Shown here in pieces: positions 1-64,000 of a DNA stretch of 64,000 nucleotides. The number at the start of each line of letters is the position of its first letter. The first letter of the stretch is position 1. This DNA is from Candidatus Latescibacterota bacterium (GTDB taxonomy: Bacteria; Latescibacterota; UBA2968; UBA8231), in contig OZ242005.1 in the NCBI GenBank assembly GCA_965204725.1, forward strand, positions 4,288,001-4,352,000, in the 5' to 3' direction. The notes beneath the pieces were generated by a model. That model saw nothing but the letters and a program-made list of their open reading frames with translations. It had not been told where the DNA came from and searched no databases. Made by a program: the position numbers and the translations under genes.

Positions 1-534
1 GCCGAATACATACGCCGGGTCGTCGATTCCATCTACGATCCCAAGTTCCCCATCCTGCGCGACCGCTACGACGACCGTTGGGGCTTGACGCTCTACAGTC
101 GTCTGGTCTTTACCGTTTATCTGTCGAGCGGAGAGTCCCAACTCAATCCATATATTGCCGATATTGGTGCGCGCACCTTCTTGGTCAATCAGCGAGGTAC
201 GCGCTTCCAGCCGAGTGGGACGTTTGATTACTACCCCTACCAGAGCGACCGCCCCGAAGGCGAGGTGCTCAACGGCAAGACTTACTACCGAGTCTTCTTC
301 CCCAATCGCAAAAGAGACGACAAGACGCCTATTATCCGGCGCGACGACGACTATCTCGAGCTACAGATCGAAAACTTGGGCGATGTCCCGTTGCGAACCC
401 TGCGCTGGGAGCGGTCTCTCGCGTATCCAGAAATGCCTTCGCGGCGCTTGCCGACGGAGGCCGAGGTAGCCGAGCGCAAGGCGGCCGTGCGGGCCGAGCG
501 CGCGGCGCGGGCCGAAGCCGTGCGGACAAAGTAG
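1..534 (+). CDS. Hypothetical protein, 5'-truncated by the window edge
   Basis: Frame 1 is open from base 1 (AEYIRRVVDSIYDPKFPILRDRYDDRWG...) to TAG at 532-534; no recognised motif. Confidence 0.7.
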   Translation, partial: AEYIRRVVDSIYDPKFPILRDRYDDRWGLTLYSRLVFTVYLSSGESQLNPYIADIGARTFLVNQRGTRFQPSGTFDYYPYQSDRPEGEVLNGKTYYRVFFPNRKRDDKTPIIRRDDDYLELQIENLGDVPLRTLRWERSLAYPEMPSRRLPTEAEVAERKAAVRAERAARAEAVRTK

Positions 535-548
535 CCCCCTCGGTCTCA

Positions 549-577
549 TTGGTGCTATTGGGAAGTCATTCTATATT
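549..577 (+). promoter_or_regulatory. Putative sigma70 promoter for tRNA-Sec
   Basis: TTGGTG (549-554), 17 nt spacer, TATATT (572-577), 26 nt upstream of the tRNA. Confidence 0.45.
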
Positions 578-603
578 TCTGCGTACTTGGACGAGCATGT
601 TGC

Positions 604-702
604 GGGAGCGGATGCGTGCCTGGTGGCTGTCGCGGACTTCAAATCCGTTGCGGCGTAGCGAGAGTTGCGCTGGGTGGGTTCGATTCCCACACGTTCCCGC
701 CA
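604..702 (+). tRNA. selC: tRNA-Sec (anticodon UCA)
   Basis: Acceptor GGGAGCGG/ACGTTCCC with G-CCA end; anticodon arm GCGGA-CTTCAAA-TCCGT (TCA at 639-641); 4-nt D loop TGGT; long variable arm CGGCGTAGC-GAGA-GTTGCGCTG; T arm GTGGG-TTCGATT-CCCAC. Confidence 0.95.
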
Positions 703-740
703 GAATTTTAAGTAGCTGTAAAGATAGCGAGAGACCAGCG

Positions 741-3380
741 ATGAAATGGACTTGGGCAGCGTTGTTGATGGTGGCACTGGCGTGGGCTCAAGACGCGACC
801 GTGGTGCCAAGTGCATCCGGGGCAATTCCGCCGGACCGTCTGAGCGAGAACATCGCGCTAGGGGCGAGTTACACGATGGAGCCGGGGCCGAATTACGGGC
901 TTTGCTCGGACCCCGGCGATCACGAGCAACTGACGGATGGGGTCTATACGGAGGGCTATTTCTGGGCGCAGCTATCAACCGTGGGCTGGCAGGAAAAGAC
1001 TCCCTCGATCCTGACGCTGGATCTGGGTGCGGTGAAATCGATCCGAGGGGTGTCGTTCCACACGGCGGCGGGTTTTGCGGACGTGAGGTGGCCGCTGACG
1101 ATCCGCATTCTCGTGGCGGGAGAAGACAGGGAATTCCATGAGATCGGGGACCTAGTACAGTTGAGCGCAGGACAACACGGTCCGCTCGTACCGACGAAGG
1201 CGAGCGATGCCATCTGGGCCCGGGATGGCGCGAGTTTCAATGAAGCCGAGATACATCATCACTACGACCACCACCGGGATCGCTACCCACCGGAGATCAC
1301 CGCCGAAGTGCGTCGGCAGATCCTCCGAGATCTCGACGAAGAGCGCGCCGCTAAGTATGGAACCTATCGGTACTGGACGGACCGGTTGCGGACGCACGGG
1401 CGATATGTCAGCCTAGTTGTGTGGAACGAGCCGTACACGTTCGTGGACGAGATCGAAGTTTACGCGGGAGAGCCGGGGTGGGTGGATGAGCCGTTGCCGG
1501 GGCCGGCCATTGCAGACGTGAAGGAGTATGCGCGCCAGATCGCCATCCAGAAAGGGATTCGGACGCGCCTTGTGCGGGACATCCAAGCCCTGAAAGAAGC
1601 GGCGGCCAAAGAAGGTGTCCCGGTGCAGACGCAGGGCGATGTGCTGGGCGAACTGGCATCTGTAGAAGAGGAGTTGGAGTTGGCCACCGCGTTTGGAGAT
1701 GACTTCGAGGCCGTGCTGCCACTGAATCCGTGGCACGAACGGGTGTTGCGGACGCAGGCGTGGCTCTGGCGCGCCAAGGGATTGGAGCCGCTCACGTTCT
1801 GGTGCTCAAATCTGTGGGATCCGCTGCCGCTCATCGGTACGCCGGACACGGCGGCGGAATTGGCTGTTGAGGTGCATCTGATGCGGCGGGAATACCGTGC
1901 GGCCGCGTTCAATATAAGCAACAGCAGTGACGAGCCGATGCAGGTGATGTTCCGCTTGAGCGGGCTGCCCGGGGGTGACAATCCGGGGTATGTGACCGTT
2001 CACGAGGTGGCTTGGACGGACACGCGGTCCGGGGTGCCGGTAGCGGCGGCTCTGCCAGAGGTTGCTGTCGAGAACGATCTGTATGCGGTAACCGTGCCCT
2101 CGGGCATGACGCGGCAGGTGTGGCTGACATTCCATCCGGTAGATGTGGAGCCGGGCACCTACGAGGGCGAGGTCGTCGTGGAGTCCGTGGCCGAGGGCAG
2201 GAAATTCCCGTTGCGCATGTACCTGTATCCTCTGGATTTCCCGGAGAAGCAGTCGCTGCATCTGGGCGGATGGGACTATACGGATCGGGTCGGTCATTTC
2301 CGCTTTGTGACAGAGCAGAACCGATTGGCACTCATTGAGCACCTGCGCGAACATTACGTCGACTCGCCGTGGGGCCTCAAACGGGTGCTGCCGCGGGGTA
2401 CGCACAATGCACAGGGGGCAATGGCGGTGCCACCCGCCACCGCCTATTTCGATGCTTGGATCGAATTGTGGCCGGATGCAGCCCAGTACCTCGTGTTCGC
2501 GAAAGTGGGCGACCATTTCGAGTCGTGGCCCATGGGTACGCCAGAATTCACGACCGCGGTAAAGGCGTGGGTGACGTTCTGGGCGGAGCATATAGTGGCG
2601 AAGGGGTTGAAGCCGGAGCAGTTCGCGCTGCTGCTGGTGGATGAGCCTGACGAGCCGTGGATGGACGAGCGCATTCTGGCGTGGGCGAAGGCGATCCGCG
2701 AAGCAGACACGGGCATCCGCATCTGGGAGGATACAAACCACCGGGACATGGACGCCGCGAATCAGGAGATGATTGATGCGTGCCACGTGTTGTGCCCGAA
2801 CTATTCGGCCTTCTTGAGACAGGGCGAGGACTATCGCGACTACTACCTAAAGAAGCGCGATCAGGGGATCGGCTTGGAATTCTACTCGGCGTGGACGGGT
2901 CGAGTTTTTGATCCGTACGCGGGTCGGCTTATGGCGTGGTCGAGTTGGCGCTACGGGGCGACGGCAATCCATATATGGTCATTGGGCGACACGGCCGGTG
3001 CCTCATCGTGGAACGAGTATCTGACGTTCAAGGATCCATACACGCCCTTGTTTATCGCCGAGGACTCGGTGACGGCCGGGAAACACCTCGAGGCCGTGCG
3101 GGAGGGGGTAGAGGACTACGAGTATTTCGCCATGCTAGATCAGGCGATCGAGAACGCGTCTGCGCAGGGGGCGACAGGTCCGGAGGTGGAGGCGGCGCGT
3201 CGCTTGCTGGAGAGCCTACCGGCCCGTGTCTGTGATGCGGTGGGCCACGAGGGTGGAATTGACTCCGACCAGCCGCTGGGCGGCTTTCATTGGCTGAACG
3301 AGAAAGTGGACCGTACGCTGGCGGACAAGGCGCGGATCCAAGTGTTGGAGACCTTGACGGCGTTGGTTGAACACCATTGA
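741..3380 (+). CDS. Secreted protein: N-terminal discoidin/F5-8-like domain plus glycoside hydrolase 123/DUF4091-like C-terminal region
   Basis: Start moved to ATG 741 (MKWTWAALLMVALAWA signal peptide; the longer ORF overlaps the tRNA); 'QLTDG..','LTLDLG','FVDEIEVY' discoidin motifs; 'LVDEP' and 'LEAVREGVEDYEY' DUF4091-like motifs. Confidence 0.75.
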   Translation: MKWTWAALLMVALAWAQDATVVPSASGAIPPDRLSENIALGASYTMEPGPNYGLCSDPGDHEQLTDGVYTEGYFWAQLSTVGWQEKTPSILTLDLGAVKSIRGVSFHTAAGFADVRWPLTIRILVAGEDREFHEIGDLVQLSAGQHGPLVPTKASDAIWARDGASFNEAEIHHHYDHHRDRYPPEITAEVRRQILRDLDEERAAKYGTYRYWTDRLRTHGRYVSLVVWNEPYTFVDEIEVYAGEPGWVDEPLPGPAIADVKEYARQIAIQKGIRTRLVRDIQALKEAAAKEGVPVQTQGDVLGELASVEEELELATAFGDDFEAVLPLNPWHERVLRTQAWLWRAKGLEPLTFWCSNLWDPLPLIGTPDTAAELAVEVHLMRREYRAAAFNISNSSDEPMQVMFRLSGLPGGDNPGYVTVHEVAWTDTRSGVPVAAALPEVAVENDLYAVTVPSGMTRQVWLTFHPVDVEPGTYEGEVVVESVAEGRKFPLRMYLYPLDFPEKQSLHLGGWDYTDRVGHFRFVTEQNRLALIEHLREHYVDSPWGLKRVLPRGTHNAQGAMAVPPATAYFDAWIELWPDAAQYLVFAKVGDHFESWPMGTPEFTTAVKAWVTFWAEHIVAKGLKPEQFALLLVDEPDEPWMDERILAWAKAIREADTGIRIWEDTNHRDMDAANQEMIDACHVLCPNYSAFLRQGEDYRDYYLKKRDQGIGLEFYSAWTGRVFDPYAGRLMAWSSWRYGATAIHIWSLGDTAGASSWNEYLTFKDPYTPLFIAEDSVTAGKHLEAVREGVEDYEYFAMLDQAIENASAQGATGPEVEAARRLLESLPARVCDAVGHEGGIDSDQPLGGFHWLNEKVDRTLADKARIQVLETLTALVEHH

Positions 3381-3396
3381 CCATGCCTTATATGAT

Positions 3397-4605
3397 ATGA
3401 AGCGCATTAAGGCGTGGGGCTTGGCCGTTGCGGTTGCCGCGGTTCTCGGCAGCGTCGCCCTGCTCTACTTCAACTATTTCGCAAACGGGACCATTGACCC
3501 GCCTCATGCTTTCCGGGGAGCGGCGAGCACGAGTGAAACCTGCCGCCCCTGTCACCGGTCGATCTACGATAGCTACGTCAAGACCGGGCACTACCTCACT
3601 TCCACTATCGCTACTAAGGCGACCGTTATGGGCGACTTCGGCGAAGGCCGCAATGTCGTGCGCACACTGCTGCCAGACCTACAGTTCTCGATGGAGGAAA
3701 GGAGGGGCGGGTTTTTTCAGACTGCTGAATACACCAAGGACACGACAGAGACATTCACCAAGCCCCTGCAGATCGTAGTAGGCTCTGGAGAGCGGGCGCA
3801 GACCTACCTGTTTTGGGAGGGAGACAGACTGTTCCAACTGCCGGGGATGTACTTCACCCCGGCAGAGACTTGGACGCTCGCTCCCGGCTATGAAAACTGG
3901 CTCGCTCTTTGGGAGGATCTGCCGAACAAAAGCCTCAGAATGCTGTACCAACGACCGATCGGCGGACGCTGCATAGAATGCCACGCCGCGACGGCCACGC
4001 CGGTAGGCTCGCCGGCCGGGTTTCGATTTCGTCCCGACAGCTTCGAGGTAGGCATTAGTTGCGCGAAGTGCCACGGTCCCGGCACCCAACACATTGCCTT
4101 CCACGAGCAGAACCCGGCAGCAGAGGAGGGCCGGCACATCGTCAACCCGGTCAGCCTGAGTCGATCGCAACAGATCTCTTCCTGCGCCCTATGCCATGCG
4201 GGGCAGGGCGTTCCGAGAACGCCGCCGCTGTCATTCCGTCCGGGAGACGAAATCTCAGCGCATCGCATATACGCGAAAGCGGAGCAGAAGAAGCTGTCGG
4301 TCCACGGGGGGCAGGTGCCGTTCCTGCAAGAAAGTCGCTGTTTTGCAGAGTCGGGCAGCATGACGTGCTCCACCTGCCACAATGTACACGAAGACGAGAC
4401 GGACGAGACCGCGCTGTTTTCGCGGAAGTGCCTGATCTGTCACGAGCAGGCCCACGCTGAAGAGCCCGAATTAGCGCAGGGCGACCGCTGTACCGAGTGC
4501 CACATGCCCGATCAACTAGCGAGCAATCTACCGGTGTACCACGAGGGCGAGGAGAGGTTCCTGTCAATGGCCAATCACCGCATCGGGATCTTCGAGGATC
4601 AATAG
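3397..4605 (+). CDS. Membrane-anchored multiheme c-type cytochrome (7 CxxCH)
   Basis: CRPCH, CIECH, CAKCHGPG, CALCH, CSTCH, CLICH, CTECHMP; N-terminal hydrophobic anchor; C-terminal NHRI. Confidence 0.9.
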   Translation: MKRIKAWGLAVAVAAVLGSVALLYFNYFANGTIDPPHAFRGAASTSETCRPCHRSIYDSYVKTGHYLTSTIATKATVMGDFGEGRNVVRTLLPDLQFSMEERRGGFFQTAEYTKDTTETFTKPLQIVVGSGERAQTYLFWEGDRLFQLPGMYFTPAETWTLAPGYENWLALWEDLPNKSLRMLYQRPIGGRCIECHAATATPVGSPAGFRFRPDSFEVGISCAKCHGPGTQHIAFHEQNPAAEEGRHIVNPVSLSRSQQISSCALCHAGQGVPRTPPLSFRPGDEISAHRIYAKAEQKKLSVHGGQVPFLQESRCFAESGSMTCSTCHNVHEDETDETALFSRKCLICHEQAHAEEPELAQGDRCTECHMPDQLASNLPVYHEGEERFLSMANHRIGIFEDQ

Positions 4606-4638
4606 CGCACCGTCCATCGCCTTAAAAAGGAAAAACAC

Positions 4639-5709
4639 TTGATCAAGCAAGCATGCGGAATCGCAGCGGCCGTGCTGCTGGGTATCTCACCGTCTCAGGC
4701 CCTGCAGCGAACCGACACGGAGTTCAAGATCTTCCAGTTCCCCGCCAACATGATTCCCCGCATTGATGGCCAGACCGACGACTGGACGATGGTCCCCGAC
4801 AGCTATGTATATGGGACCGACCAGCTTTCCGACACGGTCATGGGAAACCTCACCAACTACGACCGCGAGGACTTGGACGTCACCGTGCGCGTCGGTTGGG
4901 TCCAGGGCCTGAACCGGCTCTATTTCCTCTACGAGGCATACGACGACTACTGGAATATGTACTACAAATACGGTGACTTGTTTGAAATCGCCATCGACGC
5001 GGACCGGTCCGGCGGGCCGAACATTGCCAATCCCCAGATTGACGACCCGTGGGAAAGCCACTTCCTGTTCAAGGGAGTGCATGCCCAGAACTACCACATC
5101 TTCACACCGCCCGGAGAAGGCCGGGATTGGGTGTTCGTCTGGGGGTGTCAGCCGTGGATCGGCAAGCTGCCGTATGCCAATCACGCGTACTCATACGATT
5201 TTGAGGAAGGGGAGAGCGGCCAGCTCGTGCTGGAGTTTTGGATCACGCCCTTCGACTACGCTCCGTACGATGGCCCGGAGCGGGCAGCCGTATCAAAGCT
5301 GGAGGAGAACAGCCTAATCGCCCTATCTTGGGCGGTCCTCGATTTCGACGAAGACCACACGAAATACGAGGGGTTCTGGAACCTTTCCCACGAGACGCGC
5401 ATGGACAGCGACGCCTCGAACCTGTGCGCATTCCGATTGATGCCGCTCGAGGCGGAATATCTCGATTCGCTCGAGGCAGAATACTCCTTTACGGTGGTCG
5501 ACATGGATCGCCGGATGGTCGCCTTCACGGATCGGTCCCGTGGAGCGATCACATCGTGGTCGTGGGACTTCGGCGATGGCACGTCGTCAACCGAACAGCA
5601 CCCGATTCACCAGTACGAGGAACCGGGCGAGTTTGTGGTTACGCTGGACATTGAGGGCCCGCAGGGAAAGGCCCGGCGCATCAAAGTGAACCAGGTGATG
5701 GTAAAGTGA
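4639..5709 (+). CDS. Secreted CBM9/DOMON-like sugar-binding protein with C-terminal PKD domain
   Basis: RBS AAAGGA; signal peptide; 'PRIDGQTDDW'; PKD motif 'FTDRS.GAITSWSWDFGDG..STEQHPIHQY..PG.F.VTL'. Confidence 0.8.
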   Translation: MIKQACGIAAAVLLGISPSQALQRTDTEFKIFQFPANMIPRIDGQTDDWTMVPDSYVYGTDQLSDTVMGNLTNYDREDLDVTVRVGWVQGLNRLYFLYEAYDDYWNMYYKYGDLFEIAIDADRSGGPNIANPQIDDPWESHFLFKGVHAQNYHIFTPPGEGRDWVFVWGCQPWIGKLPYANHAYSYDFEEGESGQLVLEFWITPFDYAPYDGPERAAVSKLEENSLIALSWAVLDFDEDHTKYEGFWNLSHETRMDSDASNLCAFRLMPLEAEYLDSLEAEYSFTVVDMDRRMVAFTDRSRGAITSWSWDFGDGTSSTEQHPIHQYEEPGEFVVTLDIEGPQGKARRIKVNQVMVK

Positions 5710-7667
5710 ACTCCAAATTTTTCTGCCAGACGACGACGGGAATGTTCCTGCTCGTCTTAATTGCCCTCGCGCTCAATGGGCGCGACGCTTCGGCCGTGAT
5801 CGTTTACCGCATTGGTGCGCCCTTTTCCAAGGCGGAAAAGGATAGCTTGGAGAAGATCGGCATCGATCTCAGGGAGCTCGACTGGTCGGAAAACGCGCAG
5901 TTGGAGGACGCCCTCGACCCAGACTCGCTACAGGCGGGTGTGCTGCAGCCCAATTTTTTCGCAGAAGACGAGGATATCGCTGCAACGCTGTTGAGCAGAG
6001 ATGGCTGGGTGGCAGTGCAGCGAGAATCCGGGCGGTCCAACTACGACCCCACGGTCGGACACCTGCTGGTCGATCAGGACCCGACTACGGCGTACACGTG
6101 GGATGCCGCCGATGCAGCGACCTTCAACGTCGTTAGCGGTTCATTTTTGAGAGTGCATGTCGATTTGGGCGGGCGCTTCCTCATAAGGGAAGTGAGGCTC
6201 CTAGCGCCCAGTCCGGCCCACTTCCTAGAGCAATTGATTATTGGTGTCAGCGACGAGCGGTACGGTTTAGCTGCATACGTCCCGAATCTCCCAACAGTTG
6301 TGGAGATAAAGGACAATACGGAGGCCGAGATCCGCGTGGTTCTCGATAGACCCGTGACTACCCGCTTTGTGCAGTTGCGGATCATTCGGCAAACGCCCAA
6401 GGAGGTCGGGTTGGCCGCTTTCGAGTTGTACGGAGGAGGGTACGTGCGGCAGGCCTCCTACGAATCCGACGTCATCGAACTAGACGACATCGCCAGCTTG
6501 GGCGAGATCCGCTGGTCGGGACGGCAGGACCCTCACGCTCAGGTCGCCATCCGCACCCGGGCCGGCACCGACCCGCAGCCGGTCATTTTCTGGGAGACCC
6601 GCCCCGAGCAGCAGGACAACGTCAAGTTTCTCCAAGGGGGCGGCGATCTGAGTCTGACCGAGTACAAGCACCAGTACGATAGACTGGCTGATTTCCTCAA
6701 ACCGGAAGACGAGCAGGACAGGGTGCGCCCTGACACGGAGCACTGGAGCTTCTATTCGAGTCCATACGCGTTCGGGTCTCCCGGGGTCCCCATTGCATCC
6801 CCCGGTCCGCGGAAGTTTGTCCAGATCCGAGTGGATTTTGTCTCTACCACGGTTGAAGACGGGGGCAATATCAACTACATAGAGTTCAAGGCGTCGGTCC
6901 CGCCATCGGTTCGCCGCCTAGTAGGGGAGATGCACCCGATCGAGACCCAAGTGGGCGAAACGACGCAATTTACGTATTACATCAGTCCGACGATCCGGTC
7001 CACCGACCGCAGTTTTGACGGGGTGGAGATCGCGACGCCTTCAGGGGTGGTGTCGGTCGATTCGCTGCACATAGCTGGCGTCAATCAGGAGAATTTCTCG
7101 TGGACCATCCACGAAGACGGTCTGGGGTTTGAGGTTCTGCTCCCGCGCCGGCTGGAGCCGACGGACAGCGGTGCGCTGGTGGAGGTGGTATTCACCGCTC
7201 CGGTTCTGAGAGAAGTGGGCAACCTGTTTGCCGGCAGGGTGTTCGACACGGCTAGGCCGCACGAGGTGCGGCAGCGGGTCGTGCCGGGCAATGCGACCGA
7301 TGCGATCGCGAGCGATCGCTTGTCGGTGAGAACGGCTCTGAGCGAATCGCTGGTGTTTTCGCCTCGGATCGCGCCGAATCCGTTCACGCCAAACGGCGAT
7401 GGGGTGAATGAGGTGGTGAACATATCGTACAAGCTGCTGCGGTTGACCTCAGCGGTGCCGGTGTCGCTCGAGATCTACGATCTGTCGGGCCGGCGGGTGA
7501 GGCGGGTGCATGAGGGGGAAGATCCAGTGGGTGAGTACAACCACGTGTGGGATGGCCGGGACGACTCGAACGGCTTGGTGCCGTCGGGGCTGTATCTGTA
7601 CCGGCTGGTGGTAGATGGGCAGTCAGAGAGGGAGACCCGCAGCGGCGTCGTTGCGGTGGCCTATTGA
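5706..7667 (+). CDS. Secreted protein with discoidin-like domain and C-terminal FlgD-Ig/CHU_C-like tail (paralogue 1)
   Basis: Signal peptide; C-terminal 'PNPFTPNGDGVNE...IYDLSGRRVR...WDGRDDSNGLVPSGLYLY...VAVAY'; GTGA overlap with the upstream gene. Confidence 0.85.
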   Translation: MNSKFFCQTTTGMFLLVLIALALNGRDASAVIVYRIGAPFSKAEKDSLEKIGIDLRELDWSENAQLEDALDPDSLQAGVLQPNFFAEDEDIAATLLSRDGWVAVQRESGRSNYDPTVGHLLVDQDPTTAYTWDAADAATFNVVSGSFLRVHVDLGGRFLIREVRLLAPSPAHFLEQLIIGVSDERYGLAAYVPNLPTVVEIKDNTEAEIRVVLDRPVTTRFVQLRIIRQTPKEVGLAAFELYGGGYVRQASYESDVIELDDIASLGEIRWSGRQDPHAQVAIRTRAGTDPQPVIFWETRPEQQDNVKFLQGGGDLSLTEYKHQYDRLADFLKPEDEQDRVRPDTEHWSFYSSPYAFGSPGVPIASPGPRKFVQIRVDFVSTTVEDGGNINYIEFKASVPPSVRRLVGEMHPIETQVGETTQFTYYISPTIRSTDRSFDGVEIATPSGVVSVDSLHIAGVNQENFSWTIHEDGLGFEVLLPRRLEPTDSGALVEVVFTAPVLREVGNLFAGRVFDTARPHEVRQRVVPGNATDAIASDRLSVRTALSESLVFSPRIAPNPFTPNGDGVNEVVNISYKLLRLTSAVPVSLEIYDLSGRRVRRVHEGEDPVGEYNHVWDGRDDSNGLVPSGLYLYRLVVDGQSERETRSGVVAVAY

Positions 7668-9193
7668 CAATCGTTTTTTTTAGTCGCCCTGAGTTTCGCG
7701 GTATCGTCGGCTGTGCGGCATTCGCTGTCTGCTTCCTGATATGCACCCAGCCGCTTCTCGGCGGGGAATCCGCCGGTGAACACCACTACAGACTCGGTCT
7801 GCGCCATCTGCAGAGCGGTGACTTCGAGAGTGCCGAGCGGGAATACAAGAAAGCGATCGCGATGGACTCGACGGACCTTCGCCCGCGCGATGGCCTCGGT
7901 TTCATCTATGCTCTACAGAATAGATTCCAAGAGGCAGAGGCAGAATTCGAGCGAGTACTGGAGATTGACCCCGACTACGCGCCGTCTCTCTACAAGCTGG
8001 GAAAGATCTTCCTGATTCGCCAAGATCGCGAAAAAGCGAAGGATGCCTACGAAAGAGCAATCGCATCTGAGCCGACCTACTTCCCCGCTCATCACGGGCT
8101 CGGCATGATCTACTCGCAGGAGGGAAAACCGGCCGCGGCGGCCGAGCACTTCAAGACTGTGCTCCGGCTCAAGCCCGACTACGGCCCCTCTCGCTACCGA
8201 CTTGGAGCCATCTATCTTCAGGAACAGGAATACGCCAAAGCGATAGAAGAACTGCAACAGGCTGCAAAGCTGATCGAGAATGAACCGTCGGTCCACTACA
8301 TCTTGGGAAATGCGTACATGACCATCGGCAGACTGAGCGAAGCGGCAGACGCATTTGCCGCAACCCTACAGCTCGACCCCCGTCGTGCAGACGCGCACGA
8401 CAAGCTGGGCCTCGTCTATACCGAACAGTCACATGTGCCCTTGGGAGCGGCAATGGCAGACCAAGACAAACTCGCTGCCGCCGTGCAGGAACACCGCAAG
8501 GCGGTTGAGCTGGCCCCCGACAACGGCTGGTTCCAGCACAACCTCGGCATGGCCTATGAGCGGCAGCGCAATTACGAGGAAGCGGCGGCGCAGTACAGAA
8601 AGGCCCTGACGGTGGATCCCGACCTTGCGTACCCGCGCTACCGCCTCGGTATGATTTACTCCAGAAGCAGGAAATACGAGGAGGCTGTCGATCAGTACAG
8701 GCAGGCAATCGAGCGCGAGCCGGACAACGCGCTCTTCCACTACGCCTTGGGAGCGGTGTATGCCCGGACCGGAAGCGCCCAAGCGGCGATCGCGGCGTAT
8801 GAAAAGGCCATCGAACTCGACTACTTCAACACAGAAGCGCATTTCGGGCTTGCCAACGCCTATCTCAAGCAAGGGAATCGCGAAGAGGGCGAGAGGGCGA
8901 TGCAGATATTCCAAAAGCAGCGCGAAGGCAACATCGCCGCCCTCGAACGCAACGTCGCCTTGGTCCCCGACAATCCGCAGTTTCACTTCGAGCTCGCTGT
9001 GCATTATTCCAGACAGGGGCGGGACATCAGTGCCATCAATGAGTACAAGCTCGCCATCGCTCTCGACCCTACCAATGCCGAGTACCATCGCCGCCTCGGC
9101 GACGCCTACCTGAAAACGGGCCGGTACCATGAAGCGGACGAGCAGTTCGAGATCGCTCGCCGACTGGAGCCGACAGACGAGAACGGACCATGA
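7664..9193 (+). CDS. Secreted tetratricopeptide-repeat protein
   Basis: About a dozen TPR units (e.g. 'Y.LG.IY...EA...Y.KA...DP'); probable TTG start at 7664 overlapping the upstream stop, followed by a hydrophobic signal segment. Confidence 0.85.
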   Translation: MTIVFFSRPEFRGIVGCAAFAVCFLICTQPLLGGESAGEHHYRLGLRHLQSGDFESAEREYKKAIAMDSTDLRPRDGLGFIYALQNRFQEAEAEFERVLEIDPDYAPSLYKLGKIFLIRQDREKAKDAYERAIASEPTYFPAHHGLGMIYSQEGKPAAAAEHFKTVLRLKPDYGPSRYRLGAIYLQEQEYAKAIEELQQAAKLIENEPSVHYILGNAYMTIGRLSEAADAFAATLQLDPRRADAHDKLGLVYTEQSHVPLGAAMADQDKLAAAVQEHRKAVELAPDNGWFQHNLGMAYERQRNYEEAAAQYRKALTVDPDLAYPRYRLGMIYSRSRKYEEAVDQYRQAIEREPDNALFHYALGAVYARTGSAQAAIAAYEKAIELDYFNTEAHFGLANAYLKQGNREEGERAMQIFQKQREGNIAALERNVALVPDNPQFHFELAVHYSRQGRDISAINEYKLAIALDPTNAEYHRRLGDAYLKTGRYHEADEQFEIARRLEPTDENGP

Positions 9194-10932
9194 GCCGCCC
9201 CCGAATGGCTCGCGGATCTCGCCTCTACGCCTCCGGGCTCTATTTTCTCATCTCGATCGCCCCCTGTGCCCGCTTGCAGGCTGCCGACGACGGGCTCGGC
9301 CCCCGGGTACAGTTTGTCGATGTCGCGGCCGAGGTCGGCGTCACCTTGATGAATGTATCCGGTGATGGCGAACAGCAGTACGTAGTTGATGCCTTCATGG
9401 GGGGAGCGGCCTTCTTCGACTCCGACCGGGACGGGGACTTGGATCTGTATGTGCTAAACGGGTCGAGAGTGGGAGGATTTCCCGGCCGAGACCGCCCGCG
9501 CAATGCCCTCTACCGCAACGAGGGCGCGACGTTTTCAAACGCCACAGAAGAATCGGGCCTCGGGGACACCGGTTGGGGAATGGGCTGCGCCGTGGCCGAT
9601 TACGACAACGACGGGGATGCGGACCTCTACGTGACCAACTACGGCAACAACGCGCTGTACGAAAATCGGGGCGATGGGGCCTTTGCCGATGTCGCGCAGC
9701 ACACAGGAGTCTTGGGTGCTGAGGCTTTCAGCACCGGATGTGCTTTCTTCGACTCCGACCGCGATGGAGATCTCGACCTGTATGTGGCGAACTACGTCGA
9801 TTTCGATCACTTCATGCAAACCACTCCCGACAGGAGGCACGAGTGGCGGGGGTTGACCGTCCATTTCGGGCCTCACGGGATGCGAGGGGCGGCGGATGTA
9901 TTCTACCGCAACGAGGGCGAGGGCGTCTTTTCCGATGCGACGGCCGGAGCCGGTCTTGTGGAGCGAGACCTGCTGTACGGACTCGGTGTCGTTGCGGGAG
10001 ACTACGACAACGATGGCGACTCGGATATTTACGTAGCCAACGATACAGGCCCCAACTATCTCTACGAGAACAAGGGCGACGGGACCTTTACCGACGTGGC
10101 TTGGATAAAGGGTGCGGCATACGGCGAGGGCGGCGAGCCTCAAGGGTGCATGGGCATTGCCTTCGGAGACTACGACAACGACGAGTATCTAGACATATTG
10201 GTCACCAACTTCTGGGAAGAGACGAACACCCTGTATCACAACGACGGAGGGCGATTTTTCTCGGATCTCACTTTTGATGCGGGCGTGGGGTTGGAGAGCT
10301 TCCAGTTCCTCGCCTGGGGCACCGGGTTCTTCGACTACGACAACGATGGCGATAAGGATCTTTTCGTCGCCAACGGCCATGTCTATCCGCAGGTCGATAG
10401 GGCAAACTTGGGAGTCAGCTATGCCCAGACCAATCAGCTATTTGAAAATATGGGAGATGGCACCTTTGCCGAAGTGTCCCTGACTTCGGGCGCGGGACTG
10501 CAACTCAAGAAGGTAAGCAGGGGTGCTTCTTTCGGGGATTACGATGAGGATGGCGATCTCGACATATTCGTCCTAGATCTCAACGATCGCCCGACGCTGC
10601 TGCGCAACGACGGGGGCGATCGCAACAACTATCTGATAGTCCGGGCGGAAGGCACCGAGAGCAACAGGGACGGCATCGGCACTCGGGTAAAACTCCGCTG
10701 TGGGGATGTGACTCAGGTCAATGAGGTGCGGAGCGGTTCGAGCTATCTATCGCAGAACGACCCGCGGGCTCACTTCGGCTTGGGCGAGTGCATTACGATA
10801 GACCGACTCGAAGTATTCTGGCCGAGCGGTCTGGTCGAGAGCTTTGAAGATCTGCCCGCCAACACGGTCTTGGTGATTCGCGAGGGAAGCGGAATCGTTC
10901 AGCAGAGCCAAGACGGCCCTACTGCACGGTAA
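9190..10932 (+). CDS. CRTAC1-family protein (FG-GAP/VCBS repeats plus ASPIC/UnbV domain)
   Basis: Repeated 'DYDNDGD.DLYV.N' motifs; C-terminal 'SNRDGIG..V...GSSYLSQ...HFGLG...WPSG'. Confidence 0.92.
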   Translation: MSRPRMARGSRLYASGLYFLISIAPCARLQAADDGLGPRVQFVDVAAEVGVTLMNVSGDGEQQYVVDAFMGGAAFFDSDRDGDLDLYVLNGSRVGGFPGRDRPRNALYRNEGATFSNATEESGLGDTGWGMGCAVADYDNDGDADLYVTNYGNNALYENRGDGAFADVAQHTGVLGAEAFSTGCAFFDSDRDGDLDLYVANYVDFDHFMQTTPDRRHEWRGLTVHFGPHGMRGAADVFYRNEGEGVFSDATAGAGLVERDLLYGLGVVAGDYDNDGDSDIYVANDTGPNYLYENKGDGTFTDVAWIKGAAYGEGGEPQGCMGIAFGDYDNDEYLDILVTNFWEETNTLYHNDGGRFFSDLTFDAGVGLESFQFLAWGTGFFDYDNDGDKDLFVANGHVYPQVDRANLGVSYAQTNQLFENMGDGTFAEVSLTSGAGLQLKKVSRGASFGDYDEDGDLDIFVLDLNDRPTLLRNDGGDRNNYLIVRAEGTESNRDGIGTRVKLRCGDVTQVNEVRSGSSYLSQNDPRAHFGLGECITIDRLEVFWPSGLVESFEDLPANTVLVIREGSGIVQQSQDGPTAR

Positions 10933-12580
10933 ACGCCGCCGCGAGCCGGTCCTCGTGGATTGACACTTCTGACTCGTAGCGGCGGCGCAGTTCTTCTATG
11001 TACTCGTTGAACGCGTTCCGGTGTCTCTCGCGTCTGAGCTGCGATCGGACCCTCAGTTCCGCTTCGGCGAAGGTCTCGCGCTTGCGTTCCCGGGAGAGCA
11101 CCTTGAAGATGGAGTAGCCCTCCTGCACCTCGACCGGTCCCGTGAGCTCGCCGACTTCGGCCTCAACCGCCGCTTCCACGAAGCCGCCGAACTGGGGCGA
11201 TTCGTAACGATGCACGTGGAATCGACCCTCGTCATCGCGCACCTTGAGCGATCGAATCGAATGCCTCTTCGCTAGGTCGCCAAAAGCGGCACCGTCCTCG
11301 ATCATCCCTTTCAACCGCAGTGCTTCTATTTCTGTTCGGACGAGGATCTCCTGCACCTCGGTCTGTTCGGGATGCAGGAGTCTCTCAGCGTTGGCCTCGT
11401 AGTACTGGCGCAGGTCGTCTTCAGTGATAGTCACCCTCTCCTTTAACACGTAGGCTCTGAGGCTTCTGATCAACACCTGCTTCCCCTGCTCTTTGAGCCA
11501 TTGGGCCACCTCCGCTTCGCGATCGATCCCTTGGCGCACAGCCGCCTCCTGAATCATTACATCCGGGACGATGTACCGCTCGACAAAGGCGACCACCTGC
11601 TCGGCGTCGCGGAGTGTCTCTAGGACATTGCCCTTGCGGCTTTTGGCCGTGCCGATGAGATCTGCCGCTGTGATCGCTCCGCCGTCGTACTGGTAGAGGG
11701 CGATAGCAGATGGGTCGTGGCCGACATCCGCCGCACCGGAGCGCAGTACCTCAACGGCCGCGGCGATGCCGTCTCGGACCGGCTCGAGGCGGTATCTGTC
11801 CCTCAATTCCGCGACCAACTCAGCCTTCGCGCTTTCGCGCTTCTTTCGCCCGAGTTCTTCGGCGATTCTCTTCCGCTGCCGCGGATTGAGCTGAGCGGTC
11901 GTCTCATCGAGGATCTTGAAGACGACGTATCGGTCACCGATTTGAACCGGATCCGACACCGAGCCTACCGCGAGCCCAAACAGCTTCTCGGCGAGGCCGG
12001 GAATCATCTCGTCCCTAGTGGCGAACCGGCCTGTGTCCCCGCCCCGGGCCGCGGTCTCTTCGTTCATCGACAGCTTCCTCGCGAGGTCCGCGAAGCTCGC
12101 CCCTCCCGCGATCTCCCTCACAGCCTTCTCTGCTGTCTCGAGGTCGGCGACGAAGATGTCGCCCAGTCTGATAGCGCGGGCGAGTCTCTCCCGGTCTATG
12201 TACTCTTCTACTTCACCGTCTTCTACCGTTGCGTCGATCGTTCTGCGCTCGTACTCACCGACGAGCTTCGCCTTCCTGATTCGGATCATCCTAGTCAGGT
12301 AGGCGGAGCTCGTCTCGATGCCTTGGCTTCGGGCTTCCATCACCAGCAGTTCTGTGTCGATCATGGTCTGTAGATGGTCTCTCAACGGCACCTCCCCGGC
12401 TTCTCCACCCTTGGCGTACTCGGGCAGTCTGGCGAGGAAGTCCCGCACGTCCTGTACCGTGATCGTCTGGTCGCCAACCGCCGCGACCGTGGGATTTTCA
12501 TCCTGCGGTCCGCAGCCTGTGCAAATTAAGAGGAGCGCTAGGCTACCTAGTGCTCCGCAGCAGAAAGAAAAAGCGTGCAT
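10919..12580 (-). CDS. PrsA/SurA-like parvulin (PpiC-type) lipoprotein chaperone with two rotamase domains
   Basis: ATG 12580 with RBS GGAGG; lipobox-like 'ICTGC'; 'GASFADLARKLS...RGGD.G', 'G.VSDPV', 'FGDLAKRHS', 'VGELTGPVEVQEGYSIFKV'. Confidence 0.85.
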   Translation of the reverse strand: MHAFSFCCGALGSLALLLICTGCGPQDENPTVAAVGDQTITVQDVRDFLARLPEYAKGGEAGEVPLRDHLQTMIDTELLVMEARSQGIETSSAYLTRMIRIRKAKLVGEYERRTIDATVEDGEVEEYIDRERLARAIRLGDIFVADLETAEKAVREIAGGASFADLARKLSMNEETAARGGDTGRFATRDEMIPGLAEKLFGLAVGSVSDPVQIGDRYVVFKILDETTAQLNPRQRKRIAEELGRKKRESAKAELVAELRDRYRLEPVRDGIAAAVEVLRSGAADVGHDPSAIALYQYDGGAITAADLIGTAKSRKGNVLETLRDAEQVVAFVERYIVPDVMIQEAAVRQGIDREAEVAQWLKEQGKQVLIRSLRAYVLKERVTITEDDLRQYYEANAERLLHPEQTEVQEILVRTEIEALRLKGMIEDGAAFGDLAKRHSIRSLKVRDDEGRFHVHRYESPQFGGFVEAAVEAEVGELTGPVEVQEGYSIFKVLSRERKRETFAEAELRVRSQLRRERHRNAFNEYIEELRRRYESEVSIHEDRLAAAFTVQ

Positions 12581-12612
12581 CGAGCACCTCCACTCAAGTT
12601 CGCGTCTATGCC

Positions 12613-15291
12613 CTAATCTAGACCGGCGTACATCGTGGCAAAGGACACGCTGCCCGTCTCGGTCTCGCCATCTATTGATCTTCTGGTCAATCTCATACCC
12701 ATGTTCGTCAACAGCCGGTAACCGAGGTAGTTGGTGACGTTCGAGAACTGCACCGCTCCGACGATCTCGGTGAAATCGTCCAAGAGTCCCTCCTTGACCG
12801 CGGTCTCTGATTTGCGCAGTTGGTTGAAGATCGTGTACTCCACACCGACCTGCATGGTGGAAGAAGAAAAGAGCGGCCATCGCGCCAGCAGGGAGAACAG
12901 CAGCGTGTCTTCCCTGCGCTCGGGATCAGACCTGAACGCCGGAGCCTCCAGCCTGAGTTCGTTCTTTATTCTCGGCATGAGATCGACATAGGCGACCTTG
13001 CGCTCGAGGTCCACCTTGTTGATGAGACCTAAGAAGGTGGAGTCCTCGCGCAGATCGGGCTGCCGTTTGTTCTGGTGCCAGTGATCGTACTTGAACTTAC
13101 TGACGAAATTCACATTCTCGATCTTGGTGTACTTAAAGCTCAGGAACGTCGAGTTTATCCACGTGTCTTGAGCCGCTAGGGGATCGACGGTTGGAACGTT
13201 CCGCCGCTCGAACTCGCTCCACTGGCGAAGATCGTTCTCGATGTTGTCCTTGGCGCTTCTGAAGTTCTCGTAGATCTTCAGCCTGCCAAGACCCGGATAG
13301 TCCCGTTCCAAGGTGAAAAGCACGTAGTTCGTCGCGTTCTCCCCGTCACCTGCAATCAGCCTCTCATCCGTGCGTCCGACGGTCAGCCTGATGCCCGGAA
13401 GCAGATCGACGCCGCCGTAGATGTTGTATCCTTCGTGGTCCCTCGGGTAGGGAAAATCCGGCTCATCATCGTTTTCAAACCGATCTACCCAGAGGTTGTT
13501 GTTCATATCCAATCCGAACAGGTACTCCGGCCGGTCTGTTCCGTATTTCAAGAACGGCTCGTCGTAATCCGGGACGAGATTGGGAAGGTCTTCGCTGTCG
13601 TTCTGGTTGAAATCGGATATGAAGTCGAGGTTTTCGTCGTACCCGGGAAACACTTCGACATCTATGTTTTGGAATATCCTCTGCCAGTCGGGGAATCGGT
13701 CCTGATCGTCGTTGTCGTCAACGAGCTCGTAGAAGAACCTCCCCTCGTCCGAGTAGTCTATGTTGGTCTCGCCCCTAGCCAAGATGGCACTGGTGTTGTA
13801 GTTGTGGGCCATGCTGTAGGCTTCGCCGAAGAAGAAGAACGGCTGGCCGATTTTCGATAGATTCAACATCCAGCCATCGCCTTGGTCAGAGGCCCCCAAG
13901 TGCTTGGTGTGCGCCCTGTTGGGGTACTTCCTGTAACTCACACTGCGGTCCCATTCTCCGTACAAGTCGAATCCCCAGAGGCGGGTCGCCTCCAGCGTAA
14001 ATCCGAATATCTCGGTGGCCGTCGGCAGACCATAGGGGATCTTCAGGACGGTCAGGTTGGAGCCATCCTTGACGTTATCATCGGCTCTGGCAGCGAGCAG
14101 ATAGACGTTGGCCAACTGCCGGTCGAACTGGCGGTTCGAGGTCGTCTCGATTCTGTAGTCGTTGGCAACTACCAGCTCGAATGTCACCCTTCTTATCTCC
14201 GACGGATCCGGGCCGGTGTACGTCGCCACCGAGAAGTCGTAGATCAGTTCGATCTGCTCGGAGCCGCTCGCCTCCCAAAACCCCAGCCTCTGAAAGCCGC
14301 CCTGGGGCGCGGGAATCAGCCCGACGTCGCTGGCCCGGACGGTCTCCCTCTCGAAACTCACCTCCCCCGTTTCATCGATCGTTTCGACGTCGGCCTCTAT
14401 GATCAGGTCCCACGCAAACAGCGTGGCACCGCCTTCGTTGTCCTCTGGCGAGTCGTCTGAGAGTCGCACGAAGACCTCGGTGACGTTCTCCGCGTTCTGA
14501 CTGGAGGCGATCGAACCGCTTCGCGGGCTACCCTCGAAGGCGTCGAGGAGCTGAGAGGAGTTGTGGGCGCTCACGTGGTTGACGCCGAGTTTGAGATAAT
14601 CTCCAACTTGGGTCGTCGCACGTCGGCCGGTCAGGGTCGTCGAGTTCGTCTGCTGGTTATTGGGGCTTCGCGAGCCGGCGGCACCCGGCGAGCTGACCCG
14701 CGAGAGGAGCGCCGTTACTTCGTACTTGTCGGACTGATAGTCGATCTGGATGCCATCGAACGCCGGCTTGGAGAAGGTCATCGGGGTCAGGGTCGACCGG
14801 ATCTCGTCGCCGATGGTGATGGCCAGATTGTGCTGTCCCTTCTGATCGGAGGCTATGACCAGATTGCTGAAGAAACTCTGGAACCGTCCGGTCTTGAACA
14901 GATTGCTTCCCCCCTGCTGGGGCTGGGTCTGGCTCCAGTCGTAGATCAGCCATCCTCTGGTGATGTACGAACCGTAGATGTCGTAGAAGTAGTCCCCCTC
15001 GAGATTGATCGATACATAGCGCTGGTAGTGATCTCTCGCGTAGTTGCTGTACTCCCACTGCTTCCACTGATATTCGCGAAACAGCTCCTGTGGGACGTAC
15101 CACTTTTTGACCGCGGGGTCTAGTGCGCCGAACAAGACGCCGGGCCCCGTCGGTTCAAACGTGAGCGCGCCGCCGCGGTGAACCCCCTTTATCCGATCTC
15201 GATCAGGACCTTGGGCTTCCGAGCGAGTGTTGTGCAGCAGAATTGCCGAGACGATGATGCACCAGATGGCCAGTGTACCGATTAGGCGCAT
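12613..15291 (-). CDS. Large secreted hypothetical protein, predicted outer-membrane beta-barrel with Asp-rich Ca-binding loops
   Basis: Signal peptide MRLIGTLAIWCIIVSAILL (alternative start 15321); alternating amphipathic strands; Dx[DN]xD loops (DDNDDQD, DENLDFISD, DMNNNLWVD); ends ATMYAGLD. Confidence 0.75.
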   Translation of the reverse strand: MRLIGTLAIWCIIVSAILLHNTRSEAQGPDRDRIKGVHRGGALTFEPTGPGVLFGALDPAVKKWYVPQELFREYQWKQWEYSNYARDHYQRYVSINLEGDYFYDIYGSYITRGWLIYDWSQTQPQQGGSNLFKTGRFQSFFSNLVIASDQKGQHNLAITIGDEIRSTLTPMTFSKPAFDGIQIDYQSDKYEVTALLSRVSSPGAAGSRSPNNQQTNSTTLTGRRATTQVGDYLKLGVNHVSAHNSSQLLDAFEGSPRSGSIASSQNAENVTEVFVRLSDDSPEDNEGGATLFAWDLIIEADVETIDETGEVSFERETVRASDVGLIPAPQGGFQRLGFWEASGSEQIELIYDFSVATYTGPDPSEIRRVTFELVVANDYRIETTSNRQFDRQLANVYLLAARADDNVKDGSNLTVLKIPYGLPTATEIFGFTLEATRLWGFDLYGEWDRSVSYRKYPNRAHTKHLGASDQGDGWMLNLSKIGQPFFFFGEAYSMAHNYNTSAILARGETNIDYSDEGRFFYELVDDNDDQDRFPDWQRIFQNIDVEVFPGYDENLDFISDFNQNDSEDLPNLVPDYDEPFLKYGTDRPEYLFGLDMNNNLWVDRFENDDEPDFPYPRDHEGYNIYGGVDLLPGIRLTVGRTDERLIAGDGENATNYVLFTLERDYPGLGRLKIYENFRSAKDNIENDLRQWSEFERRNVPTVDPLAAQDTWINSTFLSFKYTKIENVNFVSKFKYDHWHQNKRQPDLREDSTFLGLINKVDLERKVAYVDLMPRIKNELRLEAPAFRSDPERREDTLLFSLLARWPLFSSSTMQVGVEYTIFNQLRKSETAVKEGLLDDFTEIVGAVQFSNVTNYLGYRLLTNMGMRLTRRSIDGETETGSVSFATMYAGLD

Positions 15292-15349
15292 CGCACCTCT
15301 GACTGTATGACCGGTCACCATTTGACTCCCCCTTACCTTTCGCGAAAAA

Positions 15350-17092
15350 TCAATAGACCAAAGGCACGATCGCAGTCTTGCTCTCCGTACCTGTATCGGT
15401 AGCGACTTCCACGCGCACGAGGTAAACTCCCGGCGATAGCATTTGTCCGTTGTCGTCCGCGCCGCCCCAGACTCTCTGATATTTTCCACTGATGGCGAGG
15501 TCGGAGTAGATCACCCTTCTGAGGTTGCCGGCGAGGTCGTAGATTTGTACCGACACCGGAGTACCGCCTGTCAGGTTCGCGATATCGTAGGTGACGGTGG
15601 CTTGGTCGTTGACTCCATCGCCATTGGGCGTAAACGGAGTTGGGGCAACCTCGAGGAAGTGGATGCGGTTGTCGGCGACCCGGGTGGTGACCGACAGGTC
15701 GTCGCCCTCGGCGACGGGGTCCGCGTCCACGTCTCCCTCGACGAGCGTCTGCGGCAAGTTCTGCGGTCTCTGGGTGTCGGCGACCCTGCCGATGAAGACG
15801 GTGTTGTAGTGCAGCGCGATGCTCTCGAACACGACGCGCAGCAGCCGGTCGTCACCGGTGATCCTCGGGAAGCTAATTCGGACGCCGACGATGTTGCCAT
15901 CGTCTTTGATGTCCTCCTGGTCCCACGCCACGTCGATCCCGTCGATCTGGACCGATCGGATGACCTCCACCGGCGCCTGCGTCTCGATGTCGAGCCGGTC
16001 GAAGCCGCTGCTGTTGTAGCTGCGCACCCAGTAGGTCAGCTCGGTCGCCTGCCCGATCACGGCGTCTTGGGGCCACACCTCCCCCACCACGGAATCGGCC
16101 AGTGCTGGCGAGACCTCCACGGCGATCGAATCGACCGTCGCGGCCGAAAGGATGTCGCTGCTCTGGAACAGAACGCGAAACTGCCAGTACTGGCGAGGCG
16201 CAGGTGATGCGATCGGTGTACGGACTCCGGCCGGATAGGGGACAGACCATCCGCTCCACGCTAGGCTATCGCTCGGGTCCGGCGTGTGGCCACTTCGGGT
16301 AGATACGGTAGCAGATACCTTGGTCGGCTCTCCGATCGTCTCCTTAGCCCACGTTATACCGCCGAAGATGGCGGGCCGATCCTCATCGAACACCTTTGAA
16401 ACGTATGCAGCAGCAGATGTGAAACCTTCGCCGAAGATCTCAAACTCGTCGATCTCCCATTCCCCTCGAACGAGCTGTTTCACCTCTATGAAACGCACGA
16501 ACTGCAGCGGCACCGCTATATCGACGACCGGGTCGAGATTGCGCTCGACTGTCTTGAAGAGTCTGAGATCGGGATTTCCGGCAACGGTCTGCTGCTCCTC
16601 GCTGCCGTCGTTCAGCCTCACGAGGTAACCCTTCAGGAAGAACTCTTCGAACCCTGCGCGGGGGAAAAATCTGATCCTGTTGACTCCGAAACGCTCGCCT
16701 AGATCAAATCTCAGTATGATCCCTGTGGCTGACGGGATCTTGATTTCAAAGGCCGTGTTCCTGCCGTCCACCATGTTGTCCAACAAGTCCTCGAATTCAC
16801 TCTGGGTGACTTCGAGGACCGTGCGCGCATTTGGCGACGTTATTTGCCCTCCCCTTTCGATCAACTTCAGGGAGATATTGTCTTCAGGATCGTTCTGTAA
16901 AGGTTGAATGGAACCGGGATTGGCTGCGAAATCGATGACCGCTACCTCGGAATACTCCTGATCCCAGGCGCGGGAACCCGGCCCCCCTCCGAAGACGATC
17001 GTCTCTCCATTGCCTGCCGCCGCAAGTCCGAGGAGAGCTACGGACAGAACGGGCAGGGCCACTGCTCTATGAGGTGATGTTCCAGTTATCAC
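15350..17092 (-). CDS. Secreted protein with discoidin-like domain and FlgD-Ig/CHU_C-like tail (paralogue 2)
   Basis: Signal peptide; 'PTPFTPNGDGVND...IYDLAGNLRR...WGGADDNGQMLSPGVYL...VPLVY'. Confidence 0.85.
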   Translation of the reverse strand: MITGTSPHRAVALPVLSVALLGLAAAGNGETIVFGGGPGSRAWDQEYSEVAVIDFAANPGSIQPLQNDPEDNISLKLIERGGQITSPNARTVLEVTQSEFEDLLDNMVDGRNTAFEIKIPSATGIILRFDLGERFGVNRIRFFPRAGFEEFFLKGYLVRLNDGSEEQQTVAGNPDLRLFKTVERNLDPVVDIAVPLQFVRFIEVKQLVRGEWEIDEFEIFGEGFTSAAAYVSKVFDEDRPAIFGGITWAKETIGEPTKVSATVSTRSGHTPDPSDSLAWSGWSVPYPAGVRTPIASPAPRQYWQFRVLFQSSDILSAATVDSIAVEVSPALADSVVGEVWPQDAVIGQATELTYWVRSYNSSGFDRLDIETQAPVEVIRSVQIDGIDVAWDQEDIKDDGNIVGVRISFPRITGDDRLLRVVFESIALHYNTVFIGRVADTQRPQNLPQTLVEGDVDADPVAEGDDLSVTTRVADNRIHFLEVAPTPFTPNGDGVNDQATVTYDIANLTGGTPVSVQIYDLAGNLRRVIYSDLAISGKYQRVWGGADDNGQMLSPGVYLVRVEVATDTGTESKTAIVPLVY

Positions 17093-17129
17093 TTGCTGAA
17101 CACGGCTCCTTGGTGTTCTGTCGCGGAGA

Positions 17130-19910
17130 CTAGTAGGCGACGCGCACCAATCGATGGACCGAGGTTTTCTTCTCGGATGTCGAATCCACTTTTAGGTCGA
17201 TGCGCATCAGATAGATCCCCGGTGGCACGACCGCTCCCGACGGGTCGACGCCCGTCCACGTCACCGTATGACGGCCGGCCGTTATGGTCGTCTCGGCTAT
17301 GCGCACCACCGGTCGGCCGGCTAGATCGTACACGTCCACTTGGACCGGTGCCGAACTGAGCACTCGCAGCAGCGAAAAACGGACCTCCAGCTCGTCGTTG
17401 ACGCCGTCGCCATTGGGCGTGAAAACGCGATCGACCTGTAGATCCCCCAGCAACTCGCCGCGCTCCAGTGCCAACACCACCGTCGTCTCGCTGTCCACAA
17501 CCCCGTTGGCATCGCCGTCATCCACCCGCTGCCACGAGTTGGCGAACGCCGAGTGCCCCGTGGAGCCGATGAAAAACGTGTTGTACCCAAATATGGTCGC
17601 CTCGAACTGAAGCTCCACCAGCGCGGAGCCACTCGTCGTCTTAATCGCAGCCGGCAGCCGCACCCACAGCGAATCCGTCTCCATCACCACCTCGAACCCC
17701 TCGCTCTCCGCCGAATACGTCACGGCGTCCTGCCCCGTCACGGCTACATTCACCTGTTTCAGCGTCATATCAACGCCGTCGGGTGCCTCGATAAGGATCT
17801 CGTCGAACCCCCTACTGCTCGCCTTGAAGGTCGAACGGATGAAATACGATAGCTGCTGCTTCGCGCCGATCTCCTCCAGACGCGAGGGCAGTATCTCGCC
17901 CACGATCGCGCCGGCCACCGGCGTCACGAAGTTCAGTGCCACCGAACGCAGCGTGGCCGCCGCCTTGGGGTCTTCTGTCAGGAAGATCGCCCGGATGGCG
18001 GCGAACCGTCTGGGACTGGGCGAGGTAATTTTTGCGCCTGAATCGAAGTAAGGCTGACTCCAGCCGCTCCAGTCATTGCCCGGGCGCGTCTCGGTTATGA
18101 CCGGCCCTACCGAAGCATCCCCGAAGAACTTCTTATCCGTCTCGTAGGCGTTGGCCGCCTCCTCTTCGGTGCCCGGGTACAAATCCCCGTTCTTCTTGTA
18201 GTAGCGGGTTATGCTCTCGACCGTATCGCCGGTTCGGGTTTGCAAAATTATATTCGCACCCGGCGGCACATCGGCCTCCCACTTGATGGAAGCTAGGTTC
18301 CTAGGGGTCCGCGCCACCTCTATGAACGGGGCCTCCCCGCCGAACTCAGACGAGATCTGCGCCTCCGGCAGGAAGCCTTCCCCGAAAAACTGGACCTCCG
18401 ACACCCCGTGACTCCCTTGCCCGGGCTCGTACGTGGAGCGGTCGTGGAGCCTATAGGTAAAGGCAAAATGCTCGACCTTCGTGAGCGGGAACTTGAAGTC
18501 GTGGAAATTCTGCCCCCGCACGATGTCGCTGAGCGACCCCACCGTCTTCCAGGCCAGTTCGCCGCCGGCATTGGTGGAGCCGTCCGAGAGTTGAATGCGG
18601 TAGGCTCTGAACGGAGGTGGGTTGGGGAGGGCGTGGAGTATTCTGATATTGTCCACAAAGTAGGAGCCTCCGAGATCTATGAACATCGAGCGCTCCGCAT
18701 CCCGCGGATCCGCAATCGGCAACTTGTTGGGATCGTAACTCCCGTTGGCAGACCAGAACACGACCTCGCCGAAGAGGTCTCCATCTACCACGGCCGCCCC
18801 CTTGTTGATATTCTCCTGGGCGCTCACCCTGCCGCCCCGCTCCAGTACGCCCGTGCCGATGTTGTCGCCGATGGTCCAGACCTCGATCTCGGCCAGCCTC
18901 GGCATTTCGCGGCGGTAGTAGATTATCGGCCCCTGCCGCTCTGTGCCCGCCAGAGCTTCCCAATCCTCTTTCCCATCCAGCAACCTCACCTCCCCCGACA
19001 CTTCTCGCCGGAAGTGATCTATCTCTCCCTGTTGGTCGGCTGGCAGACCGTCGTATTCGGACTGAGAAACCTGCCTCGCCCTGCCGAAGTCGCTGTCCGT
19101 GATCCCCACCCCGACGTATTGGATGACGTCGCCGGTGAAGTCGCCCAGTGCATCGGGCCACTTCGTCGGTAGCTGTTTGGTCAGATCGATCTCGAAAACC
19201 CGCTCGTTCTTGATCGGTTTGTCCGTGGTAAAGCGCGTTCGGAAAAGGAGCTGACCGAGCGTTTTCTGTCCCTGTGAAGTGATCACCTTGAACTGAAGAA
19301 AAGGGTCTCCCAGATCTTCACCGACAAACTTGAGGACGATCTTGGTGGCCGATACCGTCCGCCCCAGATCGATCTGCACCCACCAGTCCTGCAACAGGTC
19401 GGAGGGGTCCGGTTCCCAGAAGGTGTCCATCCTGCCATCCATGAGGTCGATGCCGCTCGAGCGATTGGATCCGGCATTCAACACACCGCCGCCGAAATCG
19501 ACGGCATTGAGAGCGGCGTTGATGCCGGGAACCACCACTTCCTCGCCATCTATTTCCAGTCTCGTGTGCTTGCGGATGAAGGCGGGTTTCACTCCCTCAT
19601 CGCTGATCTGGACCGTGTTGGCAGCGGAGTGCCAGCGTTCCCAATGCGCCTTGGAATCGACGACTACTCTGCCTGACTGTAGCGAATACCCCTCCTGTCC
19701 CCAGCACGGACATACCGCCGACAACGTCAACGCGGAACAGACGAGTGCCGCGCGGAGGGGGTCCGTTAGCCGTTGAGCGCCGATCCATCCCCGCTCGCGG
19801 TGTTTCCTACCTACGCCGTGCGGCACTCGGGTTCTCGTCGAGTTCAGCGATAGCGCCGTTGAGCGCACTTCGTTCTCCTTATCTTGCTCCCGAGCTTGCG
19901 CCCCGCTCAT
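17130..19910 (-). CDS. Secreted protein with two discoidin-like domains and FlgD-Ig/CHU_C-like tail (paralogue 3); start uncertain
   Basis: 'LMDG...T.W.P...WWVQIDLGR.V'; 'VFTPNGDGVND...VYDLAGR.V...WTG.D..G.VVPPGIYL...VRVAY'; the hydrophobic signal segment lies about 50 aa into the ORF, so the true start may be downstream. Confidence 0.8.
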   Translation of the reverse strand: MSGAQAREQDKENEVRSTALSLNSTRTRVPHGVGRKHRERGWIGAQRLTDPLRAALVCSALTLSAVCPCWGQEGYSLQSGRVVVDSKAHWERWHSAANTVQISDEGVKPAFIRKHTRLEIDGEEVVVPGINAALNAVDFGGGVLNAGSNRSSGIDLMDGRMDTFWEPDPSDLLQDWWVQIDLGRTVSATKIVLKFVGEDLGDPFLQFKVITSQGQKTLGQLLFRTRFTTDKPIKNERVFEIDLTKQLPTKWPDALGDFTGDVIQYVGVGITDSDFGRARQVSQSEYDGLPADQQGEIDHFRREVSGEVRLLDGKEDWEALAGTERQGPIIYYRREMPRLAEIEVWTIGDNIGTGVLERGGRVSAQENINKGAAVVDGDLFGEVVFWSANGSYDPNKLPIADPRDAERSMFIDLGGSYFVDNIRILHALPNPPPFRAYRIQLSDGSTNAGGELAWKTVGSLSDIVRGQNFHDFKFPLTKVEHFAFTYRLHDRSTYEPGQGSHGVSEVQFFGEGFLPEAQISSEFGGEAPFIEVARTPRNLASIKWEADVPPGANIILQTRTGDTVESITRYYKKNGDLYPGTEEEAANAYETDKKFFGDASVGPVITETRPGNDWSGWSQPYFDSGAKITSPSPRRFAAIRAIFLTEDPKAAATLRSVALNFVTPVAGAIVGEILPSRLEEIGAKQQLSYFIRSTFKASSRGFDEILIEAPDGVDMTLKQVNVAVTGQDAVTYSAESEGFEVVMETDSLWVRLPAAIKTTSGSALVELQFEATIFGYNTFFIGSTGHSAFANSWQRVDDGDANGVVDSETTVVLALERGELLGDLQVDRVFTPNGDGVNDELEVRFSLLRVLSSAPVQVDVYDLAGRPVVRIAETTITAGRHTVTWTGVDPSGAVVPPGIYLMRIDLKVDSTSEKKTSVHRLVRVAY

Positions 19911-19933
19911 GTCGGAAACGCCGTTGAGTGCCG

Positions 19934-19973
19934 AAAAAAGGGGGGGCGAGGATCAACGATCTCGCCCCCCCTT
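19934..19973 (-). terminator. Intrinsic terminator after the WGRIK-tail gene
   Basis: On the - strand: GGGGGGGCGAG stem / CTCGCCCCCCC followed by TTTTTT. Confidence 0.85.
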
Positions 19974-20014
19974 CAACAACAGCTGTCTTGGGTCCTTACA
20001 GCCGACCTTTCCCC

Positions 20015-20929
20015 CTATTTGGAGAAGCCCGCCTTAATGCGGCCCCAACTGTCGTCCTCGACCGATGTGTCGTCGGAGTCGGGCACCCAGTTGTTTGCGT
20101 CAAAACCAAGTAGCACGTAATCTACCAAGGAGTCGGCGTTGAAGTACATGTTGATGTCGCCAGTGGAGACCCAGTAGCCGTTGTACGAATTGCCTGGGCC
20201 GTTGTCATCGTCCTGAATGGCCATGCCGATGCCCATGACTTGGCCTTCCTGCAAGTCGTGAATTTTCAGGTCGGGATCGTCGGGACCGGTCGAACTGGCA
20301 GGCAGGTCGTCGAAGGTGGTGAACCAACTCTCCTGAAAGAGGGTGGCGGGTCCACCGGCCTCGCCCTCGACGTTCCATCTGATGCCGGCGTAAGGCTCCA
20401 CGGAAGCCCATACTCCGCCGCCCCACAACCACAACTGAGCCTCCTGATGGAGCGACTGCTGCCAGTCCTGCGCGGCGGCCCCGGCCCATCGCTCTGGATC
20501 TAGGTCGATAGATTCCACGCCTTGGAACTGCCCGCCGCTGTGGTCGGCATCGAGCACGAGCTCGAGTTTGTCGTTGGTGTCTTCGATGGTGCCGTACCAG
20601 AGGTCGTCGAACCTTTCCTCCATGACGTACACAAGGTTGGTCTCTGGGCTCCAGCCGACGATGAGGCGCTCGGCGAGATTGCCCGGATCGGGGTCACCTT
20701 GGGTGCCCGTGACGACCTCGATGAGGTCATTGTGGGTTACCCAGAAGACAGACGGTACGTTGTCCCAATCGCCGAGATCTCCGTCCATCACGACGTTCCT
20801 GACTCCATCGACATCGATGGGCACCTGTACCGCCGCCCAGTTCCGGTCTGTCCGCTGGTGGGCCGAACTCGGAGTAAAGGAGGCGAGGACGAGGCCCAAA
20901 ACGGCAGCTATGATGATAATTTTTTTCAC
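20015..20929 (-). CDS. Secreted CBM9/DOMON-like protein with C-terminal 'TSVEDDSWGRIKA' tail
   Basis: GTG start with RBS GAAAGGAG; signal peptide KKIIIIAAVLGLVLASFTPSSA; 'MDGDLGDW','VGWS','DADHSGG' shared with 4639-5709. Confidence 0.8.
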   Translation of the reverse strand: MKKIIIIAAVLGLVLASFTPSSAHQRTDRNWAAVQVPIDVDGVRNVVMDGDLGDWDNVPSVFWVTHNDLIEVVTGTQGDPDPGNLAERLIVGWSPETNLVYVMEERFDDLWYGTIEDTNDKLELVLDADHSGGQFQGVESIDLDPERWAGAAAQDWQQSLHQEAQLWLWGGGVWASVEPYAGIRWNVEGEAGGPATLFQESWFTTFDDLPASSTGPDDPDLKIHDLQEGQVMGIGMAIQDDDNGPGNSYNGYWVSTGDINMYFNADSLVDYVLLGFDANNWVPDSDDTSVEDDSWGRIKAGFSK

Positions 20930-21178
20930 TGTTGCTTCTCCTTTCATCATGTAGAATGATGACTGCTACTACTGCGTTGATTGTATGAAATGAGGACTTT
21001 TCCCTTGAACTGAACACCTCCTTTCATCGCATCAATATGGAAATTGCAAGAGCAATTCGGCGTTAATATGGGGAATTATGCCCGGAGATACAAGGAAAAT
21101 CGAGGGTATCCATTTAACCGGACTTGGGGTATCTTATGAAGGACTTCCTCACTTGGGTAGTTCTTGCTTAAGGCGTAG

Positions 21179-22657
21179 ATGATGCAGACACAAACGGGAC
21201 AAACCATTAAATGGTCTAGAAAAACCATCATATTCATCGACATCCTTTTGGTTCTTATCCCCCTTCTACTGCTCATAGGACTAGAGCTCTATTTGCGCCA
21301 TATTCATTACGGCCTCGATGACAGGCTATTTATCCCTATGCCTGATACTCAGTATGACCTCGATGATAGGTCACACATCCCTCAAAGCTCTTCTTTTACT
21401 TACCAACTCAATCAGGAGTTGTACCGAAAGTATTATTTAACAAATAATCCAATGCTCAAACATCTAATGCCTAAGATAAGCATGAAACAGCAGAAATTTG
21501 AAAAGGATTTTCGCATCTTTTGCCTCGGGGGATCAACGACGAGAGGGCCGTTTCCCACGCTACTTCACGAATTATTAAAACGTTCTAAAGTGGATAAAAC
21601 GGTAGAAGTGATTAACTTGGGAATAGATACCTTTAATAGTTATCAGGTTCTCGACATCACGAAAAAACTTCCTCAGTATGATCCCGACCTTTTGATCATT
21701 TATATGGGACATAACGAAATTTATGGACCAGTTGGCGTGGCATCGAATGTGGCATTGGGCACGTCCCGAGGAGTAATCAATCTGATTTTACGATTACGCG
21801 AAATTAAGATATTTCAGCTAGCAAACAACTTTTACTTAAAATTAAAAACACCTTCCAATCGATTTGAAAAGGAAAGATCGCCATATAAAATGATGGTAAA
21901 CAGTTCCCTTGCTCCTCGTCATCCTCTACGGGGACAAGCCATTGAGAATTTTAGGGGAAATCTACATGAAATTATTTCTATTGCAAAGCACCATCAAATC
22001 CCTGTGATTTTAGGGACGATCGTTTCCAACCTTCGAGATTGGCGTCCATTTGATTCAGAACCTCCGCCATCTTCCCTCGATGTTACCCAATGGCAACAGT
22101 TATTAAAGAATGGTAAGGCTGCATTTGAACAAGATCATCTAAAAGAGGCGGAACATATCTACCAGACAGCAGTTGAACTTTTCCCAGATCATGCCCAAAC
22201 TCATTTTGATCTGGGTCATGTTTACCTTGCCCAAGGACATCGAGATAAAGCTAAACGATCCTTCACAAGAGCAAGAGACTTGGATATTTTACCGATCAGA
22301 GCCCCATCAGAGGTAAACGAAACCATAAAAAATGTTGCCAAGGAAACAGACGTCATATTAGCAGACCTTGAAACCGTATTCCAAGATTGCGATCCCAAGA
22401 GTGTGATTGGCAAACCAATGATTGTTGAACACCTGCATCCTTCAAATGAAGGATATTATTTGATCGCAAGCCACCTGACCCACATCATTCTTAAAGAAGG
22501 GTTTTTGACGGCGAGCAAAAAATTGGATTTTGATGATCTATCGTTAAAAAGAAAACTGGCTATAGGGAAACTGGATAAAGGTGCCCTTGTTCGACTCAGA
22601 CGTATGTTAAGGATATGGCCATTTAACATCAACAATGAAAGTTATCATTATCCTTGA
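21179..22657 (+). CDS. SGNH/GDSL-like hydrolase with TPR insertion, membrane anchored; low-GC gene
   Basis: 'FCLGGSTT','VINLG','YMGHNE','EHLHPS' blocks; TPR 'PDHAQTHFDLGHVY'; visibly AT-rich compared with the flanks. Confidence 0.85.
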   Translation: MMQTQTGQTIKWSRKTIIFIDILLVLIPLLLLIGLELYLRHIHYGLDDRLFIPMPDTQYDLDDRSHIPQSSSFTYQLNQELYRKYYLTNNPMLKHLMPKISMKQQKFEKDFRIFCLGGSTTRGPFPTLLHELLKRSKVDKTVEVINLGIDTFNSYQVLDITKKLPQYDPDLLIIYMGHNEIYGPVGVASNVALGTSRGVINLILRLREIKIFQLANNFYLKLKTPSNRFEKERSPYKMMVNSSLAPRHPLRGQAIENFRGNLHEIISIAKHHQIPVILGTIVSNLRDWRPFDSEPPPSSLDVTQWQQLLKNGKAAFEQDHLKEAEHIYQTAVELFPDHAQTHFDLGHVYLAQGHRDKAKRSFTRARDLDILPIRAPSEVNETIKNVAKETDVILADLETVFQDCDPKSVIGKPMIVEHLHPSNEGYYLIASHLTHIILKEGFLTASKKLDFDDLSLKRKLAIGKLDKGALVRLRRMLRIWPFNINNESYHYP

Positions 22658-22714
22658 ACTTAAAAGGAAGTCACAGAAGACCTGCATCGCCGCCGATCGT
22701 GTTGGCCTCTTTTC

Positions 22715-24166
22715 TCAGACAGGTAGCCGCGTGAACTGTAGGCTGTACAGGTCGGCGTCGCTGAGGACGAAGTGCAGGCGCACCGGTTTGTCGGCCAAGC
22801 CGCGGAGGTCGACTTGGCCCTTCCAAGTGACCATGCGGTCTAGGGAGTCGCCGTAGATCTCGTCGCAGTCGCGCAGAGTGTACCCCTTCAGTGCCTTGCC
22901 GTCGCCATCTTGGATCTCGACGCGCACCGAGCCGACAGCGGAAGTGCCTACGTTCAGGCTCAGGGCACCGCCCTTGAAGGTAAAGGGCCGCGTGATTAAC
23001 TCGCCCCCCTTCAGCGGCGCGTTGGCGGACACGAAGCCATCCACGCGCACCGTGAAGCGCCGCAGCCGGGCGGCTTGGCTGCCGTAGTACCCCTCGGAGG
23101 TAAAGATCGACAGTTCCTTCGGTGCTGTAGGAAGATCGCTGACCGTCTCCAGAATGCCCCAAGCGGTCATGTTGTTGCGAGTTTCCCAGCACTCTGGCTG
23201 TAGGCCGGGCCGCACGAGGGCCTCGCCCCAGCGCTTGAAGTGCAGGCCGTCGCGGCTGGTCATGTACACGCCGTCCGATACGCCGCCGCCCCGGTTGCCG
23301 GACATGTAGCGATCCGGCGACAGGCGCTTGGGGAAGCCCATGTAGATGTGCGGGGCCCGGTAGTAGGGCGTCACCGCGTTCGTGTAGAGATGCTCTAGGG
23401 GCGCGTCGCCGAAGTCGAGCAATTGTGGCTTCGTCCAACGGCGGAAGTCCGTTGAGGTGCAGGTCATGATCTGGCGAAAGCGCACGCCGCCGGGGTAGAT
23501 GGAGTCTCGGTAGTATCCGACGTAGCAGCCGCGCAGCGGGTCGTAGAAGGCCAGGTTCTGCGAATCGAAAACATTGGCCCCCACGGTGTGGTCCATCACC
23601 GGTTTCTCCGACAACAAGCTCCAATGCACGCCGTCCGGCGATTTGAAGGCGAAGAGGGCCTGCTCTTCGTGGTTGCGTGCGCTCGGGCTGCCTAGGGCCT
23701 TGTACTCCTCGCCCTCCCGGCAGTTCGGGTTGCGGTCACGGAAGGGCGTGAAATTGAGCGAGCCGACGCCGTCCCAGATGATGTTGTTGCGCGTCGATCC
23801 CTTATAGTTCACGAGGCCCAACTCCGGCCGGTCCCACTTGATGCCGTCGCGGCTTTCGGCGTAGCACACCACCGGCTCGTAGGTCCCGGACGAGTCATAG
23901 TGGGCACCGCGGTAGTAAGCGCGGAACAGATTGCCGTCTTGGAACACCGTGTAGTAGCCGCAGGTGTTGCCCTCCCACGGTACGTCGTGGTTGATTGCCA
24001 CGTTCCGCGGTACCGGCTTCTGCAGGCGCAGCTCGACGCCGCGCAGCCGTTCGATCAGGTAGTCGTCGACGAACAGTTCGCGCCTGTCGCCCAGCTCAAT
24101 GACATCCGCCGGGGCGATGCGGGCGGTCTTTCTCTTCGTCGGCTTCGCTCTCTTCCTCTCGGCCAT
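22715..24166 (-). CDS. Cytoplasmic five-bladed beta-propeller glycoside-hydrolase-like protein
   Basis: 'RELFVDDYLI','YAESRDGIKW.RP.LG','SPDGVHW','FDSQN','SRDG.HF.R','R.DGFVS','DADLYS'; RBS AAAGGAG. Confidence 0.8.
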   Translation of the reverse strand: MAERKRAKPTKRKTARIAPADVIELGDRRELFVDDYLIERLRGVELRLQKPVPRNVAINHDVPWEGNTCGYYTVFQDGNLFRAYYRGAHYDSSGTYEPVVCYAESRDGIKWDRPELGLVNYKGSTRNNIIWDGVGSLNFTPFRDRNPNCREGEEYKALGSPSARNHEEQALFAFKSPDGVHWSLLSEKPVMDHTVGANVFDSQNLAFYDPLRGCYVGYYRDSIYPGGVRFRQIMTCTSTDFRRWTKPQLLDFGDAPLEHLYTNAVTPYYRAPHIYMGFPKRLSPDRYMSGNRGGGVSDGVYMTSRDGLHFKRWGEALVRPGLQPECWETRNNMTAWGILETVSDLPTAPKELSIFTSEGYYGSQAARLRRFTVRVDGFVSANAPLKGGELITRPFTFKGGALSLNVGTSAVGSVRVEIQDGDGKALKGYTLRDCDEIYGDSLDRMVTWKGQVDLRGLADKPVRLHFVLSDADLYSLQFTRLPV

Positions 24167-24196
24167 TTCCGGTCTCCTTTCTGTATTGCGGCCCAC

Positions 24197-26185
24197 TCAG
24201 ACTTGGGTCAGGAAGCTACCTGTGTGGCCGGTGGCGTAGTCGATGAGCACAAACACCCCAGCGGCGACGATTTCGCCCAAGATCAGGCCCAAGAAGAAGG
24301 GCCGCAGGTTGCGGTAGAGGCGCACTCCACCGTAGCGCAGGATCACCAGCTTTAGGAACCAAGCTAGCAGAGCACTGCAAAAGATGTGGCCCGTCTTCCA
24401 ATTGGCGGCGATCGTGAATCCGAGCGGGTTGAGGGGCCACCACAGGAAGTGGTGGCGCGCCCACATGAGTGCTGCCATCACGCCCGCCCCGATGCCCATG
24501 AACTGATAGGCGTCCCAGCGCGGGCCTTCGGGTTCGGCGGCAATGCGTGGAGCCATGTCCATGGGTCCGAAGTGGGTGGACTGCCAGGAGAAGAACAGGG
24601 GGTTGAGGTTGATGCCGCCGTGCTCGTACGCCATGACCAAGGTGACGTAGGAGGAGCCCGCTAGGCTGACTAGGATGGCCAGGACAATGGCCCAAAACAG
24701 CCGATGCTTCTGGCCGCGGATCATTTCGCTCATCTTCAGCCCGTTGGCGACCGAGGCCATCACAAAGGAGCGGACCTCGGCGTGCCAGCCGTAGGAGAAG
24801 CCGAGTGCCACCAGACCTTGGGTGCCGATGGAGGAGGTGCCGACCGCGGAGATCACGAAGGTCGAGGTCATCAGGGGCGGACGCATGGCTGGGATGCCGC
24901 CCTCGGCGACGACCCGCGTCAGTGCCATGAACAGGATCATGGCGCCGAAGACGAACAGCAGGGCCACCGGGAAGGGCAGGCCGATCATCCACAGCCAGAC
25001 AGCGACGGTCAGCAGGCCGGCGAGCAACCCGAAAAACGCCTGCCGGTAGGAGAGAATCTCGCCGCTATCATCGATCGCCCGCAGCCCGACGACGGCCTTC
25101 GTCACTACATCGCGCAGGTGCCGGCGCGCCACCCACAGCCCAACGACGACGAAGGCGATCATCGCCCCGAGACCTTGGTGGGCTAGGAAGGGATCTTCTG
25201 AATAGAAGTCGATCTGCTGGGTGCTTTGCACACCGATCGTATTGAAGATGCCCCGCTGTAGCCTGACGAGGACGTAGAAAACCCAGATCGAGGCCGAGAT
25301 GTCGAGGTTGACGAAATAAAAGAACCCGGTCCAGGGCGGGCTGAACCAGAAGCTGAGCCAAGTGTTGCCGAACAAGGGTACGCCCACGGTGCGCTCGAAG
25401 TGGGGAAACTCTGGATAGTAGGAGTGTACGCCGTTGATGCTCAACAGCAGGAAGGAGACGGCAAAGCCCAGCCACATGGCCTTGTTGGTGAAGAACGAGC
25501 GGCCCACGACACCGCCTTCTTCCTGCCGGATCATCTCCATCGGCACCTGCACCAGCGCGTAGCTGAGTTTCTCGTTGTCGACCCACTGCTTGCGCAGAAT
25601 GACCATCGCGCAGATCATCGCGAAGGCAAGGGCAAGGAAGAAGCCGAACCACAGGCTCAGCGGCCCAACCCAGGCACTCCATGGGATCGAGATGCCCTCG
25701 GGCAGCCCCTCAAAAAAATAGCGGCCCACATTCTCGCCGCGCGGGATCATCCACTGGGGGATGTATTGATTGTAGAGGGAATCCCAGTTGTTCTCGGGGG
25801 TGGCATAGTAGGTCGAACCAAGGAGGCAGGGGATCATGAACTGGGTGAAGCCCATGCCGGGGATGCAGCAGGCCACTACCAGCATGATGTAGATGGTGAT
25901 CAGTTCCGCCCGGGTCAGTGCCAACCATCGGTGGAGGAGGCCGACCACAGCGCTGGCCAAGACGAGGAAGAAAAATAAGAAGAGGGCGGCCGGGGTGCTG
26001 AAGTTGAGGGTCAGGTAGGAACCTTGGATCGCATTGGTCGCGTAGGTATCGCAGATGTTGAGCACTAGAGCCAACACCGCCCCGATGAGGATGCCCCGCA
26101 GCGGGATCCCCTGTAGATCCCGCGCCTGCTGTCGGTCTCCCTGTGGAGACGCCGTCATCGGGGGCGTGGCTGGTGGTGCGTCCAT
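24197..26185 (-). CDS. Polytopic membrane protein, DUF6785/DUF6784 (OPT-like peptide/solute transporter)
   Basis: Many TM segments; 'ELITIY','YYATPEN.W','ILRKQWVDNEKL.Y.L','RVVAEGG','WWPLNPLG','RYGG..LY....PFFLGLILG'. Confidence 0.85.
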   Translation of the reverse strand: MDAPPATPPMTASPQGDRQQARDLQGIPLRGILIGAVLALVLNICDTYATNAIQGSYLTLNFSTPAALFLFFFLVLASAVVGLLHRWLALTRAELITIYIMLVVACCIPGMGFTQFMIPCLLGSTYYATPENNWDSLYNQYIPQWMIPRGENVGRYFFEGLPEGISIPWSAWVGPLSLWFGFFLALAFAMICAMVILRKQWVDNEKLSYALVQVPMEMIRQEEGGVVGRSFFTNKAMWLGFAVSFLLLSINGVHSYYPEFPHFERTVGVPLFGNTWLSFWFSPPWTGFFYFVNLDISASIWVFYVLVRLQRGIFNTIGVQSTQQIDFYSEDPFLAHQGLGAMIAFVVVGLWVARRHLRDVVTKAVVGLRAIDDSGEILSYRQAFFGLLAGLLTVAVWLWMIGLPFPVALLFVFGAMILFMALTRVVAEGGIPAMRPPLMTSTFVISAVGTSSIGTQGLVALGFSYGWHAEVRSFVMASVANGLKMSEMIRGQKHRLFWAIVLAILVSLAGSSYVTLVMAYEHGGINLNPLFFSWQSTHFGPMDMAPRIAAEPEGPRWDAYQFMGIGAGVMAALMWARHHFLWWPLNPLGFTIAANWKTGHIFCSALLAWFLKLVILRYGGVRLYRNLRPFFLGLILGEIVAAGVFVLIDYATGHTGSFLTQV

Positions 26186-26214
26186 CTACTCCATCCGTTC
26201 CCGCCCACTCGTCT

Positions 26215-27273
26215 TCACTGCAACCAAGCCCGAGGGTCCAGCCCGAGGCCCCGTGCGGCTTCGACGATGTGGCTCCAAGTCGTATCGTCGATGGGGATTC
26301 CCTCTTCTTGGCGCTGGCGTCCCGTGCGGTATTCGGGGTCGCCGGGCAGCAGTATCTCGCCGATGCTCGGGTCGACGCGGCTGCTGGACACATGGCGGAT
26401 TAGGCTTTCAAGTTCGTTGAAGTAGTAGGACGTTTCTACGAAGTGTTCGATGTTGTAAACCGTAAGGTGCAACCCGTTGCTCTGCATGACGGTCTCGCCG
26501 TTGGCACAGCCCTCGCCGCTGAGGGCGCCGCCTAAGATCTCTACTATCATACTCAGGCAGTACCCTTTATAGGCCACCGGGCCGCCGAAAGGCAGGATCG
26601 CGCCGGGCGGGTCGCCGACAAATGCTTGGGGGTCGGTAGAGGAGTTGCCATCGTGGTCGATGATCCGGCCCTCGGGTAGCTGTTCTCCGCGGTTATAGGC
26701 GACGCGGACCTTGCCTTCGGCACAGACCGAGGTCGTCATGTCGATCAAGAGCGGGTCGGCGTCGCGTCGAGGAGCGGCGCAGGATATGGGGTTGGTGCTG
26801 AGCTTTCCGTCAATCCCACCGTAGGGAGCGATCTGACGCCCGAGGTGACCGGCGTTGCAAAAAGCTAGGCCGATCATGCCTTGGCGGGCGACTTGGAGCG
26901 TATAGGCTCCCACCCGGCCAACGTGCCCACAATGGCGCAAGGTAGCGGTAGCGACCCCGTACTGAGCGGCCTTGTCAATGGCTAGCTGGGTCGCAAAAGT
27001 CCCGCCGATCTGGCCCATGGTTCCACCTCCATCAACGACCACAGTACAGGGCCTTTCGCTGACAATAGAAGGCTGGCCCTTGGGATCAAAGATGCCGTCT
27101 TGGATCTGTTGGACGTATTCGTAGAGGCGCAGGCTGCCGTGCGAGTCGTGCCCGTAGAGAGAGGACTCGACTAAGTGGTCGGTCACAGCGCGGGCGCTTG
27201 CGGGAGGGCAGCCGGCCGTCTCGAAAAGCTGGTAGCCGATCTGGCGCAGGCGGTCGGGTTTGATGTGGGGCAT
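26215..27273 (-). CDS. Ldh_2 family (malate/L-lactate/sulfolactate dehydrogenase-like) oxidoreductase
   Basis: 'GHDSHG','HVGRVG','STNPI','D..TS..AEGK','LPFGG..YKG..L','LPGDPE'. Confidence 0.9.
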   Translation of the reverse strand: MPHIKPDRLRQIGYQLFETAGCPPASARAVTDHLVESSLYGHDSHGSLRLYEYVQQIQDGIFDPKGQPSIVSERPCTVVVDGGGTMGQIGGTFATQLAIDKAAQYGVATATLRHCGHVGRVGAYTLQVARQGMIGLAFCNAGHLGRQIAPYGGIDGKLSTNPISCAAPRRDADPLLIDMTTSVCAEGKVRVAYNRGEQLPEGRIIDHDGNSSTDPQAFVGDPPGAILPFGGPVAYKGYCLSMIVEILGGALSGEGCANGETVMQSNGLHLTVYNIEHFVETSYYFNELESLIRHVSSSRVDPSIGEILLPGDPEYRTGRQRQEEGIPIDDTTWSHIVEAARGLGLDPRAWLQ

Positions 27274-28088
27274 TAGTTGGTTGCTTCCTCGAGGACGCGC
27301 TCGACTTCCCGTTCCCAAGTCCCTGCGACTCGCACACCGTATTCGGCGTTGCCACCAGTGGCTTCCGGTCCGACCAAAATGGGCTGGCCGCGTCTTTCGC
27401 CGATGAGGTTGGCGCGCTCGACGCAGGCGGTGTGCAGAAAGTGGAAGGCAAGTCCGGCGCGCTCGCGATTGGTGGTATTTGCCTTGGTAGCGTGGGCCGT
27501 GCCGTAGCAGAAGAAGGCGACGCCACCGGCCTTTAGCTCAATGGGCACGGCGCGCTCTTCGGGTACTTGGCAATGGATGTGGTGGTCGGAGTAAGGATCG
27601 CGGTCGTGCGGGTACTCCTCCTTGAAGGAGTCGTGGACGACGTGGATGGTGCCATTTTCGATGGTTGCGTCGTGAACGGCCACCCACATGGCAGTGCCCT
27701 TTAAGGGGTCGTCTATTTTGAAATAGGCGTTGTCTTGGTGCCAGTCCGTGCCGATGCCGTGGTCGGCCGGCTTGAGAAACATCTGATCTAGGTGCAAGAT
27801 GAAAGGGGTGCCGATGAGTTGTGAAACGGCCACGGTGATTTTTTCGTCAAAGGGCAGGGCGCGGATGAGATCGCTTTTGTCGTACAGGGGAATAAGTTGC
27901 AGGTTGACCTTGGTGGCAGAGGGGGTCTCGCCATCCCCTTCGGTGGCGACATTGCGGACCAAGCCCTCGCGTTTGAAACGCTCGACTTCGGCCTGCATGG
28001 CTCGGACTTCGCGGCGGTCAAAAAAGTCGGGAACCGCAGTGTAGCCGTGGTTTTTGAAGTGGGTTATTTGGGCGTGCGAGAGCGACAC
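27273..28088 (-). CDS. Phytanoyl-CoA dioxygenase (PhyH) family Fe(II)/2OG enzyme
   Basis: GTG start with RBS AAGGAG; 'WHQDNAYF','W.A..DAT.ENG','T.H....N....R'. Confidence 0.9.
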   Translation of the reverse strand: MSLSHAQITHFKNHGYTAVPDFFDRREVRAMQAEVERFKREGLVRNVATEGDGETPSATKVNLQLIPLYDKSDLIRALPFDEKITVAVSQLIGTPFILHLDQMFLKPADHGIGTDWHQDNAYFKIDDPLKGTAMWVAVHDATIENGTIHVVHDSFKEEYPHDRDPYSDHHIHCQVPEERAVPIELKAGGVAFFCYGTAHATKANTTNRERAGLAFHFLHTACVERANLIGERRGQPILVGPEATGGNAEYGVRVAGTWEREVERVLEEATN

Positions 28089-28120
28089 GGGTGGCTCCTT
28101 ACCTCGTACAGGGTGCGGGA

Positions 28121-29533
28121 CTAGGTTGTACCCTGAGATGCACGCGCCAACTCGCACAAGAGCGCGGCCGAAGTGCGAATGCCGCAGTGAAAGCTGTGCA
28201 TGGAAAAGCACTCGTTGGGGCCGTGCCAGTTGTCGGTGATTTGCCCTAGCCCAATGAGTAGGATCGGTGCCCCCGTTGCGGCGGCAATATCGACGACGAT
28301 GGGAATGGAGCCCCCCTCGCGGGTAAACACCGGCTCGACCCCGAACCCCTTGCGCATAGCCTTGAGCGCTGGCTCGACTAGTGGGTGGTCTAGGTCTAGG
28401 TAGTAAGCCGGTGAGCAATGCTGGTTTTTGAACTCGACGCGGGTGTCTGCGGGCAGCCGAGCGCGGATGTGCCCTTCGAGTGCAGCTTGAATGTGCTCAG
28501 GGTTTTGGTCGGGCACTAATCGGCAAGAGATGGCCGCTCGGGCTACGGCCGGAATGACGGTGCGCGGGCTGCCGCCGCTGAGGAGGTTGATGTCGAGCGT
28601 GGGGCGAGTCCAACGCCTTTCGAGGATGGAGTACTCCCGCTCTCCCGCCAGCGAGGGGATCCCTAAGGTGCGGCAATAGGCATCCTCGTCAGCCGCGAGG
28701 GTGGCGTAGAGGCTCTTTTCGCGGGCCGAGAGCGGCTGCACCCCCTCGTAGAAACCGGGCACAGCAATGTGCCCTTCGGCGTCAATGAGGCCGGCCAAGG
28801 CATTGGCGAGAAGTTGGTTCGGGTTGCGAACAATGCCGCCGAAAAGGCCGGAATGCACGTCCTGCGCCGGCCCAAAAACCTCGACCTCGGTATAGACAAT
28901 GCCGCGCAGCCCCAAAGTCAGCGAGGGCTGATTCGGCCCGTACATGCTGGTATCGGAAATCACCGTACAGAGCACTGGGGCAAATTCATCAAGCCCGCCC
29001 TCGGCCACAAACTGGCTCAACGCAGCGCTGCCGCACTCCTCCTCGCCTTCGATCAAGAAGACCAAATTGAACGGAAGCTGATTTCCATTGGCGAGGACGA
29101 CTTCGGCCGCCTTCAGATGGGCAAAGCTGGGCCCCTTATTGTCGCTGGCCCCCCGGGCGATGAGGAAGCCATCGCGCTCCTCAGCGGCAAAAGGATCCAC
29201 CTCCCAAGCCGAGCGCGGATTGTCCACCCCTTGCACATCGTAATGGCCATAGATCAAGACCGTAGGTCGGTCCGACGAGAACGCGGGGCTGCGAGCGAGA
29301 ACCAAGGGATTGGTCGCGGCCCGCACTTGGATCTTCTCGACCCCAAATCCCATTTGGTTGAATTGGCCGACGAGGAAGTCGGCCGCCTCGGCGAGGCCGT
29401 CGCCCGTGGCAGCATCAGCCCCCGCACTGACGCTGGGGATGCGGATAAGGGATTTCAGTTGTTCGATATAGGACCGCTGCTGCTCGTCAATGAACAGCAG
29501 TGCTTTTTCCAAGGCTGTACCTTCTTCTCGCAT
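28121..29533 (-). CDS. M20 family metallo-dipeptidase/amidohydrolase
   Basis: 'YGHYDVQ','ARGASDNKG','EGEEECGS','DVHSG.FGG','EGGSIP','H.PNE'. Confidence 0.92.
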   Translation of the reverse strand: MREEGTALEKALLFIDEQQRSYIEQLKSLIRIPSVSAGADAATGDGLAEAADFLVGQFNQMGFGVEKIQVRAATNPLVLARSPAFSSDRPTVLIYGHYDVQGVDNPRSAWEVDPFAAEERDGFLIARGASDNKGPSFAHLKAAEVVLANGNQLPFNLVFLIEGEEECGSAALSQFVAEGGLDEFAPVLCTVISDTSMYGPNQPSLTLGLRGIVYTEVEVFGPAQDVHSGLFGGIVRNPNQLLANALAGLIDAEGHIAVPGFYEGVQPLSAREKSLYATLAADEDAYCRTLGIPSLAGEREYSILERRWTRPTLDINLLSGGSPRTVIPAVARAAISCRLVPDQNPEHIQAALEGHIRARLPADTRVEFKNQHCSPAYYLDLDHPLVEPALKAMRKGFGVEPVFTREGGSIPIVVDIAAATGAPILLIGLGQITDNWHGPNECFSMHSFHCGIRTSAALLCELARASQGTT

Positions 29534-29712
29534 CGCGTCTCTGTTCTTTGATCGTCCTTCCCGCCCTTCAGCCTAGCCCGCTATCGCACCTCTCGGCTAG
29601 CGGTAGTGCTCTTGCTGAGGTTGGGTTTATTCATTAGGTTTTTGCAACGAAAAAGTTGAGAATCAAGTCCAGTTTGCCCGCCTTGCACACTTCCCGCAAC
29701 TGTGCAATATAA

Positions 29713-30849
<1,137 letters not shown>

Positions 30850-30929
30850 TCCTCGCCTTTAGGTGAGACAGTAAGCACGACGTGAATCCACGAGGCCCTG
30901 CGACTTAGACGGAGAGAAAGGCGAAAGGC

Positions 30930-31415
30930 ATGTTTGAAGAAGTCTGGAGAGCGTACGAAGAAAACGAGCTAAGCCACAGTGCGGCGCACCACCTGATGGC
31001 GATCCACGAGTTGCGCGAGGCACACGGCTACGCCCGCGTCTCAGATATCGCCAAGCACCTGAGCATCACCAAAGGCAGCGTCTCGACGGCCATGAAGCAC
31101 CTCAAGGAACGCGGCTATGTACAAGAAGACCTCAATCGCTTCCTCGAACTTACCGAACAGGGCTTGAAAGTGGTACAGGAGGTCGAGGAAACGCGCTTAG
31201 TCGTGCAGCGATTCCTCAGAGACGGCCTCGGTATGGACGAGGACGACGCGATGATTGACGCTTGCAAGGTCGAACACCTAATCAGCACTGAAGCGCGGAT
31301 GCGGCTGGTCCGTTTCTTGCACGTGTTGTTTTCGGAAGAACCGGCGGCTAACGGGTTTCTCCAGATGTTCCGCGAAGGTGCCCTAGAGTCCCTCAATGGC
31401 GAAGTGGAAGCGTGA
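30930..31415 (+). CDS. DtxR/MntR family metal-dependent transcriptional regulator
   Basis: wHTH 'ARVSDIAKHLSITKGSVSTAMKHLKERGYV...LTEQG', dimerisation motif 'DACKVEHLIS'. Confidence 0.88.
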   Translation: MFEEVWRAYEENELSHSAAHHLMAIHELREAHGYARVSDIAKHLSITKGSVSTAMKHLKERGYVQEDLNRFLELTEQGLKVVQEVEETRLVVQRFLRDGLGMDEDDAMIDACKVEHLISTEARMRLVRFLHVLFSEEPAANGFLQMFREGALESLNGEVEA

Positions 31416-31482
31416 CCCCTCTGCGGTCTGTTGCGGCGACCCATAGTTGCGAGTAAGGCCAGTCGAAAAACTATACTGAGTC

Positions 31483-31509
31483 GGGTCGGACCCTGTCCGG
31501 CCCTTTTTT
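31483..31509 (+). terminator. Intrinsic terminator-like hairpin directly before the symporter start codon
   Basis: GGGTCGGAC-CCT-GTCCGGCCC-TTTTTT. Confidence 0.65.
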
Positions 31510-32478
31510 ATGACGAAAATCATGCTGGGCTTCCTACAGCGACAGTTCCTTCCCGTTGGTCTATTGGCCGTGGCCGTGGTGGGCTTCTTCTTTCCTCGCC
31601 CGGGTCTCTACATGGCCGAGCTGCCCACTCAATACGTCGCGGTCAGTATCATCTTTCTCCTCTCGGGGCTGATGCTAAAGACCGACGAAATCCACGCCGC
31701 CCTTGCCGCGTGGAAGGCGATGTCTTGGGGGTGCGTTTCGATTCTCTTCGCCACGCCCTTTCTAGGCGCAGCGATCGCGTTCCAGCTCCCAATGGATCCC
31801 GCTTTCCAATTTGGTCTAGCCCTGTTCTGCTGCATGCCGACGACCCTGACTTCGGGCGTGGCACTGACGGCGCAGGCCCGAGGCAATGTAGCCCTAGCCC
31901 TGCTTTTGACGGTGGTGACCAATATCGCCGGCATCTTCACGGTCCCCTTCGTGTTAGCGCATCTTCTGAGTTCCCTAGGCCAAGTCGAGCTTTCGGCCGG
32001 CGATCTGTTCGCCAAACTTTGTCTCTCGATTTTGCTGCCCTTGGGCATCGGCAAGTACTTGCGCCGCTTCGCCATTGATTGGATCAACGCCCAGCGCTCG
32101 CGGTTGAGTTTGGCCAGCAATGCAGCGCTGATCTCGATTCCGTGGATGAAATTCAGCGAGTCTTCGGGGCCGCTAGCCGAGGTAGAGCCGGTGAGTTTGT
32201 TGATTTTGGTGGTGTCTGGCTTGGCGATCCACGCGCTTTATCTGCTGCTCAACGGCGGTGCTTGCGTCCTTTTACAGCTCGAAGCGGCGGCGCACCGGGC
32301 CGTTGTGCTGATGGCCAGCCAGAAGACCTTGCCGGTGGCGATGACGGTGCTGGCCTTTTTGCCCGATTCGGCGGTGTCGCCCGAGCAGAAAGGGTTAATC
32401 GCAATACCTTGTATTGTGTTTCACCTAGGGCAGATTTTCGCGGATGCGGTTATCGCGACGCGGTGGGGGAATCGGTAA
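31510..32478 (+). CDS. Bile acid:sodium symporter family (SBF-like) transporter
   Basis: 'IFLLSGL.L','MPTTL.SGV.LT..A.GN','SQKTLP'; multiple TM helices. Confidence 0.9.
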   Translation: MTKIMLGFLQRQFLPVGLLAVAVVGFFFPRPGLYMAELPTQYVAVSIIFLLSGLMLKTDEIHAALAAWKAMSWGCVSILFATPFLGAAIAFQLPMDPAFQFGLALFCCMPTTLTSGVALTAQARGNVALALLLTVVTNIAGIFTVPFVLAHLLSSLGQVELSAGDLFAKLCLSILLPLGIGKYLRRFAIDWINAQRSRLSLASNAALISIPWMKFSESSGPLAEVEPVSLLILVVSGLAIHALYLLLNGGACVLLQLEAAAHRAVVLMASQKTLPVAMTVLAFLPDSAVSPEQKGLIAIPCIVFHLGQIFADAVIATRWGNR

Positions 32479-33562
32479 AGTGCCCAACCCGACGCAGGGC
32501 CTCAACACCGGATTCGGCGAGCGAGATGGGAAAGTGAACCGGGCGGTTGCCCGCTAGCTGCGACTGATAGATGGCCATGACCATTTCCAACGAGCGGCGT
32601 CCCACAGCACCGTCGCTGCGCAAGGCCCCGCGGCCTTCAAGAGCGTTGATCAGCTCGGACAGTGCCGCGACGTACGTAGAGACCGCTGCGGGCCGTTCGA
32701 CTTCGACTTCTTCGAGGCTGCTCCACTCAAAGCCGCTGTCCGGCTCGGACAGCGCGACCTTAGACTGAAAGAGGCGGACCTGCTCAGGGTCCATGCGAAT
32801 CAGGCCGGTCGTGCCGCGCAGCTCAAACGCATGATCGCTGTACTGCGTTAGCTCGGCGCCGCAGATCAGCCCAGTGGCCCCCCCTTTGAACTTGAGCATA
32901 GCGGCCGAAAAATCCTCGACAGCCCAAGGGCGCATGCGCTGCTCAGCCATGCCGCACAGCCACTCCACTTCACCGGCGTAAAGATCCATCAGGTCAAAAT
33001 AGTGGGTGAAGTCGTGCAGTAAGGGGCCTTCGTTCTCGCTGCGCCACCAAGGTGCTGGCTTGCCCCCGTCCATGTAGCAGTAGATGTGGTTGAGCTGGCC
33101 GATAGCCCCCTCGTCGAGGAGCGTCTTGGCGAGAACCCACTCGGAGTGCCAGCGGCGGTTGTGGTTGACCTGTAAGAGTACGTCCTCCGCTTGGCAGGCC
33201 GCGATCATCTGGTCGCATTCCTCCAGCGAGAGGGCCATCGGCTTTTCGCAGATGATGGCTCGAGTCGAGGAGGCTTGGGCACAGCCGGTGACCATTTCGG
33301 CGTGGAGTTCGGGGTGAGTGGCGACGATGCAGATGTCGGGCTGGACCTCGGCGAGCATTTGTCGATAGTCGTGGTAGAGGGCCGTGACGCCGAAGCGCTC
33401 GCCAAAGGCGTCGAGCTTTTCGCGTCCCCGGTTGACGCCGGCGACCAACTCGCAGGAACGGTGTTGAGCGACCGCCGCGGCGTGGTTGTCGGGCAAGTCG
33501 GAGAAACTGAATTGATAGCCGACGCGCCCCGTGCCTATGATAGCAATGCGATACGTCTTCAT
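32450..33562 (-). CDS. Gfo/Idh/MocA family oxidoreductase
   Basis: 'IAIIGTG','ICEKPMA','VNHNRRW','H.FD'; RBS GGAGG before ATG 33562. Confidence 0.9.
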   Translation of the reverse strand: MKTYRIAIIGTGRVGYQFSFSDLPDNHAAAVAQHRSCELVAGVNRGREKLDAFGERFGVTALYHDYRQMLAEVQPDICIVATHPELHAEMVTGCAQASSTRAIICEKPMALSLEECDQMIAACQAEDVLLQVNHNRRWHSEWVLAKTLLDEGAIGQLNHIYCYMDGGKPAPWWRSENEGPLLHDFTHYFDLMDLYAGEVEWLCGMAEQRMRPWAVEDFSAAMLKFKGGATGLICGAELTQYSDHAFELRGTTGLIRMDPEQVRLFQSKVALSEPDSGFEWSSLEEVEVERPAAVSTYVAALSELINALEGRGALRSDGAVGRRSLEMVMAIYQSQLAGNRPVHFPISLAESGVEALRRVGHFTDSPTASR

Positions 33563-33576
33563 GCAGACCTCCAGTC

Positions 33577-34077
33577 TTAAAAGAGACCGAGTTGAGGAGC
33601 AAGCACCCCTTCGAGGGCGAGCAAAGCCCTTTTGATCGGCAGCCCTCCGGCGTAGCCGACCAGTGTGCCGTTGCTGCCAACCACGCGGTGACAAGGCACG
33701 ACAATTGGCAGAGGGTTCCTGCCGTTGGCTAGACCAACGGCGCGGACCGAGTTTGGGTTGCCCACGCGGCGAGCCAGCTCCAAGTAAGAAATTGTCTCGC
33801 CGTAGGGAATCTCTGCGAGAGCGGCCCACACTTTGCGCTGAAACGCCGTTCCTTGGGGATGGAGTGGCAGATCAAAGTCGCGCAGATGTCCGGCGAAATA
33901 GGAATTGAGCTGTTCGGCGACCGGATAGGGCAAGCCCGGCACGGCCTGCCAATCCGGCGGCGGGCTAAAGTCGCGGCCCTTGAACTGGATGTGCCGCAAG
34001 CCCGTAAGGTCGCCCGCTAGGAGCAGCTCGCCGATGGAACTGGGCACGGTGGTGTAGAGCAAGTGTTCAGTAGGCAT
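33577..34077 (-). CDS. ogt: Methylated-DNA--protein-cysteine S-methyltransferase
   Basis: 'GTAFQRKVW..L..IPYGET.SY','RAVG.ANG.NPLPIVVPCHRV'. Confidence 0.95.
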   Translation of the reverse strand: MPTEHLLYTTVPSSIGELLLAGDLTGLRHIQFKGRDFSPPPDWQAVPGLPYPVAEQLNSYFAGHLRDFDLPLHPQGTAFQRKVWAALAEIPYGETISYLELARRVGNPNSVRAVGLANGRNPLPIVVPCHRVVGSNGTLVGYAGGLPIKRALLALEGVLAPQLGLF

Positions 34078-34132
34078 AAAAATTCTCAATTGTCTTTTGG
34101 TTGCTGATGTTACGCCAGACCGTCTGTGCGTA

Positions 34133-35407
34133 TTAGGTGGATCGGCTGGCCAAATCGCCTTGGGCTTCCCCCAGTGTGCGAAAGTCCGTCCCTGCCGGCT
34201 CCTGAAAAACCCGCAGATCAAAGGCGGGCACAATGGCGAAGATGTGGTCGAAAATGTCGGCCTGAATCGCCTCGTAGTTGGCCCAGACTTTGTCCTTGCA
34301 GAAGACATAGATCTCGATGGGTAGCCCCCTAGAGGTCGGGTCTAGCTGACGCACCAGAAAAGTCATGTCCCCATTGATCTGCGGATGGTTCTGCAGATAG
34401 GCCTGCACGTAGGCGCGGAAGGTGCCGATGTTGGTCATGCGCCGGCCATTTACCAGATGTGAGAGGTCCACTTGGTTGAGCGCGTTGTATTCGGCCAACT
34501 CTTTTTTTTTGCGCTCAATGTGGGCGGTGATGTACTGGATTTTGGCGAAGCGCACGAGCATTTCCTCGTCGCAAAACTTGATGGTGCTGACATCGAGGTA
34601 GATCGCTCGCTTGATCCGCCGTCCGCCCGAGGCCTCCATCCCGCGCCAGTTTTTGAACGACTCGCTGATTAGCGCGTAGGTGGGGATGGTCGTGATGGTT
34701 TTGTCCCAGTTTTGGACCTTGACCGTCGTCAGCGTTATGTCGAGCACATCGCCATCGGCCCCATATTGGGGCATTTCAATCCAGTCGCCGCAGGCAACCA
34801 TGCGATTTACCGAGATCTGGATGCCAGCGACGAACCCGAGAATCGAGTCGCGAAAGACCAAAAGCAGGACTGCGGTCATCGCCGTCAGGCCGCCGAGCAA
34901 GTAGAGCGGTGATTGGCCGATTAGGATTGAGACGACGAGGATGCCGCCGAGCAAGTAGAGGAGAATTTTGAGGAACTGCACCAGCCCCTTGATGGAGACT
35001 TCTTGCGAGGCCCTCGTACTGTGGTAGATGCGGACGCCCGCGCTTATTGACGCATCGACGACGAGGATGCCGCTGAGCACTAGATAAATATGCGCCACAG
35101 TCTGAATGATTTTGACGGAAATGGGGTGGCCTTCTAAGGCCAGTGGCCCTAAGTCGTACATGATGATGCCGGGCACTAGATGGGCCAGCCGGTGCAAGAC
35201 CCGACATTTGATTAGGACGTCGTCGTGGGGAATATCAGTGCGGTGAACGATGGCGGCGAGACCGCGGAGTAGGGGGCCTCTGGCTAAGCGATGGGCGAGT
35301 AAGGCGACGAAGGCCACCACCGCCAAGGCGACCAAGGCGGCGAGGTCTTCGCTGAGGTCCTTGCCGAGACCCCATTCGAGAAATTGGCGGCGCAATACGT
35401 TGAGCAT
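34133..35407 (-). CDS. Mechanosensitive ion channel, MscS family (YbdG/MscM-like)
   Basis: 'GDWIEMP.YGADGDV.DI.LTTVKVQNWDKTITTIPTY.L.S.SF.NWRGM..SGGRRIKR'. Confidence 0.93.
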   Translation of the reverse strand: MLNVLRRQFLEWGLGKDLSEDLAALVALAVVAFVALLAHRLARGPLLRGLAAIVHRTDIPHDDVLIKCRVLHRLAHLVPGIIMYDLGPLALEGHPISVKIIQTVAHIYLVLSGILVVDASISAGVRIYHSTRASQEVSIKGLVQFLKILLYLLGGILVVSILIGQSPLYLLGGLTAMTAVLLLVFRDSILGFVAGIQISVNRMVACGDWIEMPQYGADGDVLDITLTTVKVQNWDKTITTIPTYALISESFKNWRGMEASGGRRIKRAIYLDVSTIKFCDEEMLVRFAKIQYITAHIERKKKELAEYNALNQVDLSHLVNGRRMTNIGTFRAYVQAYLQNHPQINGDMTFLVRQLDPTSRGLPIEIYVFCKDKVWANYEAIQADIFDHIFAIVPAFDLRVFQEPAGTDFRTLGEAQGDLASRST

Positions 35408-35452
35408 TGGTTGTTATAAAAAGACGATGGCTAAGGCGGCTCGCAGGTCGCG

Positions 35453-35935
35453 TTACTCTGGAACCGCTAGGGATGAAGGAAAGTCGGCGAACAGGGTTGA
35501 TTGCTCTTGTTCGCCGCGATATGAGTAAAAGCGCAGGCGACCTCTTTCGTCAACGAGCCAGAATTCCCGGGCACCGCACGCCAAGTACAGATCCTTTTTG
35601 GCCAGTATCTCGCCGCTGGAGTTGGAGGGCGAGCGGATTTCGACGCATACCTCCGGTGCTTGGAGATAGGGCGTATCCATCCCGTGGCGGGCGAAGAAAG
35701 CGTCCGACCCCCAAGCCGCATCGGCGACTTTGACGCCTTGGCTGGTCTGGACCGAGCACTCGGTCAGGACGCGCCCGGCTGTTTTCTGCTGCATCAATGT
35801 GAAGACGACGAGGACTTGGATGTGGCCGTGTTTATTGGAGGCCGGCGTCATGGTGATTTGCCCCCATTCGTTTAGTTCGATCTTGAAGGGTAAGTCCTGT
35901 AGAGCCTTGTTTTGGCACACTTCACTCCAGTTCAT
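35453..35935 (-). CDS. Uma2 family putative endonuclease
   Basis: 'LQDLPFKIELNEWG.I.MTPA...H','VKVAD.AW','APEVCVEI.SPSN','Y...GA.E.W'. Confidence 0.9.
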   Translation of the reverse strand: MNWSEVCQNKALQDLPFKIELNEWGQITMTPASNKHGHIQVLVVFTLMQQKTAGRVLTECSVQTSQGVKVADAAWGSDAFFARHGMDTPYLQAPEVCVEIRSPSNSSGEILAKKDLYLACGAREFWLVDERGRLRFYSYRGEQEQSTLFADFPSSLAVPE

Positions 35936-36057
35936 GGACGCAACTTCCTATTGAGGTCGTTGACCGGTCAGGTTGGTCATAGAGGGAAGATAGCTTACTG
36001 CCTAAGCGAACTCAACTTTCTGTTTTGAGTGTTTTGGGATAGAGATCGGCAGAAATC

Positions 36058-36099
36058 ATGCAGCCCAACTACTACCCGGAAACGGACTCACTGTACTAG
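36058..36099 (+). pseudogene. Remnant of a DUF2283-type (putative antitoxin) gene N-terminus
   Basis: ATG CAG CCC AAC TAC TAC CCG GAA ACG GAC TCA CTG TAC TAG = MQPNYYPETDSLY*, matching the 'M..nYypETDsLYi' start typical of DUF2283 proteins. Confidence 0.55.
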
Positions 36100-36265
36100 C
36101 GAACCTCTACCCACTTTTGGTGCGCTAGCCGCGATCCATTTAAGCGGAGGTCGGACGGGATCGCCAATTTTCTTTGACAACATATAGATGCCCAACGCCT
36201 TCTATGGAAAAAGGTGAAGCATCAAACGGTAGATTGGAACGTTATGCGTTGTCTTTACCTTGAGC

Positions 36266-37417
36266 TTACTCGGGGCAAGTGGCGATGCCGTATAGGGCTT
36301 TGCCAATGAAATCGCGCCGCCACCCGCGCAGGAGGCGATGATCCTCGGGCGTGGCAGCCGATTCGGGAAAGAGACCCCCCTGAGCACGCAGCGTGGCAGT
36401 GCCCGCGTCGATGACTAGGTTGCGCACTTCAGCGCGGGTCGCGACAAAGGGCGCGTCAATTTGCGCGGCGTCGCTTTGCCGGCGCAAGTAATTCATGGAC
36501 TGAGCGAGTTTGCGCTCGACGACTTCCTTATCGAGGTCCGGCTGGCGCGGCCGGCGCGGGCACTCCTCGTCGGGGACAGCTAGGCCGCGGTGAATCTGCT
36601 CGAGGATACAGCGGTTGTAGCGGCGACTGCGGAGCGCGTGGATCCGGCTCAGTTCCTCCCGCGACTGGGGCTTGCGCCGGGCTAGCAACACGAGGGTTTC
36701 GTCCGTCAGTACGCGATTGCGCGGCCGGTCGCATCGCTGGGCTTCCTCTTCGCGCCACGCGGCCAATTCGCGGAGGATGGCCAACTCGCGCGAGGACGCT
36801 CGGCCCGTGCCCTTGATCCGCGTGAATTGCTCGCGTGGGTCTCGCTCCTCGTAGAGCCGCGGATCGTCGTACGCGGCCATTTCCTCTGCCAGCCAAGTAC
36901 TGCGACCAATTTCCTCAAGACGCCCCCGCAACACATCGCGCACCTCGTGCAGATAGCGCACGTCCTCAATGGCGTACGCTAGTTGATCCTTGGACAGCGG
37001 GCGGCGGACCCAGTTGGTGAGCGTCTCGGTCTTGTCGAGCACCACGCCGAGGGTCTGCTCCAAAAGCTCGGCCAGCGAAGTGGTGGAACTCATATTGGCA
37101 AGCCCGGCCGCGCAGCGGGTGTCGAAGACGTTGCGCGGAAAAGCACCCGTGACCCGGCGCAGAATCGCCAAGTCTTGTTGGGCGTCGTGGAGGATTAGTT
37201 CAACCTCCGCGTGCTCTAGCAGGGCACCAAGGGGCGAGAGATCCGCAATCGCCACCGAGTCAATCAGGTGGCAACTGTCGCCGGCGAGGGCCAATTGGAT
37301 CACGCCTAACTTGGGATAATAGGTGCGGTTCCAGACAAATTCAGTGTCTAGGGCAACGCGCTCGCAGTCTAAGGCGCGCTCGACGAGTTCGGCAAGCATC
37401 TGTGCGGTGTGGATCAT
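36266..37417 (-). CDS. rnd: Ribonuclease D (DEDD exonuclease plus HRDC)
   Basis: 'ALDTEF..RTYYPKL..IQ','H.AQQDL','FDT','W.RRPLS..QL.YA.EDV', HRDC 'LAAWRE..A...DRP', 'GWR'. Confidence 0.92.
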   Translation of the reverse strand: MIHTAQMLAELVERALDCERVALDTEFVWNRTYYPKLGVIQLALAGDSCHLIDSVAIADLSPLGALLEHAEVELILHDAQQDLAILRRVTGAFPRNVFDTRCAAGLANMSSTTSLAELLEQTLGVVLDKTETLTNWVRRPLSKDQLAYAIEDVRYLHEVRDVLRGRLEEIGRSTWLAEEMAAYDDPRLYEERDPREQFTRIKGTGRASSRELAILRELAAWREEEAQRCDRPRNRVLTDETLVLLARRKPQSREELSRIHALRSRRYNRCILEQIHRGLAVPDEECPRRPRQPDLDKEVVERKLAQSMNYLRRQSDAAQIDAPFVATRAEVRNLVIDAGTATLRAQGGLFPESAATPEDHRLLRGWRRDFIGKALYGIATCPE

Positions 37418-37487
37418 CGGTATGAGGGCATCTGAGAAAGAGGGAATCAGCGCGAAATTAGCAACGTAAAACGATAAGACGAGGGCA

Positions 37488-38786
37488 TTAAGATGACAAG
37501 ATCCAGAAGCGGCGCACCGGGGTTTGCTTTCGGTAGCCGGCCAGCCGAGTGCTGAGCAGCCAAGCCGCAACAAACGCGAGCTGGACCGCACATAAATAAA
37601 AGAGCGGTCCCCGCGGACCAGCCAGTGCATCAGACCACTGGAAACAAGCCCCACCCGCGATGCCGCCAACAAAACCGCCTAGGGCCGAGGCGTACATCGC
37701 AAGGGAGAATCCCTCTGCTTGGTATTCTTTGGAAACGGCGTCGATCATCGCCCGCGACTGGCCCATTTGGTGGCCGCCATCCAGTGCCCCCCAGAGCAGA
37801 TAGACGCCCCCCGCCCAGAGTGCGATCCACGGGAGTTCCGCCGGCAGAAAGAGCCAAGCGGGTGCCATGGCCGCTTGCAGCAACAGGGTGATGGTCAGCG
37901 CTCCTCGGCTGCCGTGCCGGTCCACCATCCGCCCCCAGCCATGCAGTCCGATCACATAGCCGAGAGCTTGTACGGGCATCATCCAGACGAAATAGCTAAC
38001 GGGCAGCCCCCAATCTATCAGTGCCACAACCCACAGCGGAAAGGTCGCAGCTAATACCGCCGTGCGGGCCATGACAAAGAGCGTATATGCGCGCATCTGG
38101 GGCGCGGCTAGTGCTTGGCGCAAGCGATGGAATAGCCCCTCTTTCGGCAGAGACAGCGATCGCTCCGCTACTCCGCGCACCAACAAGGCCCCGCCGCAGG
38201 TAGAAAAAACCGCCAGCGCAAAGAGCGGGCCGAAGGCCCCGGCCTTGGGCTGAGAGCCGAGGTACCAGCCAATCGCGATAGGCAAGACAAGTTCGAGCAG
38301 ACGCTGCTGAAGGCGCATGCGCGTGAGAAAGGCTCCGACCCCACCGCTAGAGGTGTTGTCTTGGACTAGAGGCCACCAAGCGGTGTTGCCCGCTTGCTGT
38401 ATGAGGCCGCGTGTGCTAAACAGGGCTAGCCCGATCCAAGCGGCCCAAGCCCCGTCCGCGCCGTGGAACGCCAACAGTGCCAGTGTCAGCCCAACCGGCA
38501 CCGAGCAGAGTCTGCCCCAAAAGAAAAGCCCGGCCTTCCCCGTACGGTGCATTAGCTGCAACCCGACGACGCGCCCCATCTTCTGGAGGTATTCGCTGGT
38601 GGCGACTAAGCCGATGAGAAAAGGCGAGGCATTAAGAGAGAGCAGAAAGAGGGGGACGAGGGAAGTGAGCAGGGCGTTGTTGATCGAGCCGCTAACGGCG
38701 CAGCCAATCAGCCGCGACTGGCTGCGGCGGCGAGCGGTTGGGGGAAGTCTGTGATCGGGAAGGGCCGTATCTGGGGTGTCGGGCAT
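37488..38786 (-). CDS. Major facilitator superfamily transporter
   Basis: About 12 hydrophobic segments; 'WGRMVDRHGSR' MFS motif A. Confidence 0.85.
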   Translation of the reverse strand: MPDTPDTALPDHRLPPTARRRSQSRLIGCAVSGSINNALLTSLVPLFLLSLNASPFLIGLVATSEYLQKMGRVVGLQLMHRTGKAGLFFWGRLCSVPVGLTLALLAFHGADGAWAAWIGLALFSTRGLIQQAGNTAWWPLVQDNTSSGGVGAFLTRMRLQQRLLELVLPIAIGWYLGSQPKAGAFGPLFALAVFSTCGGALLVRGVAERSLSLPKEGLFHRLRQALAAPQMRAYTLFVMARTAVLAATFPLWVVALIDWGLPVSYFVWMMPVQALGYVIGLHGWGRMVDRHGSRGALTITLLLQAAMAPAWLFLPAELPWIALWAGGVYLLWGALDGGHQMGQSRAMIDAVSKEYQAEGFSLAMYASALGGFVGGIAGGACFQWSDALAGPRGPLFYLCAVQLAFVAAWLLSTRLAGYRKQTPVRRFWILSS

Positions 38787-38831
38787 AAAAAAAGAAAAGA
38801 CCGACGGTACATCTGGGCAAATTGGCCGACT

Positions 38832-40316
38832 TCACGACGCCCCCACAACCTTGTCGGTGCCGACTTGGGGCGGAGTGGGATAGTGCAGGCCGCGTTGACC
38901 GGAGAGGTCGCGGTTGGGACGGGGGGTCCATTGCTGATCGGGCAAGCCGACGAGTTGACCGTCTTGGACCCATGCTTCGTCGCCACCGTAGAGTTCGCCG
39001 ACGAGCCGCTCGCTGAGCTGGGCCTGCGTTGCAGCGTGGTCGGGTGAATCGGCGAGGTCGTTCAACTCGCTCGGATCGCTTTCGAGGTCGAAAAGCTGGA
39101 CGCGGTTGCCCACTGGATAGTAGATCAGCTTGTGTCGCCCCATGCGGATCATGCGAGTGGCCTGCGGCCCTTCGCTGCATTCGCCATAGAGGTACGGGCG
39201 TCGCTCCTCGCCGACCATCGACAGGCCCTCGACGGTGGCGGGGATGTCGATGTCCGCTAGGTCGAGTACAGTCGGCATGACGTCCTGCCAGCCGACGAGG
39301 CGGTCATCGACCGTATGGTGCGGCACCCGTCCGTCGCGGCCTCCGAGTAAGATCATTGGTACGTTGGCCGCCTGCTCGTAGTAGAGCCGCTTGGCCCAGA
39401 GGCCATGGTTGCCGAGCATGTCGCCGTGGTCGGCCGTGAAGCAAATAATGGTATTGCCGAGCAGCCCCTCCTCGCGCAGGGTGCCGATGACTACGCGAAG
39501 TTGGTGGTCAATCTGGGTGCAGAGCGCGTAGAAGGCACGGCGAATGCGCCGAACCTCCGGCCCCTTGAGGTGGGCGTTGGCCCCCTGAATGACTTTGAGC
39601 GCGTAGGGCAAATCATCGAAGCCGCGTACCCAAGTGCCGTGGTGCGGCGCGTCCATATCGATGTCGCGGTACAGGTCGAGGTAGCTCTGCAAGGGGACCA
39701 GCGGTGGGTGCGGATGGCGGAAAGACAGATACCAGAAGCCGGGCTTGGTCGGGTCGCGCCGTTTGATCATCCGGCTCATCTGATGCGCCGCCCAAGTGGT
39801 GGGGTGGCAGTCCTCGGGCAAGTGATAGGGGCGGAAGGAGTACTCATTGTTACTCATGCCGTGGGCGAATCCCATGCCCGCATGGCCTTTGTCTGCGAGG
39901 AAGAGATCGTAGTCGTCAACCGCGCCCAAGTGTGGCCGGCCCTCTTCGTCGAGGAGCACATCGTCGAAGCCAATGCGGTCGCGCTGAGGATAGACGTGGA
40001 GCTTGCCAACGGCATACGCTTGGTAGCCTGCGTTGCGGAAAGTCTGCGCCACGGTCGGCAGATCGGGCATGGGAGCGGTTGGCTTGAAGACCCGGTCGCC
40101 GTGGGTGCGCGGCGAAGTGCCCGTCATCAGGGTACGGCGAGCGGGGATGCAGACCGGGCATTCGCTATAGGCGTTGGAGAAGCGGGTGCCGCTGCGGGCT
40201 AAGGAGTCGAGCGTGGGGGTGAGAATGGCGGGATGGTTGGCTTCGCCCAAGAGGGAAGCGGACCAATGGTCGGTAGTAATCAAGAGGACGTGGGGTCTGT
40301 CGTTTGCCATCGGCAT
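38832..40316 (-). CDS. Sulfatase (formylglycine-dependent, cytoplasmic)
   Basis: 'P.VLLITTD','CIPARRTLMTG','GKLH','ADHG.MLG.H','LFDL..DP.E'. Confidence 0.93.
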   Translation of the reverse strand: MPMANDRPHVLLITTDHWSASLLGEANHPAILTPTLDSLARSGTRFSNAYSECPVCIPARRTLMTGTSPRTHGDRVFKPTAPMPDLPTVAQTFRNAGYQAYAVGKLHVYPQRDRIGFDDVLLDEEGRPHLGAVDDYDLFLADKGHAGMGFAHGMSNNEYSFRPYHLPEDCHPTTWAAHQMSRMIKRRDPTKPGFWYLSFRHPHPPLVPLQSYLDLYRDIDMDAPHHGTWVRGFDDLPYALKVIQGANAHLKGPEVRRIRRAFYALCTQIDHQLRVVIGTLREEGLLGNTIICFTADHGDMLGNHGLWAKRLYYEQAANVPMILLGGRDGRVPHHTVDDRLVGWQDVMPTVLDLADIDIPATVEGLSMVGEERRPYLYGECSEGPQATRMIRMGRHKLIYYPVGNRVQLFDLESDPSELNDLADSPDHAATQAQLSERLVGELYGGDEAWVQDGQLVGLPDQQWTPRPNRDLSGQRGLHYPTPPQVGTDKVVGAS

Positions 40317-40378
40317 CTCTCTCTATCACAGGACTTACGCAAGTGTCATTTGAAGTGATGGTTTTTTGAGTTGTTGTC

Positions 40379-40918
40379 TCATTTGACCAATGCAGCAATT
40401 TGCTTGAACTCCGCTGTCCCCGCCGCCTGTAGCAATTCAAATAGACACATTTCCACCGCCGTGATCTGCGCGCCAGCGGACGCCATTTTTTGTAGTCCGA
40501 GTGCCTTGTTCTCGGCGGTGCGCGAGGAGACGGCGTCGGCGACGACTTCGACTTGGTAGCCTGAGTCGAGCAAATCGCGGGCAGTCTGATAGACGCAGAT
40601 GTGGCTTTCGATCCCGGCCAAGAGAATCTGGCGTCGGCCGCTCTGACGCAGTTGGGCTTGGAAAGCACGGAGGCCACAGGCACTAAAGCAGGTCTTGGTC
40701 AGCGGCCTTTGGCCGGAAAGCAGGTCGGCGACCTCGGGAATGGTGGGACCAAGCCCTTGGGGATATTGCTCCAGCCACAGGATGGGCAACCTTAGAACCT
40801 GTGCGCCCTTAACGAGAATCTGTAGCTGGCAATAGAGCGTCTCGCGCTCGTGCATCAGCGAGGCCAGCTTGCCCTGAATGTCGATGAGGACGAGCGCGGT
40901 GTGGTCGCGGTTGAGCAT
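40379..40918 (-). CDS. Isochorismatase-family cysteine hydrolase
   Basis: 'LVLIDIQGKL','EQYP.GLG.T','KTCFS','GIESHICVYQT','DAVSSR'. Confidence 0.92.
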   Translation of the reverse strand: MLNRDHTALVLIDIQGKLASLMHERETLYCQLQILVKGAQVLRLPILWLEQYPQGLGPTIPEVADLLSGQRPLTKTCFSACGLRAFQAQLRQSGRRQILLAGIESHICVYQTARDLLDSGYQVEVVADAVSSRTAENKALGLQKMASAGAQITAVEMCLFELLQAAGTAEFKQIAALVK

Positions 40919-42063
40919 TAGATGTACCCAGTCGAGCCGTCGGGAAGCGTCGGGCTGGAGCGTTCCCAATGGATGTATTCGTCGTCGGCGATGGCCTCTT
41001 CGTTGACCTCAACGCCGAGCCCCGGCCGGTCCGGCCGCAATTCGAGGTAACCGTCTTTGGGCAGATACGGTGCATCAACCCAGTCGTTCCACTCGGATTC
41101 GGTCGGCAGGAGGTATTCGAGAATTTTGAAGTTGGGAGCCGAGGCGCAAAAATGCAGATTGACCGCGGTCGCCAACGGCCCCATGGGGTTGTGCGGAGCG
41201 ATGCTGATATAGTGGGCTTCGGCAAGGGCGTTGATCTTGCGCATTTCGAGCAGGCCGCCGCAGACGCAGATGTCGGGTTGGATAATATCGGCGCCTTGGT
41301 TGGCGATTAGGTTGAGGAACTCAAAGCGGGCGTAGAGGCTCTCGCCGGTGGCCAACGGCACCTGCATTTGCGCCTTGAGGCTGGTCCACGCCGGAATGTG
41401 CTCGGGGCGCAGGGGCTCTTCGTAGAAAAGGGGGTCGTACGGCGCAAGGGCGTTGGCGAGCTGCAAGGCGCGAATCGGCTCAAAAATTTTGGCGTGCGGG
41501 TCAAAGGCAAATTCCCAGTCGTCGGGGCAGCCAACGCGCAATTCTTCAAAGTACTGGGCCGCGGCCTTGCAGACCCGGCCCCAGCGATGGGCGTCTGGAT
41601 TGAGTCGGTAAGGGCTGGTTTTGAAGGCGGTGAAGCCATACTCCTCGTTCAGACGCCGCGCTTGGTCGGCGGCCTCTTTGCCGTCGCGCCCGCCGATGGA
41701 GCGATAGACGCGCACCCGGTCGCGGGCGTGGCCGCCCAAAAGCTGATAGACCGGGACGCCCGCGGCTTTGCCGGAGATGTCCCATAGCGCGTGGTCAATG
41801 CCGGAGATGGCCGACAGCCCGATGCCGCCCGGTGGAAAGCGGAACTGCTGGTGCAGCTTCATCATGATGAACTCAATCCGCCGCGGGTCAATGCCCTTGA
41901 TTAGCTCAAAGCAGTAATTGACGGTTGGGCCAACGGCTAGATCCGGGCCGATGGAGTACGTCTCGCCCCAGCCAGTGATGCCCTCGTCGGTCTCGACCTT
42001 GACCAAGACGCGGGGGCGGTTGCCGAAGCGGGCGACGATGGGGGTGATGGCGGTAATTTTCAC
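40918..42063 (-). CDS. Mandelate racemase/galactonate dehydratase-like enolase-superfamily acid-sugar dehydratase
   Basis: 'SGIDHALWDISGKAAGVPVYQLLGG','D.H','EEP','TGE','IIQPD','APHNP.GP'. Confidence 0.9.
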   Translation of the reverse strand: MKITAITPIVARFGNRPRVLVKVETDEGITGWGETYSIGPDLAVGPTVNYCFELIKGIDPRRIEFIMMKLHQQFRFPPGGIGLSAISGIDHALWDISGKAAGVPVYQLLGGHARDRVRVYRSIGGRDGKEAADQARRLNEEYGFTAFKTSPYRLNPDAHRWGRVCKAAAQYFEELRVGCPDDWEFAFDPHAKIFEPIRALQLANALAPYDPLFYEEPLRPEHIPAWTSLKAQMQVPLATGESLYARFEFLNLIANQGADIIQPDICVCGGLLEMRKINALAEAHYISIAPHNPMGPLATAVNLHFCASAPNFKILEYLLPTESEWNDWVDAPYLPKDGYLELRPDRPGLGVEVNEEAIADDEYIHWERSSPTLPDGSTGYI

Positions 42064-42074
42064 GGCGGGCCTCG

Positions 42075-43448
42075 CTACTGAAAGAAGAGGGGATAAGGGG
42101 CGTTTTCGGCTTCGCGTTTGATCAGGTTTATCAACTCCATTGCGTGGTAGTCGCCCCACATGGCCGCCTCGCCGCACGGAATGGCGTGGCCCGGGGGCAC
42201 GTAGTCCCAGCCGTTGGGCCGATGGTAAATCGCGTGGAGGGTAATGCCTTGATGTTGGGGATCAACGGCGAGATACGGTTCCTCTAAGAGGGCGCGAGCA
42301 ATGGTGAAGGCCGCGGCGCGATAGCGCGTACCCTTTGCTTGGTCCCCCTTGGACAAATAGTAATTGCCCAAGCGCAAATACCCTTGGCCGCAGACGGCCG
42401 CGGCCGAGCTGTCGAGCGGTTCGATGTCGTTGTGCGGGTCGGAGGGCGCGTCGGTTATCGCGCCAAAAGAGGCGACCCCGGGCGCGCCGGTATCCCAAAA
42501 CGGTACGCCATCGGCAAAGCTGTTGGCGATGTGGAATTCCGCGGTGGCTACGGCGGCTTTTTCCATGATTTGCACCGCGTCGGCCTTGGTGCCGAAAGGC
42601 TCGACGTCGGCCTCGCTGAGAGCGGCGAAATACTCCAACTGCTCGGCGTAGCCAGCGAGCACCCACGATAGCCCGCGCGTCCAAGTCGAAAACGGGGTGT
42701 AGCCCTGTTGGGTGCTGGGGCAGCGGTACTGGCCGTCGCGGATGTTGAAGATGGATTCGTGGGCCACCCGGCCGGGCACGTCAAACGCATCGCGCCCTTC
42801 GCCGTAATAGACGTTGAAACGGGCGTTGGTCTGGGCGTGTTCAATCAAGCGGCCGAGCAGGCTAACGCGCTCGTCGCCTTCGCCCATCAGCGCGTGGCCG
42901 AGCTGGTGGGCAGTCCCCAAGATGCGCAGCGAACGCATGGTGTCGGCAAAGAGCGAATGCGGGCCGTTGAAGGAGTGGATAAAACCCGTGCCGTACGCGG
43001 TCTTGGTCCAGCGGGCGGCCTGCACGGCACCCGACAGCTTGAGGGCCAACTCGTAGAAGTCGAGCTCGCGCTGATCGTGCGGAATGCGGCCTTCGAGCAT
43101 CAGGCGGCGCAAGTTGCCATAGGTGGAGAGGTTGTTGAAGCCGTGGTCGTGGACGCCGATGTGCGAGACGTGCGGCGCCATCTGCGCGATGGTGCGGTCG
43201 CGCCCGAGCGCGAGAAAGCGCCCGTCGTCGACCATGTCGTACTGTAGAATGGCGCAGCCGTATTGGAACCCTTGGGTCCACTCGGTCCAGCCGCGGGTGG
43301 TGTACCGCCCCTGTTGGGTGAAAACCGGGGTGCCGCGATCTGGGTCCCAAGTGCGGTCGAGATCGAGAATCTTGGCACCGGTAAGGGCTAAAAAGCGCTG
43401 GATTGCTGGAAGGAGCTTTTGGGCGTTTAGGTCTAGGTCTGGTTTCAC
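42075..43448 (-). CDS. GH88-like (unsaturated glucuronyl hydrolase-type) alpha/alpha-barrel protein
   Basis: 'GWTEWTQGF','HDHGF','STWTRGLSW','P.WD','DSSAAA','WGDY'; GTG start with RBS GAGG. Confidence 0.82.
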   Translation of the reverse strand: MKPDLDLNAQKLLPAIQRFLALTGAKILDLDRTWDPDRGTPVFTQQGRYTTRGWTEWTQGFQYGCAILQYDMVDDGRFLALGRDRTIAQMAPHVSHIGVHDHGFNNLSTYGNLRRLMLEGRIPHDQRELDFYELALKLSGAVQAARWTKTAYGTGFIHSFNGPHSLFADTMRSLRILGTAHQLGHALMGEGDERVSLLGRLIEHAQTNARFNVYYGEGRDAFDVPGRVAHESIFNIRDGQYRCPSTQQGYTPFSTWTRGLSWVLAGYAEQLEYFAALSEADVEPFGTKADAVQIMEKAAVATAEFHIANSFADGVPFWDTGAPGVASFGAITDAPSDPHNDIEPLDSSAAAVCGQGYLRLGNYYLSKGDQAKGTRYRAAAFTIARALLEEPYLAVDPQHQGITLHAIYHRPNGWDYVPPGHAIPCGEAAMWGDYHAMELINLIKREAENAPYPLFFQ

Positions 43449-43578
43449 AGCGGCTGTTCCTCTCGCTTGGGTTGCGAGAAGATAGGAGGAGGGTGGAGAT
43501 GGGTCAATGCGGATTGGTGAGGCGTTGGTTGCTTGCTTATTTTTACGCGCCGCACAGCCGAGGCCAAGGAGCAGCCAC

Positions 43579-46113
43579 GTGAGCATACCGAGTGAAGGCA
43601 TTGCCTTAAAAGTATCCGACACCGCGGGCATTACCCGCCGAGAGTACCCCCTGACAAGGGGCGTCCCCTTGCCCCAAGGTGCTGTCCTTCAGGCGAGCCA
43701 CCTGTCCTTGCAGGACGCACAGGGCCGGGATGTACCGCTGCAACTCCGGGTCTTAGGCCGCTGGCCGGACGGCAGCGCGAAGTGGGTCTTGTTAGACTTT
43801 CAGGCCAATGTGGAAGCGGGCAAAGAGGCCGTGTACACCTTGCAATACACCGAGGGCCAAAAAGCCGCGGCGAGCGTCCGCGGCGTGGAAATCGCCGAGC
43901 GAGCCGATCGCTTTGAGGTGTGTACCGGCCCCCTGCGATTTGGCGTTGGCAAAAAGGCATTCGCGCTTTTTGACGGAGTAGCGCTAGGGCAGCGCACCGC
44001 GGCGTCGTTTGTCGCCGCAGTCGAAGTTATGCCTCGGGGCGGCGGCGACGCTTGGGCCAAAATCTCCGAGTCCGAGTTCGCTGGCGGAACGCAGCGGCGC
44101 ATCTTCGGAATGGGGGGCCGATGTCTGGCGTCAGCGGGCGTGGAAGAATACGCCGTCGAAATCGAAGAGGCCGGCCCCTTGCGGGCGGTAATTTGCTGCC
44201 GCGGAGCCTACGAATCAACCGCGCCGATGCACCACTATGCCGGCTATCGCCCGCTGCGCTTTGCAACGCGGATATACGCCTATGCTGGCAAGGCGCAGGT
44301 GCGGGTGGTCCACACCGTTGTCGCTACCTGCAATCCGCGCGAGACCGAGGTTGAGGAGTTGGGCTTGCGCGTCCCGCTCTCGCCCGAAGGCCGTGGAACT
44401 TGGCGCGTTGGGGCCGGGCGGGTCCTAGCAGGGCCTTGGGTCCCCGAGTGCTACGCCTTGCTCTCGCAGCGGCTGGACAATCACTTCTATTGGGAGGAGT
44501 ACGAAGGCGTTGAGCGCACCGTGCGGGCCGAAGGCGCGCGTGCGGCCGGCTGGATTTGCGCCGAGAACGACCGCGCCGGCGTCGGCGTCGCGTTGCGCTA
44601 TATGGCCGAAGAGTATCCCAAGGCCCTCGGCGTAGGGCCTCAAGGCGTCGATGTCTTTTTTTGGCGCGACCCAGCGGGCCGCCGGCTCAGTTTCAAACGC
44701 TACGCCGAGGAGGTCGCTTGGCACGAGGGCGAAGGGGTCTATGCCGACGGCACGGGCACCGCCAAGAGCAGCGAATTTTTCGTTGACTTTTTTCGCGCTG
44801 GGGCCGCCGACAGCGAGCGGTTGCAGGGCCTTTTGCACCCGCCACAGGTGAGCGTCGAGCCGGATTGGGTGGTGCGGAGCGGGGCGGTCGGCGGCTTGGC
44901 AACCGGCGCGGAGTTTCCGCGCGCCGACCGCATGTTGACCGGCTTTGTCGCTTGGATGGAAAGGCACATCGAGCGCTATCGCTGGAAGGGGTTTTTCGAT
45001 TGGGGCGACGTCATGGCCACTTGGGAAGAGAGCGCGGGAGGCTGGCGTTTTAAGGGCCGCTGGGGTTGGTGCAACAGCGAATGGGATCCGCGCCACGCCG
45101 TGTGGTTGCAGTACTTGCGCACGGGCGAGGGGCGCTACTACGCGCTCGGCGAGGCCATGACCCGGCACTCGCTAGACGTAGATACCTGCCACTATCACCC
45201 GTTTCGGCCCTACATGGTCGGCGGCTGTTTCCGCCACAGCATGGACCACTTTGGCGACGAGCCGTGCGCTTCGCACACCTTTATCGACAATTGGGTGGAT
45301 TACTACTACTTGAGCGGCGACGAGCGGGCGCGGGAGGTTTTGCGCGAGGCCGGGGAATTTTTCCTGCGCTATCGCTGGAGCGAGGACCCGCGTTATAGCT
45401 TCAGCTTGCGCTCCATCGGCAACGCGCTGCGGGGCTTGCTCTACCTGTATGAGCTAACCGGCGAAGCGCGCTTTATGCGCCGAGCCGAAGCGATATACGA
45501 CGCGGTGGCTCGCGGTCAAAACAAAGACGGCAGTTGGCACAAGCGCTTCCAAGTATCCACAGCGGACAAGCTGCCCGACCAAGGGCCGTACGGCATGGCT
45601 ACCGAGGGCACAACTCTCGCAGTGGAAATGGGCACGGCGGTCCCGTTTAGCGACGAAGAGTTCCTCGCGCTGGGGGGCAGCTTTAGCTCGTTGAAGCGGG
45701 TTTTGCCCTCCGAGGAGCAAAAGGGCTATCAGACTCACTATTTGATGGTTGGGCTGGAGCGGCTCCACCGCATGACCGAGCGCGCGGATGTGGCCGAGGT
45801 CTTCGTGCGGGCTGTCGATTGGTTTTGCGGCGGCCAAGACGCGTTCGACGCCGAGGTTGCCTGCGCCCAAAGCTATCACGGCGTCCTGTGCGGCTCGCTG
45901 GCGTACGCTTGGCGGCTGACCGGAAAGCGCGGCTATCTGGAGGTGGGGCGCGCAGTGCTCGCCGAATTGATCGCCCAGCAAGACTGGAGCGACCGCCCGG
46001 ATTACCGGGGCGCGGTGGTCATGCACCCGACCGCGTTGAGCTTAGTGTTCTTTGGGGTGCCGCCGCTCTTGGGGGCACTCGCAGAAGCAGACTTGGAGGA
46101 ACCATCATGCTAG
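43579..46113 (+). CDS. Exo-rhamnogalacturonan-lyase-like (PcRGLX/YetA-type) large protein
   Basis: N-terminal 'P.T.GVPLP.G...P.Q...L.RWPDGS.KW.LLDF'; 'EEAGPLRAV'; 'W.GFFDWGD','W.NSE','RH..DVD'; RBS AAGGAG. Confidence 0.7.
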   Translation: MSIPSEGIALKVSDTAGITRREYPLTRGVPLPQGAVLQASHLSLQDAQGRDVPLQLRVLGRWPDGSAKWVLLDFQANVEAGKEAVYTLQYTEGQKAAASVRGVEIAERADRFEVCTGPLRFGVGKKAFALFDGVALGQRTAASFVAAVEVMPRGGGDAWAKISESEFAGGTQRRIFGMGGRCLASAGVEEYAVEIEEAGPLRAVICCRGAYESTAPMHHYAGYRPLRFATRIYAYAGKAQVRVVHTVVATCNPRETEVEELGLRVPLSPEGRGTWRVGAGRVLAGPWVPECYALLSQRLDNHFYWEEYEGVERTVRAEGARAAGWICAENDRAGVGVALRYMAEEYPKALGVGPQGVDVFFWRDPAGRRLSFKRYAEEVAWHEGEGVYADGTGTAKSSEFFVDFFRAGAADSERLQGLLHPPQVSVEPDWVVRSGAVGGLATGAEFPRADRMLTGFVAWMERHIERYRWKGFFDWGDVMATWEESAGGWRFKGRWGWCNSEWDPRHAVWLQYLRTGEGRYYALGEAMTRHSLDVDTCHYHPFRPYMVGGCFRHSMDHFGDEPCASHTFIDNWVDYYYLSGDERAREVLREAGEFFLRYRWSEDPRYSFSLRSIGNALRGLLYLYELTGEARFMRRAEAIYDAVARGQNKDGSWHKRFQVSTADKLPDQGPYGMATEGTTLAVEMGTAVPFSDEEFLALGGSFSSLKRVLPSEEQKGYQTHYLMVGLERLHRMTERADVAEVFVRAVDWFCGGQDAFDAEVACAQSYHGVLCGSLAYAWRLTGKRGYLEVGRAVLAELIAQQDWSDRPDYRGAVVMHPTALSLVFFGVPPLLGALAEADLEEPSC

Positions 46114-47600
46114 AGCGACCCAATATCATCCTGATCATGACCGACCAACAGCGCTTCGATTCTATCGGTGCTTGGGGGTACGACTACGCGATCACGCCGG
46201 CCATGGACCGCTTGGCCGCCGAGGGGCTTTCCTTTCGCAACGCCTTTTGCCCGGGTGCGACCTGCATTGCCTCGCGGGCGGCGATCTTCACGGGTATGTA
46301 CCCGCACAATACTGGCGTGTACAGCTTTGACCACTGGGCCGATCACCGCAACTGGGTCCAAGACCTCAACGACGCGGGGTATCACTGCGTCAACATCGGC
46401 AAGATGCACTTTGCGCCGCGCGATGTGGCCGGGGGCTTTCACGAGCGGGTCATCGTGGAGAACCCCACCAGCAGATACCTCCACTCGGGCAGTGCCGACG
46501 ACGATTGGGGCCGCTATCTGCGGATTCACGGCTTAGAACGGCCCAACGACCGGAACAAGACCGACCCCGATTGGCTGCGGAAATACCAAGGCGTCCCTTG
46601 GCACTTGGAAGAGCGCTTTCACTCGGATGTCTTTATCGGCGACTCAGCCCTTGCATGGGTTCGCGCGTACCAAGGCCGGTTGCCGTTTTTCTTGCAAATA
46701 GGTTTTACCGGCCCGCACGAGCCGTGGGACCCGCTGCCGCGGCATCTGGAGCAGTACGCCGGCCGTCCAATGCCCCCGTGCGTGATGCGCGATGGCGAGC
46801 TAGCGGACAAGCCGCCCCAGCACGAGGCGCAGCGAAAGACGCACGCGACGACCGAGCACGAGTCCGCGATCGACATGTACTCGGCCAGCGAAGAGGACAT
46901 CGCCCACATGCGGCGGCACTACTACGCCAAAATCACCACGGTAGATGAGAAACTAGGCGAGGTCCTCGACGCGCTTGAGGCACGGGGGTTCTTGGACAAC
47001 AGCCTGCTGATCTTCTGCTCGGATCACGGCGAACTGTTGGGCGATCACGGGCTGGCGTACAAATGGCTGATGTACGACCCGGTGGTACACGTGCCGCTAA
47101 TTGTGCGCGACAGCACTCGGGCGCAACAGGGCGGCGAAATCAACGACTTGGTCTCGCTAATGGATTTGGGGCCGACGATCCTAGAAGCGGCTGGCGTGGC
47201 GGTGCCCAGCTATCTAGAGGGACGCTCGTTGCGGCCCTATTTGGAGGGGGCCGCCGATTGCACCCCGCGCAAGTGGGTGTTCAGCGAGGACAACTATCAG
47301 GTGATGATGCGCGGCCAGCGGCACAAAATGGTCTATTACATCGGCCAAGACCAAGGCGAGCTATACGACTTGGAGCAGGACCCGCACGAGCTGTGGAACC
47401 TCTGGGGCCGCGCCGAGCATCAAGCACTGCAAAACGAGTTGCTGTCCCATCTACTCGGCTGGCTCACCGCGAGCACGTACTACAATGCTGGCTACCGCCG
47501 CCAGCGCAGCCGGCAATACGCAATGCGCTGGCCGCGCCCGGACGACGCGTTTTTACACGGGTCCCGAGGGCGGCCGGTGCCGCGGTCGTTTGATCTCTAA
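46107..47600 (+). CDS. Sulfatase (CxAxR-type, cytoplasmic)
   Basis: 'RPNIILIMTDQQR','CIASRAAIFTG','GKMH','SDHGE.LGDH','ELYDL..DP.E'. Confidence 0.93.
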   Translation: MLERPNIILIMTDQQRFDSIGAWGYDYAITPAMDRLAAEGLSFRNAFCPGATCIASRAAIFTGMYPHNTGVYSFDHWADHRNWVQDLNDAGYHCVNIGKMHFAPRDVAGGFHERVIVENPTSRYLHSGSADDDWGRYLRIHGLERPNDRNKTDPDWLRKYQGVPWHLEERFHSDVFIGDSALAWVRAYQGRLPFFLQIGFTGPHEPWDPLPRHLEQYAGRPMPPCVMRDGELADKPPQHEAQRKTHATTEHESAIDMYSASEEDIAHMRRHYYAKITTVDEKLGEVLDALEARGFLDNSLLIFCSDHGELLGDHGLAYKWLMYDPVVHVPLIVRDSTRAQQGGEINDLVSLMDLGPTILEAAGVAVPSYLEGRSLRPYLEGAADCTPRKWVFSEDNYQVMMRGQRHKMVYYIGQDQGELYDLEQDPHELWNLWGRAEHQALQNELLSHLLGWLTASTYYNAGYRRQRSRQYAMRWPRPDDAFLHGSRGRPVPRSFDL

Positions 47601-49827
47601 ATCACTGCATTACGGGACGGCCGCGGCCCTTTGCCTGCTCCTAGGGGCGGGGTTGCGCTTTGCGGGCCTGACGCGGGGCACAAGCGACTTCGTCTTGCCC
47701 GAGGCGCAGCAGCAGGGCGTCGAGCGGGCTTTTTATACCTTTCACCCCGATGAAGAAACCCTGATTCGCGCCGCCCTTACCCTCGACTGGCAAAGCCCTT
47801 TCGACCCACCATTTACATCTTATGGCCTGTTGCCGCTGTATCTAGCCCGCACGGTGTTAGTCGGGGTACCAGTAGTCAACGAGGGACCCGAGGCGCGGGA
47901 GTGGTCCTGGCGCGTGTCGGGGCTTGTCACGCTGGCCGACCCCGAGGCGCGGCGGCGAATATATCTACGGGTGCGGGTGCTGGCGGCCTTAGTCGGCTGT
48001 GCGCTGCCGGCCTTGGTCTTAGTGTTAGGGCAACGCCTCCTAGGACCGACCCCGGCCCTTTTAGCGGCCTCCTTTGTGGCGTTTGCCCCGCTAGCGGTGC
48101 AGCAGGCGCATTTTTTTACGGTGGATGGGTTCTTTGCGTTTTTCGCTCTGGTGTTCTTTTGCGCCTTGCATTGGGCACTGGAACGGCCCACATACAGCCG
48201 CTACGTCTTGGTCGGCCTAGCAATCGGCGCGGCCGCGGCCGTGCGGCTCAACGGCATGGCCTTGGGACTGGCCCTGATAGTGGGGCACTGCGCGGAAGGC
48301 GGTTGGCGACAAGTTCCTTTGCGGCTCAGGGACCTCAAGCTCTGGGCCGCAGCCCTTGCGGCGTTGGGCTTACTCTTGGTGTTGCAACCGTATTTGCTCT
48401 GGGCACCCGAGCGGCTGTGGCAAAAAATCTCCGTCGATGACTTCGCCTATGTCGTGGACGTCGTTGTTCGGGGCACGATACTTGTGCCGTTTTCCTTAGC
48501 CGATATGCACACGGTGCCGTATCTCCACTTCTGGACCCACCTTTGGCCCCAAGGGGTAGGCTGGCCTCTGACCCTTGGGTTCGCCGGAGGGATGCTGTGG
48601 GTGCTGTGGCACCGCCGGAAGGGCGAACTGCCCGCGCTCGTCTGGTGTCTGGTATCCCTAGCGATGATAGGCGATATGCACTCCAAGTACATCCGCTACG
48701 TACTGCCCCTATTGCCTTTGCTAAGCCTTTTTGCCGCCGGTCTGTGTCAAGTGCTCTGGCGACGCGCCATGCTGGTCGGCGGTGCCGTTGCGGCGGTTCT
48801 CTTAGGCTATACGGCTTTCTACGGGTTGGCCTTTACCCGCATCTACCTTGAAGAGGACAGCCGGATTCAGGCCGGTCGCTTTCTCTCCGCCCACGCCGAG
48901 GACGGGGCGCGAATCGGCGTGGAAAGCGGGGGGTTTAGCATGAAGTCGCTAATTTCGGGTGGCCGCTATGTTCCCGTGAACTCTGAGTCACTCTTTTGGA
49001 TGCGTCACTACCTGAGTTGTACGGCAGCGGCCGACGTCCTTTGGATCAGCGTAAGGCAAATGGACTATATCGCCGCTATTGATGTCAATCGCTATCGCCA
49101 GTTCGTGGCCGTACCGGCATTGCTCCCCGCCGCCCATTCGTTTTACCGGAACCTGTGGAGCGGCGAACTGGGGTTTGAACGAATGAATCGCTTCAAGGTC
49201 TATCCCCATGCGCTCGGAGTCACCCTGATGGACGACGAGGCCGAGGTCTCGTTTCTGGGATACGACCATCCGGCCGTGCTCGTTTTCCGGCGGCAAGCTA
49301 CTAGTGTAGAAGAACTGGAAAAGCACTGGGTCGCTTGGCAACAGCAATTTTTACAGGATGAACGCTGCGCCGACCGCCTGCTCGCCCAAGCTGCTGACCA
49401 CTTCCGCGCAGGCGCCTATCACAAGACGCTGGCGGCACTCGACCTAGTACTCGCGTCCTACCCTCAGATGCACACTGCGCACTTGTTGCAGGCCTTCGCT
49501 TCCGAGCAAATAGGAGCCGAGAAATTGAGGACCCAAGCGGCGCAAAAATTTGTGGCCGGCTACGACGAAGACAACGGTTTCCTAGTGCCTTGGGCGGCAG
49601 CGACCACCTCACTAACCCTCGGCCTGCCCGATGTGGCACTTTCCGCCCTAGACCACGGGGTCCAGCTAAACGAGCAACTAACGGACATAGAAAACAACCA
49701 AATGGCCACATCCTATCTCTACGCCGGCCTACAAGCACAGGAGCTTGGCTACTTGAGCCAAGCCGACGAGATCTACGACATGGCCGCTGCTTTGCGGCGT
49801 ACCGAGAAGAAAGTGCCGGTTGAATAA
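47590..49827 (+). CDS. GT39/ArnT-like polytopic glycosyltransferase with helical C-terminal extension
   Basis: 'FHPDE', 'AHFFTVD', 'RY.LP..P'; many TM helices; start uncertain (TTG 47590). Confidence 0.78.
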   Translation: MISKSLHYGTAAALCLLLGAGLRFAGLTRGTSDFVLPEAQQQGVERAFYTFHPDEETLIRAALTLDWQSPFDPPFTSYGLLPLYLARTVLVGVPVVNEGPEAREWSWRVSGLVTLADPEARRRIYLRVRVLAALVGCALPALVLVLGQRLLGPTPALLAASFVAFAPLAVQQAHFFTVDGFFAFFALVFFCALHWALERPTYSRYVLVGLAIGAAAAVRLNGMALGLALIVGHCAEGGWRQVPLRLRDLKLWAAALAALGLLLVLQPYLLWAPERLWQKISVDDFAYVVDVVVRGTILVPFSLADMHTVPYLHFWTHLWPQGVGWPLTLGFAGGMLWVLWHRRKGELPALVWCLVSLAMIGDMHSKYIRYVLPLLPLLSLFAAGLCQVLWRRAMLVGGAVAAVLLGYTAFYGLAFTRIYLEEDSRIQAGRFLSAHAEDGARIGVESGGFSMKSLISGGRYVPVNSESLFWMRHYLSCTAAADVLWISVRQMDYIAAIDVNRYRQFVAVPALLPAAHSFYRNLWSGELGFERMNRFKVYPHALGVTLMDDEAEVSFLGYDHPAVLVFRRQATSVEELEKHWVAWQQQFLQDERCADRLLAQAADHFRAGAYHKTLAALDLVLASYPQMHTAHLLQAFASEQIGAEKLRTQAAQKFVAGYDEDNGFLVPWAAATTSLTLGLPDVALSALDHGVQLNEQLTDIENNQMATSYLYAGLQAQELGYLSQADEIYDMAAALRRTEKKVPVE

Positions 49828-49846
49828 TGAGCCGACCGACTTATTC

Positions 49847-50524
49847 CTAGCGGGCCAAGAAGCTGGCGAGGAGATCAACGGCGGCAGTCCGGTCCATTTT
49901 GCCGGTGTTGATCGTCAAGTCGTAGAGCAGGGGATCGTTCCAGTCGGCTTGATGGAAGTTGCGCAGGTAGCTCTGGCGCCATTGGTCGTGTTGCTCGATG
50001 AGCTTCTGCGCTTGCTCGCGATCTACGTCGCGGCTTTGGATCAGTCGTTCGATCCGCGTTTCGAGCGGGGCGATGATTTTGACGTGGTAGGCATTGGGAT
50101 GATCGGCGAGGATGACTTGGCTGGCCCGGCCGACGACGACCGCTTGGCCGCTTTGGCCGAAATCCTGCACGAGGGTCGTGATGAGCAGCTGATACGTGCC
50201 GCGGTCGAGGTACGTCGCTTCGCCCATCTCGTGCTCGCGTATGTGGGGAAACTCGAGCCCAAACTCGGGCGCGTACGCGGCAGCCGATAGGGGAAAAGTC
50301 CCCGGAGCGACTTCGGGCACGAGCAATTTCTTGAGAAAGAACCTGAGCCGACCCTCCCCCTTTTCGTCGTAACGCTCAACCTCTTCAACCGAGGTGTCGG
50401 TGATGCTGGCGATCTCTTCGACGAGGCGGCGGTCTATGAGTTCGTAGTCTAGCTTGGTAGCCAACTGCTCGGCGATCCAGTCGCCAAAGCTGCCGAGCTG
50501 ACGGGCAACTGTGATGACAGTCAT
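49847..50524 (-). CDS. Cytidylate kinase-like family protein
   Basis: 'VITVARQLGS.G..IA..LA..L','VVVGR','D..R..Y...F...W.DP..YDL.INT'. Confidence 0.9.
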   Translation of the reverse strand: MTVITVARQLGSFGDWIAEQLATKLDYELIDRRLVEEIASITDTSVEEVERYDEKGEGRLRFFLKKLLVPEVAPGTFPLSAAAYAPEFGLEFPHIREHEMGEATYLDRGTYQLLITTLVQDFGQSGQAVVVGRASQVILADHPNAYHVKIIAPLETRIERLIQSRDVDREQAQKLIEQHDQWRQSYLRNFHQADWNDPLLYDLTINTGKMDRTAAVDLLASFLAR

Positions 50525-50571
50525 GGCGAGTCTCTTAGGTTGGAAGTGCGCAAATGCACTCACTTTAAGAG

Positions 50572-50601
50572 AGTATAAAAGGCAGGCGTTCTTCGTGTCA
50601 A
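50572..50601 (-). promoter_or_regulatory. Sigma70 promoter for the cytidylate kinase-like gene
   Basis: On the - strand: TTGACA, 18 nt spacer, TATACT. Confidence 0.6.
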
Positions 50602-51692
50602 CGCTGTCCCGGCCGGCCCAGCTTTGGTCCCAAGCGAATAGAATGGGTTTTGACGAGGCAGTAGATCGGGTCGCCAATGCCGAGTTGCATTTCCTCAATG
50701 GCTTCCGGGGTCGTCTTGGCGGCCAGCCGACACCCGACATCCACGTAGATGAGTTGTTTCCCCTCCACATCGGCGATTGCGCGGATGGTTCCCTGCAACG
50801 CATTGCGGACGCTCAGCCCTTCGGGGCGCTGGCGGGCGAGGACGATGTCGTCGGCGCGGATGCCGATGAAGAGGCGGCTGCCTACGGGTTGATCAAAGTA
50901 GGGGATTTTGAGCCGCTGACCGTGGCACCGGACCTCGCAGACGCCCCGCTCCGCATCGGTCGCCGCGATTTCCACGTCGAGGACGTTTTCAAAGCCGTGC
51001 TCTTCAACTAGCGGCAGGACTTGGGGGTGAGCGGCGATGTCAAAAAAGTCGCCGTGCGCTACTACTTGGCCCCGGTCGAGGACTACGACTTGGCTGGTGA
51101 GTTCGAGGATTTCGGCGACCGAGTGGCTGACGTAGAGAATGGGAATCTGGAGGGCGTCGCGCACGTGGCACAGGTAGGGGATGATGCGGTTTTTGAGGCC
51201 CTGATCAAGCGAGGCTAGCGGCTCGTCCATCAGCAGCAGGCGCGGGGAAGCAAGCAGGGCACGGCCCAAGGCGACGCGCTGGCGCTCGCCACCGGACAGG
51301 TGCCGCGGCCGGCGCTTGAGCAGAGCACCGATTTCGAGCAAATCGACGATCTGGTCCAAGGCAAAGCGGCGCGCTGTCGTCGGCAGCAGATCGCGACCAT
51401 AGCGGAGGTTTTCCTCGGTGCTCAGGTGTGGAAAGAGCAAGTCGTCTTGAAACACGTAGCCAATGCGGCGGTGCTCAGGCGGCCTATCAATGCGCTGGGT
51501 CGAGGAGAAGAGGGTTTGGCCGTCCAAGGATATTTCGCCGCTGTCCGGTCGCGCCAGTCCGGCGACCACGTTGAGCAGCGAGGTCTTGCCCGCGCCCGAT
51601 GGGCCGTAGATGGCGGTGACCGCGTGGTGGCACTCGATATCGACGTCGAGCGCGAAGGGGCCTAGCTGGCGTTGAGCGCGAAGGCGCAGCAT
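50598..51692 (-). CDS. modC: Molybdate ABC transporter ATP-binding protein
   Basis: 'GPSGAGKT','LSGGERQRVALGRALL','LLMDEP', C-terminal TOBE 'S.RN.L.G'. Confidence 0.93.
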   Translation of the reverse strand: MLRLRAQRQLGPFALDVDIECHHAVTAIYGPSGAGKTSLLNVVAGLARPDSGEISLDGQTLFSSTQRIDRPPEHRRIGYVFQDDLLFPHLSTEENLRYGRDLLPTTARRFALDQIVDLLEIGALLKRRPRHLSGGERQRVALGRALLASPRLLLMDEPLASLDQGLKNRIIPYLCHVRDALQIPILYVSHSVAEILELTSQVVVLDRGQVVAHGDFFDIAAHPQVLPLVEEHGFENVLDVEIAATDAERGVCEVRCHGQRLKIPYFDQPVGSRLFIGIRADDIVLARQRPEGLSVRNALQGTIRAIADVEGKQLIYVDVGCRLAAKTTPEAIEEMQLGIGDPIYCLVKTHSIRLGPKLGRPGQR

Positions 51693-51694
51693 TG

Positions 51695-52369
51695 CTAGCT
51701 CGAACGCAGGCGACGGGCCGACCACTCGCTGGCCATGAGTGCCAGCAGCGAAAGCGCGACCGAGAGCAAGACCAGCCCGGCCGCCCGGCCTTCTCCGTCC
51801 GGTTGGTTGAGGTACGAGTAAATGGCTAACGGGATGGTGCGCGTCTGCCCGGCGATGTTGGCCGCAAAAGTGATGGTCGCGCCGAACTCGCCCAACGAGC
51901 GGGCAAAGCTCAACAGCGAGCCGACCAGCAAGCTAGGAGCGGCGAGGCGCAAGGTCACGGTCAGAAAGGCGCGCACTGGACCCGCTCCGAGGGTGCGGGC
52001 GACGCGCTCTAGGCGCGGCTCTACGCTCTCAATCCCGAGGCGTACGGAGCGCAGCATCAGGGGAAAGCCGACCACGGCCGAGGCCAGCACCGCGCCCTTC
52101 CAGTCGAAGGCCAACTGGAGGTCGAGGGCGGCCAGCACCGGGCCAAAGAGGCCGCCGCGGCCAAAAAGCAACAGGAGCAAGTAGCCAGTGACCACGGGTG
52201 GCAGGACCAGCGGTAAGTGACAGAGGCCATCGAGTGCGATCTTGAGCGGAAACTCCCGCCGAGCCAGCAGCCAGCCCAGCAGCACGGCCGGCACCAAACT
52301 CAGCAACACGCAGCACAAGGCCACGCGCAGCGAGAGCAAGAGGACCTGTACTTCCTCAGCGCTCAACAC
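51695..52369 (-). CDS. modB: Molybdate ABC transporter permease
   Basis: 'LPLVLPPVVTGY.LL','FARSLGEFGATI.FA.NI.G.TRTIPLAIY'. Confidence 0.95.
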   Translation of the reverse strand: MLSAEEVQVLLLSLRVALCCVLLSLVPAVLLGWLLARREFPLKIALDGLCHLPLVLPPVVTGYLLLLLFGRGGLFGPVLAALDLQLAFDWKGAVLASAVVGFPLMLRSVRLGIESVEPRLERVARTLGAGPVRAFLTVTLRLAAPSLLVGSLLSFARSLGEFGATITFAANIAGQTRTIPLAIYSYLNQPDGEGRAAGLVLLSVALSLLALMASEWSARRLRSS

Positions 52370-53105
52370 GTTGGTCGCCCAAAAAGGTAAAGCCGTGGTT
52401 GCGGAAGATGCCGGCGGCCTTCTTTGAGCCAAAAAACGCCAGCAGGCGGCGGACCGGTGCGCTGGCGCGGCCCTTGACGATGGCCGCTGGATAGACGATG
52501 GGGCGGTGTAATGAGTCCGGCACGGTCGCTAGCGTTATCACGCGGTCGCTTTGAGCCGCATCGGTGGCGTACACCAAGCCAGCGGCGCACTCTCCGCGCT
52601 CGACGTACACCAAGGCGGCCCGGACGTTGGGCGCGGGTGCGATGCGGTCTTTGAGTGCCGGCCACCAGCCCAGCGTCTCTAGGGCTTGGCGGGCGTACTG
52701 GCCGGCCGGTACGTGATCTGGGTCGCCGAGGGCCAAGCGGCCCGCGAACGTGCCGGCAAAGTCAAAACCCCTTGCCCAGCGGACGGCAAAAGGCCCTCCC
52801 TTGGGGGCAATGACCACGAGGGCGTTGCCGAGGAGATCGACGCGGGTGTCTTGCTCAATGTGCTGGCGCACTTGGAGATAGTCCATCCACGCGGCATTGG
52901 CGGAAAAATAAATGTCGGCTGGTGCCCCAGCGGCAATTTGTTTGGTCAAGGTCGAAGAGCTGGCAATGGACAGGCGCATCCCGTCGTAGTGGGTGGATAG
53001 TTCCGCGAGGGCAGAGCTCAAGCTGGCCGCGGCGAACACGCTTTGGGCCGCTACGAGCGCGGGGCAGAGCAAGAGTAGTACGATGCTAAGTGCGTACCGG
53101 GTCAT
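52356..53105 (-). CDS. modA: Molybdate ABC transporter substrate-binding protein
   Basis: 'VFAAASL','SSS.L..QI..GAPAD...SA','DP.HVPAG.YA','VY.TDA','I.YP'. Confidence 0.95.
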   Translation of the reverse strand: MTRYALSIVLLLLCPALVAAQSVFAAASLSSALAELSTHYDGMRLSIASSSTLTKQIAAGAPADIYFSANAAWMDYLQVRQHIEQDTRVDLLGNALVVIAPKGGPFAVRWARGFDFAGTFAGRLALGDPDHVPAGQYARQALETLGWWPALKDRIAPAPNVRAALVYVERGECAAGLVYATDAAQSDRVITLATVPDSLHRPIVYPAAIVKGRASAPVRRLLAFFGSKKAAGIFRNHGFTFLGDQRVER

Positions 53106-55461
53106 GGTGCCAAAACTCGGCCAGCGACTGGGCGATATGGGCTGGGGTGCGGACGGAACGCACGGGGTGCCAAGCCGGGGGAAAGAGCTGGCGATAGCGG
53201 CTCTGACCAAAGCGGCGATCGACGAGGAGGATCGCGCCGCGGTCGGCTGCGGTGCGGATGACGCGGCCGGCGGCCTGCAACACGCGGTTCATGCCCGGAT
53301 AAACGTAGGCGTACGCAAAGCCGGGGATCTCGCGCTCGTCGAAATAGTGGCGGATTAGGTCGCGTTCCAAGCACAGTTGCGGAAGCCCAACGCCGACGAC
53401 CACCGCCCCGACCAGCCGCTCGCCGACTAAGTCGATCCCCTCGCCGAAGACGCCGCCCATCACTGCGAAACCCACGGTGTATTGCGCGGGCTGCAATGGC
53501 GTCGCGTCGAAGGCGGCGAGAAACGCCTCGCGCTGGCGGTCGGACATGCCGCTTTTTTGGACGAGCAGGTCGATGCTCGGATGCGCCTCGGCAAAGCGCG
53601 TTGCCACCTCCTCCATGTATTTGTACGAAGGGAAAAAGGCGAGGTAGTTGCCCGCGCGCTGGCTGACGAGCGCGGCGATGGACTCGGCAATAGCGCCGTA
53701 GCTCTCGCCGCGCTTTTTGTACGTCGTCTCAATGTGGTCGGCCAGCAGTAGGCGCAGGTGCTCGGGCGGGAAGGGCGAACCGAGGCTCAACAAGGTATCC
53801 CCCTCCTCGCCGCCGAGCAGGTCGCGGAAGTACGCCAGCGGCGAGAGCGTGGCCGAGAAGAACACGGCCGCGCAGCCGCGCCCTAGGGCTTGGCGGATAT
53901 TGTGCGCTGGGTCGAGGCAGAAGAGCCGGAAGCGAATGTCCCGCCCCTGTTTTTCGGTGTACGTGGTGTAGTGCTCGTCAAAAAGCTCGCCGATGCGCTC
54001 AAACCCCAGTGCCCGGAAGTAGCACTCGACCAACTCGTCCCAAAAGGGCCGAGCCGAGCCCTGCTCTAGGACCTTCTCGGCCGCGCGGAGGACCTTGTGG
54101 ACTAGCGCCATCAGGTCCGTCGGCAGTTGCTTGCTGACCCAACATTCGCCGTCGCCTTCCTGCTCAACCTGCTGGCCGAGCTTGGCAAAGTAGCGGTTGA
54201 GGGCGTCGAGCTGCTTGCCCAAGTCGGGATGCGTCTTGCCGACTAAGCGCTTGAGTCCAGCGATCTCGGATTTGCACAGATCGGCCGAGAACATTTCGCG
54301 CGCCCGATCGACGAGATTGTGGGCCTCGTCAATTAGGAAGGCGTATTGCCCGCCAGCGTCTTGGAAGAAGCGTTTGAGAAAGGCGCGTGGATCGAAGACG
54401 TAGTTGTAATCGCAGATGATGACGTCGCACCACGGCGCGAGGTCGAGCGAGAACTCAAAGGGGCAGACGCAGTGCTTTTGCGCGCATTCCTCAATGAGCG
54501 TCCGGGTGAAGGCGTCGTGGGTAAAGATGTCTGCAAGCGCGTCGTTGATGCGGTCGTAGTAGCCGCGGGCGAACTCGCATTGATCGGGGTCACAAGTGCT
54601 GCCGCCGTTGGGTTTGAAGCAGATCTTGTCGCGGGCCGTCAGCGTCAGGCTCTTGAGGCGCGCACCGCCGCCGCGCAGGTCGTCGATGGCTTTTTCAGCA
54701 ACCCTGCGTCCGCTGGTCTTAGCCGTTAGGTAGAAGAGCTTTTCGGCATGGCCCAAGCCGAGGGCCTTGGCCGCCGGAAACAGGGTCGAAATGGTCTTGC
54801 CGATGCCGGTGGGTGCTTGGGCAAAGGCCCGACCGCGGCCGTCGATGGTGCGATAGGTGGCTACGGCTAGATCGCGCTGGCCGGGTCGGTACTCGGCGAA
54901 GGGGAATTTGAGGGCCGCAAGCGAACGATCGCGCTCGGCACACCACCGTTGGTAGAGCCGCGCCCAATGCAGGTAGTGCTCAATGAGGTCCGTGCAAAAC
55001 GCCGCTAGTTCGTCGGACGCAAAGGTGCGGCGGTCCTCGCGGCGCTCATCGGTATCTAACTGAAGGTATGTTAGCTGGACATCAATGGTGTCGAGGCCAC
55101 TTTGCTTAGCAAACATAAAGGCGTAGAGCTTGGCCTGCGCCCAATGCGCTACATTTTCAGGGATCTCGTCGAGGTCGGCCTCGGTGGTTTTAATTTCCTC
55201 GACGATCACCGCGTCGTCTTCGACGAGCAAGCCGTCGATGCGACCACTTATTTCGAGGGTGATTTCGTCGGTCTCGACTAGATAGGAGATGGGCACTTCC
55301 GCCTGATAGTCGGCGGGGCGGGCGCGCTGGACCTTCTGGTGGCCGCGGGTGCCTCCCACCAAGCGGTCGGGGCGGGAAAAGCCGCCGGAAACCAGATCGC
55401 CGGAGCGCAGCACAAATCCGACCAGTTCGCGCACCGAGGTTTTTAGCAGGCGCGGGGGCAT
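53086..55461 (-). CDS. ATP-dependent DNA helicase, DinG/Rad3(XPD) family, with N-terminal PD-(D/E)xK nuclease domain
   Basis: 'SGRIDG...EEIKTT', 'AQAKLYA'; Walker A 'APTGIGKT'; Fe-S Cys cluster; 'DEAH'; 'SATL'; 'QAAGRVIR'. Confidence 0.9.
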   Translation of the reverse strand: MPPRLLKTSVRELVGFVLRSGDLVSGGFSRPDRLVGGTRGHQKVQRARPADYQAEVPISYLVETDEITLEISGRIDGLLVEDDAVIVEEIKTTEADLDEIPENVAHWAQAKLYAFMFAKQSGLDTIDVQLTYLQLDTDERREDRRTFASDELAAFCTDLIEHYLHWARLYQRWCAERDRSLAALKFPFAEYRPGQRDLAVATYRTIDGRGRAFAQAPTGIGKTISTLFPAAKALGLGHAEKLFYLTAKTSGRRVAEKAIDDLRGGGARLKSLTLTARDKICFKPNGGSTCDPDQCEFARGYYDRINDALADIFTHDAFTRTLIEECAQKHCVCPFEFSLDLAPWCDVIICDYNYVFDPRAFLKRFFQDAGGQYAFLIDEAHNLVDRAREMFSADLCKSEIAGLKRLVGKTHPDLGKQLDALNRYFAKLGQQVEQEGDGECWVSKQLPTDLMALVHKVLRAAEKVLEQGSARPFWDELVECYFRALGFERIGELFDEHYTTYTEKQGRDIRFRLFCLDPAHNIRQALGRGCAAVFFSATLSPLAYFRDLLGGEEGDTLLSLGSPFPPEHLRLLLADHIETTYKKRGESYGAIAESIAALVSQRAGNYLAFFPSYKYMEEVATRFAEAHPSIDLLVQKSGMSDRQREAFLAAFDATPLQPAQYTVGFAVMGGVFGEGIDLVGERLVGAVVVGVGLPQLCLERDLIRHYFDEREIPGFAYAYVYPGMNRVLQAAGRVIRTAADRGAILLVDRRFGQSRYRQLFPPAWHPVRSVRTPAHIAQSLAEFWHHDPVRT

Positions 55462-55464
55462 GGT

Positions 55465-55482
55465 AGTATAGTATAATATAGG
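55465..55482. promoter_or_regulatory. Overlapping divergent -10 elements (helicase / mtnP)
   Basis: AT-rich island AGTATAGTATATAATATA: TATAAT on + (55474-55479), TATACT on - (55470-55475). Confidence 0.55.
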
Positions 55483-55516
55483 GTGCTATCGGGCACTTGC
55501 ATTTTTACAGGAGACG

Positions 55517-56392
55517 ATGATGAGTCAATCCGTAGTCTTGGGCGTCATTGGCGGGTCGGGGTTGTACCACATAGAAGGGGTCGAAACAGTCGCCGAGCAC
55601 CGCCTAGGCACGCCCTTTGGCGCGCCCTCGGACGCCATCGTCGAGGCGCGAATCAGCGACCGCCCGGTGCATTTCCTGCCGCGCCATGGTCGGGGGCATC
55701 GGCTGCTGCCCACCGAAGTGCCCTCACGCGCCAACATTCACGCGCTCAAGCAACTAGGGGTGAATCACGTTTTGGCCGTAAGCGCTTGCGGCATCATGCA
55801 GGAGAGTATCCGGCCTGGGGACCTGATCGTGCCCGACCAGATATTCGACCGCACCCGCGGCCAACGCCCATCGACGTTCTTTGGCGACGGGATCGTTGGA
55901 CACGTGATGTTTGCCGACCCGTTCTGTGCGCGGTTGCGGGGCGTGGTCGGCGCGGCGGCCCAAGCGGCCGGTGCCAACGTCCACGAGGGCGGCACGTACC
56001 TCTGCATGGAGGGGCCGGCCTTTTCCACCCGGGCTGAGTCGCATTTCTATCGCAACGCTGTGGGCGCGGCCGTGATCAGCATGACCGCTCTGCCCGAGGC
56101 CAAGCTAGCGCGCGAGGCAGAAATGTGTTACGCGCTGCTGGCAACGGGCACGGACTACGACTGCTGGCACGAGACGGAAGAAGACGTGACCGTCGAGCAA
56201 GTGCTAGCAGTGCTACGGGCCAACAGCGCCTTGGCCGCACAGGTCGTCTCCGAGGTCGCCACGCGCCTACCGACCGAATCCGCTTGCCCTTGTTTGCGCG
56301 CCGCCGAAAGCGCCATCGTCACCGACCCCGCGGCGATTCCTCCAGCGGCCAAGGAGCGGCTCCGGGTGTTCTACGGAAAGTACTGGGATTGA
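55517..56392 (+). CDS. mtnP: S-methyl-5'-thioadenosine phosphorylase
   Basis: 'GVIGGSGLY','TPFG.PS','RHG..H','EGP.FSTRAES','MT..PEAKLAREAE','TDYDCW'. Confidence 0.95.
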   Translation: MMSQSVVLGVIGGSGLYHIEGVETVAEHRLGTPFGAPSDAIVEARISDRPVHFLPRHGRGHRLLPTEVPSRANIHALKQLGVNHVLAVSACGIMQESIRPGDLIVPDQIFDRTRGQRPSTFFGDGIVGHVMFADPFCARLRGVVGAAAQAAGANVHEGGTYLCMEGPAFSTRAESHFYRNAVGAAVISMTALPEAKLAREAEMCYALLATGTDYDCWHETEEDVTVEQVLAVLRANSALAAQVVSEVATRLPTESACPCLRAAESAIVTDPAAIPPAAKERLRVFYGKYWD

Positions 56393-56432
56393 GTGACGAA
56401 AGGACGAACAGCATGGCCACGGAGATTTGCAG

Positions 56433-57509
56433 ATGGCGGAATGTTTTAGAATAGCGGTCGTAGGCGTCGGCCGGATTGGCGCATTCCACGCCCGCCACGT
56501 CCAAGAACTGGCCAGCGAGCGGGGCGATTGTGCGTTGACCGCCGTGGTAGATGGCTATGGCGACCTAGCCGCCGAGGTTGCGGCGCAGCTACAGGCCGGC
56601 CAAGAAACGGCGATTGGCGTCTTCAAAGATGTAGAGGAACTGGTCGCGGCGAATGCCGCTGACGGCGCGTTTGTTGCCTCGCGCACTGAAAACCACTACC
56701 GCGACGCCCGGACTTTGATCGACGCAGGCTGGCGGATCTTGATGGAAAAGCCGCTGACGCACTCTCTGGCCACAGCGCGCGAGTTTGCCGCCTATCTAGA
56801 CGCCGACGCCTTTCGCCGCACGGCCCTGATGCAGGCTTTTATGCGCCGCTTCGACGCCCCGCTGTTGTGGGCCAAAGCCCTGTTGGACCGAGGCACTATC
56901 GGCACACCGTTCAAGATCGTCTCGATCCTCGAAGATCCAGTGCCGCCGCCCGACGGGTACAATAGCTCCGGCCTCCTCGCGGATATGGCGGTACACAATA
57001 TCGACGAGATTCTCTGGCTCGGCGGGCAGCGGCCCGAGCGGCTGGCTGGCTTTGGCAGCTTGCTTTACAACCAGCAGCACACGGACGTCAAAGAGGATTT
57101 CGACGACGCCCTCTTGCAGATGTACTTTCCCGACAACCTGATCGGCCAAGTGACCGTCAGCCGCAACCACGTGGCCGGGTATCGCAACGAGACTTGGGTT
57201 TACGCCACGGAGGGGTTGGTGCATGTGGGGGCCTTTGGTGCGGACTCGCTTGTGGTGGAAGCGGCGGCCTTGGGGCGGCGGGGCTACATTGAGCGGCGAG
57301 AATTTGCCCTGCGCGATTACGGAGCAGCGGTGCCGTTCTTTGTCGAACGCTTCGGATTGGCATACAAGGCCGAGTTAGGCCACTATATCGACCAGTGCCG
57401 TGAGGGAACGCCCTTTGCCGTTGATCACCGCGATGGGCTGACAGCGCTGGAGATTGCGCTGGTGGGAAGCGGGGCGTTACAGGGGCGCGAGGGCGGTGTC
57501 GCGGTTTGA
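56433..57509 (+). CDS. Gfo/Idh/MocA oxidoreductase (inositol 2-dehydrogenase-like)
   Basis: 'VVGVGRIG..H','MEKPL','F.RRFD','DM.VH..D','ERF..AY..E'. Confidence 0.88.
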   Translation: MAECFRIAVVGVGRIGAFHARHVQELASERGDCALTAVVDGYGDLAAEVAAQLQAGQETAIGVFKDVEELVAANAADGAFVASRTENHYRDARTLIDAGWRILMEKPLTHSLATAREFAAYLDADAFRRTALMQAFMRRFDAPLLWAKALLDRGTIGTPFKIVSILEDPVPPPDGYNSSGLLADMAVHNIDEILWLGGQRPERLAGFGSLLYNQQHTDVKEDFDDALLQMYFPDNLIGQVTVSRNHVAGYRNETWVYATEGLVHVGAFGADSLVVEAAALGRRGYIERREFALRDYGAAVPFFVERFGLAYKAELGHYIDQCREGTPFAVDHRDGLTALEIALVGSGALQGREGGVAV

Positions 57510-57647
57510 GCAGACCGCGCACTTTCGATTCATTCAGGATTGCCATAGCTTTTGCGAAAAATTGCCCATGTCCACTACCTATCGCCCCCACTGCCGCCGC
57601 GTCACTAGCTGCGGCAGATGGACGAGATTTGACCATAGGAGGTCGTT

Positions 57648-58088
57648 ATGGTACTAGCCTGCGCTTTATTTTTTTTTCTGCTAGATTTTTTTCTGCTTCT
57701 TTCCTCGCTTTCTTTGGGCTTGGATTTTGGATGGAAAGTAGAGCTTCCAGCCTATTTCTTCCTAATTCCCGCCCTAATTCCCGCTCTGTATTTCGGATGG
57801 AGCGCAGAAAAGAATCGCGAACGGCTGGAACAGCTAGCCGATCGGCTGCGCCTGCTCTACAAGGACGCCGGTCGGCCAGCCCTGCGGGTCCGCCGTCCTA
57901 GACGACTCCACTTTGAGACGCATCAGGCTCTCCGAGAATTGGAAAAGAGCCTGAGGACCTTGGAGCTCCACTACCAAATCTGGGACCGTCGGCAGCGCCA
58001 TCCCCGGGTGTTCATCGACGACCCCAAGCCCATCCTCGACAATATGAATCAACGCATCTCGCGGCTGGAAGAGGTTGCCGTCAAATAG
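57648..58088 (+). CDS. Hypothetical membrane protein (2 TM plus coiled coil)
   Basis: RBS AGGAGG; two hydrophobic N-terminal segments followed by heptad-like helices. Confidence 0.65.
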   Translation: MVLACALFFFLLDFFLLLSSLSLGLDFGWKVELPAYFFLIPALIPALYFGWSAEKNRERLEQLADRLRLLYKDAGRPALRVRRPRRLHFETHQALRELEKSLRTLELHYQIWDRRQRHPRVFIDDPKPILDNMNQRISRLEEVAVK

Positions 58089-58135
58089 AGGAGCCGTGCT
58101 CGCAGGGTTCCATCTGCCACGAATGCGCCCATGAC

Positions 58136-58203
58136 TTGACAGTCTGTGAAAAGTGTATATGTTGTCGTCAAATTGTTGTGAAAAATGACGATAGACTGGT
58201 CAA
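58136..58203 (+). promoter_or_regulatory. Promoter with repeats upstream of the AAA-DUF4143 gene
   Basis: TTGACA (58136-58141), 16 nt spacer, TATGTT; direct repeat TGTGAAAA x2; inverted repeat TCGTCA/TGACGA. Confidence 0.5.
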
Positions 58204-59355
58204 ATGACGGTTCCACGTATATTTGAACCCCCGAAAAAGAGCTTCTTTCTCTTAGGACCGCGCGGCGTTGGCAAAAGCACCTATCTGCGAATCGCTTTTC
58301 CCAAAGCACACGTCATCAACCTGCTCGCCGAGGATACATATCAGCGCCTGCTTGCAACGCCAGGGCTCCTGTCGGCCGAGCTGCGGGCTGTGCCCGGCGA
58401 CCGCTGGGTGGTTTTAGACGAAGTGCAGAGACTGCCGGCGCTGCTCAATGAAGTACACCGTTTTATCGAAGAAAAGGGGCTGCGCTTTGTTTTGTGCGGG
58501 TCGAGCGCGAGAAAACTCAGACAGGCAGGTGTCAACCTGCTCGCAGGACGCGCCCTGTATCGCGCGATGCACCCCTTTATTCCCGAGGAGTTGGGAGAAC
58601 GGTTCGCGCTCGACGACGCTTTGCAACACGGTTTGTTACCCATTGTATGGGATTCGGAGGACAGGGCAGAAACGCTCATTGCCTATACGCAAATGTATCT
58701 CAGAGAAGAGATTCAAGCCGAGGCTCTAGTACGCAACCTCCCGGGATTCGCACGCTTTCTGCCCGTTGCAGCCCTCTTTCACGGTCAGACCTTGAACGTG
58801 ATTAACATTGCCAGAGACGCTCAGGTTGCACGCACGACGGTGACGGGTTATCTGGCCATCCTAGAGGAGACGCTCCTCTGCTTTCGGCTTCCTGCTTATG
58901 AGACCCGATTGCGCGTCCGCGAACGCAAATTGCCCAAATGGTATTGGTGTGACCCCGGTATTGTACGAGCCATGAAAAAGGTCACGACGACGCCAACACC
59001 AGAGGAGCGCGGTGTCCTATTTGAGGGGCTGATTGCACAGTTGATTCGGTCGTACAAAGACTATCGCAACTTGTGTGACGAATGCTTTTATTGGGCAACC
59101 GTTGCACAGACCCAAACTGAGGTCGACTTCCTGCTCAAACGCGCCGGAGAATTTGTCGCCATTGAGGTCAAGTCCGGCGGCACATTTGCCGAATCTTGGT
59201 GCAAAGGACTGAGAGTGCTGGCCGGCTTAAAGGGTCTATGCCGACGCATTGTCGTCTATCCCGAAGGGCCTGCATTGCAAACGGCAGATGGCATTGAGGT
59301 CCTTCCATTCTCGCAATTCTCCAACCTGTTGGCCGCCGATGCACTGTGGCCATAA
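58204..59355 (+). CDS. AAA_14 ATPase with DUF4143 and C-terminal PD-(D/E)xK-like motif
   Basis: 'GPRGVGKST','LDEVQ','GSSARKL...NLLAGRA','K.Y..D.G','EVDFL...AIEVKS'. Confidence 0.92.
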   Translation: MTVPRIFEPPKKSFFLLGPRGVGKSTYLRIAFPKAHVINLLAEDTYQRLLATPGLLSAELRAVPGDRWVVLDEVQRLPALLNEVHRFIEEKGLRFVLCGSSARKLRQAGVNLLAGRALYRAMHPFIPEELGERFALDDALQHGLLPIVWDSEDRAETLIAYTQMYLREEIQAEALVRNLPGFARFLPVAALFHGQTLNVINIARDAQVARTTVTGYLAILEETLLCFRLPAYETRLRVRERKLPKWYWCDPGIVRAMKKVTTTPTPEERGVLFEGLIAQLIRSYKDYRNLCDECFYWATVAQTQTEVDFLLKRAGEFVAIEVKSGGTFAESWCKGLRVLAGLKGLCRRIVVYPEGPALQTADGIEVLPFSQFSNLLAADALWP

Positions 59356-59420
59356 ATGCCCTCGCACGACTTCGCCCAGCCTCTCTCGCGTCGCGCTGAC
59401 GACGATAAGGAGCACTTCTT

Positions 59421-59966
59421 ATGACCACGGAAATCAACCAAGCGTCCCTCGTGCTCGTGCAAGGGGATATTACAAGAGAACGCGTTGATGCGATTGCCAA
59501 TGCTGCTAACGAGCGCCTCATCGGCGGCGGGGGCGTTGACGGCGCCATTCACCGTGCTGGAGGACCGGCCATCGCGGTGGAATGCAGCGCAATCCGCGCC
59601 AAGCAAGGCGGTTGTCCCACCGGTCGAGCCGTGATCACGACGGGGGGCAATCTTCCCGCCAAGCACGTCATCCACACCGTGGGGCCGGTCTGGAGGGGTG
59701 GAACTGCCGGTGAACCCGAACAGCTTGCTAGCTGTTATCGAGAAAGTTTAGGACTCGCATTGGAGCACCGCATCAAGACGATTGCCTTCCCGTCCATCAG
59801 CACCGGCGTGTACGGTTATCCGGTCGCACAAGCGGCGACCATCGCGCTCAATGCGGTAAAGCAGTTCCTCGTAGAGCACGATGGTCTCGCTGAAGTGCGT
59901 TTCGTCCTCTTCGACGATGCGACGTACGACGCTTATGAGAATACCCTTGTGGGTATGAAAGTGTAA
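59421..59966 (+). CDS. ymdB: Macro-domain O-acetyl-ADP-ribose deacetylase / ADP-ribosyl hydrolase
   Basis: 'GDIT...DAIANAAN..L.GGGGVDGAIHRAGG','VIHTVGP','AFPSISTGVYGYP'. Confidence 0.93.
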   Translation: MTTEINQASLVLVQGDITRERVDAIANAANERLIGGGGVDGAIHRAGGPAIAVECSAIRAKQGGCPTGRAVITTGGNLPAKHVIHTVGPVWRGGTAGEPEQLASCYRESLGLALEHRIKTIAFPSISTGVYGYPVAQAATIALNAVKQFLVEHDGLAEVRFVLFDDATYDAYENTLVGMKV

Positions 59967-60058
59967 ATGGAAGTGGCAATCCCATGAGCGACTGCGGGAT
60001 CATCGTCAGCGGGATCAAATAGAGAAGGCGTGATACGAGCCTCTATTCACGGCTTGTC

Positions 60059-61309
60059 CTACTCCACCCTTCTCAACGTCCCGCCATCGCGCACGGCCTC
60101 GTAAATCTGGGCGAACTCGCGGCTGCCGTCGTCTTCGACGGGGAGGCATTCAGAGCCGCTTTCGCAGATGGGCATGGCGTCGCGGGGGTATTCGTTGTGG
60201 AGGGCCTGCTTGGAGCAGCCGTAGTAGGTGACTTCGCCGTTGGCGCGGGCGTAGCGATAGACGTGGCGAGGCGGATCGACCCAACTGTAATCCACCCGGT
60301 ATTGCTCTATGGCTTGGAGCTCAACCTCGACGCCGAGACCGGGCCGTTCCGGGACTCGGTAGTAGCCGCCGCGTAGCTCGATGGGGTCGGCCAACAGTTG
60401 GCTCTCCCAGATGTTCATGCAGGTAATGGCCGGCCACTTGCTCTGGGGACAGACCGCGCCCAAGTGAGCGGCCCACGTGGTGGTGATGCCCGTGCCGACG
60501 AGCTGGAGCCAGAAGGGCTTGTTGGCTACGTCTGCGACCGCGGATTGCTGCGCGATGCCGTGGGCCCCAGCGCAGACGACAAAGCCATCGGCGACGTCCT
60601 CTTGCAGGGTGGTGAGAATGGGCGGCGAGCCGTAGTGCATGGCCAGCGGGCGGCGGATGTGGTTGCGGATTTGGGCGTTGCCGGCGACATCGGCTTGGGG
60701 GATCGGCGTCTCAATCATGGCCACCTGCGGGTATTGCTCCAAGGTTGATAAAAACTCGACCGCGCTGGCGGCGTTGGCGAGCGTGCCGTTGAAGTCCAAG
60801 TCGAGCTTGAACTGCGGGGGAACGGCCGCGATGATAGCCTCGATACAGGCGTGCAGGTCGAACCAAGTCCGCGCCTTGAGCTTGGCGGTGGTATAGCCCT
60901 GCGCGACGGCGTCCGCGCATTGGCGCGCCCAGTCTGCGGGCGGCATGTCTATCGCCCACCACGACAGCGGGCACCACGTGCGGACCTTGGGGCCTAGAAG
61001 GCGGTAGGCCGGGGTGCCCAATGCTTTGCCTACTGCGTCGAAAAGTGCCTGCTGGACCCCAGCACCCAGCGCATCCTCCCACAACAAATCGCCAGCGGCG
61101 CGGCCGACAATGCGGTCTTCGATGTCCGCGGGGACTTTGGCCCACGTGTAATTGGGAATGGTTTCGCCCCAGCCTATGGTGCCGTCGGCGAGGGTGATTT
61201 TGCAGAGTTGGACAATGCGCCAATGCGGTAGCCAGTACTGGATATGCTGATTGGTGTGGTCGGTAAACGGAACATCCAAGTGGATGAGTTCGACGGATTG
61301 GACTTGCAT
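60059..61309 (-). CDS. Enolase superfamily (mandelate racemase/muconate lactonising-like) enzyme
   Basis: 'G.GE','ALFD..GK..G.P...LLG','KLKAR','LDFN','IETP','P..PGLGVE'; RBS AAAGGAG. Confidence 0.85.
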   Translation of the reverse strand: MQVQSVELIHLDVPFTDHTNQHIQYWLPHWRIVQLCKITLADGTIGWGETIPNYTWAKVPADIEDRIVGRAAGDLLWEDALGAGVQQALFDAVGKALGTPAYRLLGPKVRTWCPLSWWAIDMPPADWARQCADAVAQGYTTAKLKARTWFDLHACIEAIIAAVPPQFKLDLDFNGTLANAASAVEFLSTLEQYPQVAMIETPIPQADVAGNAQIRNHIRRPLAMHYGSPPILTTLQEDVADGFVVCAGAHGIAQQSAVADVANKPFWLQLVGTGITTTWAAHLGAVCPQSKWPAITCMNIWESQLLADPIELRGGYYRVPERPGLGVEVELQAIEQYRVDYSWVDPPRHVYRYARANGEVTYYGCSKQALHNEYPRDAMPICESGSECLPVEDDGSREFAQIYEAVRDGGTLRRVE

Positions 61310-61427
61310 GGGGAACTCCTTTGGGAAGCGATGGGGTGGGCTATATACGGCAGGCCAAGCTAGGTGTCAAGCTCTAAGCAGTTCTATGGAGAACGATGCG
61401 GAGCGTCAGTTGGGTTATATTGGGAAC

Positions 61428-63560
61428 ATGGAAATTCGCCAATTCGCCGAACAGGTGCTCTTCGGAACGCGCTGGGAAGACAAACTCATCGCCCTCGATC
61501 GCTACGAGGACCACGCGCCCGGTGCGGGGATTGAGACCCCCAGCGCCCCAGGCCGCCCGCCCGGCTTGGGGCTGGACGAGTGGCACCACCGGGAAAGGCT
61601 CCGCTTCCGCGACGTGCGCCACTTCCACAGCGAAAAGGAGCGCGGGCTGGTCTTGCACTTTTTTGCCAATCACGAGCTGCTCGCCTTGGAGCTGATGGCA
61701 CTGGCCCTGCTCAAATTTCCGCAGGCCCCGGAGAAGTTTCGCCGCGGCGTGGTGCAGACGCTCAAAGACGAGCAAGAGCATGTGCGGCTCTACCAGCAGC
61801 GGATGCAGGAGATTGGGGTGAGTTTCGGCGAAATCCCGGTCGGCGACTTTTTCTGGCAGGCCATCGGGCCGATGGAGACCCCGATGGACTTTGTAACCGG
61901 CTTGAGCCTGACCCTCGAACAAGCCAATCTCGACTACGCACGGCACTACGCCGAGACCTATCGGCAGTTGGGCGACCCAGAGACTGCGGCGATTCTGGAG
62001 CGGATCTATCGCGACGAAATCGGCCACGTCAAGCACGGATTGACGTGGTTTAGGCGCTGGCAGGAGGCCGGGCTGAGCGAATGGGAAGCCTATCGCCGGG
62101 CACTGCGCTTCCCGCTGGGACCAGCGCGGGCCAAAGGCATCGGCTTCAACCGCACGGGTCGGCTTAAGGCCGGGCTTTCCGCGGATTATATCGACGAACT
62201 GGAGCTGTTCTCGCAGTCGCGGGGACGCTGTCCGGCCGTGTACTGGTTCAATGCCAACTGCGAGGGGCAAGTCGCCTTGGGGCGGCCGGGTGTTACGCCG
62301 CCGCAGCGGGTGGCCGAGTTGGAGGCCGACTTCCAAGTGCTGCCCATGCTCCTGTGCGCCCGCGATGACGTGGTGCTCCTGCGCACAAAGCCCTCGCCGG
62401 CCTTTTTGCGACAGATGCAGGCGTTGGGCTTTGCGATTCCAGAGTTCGTCGAATGCAGCGCGGATGGCCTAGCGGCACTGGCCGAGCGCAAGGTCAACGC
62501 GCTCAGACCTTGGGGCTGGAGTCCAGACAGTGCCGAGTTGCTCGCGCCGTTGGGCGCGGGCTTACCTCGCGGTGGCGAAGGGCCTTGCTGGAGCGCGGCG
62601 ATTCGGTCGCTCTACGCCAAGTCGTGGAGCGCGGCGCGGCTGGGCGAATTCCTCGCAGCGCACGAGGCCGACTATTTCTGCGGGCCGGATGTGGTCGGCA
62701 CGGCTTGCGAGACGACGGAACAAGTCCTAGCGCAGATAGAGCGTTTGGCGGAGGCCGGTTTTGACGCGGTGGTCGTCAAGGCCATATACGGCTCTTCGGG
62801 CCGGGGTCAGATCCACTGCCGTGGAGGTCAGGTCCGCGCAGAGCAACGCGGCCGGCTGGCAAACATGTTGCGGCAGCAAGGCCAAGTCGTAGTAGAGCCG
62901 TGGCTCGACAAGGTGGTGGATCTGTCGCTGCACTTCGATGTGGGGGCGCAGGGTGCGGCGGTGGTGGCCGGCTGGACGCGGTTTCTCACCGCTGGGCGCG
63001 GGCAGTATCGCGGCTCGTTTGTCGGCTCGCTTACCGCTGGCCTCGACGAGGAGGTAAGGCGATTTCTCTACGGCGATGGCCGCGATCCACACCGCTTACC
63101 GCACTTGGGCGAGCAACTCGCCGAATGGCTCGCCGAGCCGTTGTGTGCGGCAGGTTATCAGGGGCCGGTTGGCGTGGATGCCATGGTGTACCGCGACCGC
63201 GACCGTCTGCGGCTAAAGCCGATTGTGGAGATCAACCCGCGCACGACGATGGGCCGGGTGGCACTCAAGCTGCGACAAGCGGTTAATTCGGCTCGCACGG
63301 CCCTGTGGCTGGTACTCAGCCATCGCGAGGTGGTAGCGGCTGGATTTGCTAGCTTGGCCGAATGCGCCGCTGCGCTAGAGGCCGCGCATCCGGCCCGGCT
63401 GATGCCCGATGGCAAGCAACTGAGCGGTGGGGTGCTTTTTACCACCGATCCGGCACAGGCCCGTTCTTTCGCCACCGCGCTGCTAGTCGGCGAATCGCTG
63501 GCCGAGTGCGAGGAGTACCTGCGAGAAGCGGGGTTGGTGCTCAAGTCGGGTGTGAACTGA
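61428..63560 (+). CDS. DUF455 ferritin-like diiron domain fused to an ATP-grasp domain
   Basis: 'FANHELLALELMA','DEQEH','LEQANLD','DEIGHV'; 'PWGWS','VVKAIYGSSGRG','VVEPW','GY.GPVGVDAM','VEINPRTTMG'. Confidence 0.85.
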   Translation: MEIRQFAEQVLFGTRWEDKLIALDRYEDHAPGAGIETPSAPGRPPGLGLDEWHHRERLRFRDVRHFHSEKERGLVLHFFANHELLALELMALALLKFPQAPEKFRRGVVQTLKDEQEHVRLYQQRMQEIGVSFGEIPVGDFFWQAIGPMETPMDFVTGLSLTLEQANLDYARHYAETYRQLGDPETAAILERIYRDEIGHVKHGLTWFRRWQEAGLSEWEAYRRALRFPLGPARAKGIGFNRTGRLKAGLSADYIDELELFSQSRGRCPAVYWFNANCEGQVALGRPGVTPPQRVAELEADFQVLPMLLCARDDVVLLRTKPSPAFLRQMQALGFAIPEFVECSADGLAALAERKVNALRPWGWSPDSAELLAPLGAGLPRGGEGPCWSAAIRSLYAKSWSAARLGEFLAAHEADYFCGPDVVGTACETTEQVLAQIERLAEAGFDAVVVKAIYGSSGRGQIHCRGGQVRAEQRGRLANMLRQQGQVVVEPWLDKVVDLSLHFDVGAQGAAVVAGWTRFLTAGRGQYRGSFVGSLTAGLDEEVRRFLYGDGRDPHRLPHLGEQLAEWLAEPLCAAGYQGPVGVDAMVYRDRDRLRLKPIVEINPRTTMGRVALKLRQAVNSARTALWLVLSHREVVAAGFASLAECAAALEAAHPARLMPDGKQLSGGVLFTTDPAQARSFATALLVGESLAECEEYLREAGLVLKSGVN

Positions 63561-63569
63561 GGTGTGCCC

Positions 63570-64000
63570 CTACTCGGCTCCGTCTAACAGGCGTCCAAAG
63601 GCTTCGAGGTTGGGCACCTGTATGGCCGCCCGATGCAACTGCTTGAGACGCTGCAAATCCTTGATGCCCCGGATGCGAGCGGCCAACGGCTCCGCCGCGC
63701 CGAGCGCAAAGCGAATCTCCAGCACATCGAGCAGAGCTTCAATGGCGCGTTCTCGCCCTCCTTGCTCGCGGGCTTGTTGGGTGAGGAGTTGGGCAAACGA
63801 TGATTCGCGGATAAGGTCCATGATTCCCTCCTGAGAAATAATAGCTGCAATGGTTTCGGGCGCGTATATCAACCCGCTGAGTACCGACAGGCCGCCGACC
63901 AAATTGCCCCGCGCCGGCTCCGCCAGCGGCAGTGCTTGAACCGCTTGTACGCATTGACTCAACCACATCAAAGTCGGCCATCCGTAGCTATGACCATCAA
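63570..64000 (-). CDS. C-terminal part of an Rpn-like (recombination-promoting nuclease/putative transposase) hypothetical protein; truncated by the window edge or degenerate
   Basis: 'IRESSFAQ.L......G......LLDVLEIRF......I..IKDLQRLKQLHRAAIQ...LEAF' tail typical of Rpn/DUF4351-like proteins; the frame is open to the window end. Confidence 0.6.
   Translation of the reverse strand, partial: DGHSYGWPTLMWLSQCVQAVQALPLAEPARGNLVGGLSVLSGLIYAPETIAAIISQEGIMDLIRESSFAQLLTQQAREQGGRERAIEALLDVLEIRFALGAAEPLAARIRGIKDLQRLKQLHRAAIQVPNLEAFGRLLDGAE

Follow-up and report, generated by a model that had tools for sequence, protein, structure and literature searches.

The locus analyzed here, a window of 64,000 nucleotides from a Candidatus Latescibacterota genome, raises the question of what three divergent proteins with a similar FlgD-like tail have in common, and what they might do together with the genes around them. 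The three genes are the following.

5706..7667, plus strand: P0001, 653 aa, subfamily A of what we call the F family, with one discoidin head (from open frame, motifs, model and tree)
15350..17092, minus strand: P0002, 580 aa, F-family subfamily C, immediately upstream of a barrel gene
17130..19910, minus strand: P0003, 926 aa, F-family subfamily D3, with an additional N-terminal discoidin module

All three reading frames are open over their full length. A sequence-only reading of this DNA had proposed a complete ordered motif series shared by the three proteins, and in our alignment every motif was indeed present in each of them and in the same order. In P0001, P0002 and P0003, respectively, the series runs from DLGGRF, DLGERF and DLGGSY over FELYGGGY, FEIFGEGF and VQFFGEGF to IRTRAG, VSTRSG and LQTRTG, followed by WSFYSSPY..IASPGPR in P0001 with its counterparts in P0002 and P0003, by VGEMHP, VGEVWP and VGEILP, and by SFDGVEI, GFDRLDI and GFDEILI; FTPNGDGVN and a terminal V.[VL][AV]Y are common to all. 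P0002 and P0003 were 32% and 28% identical to P0001, and the tails alone were 39–45% identical. The likeness is not just that of the FlgD tail: with the last 100 aa removed, BLASTP still related P0001 to P0002 (E 1.4e-27, 25% over 510 aa), P0001 to P0003 (E 5.4e-20, 24% over 420 aa) and P0002 to P0003 (E 4.1e-17, 30% over 176 aa). Significance is thus not confined to the last ~100 aa, and the core matched no characterised enzyme family. Within the window, the family profile matched these three of the 357 ORFs of at least 80 aa.

Calling the genes three paralogues was correct as to homology but not as to family size, as 105 core-bearing members, spread over 52 loci, were counted in the genome and make up 4.4% of its bases. 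Across these paralogues the motif residues are nearly invariant, with W347 in 102 members, G287 in 100, G437 and F438 in 101 and 100, and P562, N563 and D565 in 103, 99 and 103, while the terminal Y is kept in 101. P0001, P0002 and P0003 represent three deep subfamilies (A, C and D3), and a tree joining them in a single clade was rejected (p-AU 8.7e-61). These subfamilies recur together as sets: A-D3-C in three cassettes, D3-A-C in one and A plus D3-C in the window, with B-B-D2 as a further set in five. Orthologues of P0001 with 83–85% identity occur in 10 other Latescibacterota genomes. In a sample of 121 genomes of the phylum, 55 encode the family core. Contigs from four RNA libraries, 95–99% alike, cover parts of the window genes, which is not proof of transcription, just as uncovered parts are no evidence of silence; the libraries with close relatives are labelled sponge, coral and marine. 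Our literature search on Latescibacterota or Latescibacter with type IX secretion (T9SS) found no paper, and a broader one found nothing on the F family or its cassette; the main text of PMC4454575 mentions neither discoidin nor FlgD, Por secretion or cellulosome.

Family members share one layout, in which a signal-peptide-like N-terminus is followed by one or two discoidin/CBM32-fold heads, a beta-rich core, an Ig-like domain and a C-terminal sorting-type domain. In P0001 the parts were delimited as follows.

5961..6452, plus strand: discoidin/CBM32-fold head, residues 86–249, holding DLGGRF and FELYGGGY (structure and profile matches)
6453..6905, plus strand: beta-rich, family-specific domain 2, residues 250–400, holding IRTRAG and WSFYSSPY..IASPGPR (model, conservation)
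6915..7250, plus strand: Ig-like beta-sandwich, residues 404–515, holding VGEMHP and SFDGVEI (secondary structure of the model, conservation)
7353..7664, plus strand: C-terminal sorting-type domain, residues 550–653, FTPNGDGVN...VAVAY, with seven predicted strands (Pfam, motif class)

The modelled head of P0001 has a galactose-binding-like (F5/8 type C/CBM32) beta-sandwich fold. VIA aligned it with 4zxe_A (Z 16.0, rmsd 2.2, 127 aa) and 4a42_B (Z 15.9), with many CBM32s and fucolectins below the former, and Foldseek gave a TMt of 0.84 to 4zz5. Overall, the head resembles CBM32 and F5/8 type C lectin modules with Z 12–16 over about 125–135 residues. At the level of sequence profiles the similarity is fainter: the head profile matched neuropilin b1 with E 3.9e-5, and Pfam discoidin models exceeded their gathering cut-offs solely in the extra module of P0003 (PF22633, 38.4 versus 27.8 bits; PF00754, 32.4 versus 28.2 bits, residues 156–217), P0002 reaching 12.4 bits and P0001 giving no match. 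One discoidin-like module was counted in 69 of the 105 members and two in 35, the number differing by subfamily. The proposal that a variable head sits on a conserved scaffold is supported, as alignment occupancy was 0.49 in the N-terminal and 0.76 in the discoidin part, which align poorly or differ in copy number, versus at least 0.94 in domain 2, the Ig-like domain and the C-terminal domain. Among the 10 orthologues of P0001 in other species, too, the discoidin domain was least conserved (75% identity versus 85–95% elsewhere). Given its lectin/CBM32 fold, the head may reasonably be labelled as ligand-binding, a predicted function, although discoidin folds can also bind proteins and lipids.

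Domain 2, which carries a variable loop inserted at residues 297–345, gave only weak, high-rmsd two-domain matches (7jnb, 4ag4) that hint at a second jelly-roll in the model. Comparison of the discoidin domain with domain 2 by hhalign gave no sign of an internal duplication (probability 2.4%; other domain pairs at most 1.7%), and a search of the ESM Atlas with residues 250–520 returned unnamed clusters and weak leads only. CBM32 modules mostly occur as appendages of glycoside hydrolases, as they do in the structural matches, and residues 240–560 of P0001 have no sequence-detectable relative in the PDB. From this one could suspect a catalytic domain not yet described in the conserved core, which would make the family a group of secreted enzymes with discoidin modules as their carbohydrate-binding modules. 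We regard this as highly improbable: the model of residues 250–515 is an all-beta sandwich or Ig-like and matched no catalytic domain, no enzyme family of Pfam or NCBIfam was found, and most near-invariant positions hold W, G, P or F, residues of structural character. Unlike in the usual CBM32 setting, the discoidin modules would hence head an apparently non-catalytic scaffold.

The C-terminal domain suggests how these proteins might leave the cell. The Pfam model CHU_C passed its cut-off of 27 bits in all three proteins (40.9, 32.1 and 31.9 bits) and FlgD_ig, with the same cut-off, in two of them (38.7 bits in P0001). The NCBIfam sorting-domain models stayed below theirs, with 22.1, 18.7 and 20.2 bits for type A (TIGR04183, cut-off 23) and 21.9, 17.8 and 14.9 bits for type B (TIGR04131, cut-off 35). 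The tail also resembles the C-terminal domain of PorU. According to PMC12618676, type A sorting domains have a seven-strand arrangement and those of type B a four-strand sheet; the seven strands predicted here are compatible with type A so described. In the whole genome, the motif [FLIVMY][TS]PN.DG at 70–120 aa from the end occurred in 83 ORFs, all of them family members, while 71 other tail-bearing ORFs had neither this motif nor the terminal Y. The F family thus has a private tail class, which points to a dedicated partner. Of the type IX machinery, the genome encodes the SprA/Sov translocon (TIGR04189, 485.4 and 116 bits within a single 2198-aa frame, above cut-off) and the sortase PorU (NF033707, 623.3 bits versus a cut-off of 420), the latter adjoined by a gene resembling the shuttle PorV (150.5 bits, below the cut-off of 250). 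SprA accompanies the family core in 55 of 55 genomes; however, it is present in 116 of the 121 genomes sampled, including families without F genes, so its co-occurrence does not discriminate. The motor proteins GldL and GldM (PorL/PorM) were not found in the genome with three models (TIGR03517, TIGR03513, PF12081), nor was PorP_SprF (PF11751), but the respective controls were uninformative, so that absence is not shown in either case.

The family genes belong to a repeated cassette that also encodes a barrel of ~900 aa, a SurA-like foldase, a protein of ~330 aa, and TPR and FG-GAP proteins. In the window these are:

12613..15321, minus strand: cassette barrel B, 902 aa from the ATG at 15321, predicted outer-membrane beta-barrel (model, fold matches)
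10919..12880, minus strand: SurA-like PPIase/foldase downstream of B, its true start probably downstream of 12880 (Pfam Rotamase_2, Rotamase, SurA_N_3)
20015..20950, minus strand: cassette protein C, P0126, 311 aa, upstream of P0003, no Pfam family
4639..5709, plus strand: paralogue of cassette protein C, P0127, 356 aa, with a C-terminal PKD domain, upstream of P0001
7547..9193, plus strand: TPR protein downstream of P0001, a recurrent cassette neighbour
9190..10932, plus strand: FG-GAP/ASPIC-UnbV protein, a recurrent cassette neighbour

From its model (AF2, pLDDT 75.9, pTM 0.71), which shows about 30 long strands, barrel B is a giant outer-membrane barrel of no named family. The best 50 matches by Foldseek and VIA were all outer-membrane barrels, a generic similarity with TM 0.14–0.38 and Z of at most 13.2. 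No Pfam family matched at E≤10 and no PDB sequence at E≤1. Paralogues of B were found as 39 ORFs in 36 F loci and those of the foldase as 28 ORFs in 31 F loci. In 28 of the 66 family-gene runs the very next gene, in the same orientation, encodes a barrel, and 27 runs consist of a single family gene without an adjoining barrel. The order of the cassette is kept in 10 other species, where the barrel is 91–95% identical, and the barrel family occurs in all 55 genomes that have the family core. Identities of F domains and barrels correlate in a Mantel-type comparison (rho 0.36–0.56, 27 pairs), as expected from duplication of whole cassettes, so that this says nothing specific about a fit between tail and barrel.

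Recurrence of A, D3 and C and of B-B-D2 as sets, together with a foldase gene after the barrel, could also mean that the family proteins are subunits of a heteromer or polymer, a possibility raised by the sequence-only reading. The barrel might then be the usher through which they are threaded, and the SurA-like protein their chaperone. In such an assembly the invariant terminal aromatic strand, with Y in 101 of 105 members, would serve subunit joining and not type IX sorting, and rejection of a single clade would make the three window genes old, non-redundant partners. Large barrel, periplasmic foldase gene and several Ig-containing subunits with a conserved aromatic end recall chaperone-usher systems, and the ushers PapC and FimD are among the fold matches of B. 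These usher matches (Z 9.1–9.6), however, rank below porins, and no usher, PapD-like chaperone or pilin family of Pfam was found in barrel, foldase or family proteins. The subunits here are multidomain proteins of 580–926 aa, and the foldase is SurA-like, not PapD-like. Furthermore, adjacent family genes stem from different major clades no more often than by chance (10 of 39 pairs are same-clade versus 9.2 expected, not significant), the 27 lone genes lack a partner in their run, and the tail resembles type IX sorting domains. We hence find a fibre or hetero-oligomer improbable.

A closer precedent for a surface protein gene followed by its barrel gene is found with type B cargo of the T9SS and its PorP/SprF-like partners, for example SprB-SprF, Fjoh_3952-Fjoh_3951 and PG1035-PorP. 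According to PMC12618676 and PMC9143113, type B substrate genes in F. johnsoniae have a porP/sprF-like gene immediately downstream, which is required for secretion of their products. Likewise, the F family consists of multidomain proteins, probably exported, with a C-terminal domain that passes CHU_C and a barrel gene directly downstream, in a genome with SprA and PorU. Unlike the known partners, however, barrel B has ~900 aa and ~30 strands with no similarity to PorP_SprF, the tail stays below the type B cut-off and has seven predicted strands, and two to three cargo genes share one barrel, outside the Bacteroidota and in ~30 copies.

In their multiplicity, the cassettes are reminiscent of Bacteroidota polysaccharide utilisation loci (SusC/SusD with SusE/F), which likewise occur as many paralogous cassettes with an outer-membrane barrel and surface proteins whose fold is that of carbohydrate binders. 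The fold matches include 7m1b, a SusE-like protein, SusC chains are among the generic barrel matches (Z 10.2–12.4), and glycan-degrading genes, namely sulfatases and a PcRGLX-like, polysaccharide-lyase-like gene, lie within the same window. Barrel B, however, gave no Pfam match and thus none to a TonB-dependent receptor or plug family, unlike SusC; and while Sus surface proteins are lipoproteins, the predicted binding proteins of the F family bear a sorting-type tail.

From these comparisons we favour a reading to which we give about an even chance: the three window genes would belong to one set of lineage-restricted, hugely expanded, exported lectin-like surface proteins that would be secreted via the type IX route and capture glycans together with the cassette barrel. 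Family proteins would be made with a signal peptide and pass the outer membrane via the type IX translocon, guided by their private C-terminal domain. On the surface, each might be held or handled by the giant barrel encoded directly downstream, a pairing modelled on that of type B cargo with PorP/SprF, while the SurA-like foldase could serve barrel or cargo in the periplasm. The task of the fast-diverging heads would be to bind particular glycans, the conserved core being their stalk. By analogy to polysaccharide utilisation loci, the roughly 28–36 cassette copies could thus provide a repertoire of capture specificities. We may further speculate, more tentatively, that this is a modular glycan-capture system of the Latescibacterota's own, differing in its construction from the Bacteroidota loci, in which a cassette-encoded three-part lectin complex of one A, one double-headed D and one C subunit docks with its private tails on a cassette-specific barrel that both anchors it and imports the glycan, and in which duplication and head divergence give rise to new specificities.

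The same exported proteins might instead be a variable coat with a protective role, or adhesins that attach to particles, to other cells or to a host, e.g., to the matrix of a sponge, with head diversity reflecting host or phage pressure and not nutrient capture. Discoidin folds are frequent in adhesion proteins, neuropilin and DDR1 are among the matches, and fastest divergence of the head would be in agreement with such pressure. Moreover, the Deinococcus S-layer/outer-membrane SlpA complex ranks among the best Foldseek hits of the barrel, the RNA libraries with close relatives are labelled sponge, coral and marine, and FG-GAP/ASPIC and TPR neighbours recur. Yet the structural matches of the head are mostly bacterial carbohydrate-binding modules of glycoside hydrolases, sulfatases and the lyase-like gene are close by, ~30 cassettes with a barrel each would make a costly coat, and the model lacks the repeat-rich stalk typical of long adhesins. 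We therefore consider an adhesin or coat function rather unlikely.

The uncultured Latescibacterota occur widely and are thought to feed on complex polysaccharides. With 4.4% of the genome given over to it, and with ~30 conserved cassettes shared with an unnamed giant barrel, the F family is likely to be central to how these bacteria live. If the proposed pairing of tail and barrel holds true, the logic of type IX cargo with a cognate barrel would extend beyond the Bacteroidota and include a new barrel family. Glycan capture by the cassettes would then represent a second, independently built solution to this task at the cell surface, and the diverging heads would make up a natural collection of lectin specificities.

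The reading frames of P0001, P0002 and P0003 are stop-free in translation over 653, 580 and 926 aa, and a three-way alignment placed every motif listed for them in the sequence-only reading in the same columns and in the same order. Their likeness, as had been claimed, reaches beyond the FlgD-type tail. The tails alone are 39-45% identical, and all pairs stayed significantly alike after removal of the last 100 residues (P0001-P0002, E 1.4e-27 over 510 aa; P0001-P0003, E 5.4e-20 over 420 aa; P0002-P0003, E 4.1e-17 over 176 aa), so that significance is not confined to the last ~100 aa. Among the 357 window ORFs of at least 80 aa, the family profile matched these three only.

Genes of the window referred to in the text (position, strand)
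549-3380 (+): P0125, 943 aa
3367-4605 (+): multihaem c-type cytochrome
4639-5709 (+): P0127, a C protein (~330-aa cassette protein)
5706-7667 (+): P0001, family protein of subfamily A
12613-15321 (-): B, the cassette barrel, 902 aa
13180-15120 (+): antisense ORFs inside the B gene
15350-17092 (-): P0002, family protein of subfamily C
17130-19910 (-): P0003, family protein of subfamily D3
20015-20950 (-): P0126, a C protein
24197-26185 (-): DUF6785/DUF6784 protein (428 and 104 bits)
38832-40316 (-), 43507-46113 (+), 45819-47600 (+): two sulfatases and a PcRGLX-like/GH127-like protein

A search with P0001 returned 165 matches in its own 5.43-Mb genome, and a profile of the three proteins gave 176 among 21,279 stop-to-stop ORFs of at least 100 aa. 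Of the latter, 105 in 52 loci carry the core, i.e., domain 2 and the Ig-like domain, and occupy 237,846 bases or 4.4% of the genome; the other 71 are alike in the last ~70 residues only. The listed motifs are hallmarks of the whole family, as W347, G287 and G437/F438 are kept in 102, 100 and 101/100 of the 105 members, P562/N563/D565 in 103/99/103 and the terminal Y in 101. Worldwide the core is uncommon: of 1.84 billion cluster representatives, 2,512 matched a domain 2 plus Ig-like profile with E<=1e-3, and 437 did so with E<=1e-30. With a single-sequence query, the core was found in 55 of 121 sampled Latescibacterota genomes, including 38 of 40 from the taxonomic family of the window, and in none of the 29, 13 and 13 genomes of three other families. 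Orthologues of P0001, 83-85% identical, occur at ten loci, all titled Candidatus Latescibacterota; in two of them (L001:10001-11983 and L007:10001-11965) a terminal VAVAH replaces the near-invariant Y.

On the three proteins, Pfam found the C-terminal domain in all (CHU_C, 40.9, 32.1 and 31.9 bits for P0001, P0002 and P0003; FlgD_ig, 38.7, 26.2 and 32.7 bits; cut-off 27 for both) and, in P0003, an F5/8 type C module (residues 156-217), and nothing beyond these. The parts of P0001 were read from an AlphaFold2 model with 45 relatives as input (pLDDT 76.3, pTM 0.60).

Predicted parts of P0001, from N to C terminus
N-terminal end: hydrophobic helix, read from the sequence as a signal peptide
After the helix: small alpha/beta part
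86-249: beta-sandwich
250-400: second beta-rich domain (domain 2), with a low-confidence inserted loop at 297-345
404-515: Ig-like sandwich
Between Ig-like sandwich and C-terminal domain: disordered linker
550-653: C-terminal domain of seven strands

Residues 86-249 are predicted to adopt a discoidin/CBM32 fold. VIA aligned them with a chitosan-binding module (Z 16.0, rmsd 2.2 A, 127 aa), followed in its list by dozens of CBM32s and fucolectins; Foldseek gave a TMt of 0.84, and a sequence profile matched neuropilin b1 (E 3.9e-5). For residues 240-560, no sequence relative was found among solved structures, and profile comparison of domain 2 with the discoidin domain showed no similarity (probability 2.4%).

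The proposal of a conserved scaffold with a variable head is supported across the family. Over the 105 paralogues, the N-terminal and discoidin parts are the least alignable (occupancy 0.49 and 0.76), and domain 2, Ig-like domain and tail each reach at least 0.94. Copy number of the head varies as well, with one discoidin-like module in 69 members, two in 35 and none detected in one; two heads are the rule in clade D (34/37). Further support comes from the ten P0001 orthologues of other species, because the discoidin domain is the most diverged among them (75% identity versus 85-95% for the other mature domains).

FastTree and IQ-TREE analyses of the 105 members, whose clades we labelled A, B, C and D1-D3, put the three window paralogues into separate groups, each well supported (24, 18 and 38 rows). 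A tree forced to unite P0001, P0002 and P0003 in one clade cost 977.6 log-likelihood units and was rejected (p-AU 8.7e-61). Each has as its sister the same-position gene of the tandem triplet C1:3346128-3352594 in the same genome (64-66% identity, support 100). The order A-D3-C recurs in three cassettes and D3-A-C in one, besides partial forms and the D3-C of the window with A nearby; a second type, B-B-D2 in clade letters, occurs in five cassettes, with B-D2 in four more. The window therefore holds one complete A, D3 and C set, in which the A gene runs on the other strand, a split that is kept in 10 other species. Such co-inheritance of three old subfamilies would fit non-redundant roles or the heteromer suggested by the sequence-only reading, without proving contact. 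Clade avoidance between neighbouring family genes was not significant in a simple test.

Clustering of every ORF that lies up to 10 kb from a family locus gave the recurrent neighbours below.

Recurrent neighbours of family loci
B, ~900-950 aa: 39 ORFs in 36 loci
SurA-like PPIase: 28 ORFs in 31 loci
C protein, ~330 aa: 29 ORFs in 33 loci
TPR and FG-GAP/ASPIC proteins: 63 ORFs in 33 loci
DUF6785/DUF6784 protein: 16 ORFs in 16 loci

The C proteins P0126 and P0127 have a common N-terminal part, which matched no known family, and differ at their C-terminal ends (...SWGRIKAGFSK in P0126, a PKD domain in P0127). Upstream of the cassette, P0125 is syntenic in all 10 orthologous loci (79-91% identical). 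Pfam assigned it no family at E<=0.01 and gave weak hints only (F5/8 type C, E 0.16; GH123 N-terminal domain, E 0.2); P0125 is possibly a glycoside hydrolase not described before. The multihaem cytochrome (Cytochrome_C7, with weak DmsE/GSU2203 decahaem matches) is encoded between P0125 and the cassette; most of the 10 orthologous loci have it, 7 of them in complete form.

Of the cassette genes, B is the one most conserved from species to species (91-95%). It matched no Pfam family even at E<=10 and no PDB sequence. Its model has ~30 long antiparallel strands (pLDDT 75.9, pTM 0.71), and the top 50 matches of Foldseek, like those of VIA, are without exception barrels of the outer membrane (SlpA/SDBC, MtrB, LptD, ushers, SprA, porins), none of which stands out (TM 0.14-0.38, Z 8.7-13.2); MtrB, second best in Foldseek, matches at the generic-barrel level only. 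Residues ~536-625 form an acidic, Asp/Asn-rich stretch of low model confidence, with many D and N positions invariant across 37 paralogues (D536-D545, D562-D570, N572-N581, D605-D622), presumably resembling a calcium-binding loop region. The antisense ORFs inside the B gene cluster with those of other B paralogues (65 ORFs, 35 loci) and are most likely a by-product of barrel-gene conservation in a GC-rich genome, not real genes. In the phylum sample, B was found in 72 of 121 genomes, including all 55 with the family core; the other 17 (including G060, G086 and family f10), which gave no core match with the single-sequence query, may have a divergent partner family.

The family tail forms a separate class. 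All 83 ORFs of the genome that have the motif [FLIVMY][TS]PN.DG 70-120 aa before their C terminus are family members, and family proteins end in [VLI][AVS]Y. In the remaining 71 ORFs with a tail, this motif is absent and the protein ends in L/I followed by K/P/R/E. Within this group, tandem arrays of ~720-770-aa ORFs (C1:2167000-2194000, 4877000-4900500 and 998000-1005000) share only the FlgD-Ig-like tail with the family and seem to form a second set of proteins with this tail that has expanded.

Concerning export, the genome encodes SprA, over the model cut-off, and PorU (623 bits, cut-off 420), adjoined by a PorV-like gene that scores below its cut-off. According to passages of PMC12618676, type B substrates of Flavobacterium johnsoniae need a cognate PorP/SprF-like protein encoded directly downstream, and PMC9143113 describes anchorage of type B proteins by binding to PorP-like proteins. 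The gene layout here is analogous, B directly following a family-gene run on the same strand in 28 of 66 runs. However, B is not PorP-like, the family tails miss both NCBIfam sorting-domain cut-offs, and GldL and GldM were not found in the genome with three models whose controls were uninformative. We hence do not file the family as a member of the type B class; by analogy, it would work like type B cargo with a cognate barrel.

Four RNA libraries from as many studies (labels: sponge metagenome, marine metagenome and two coded organisms) contain contigs, 95-99% alike, that span portions of B, P0002, P0003 and the C protein; the P0003/P0002 junction is crossed by two contigs. These matches agree with expression of the cassette genes, without proving it. 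Outside supplements, literature searches found no paper on the family or cassette. The sulfatases and the PcRGLX-like/GH127-like protein would fit a diet of sulfated polysaccharides. As to the role of the family, the chief alternative to glycan capture is adhesion or a coat on the cell surface. Capture of glycans at the surface is indicated by heads of lectin type that diverge fast, by the large number of cassettes, and by the sulfatases and PcRGLX-like gene close by.
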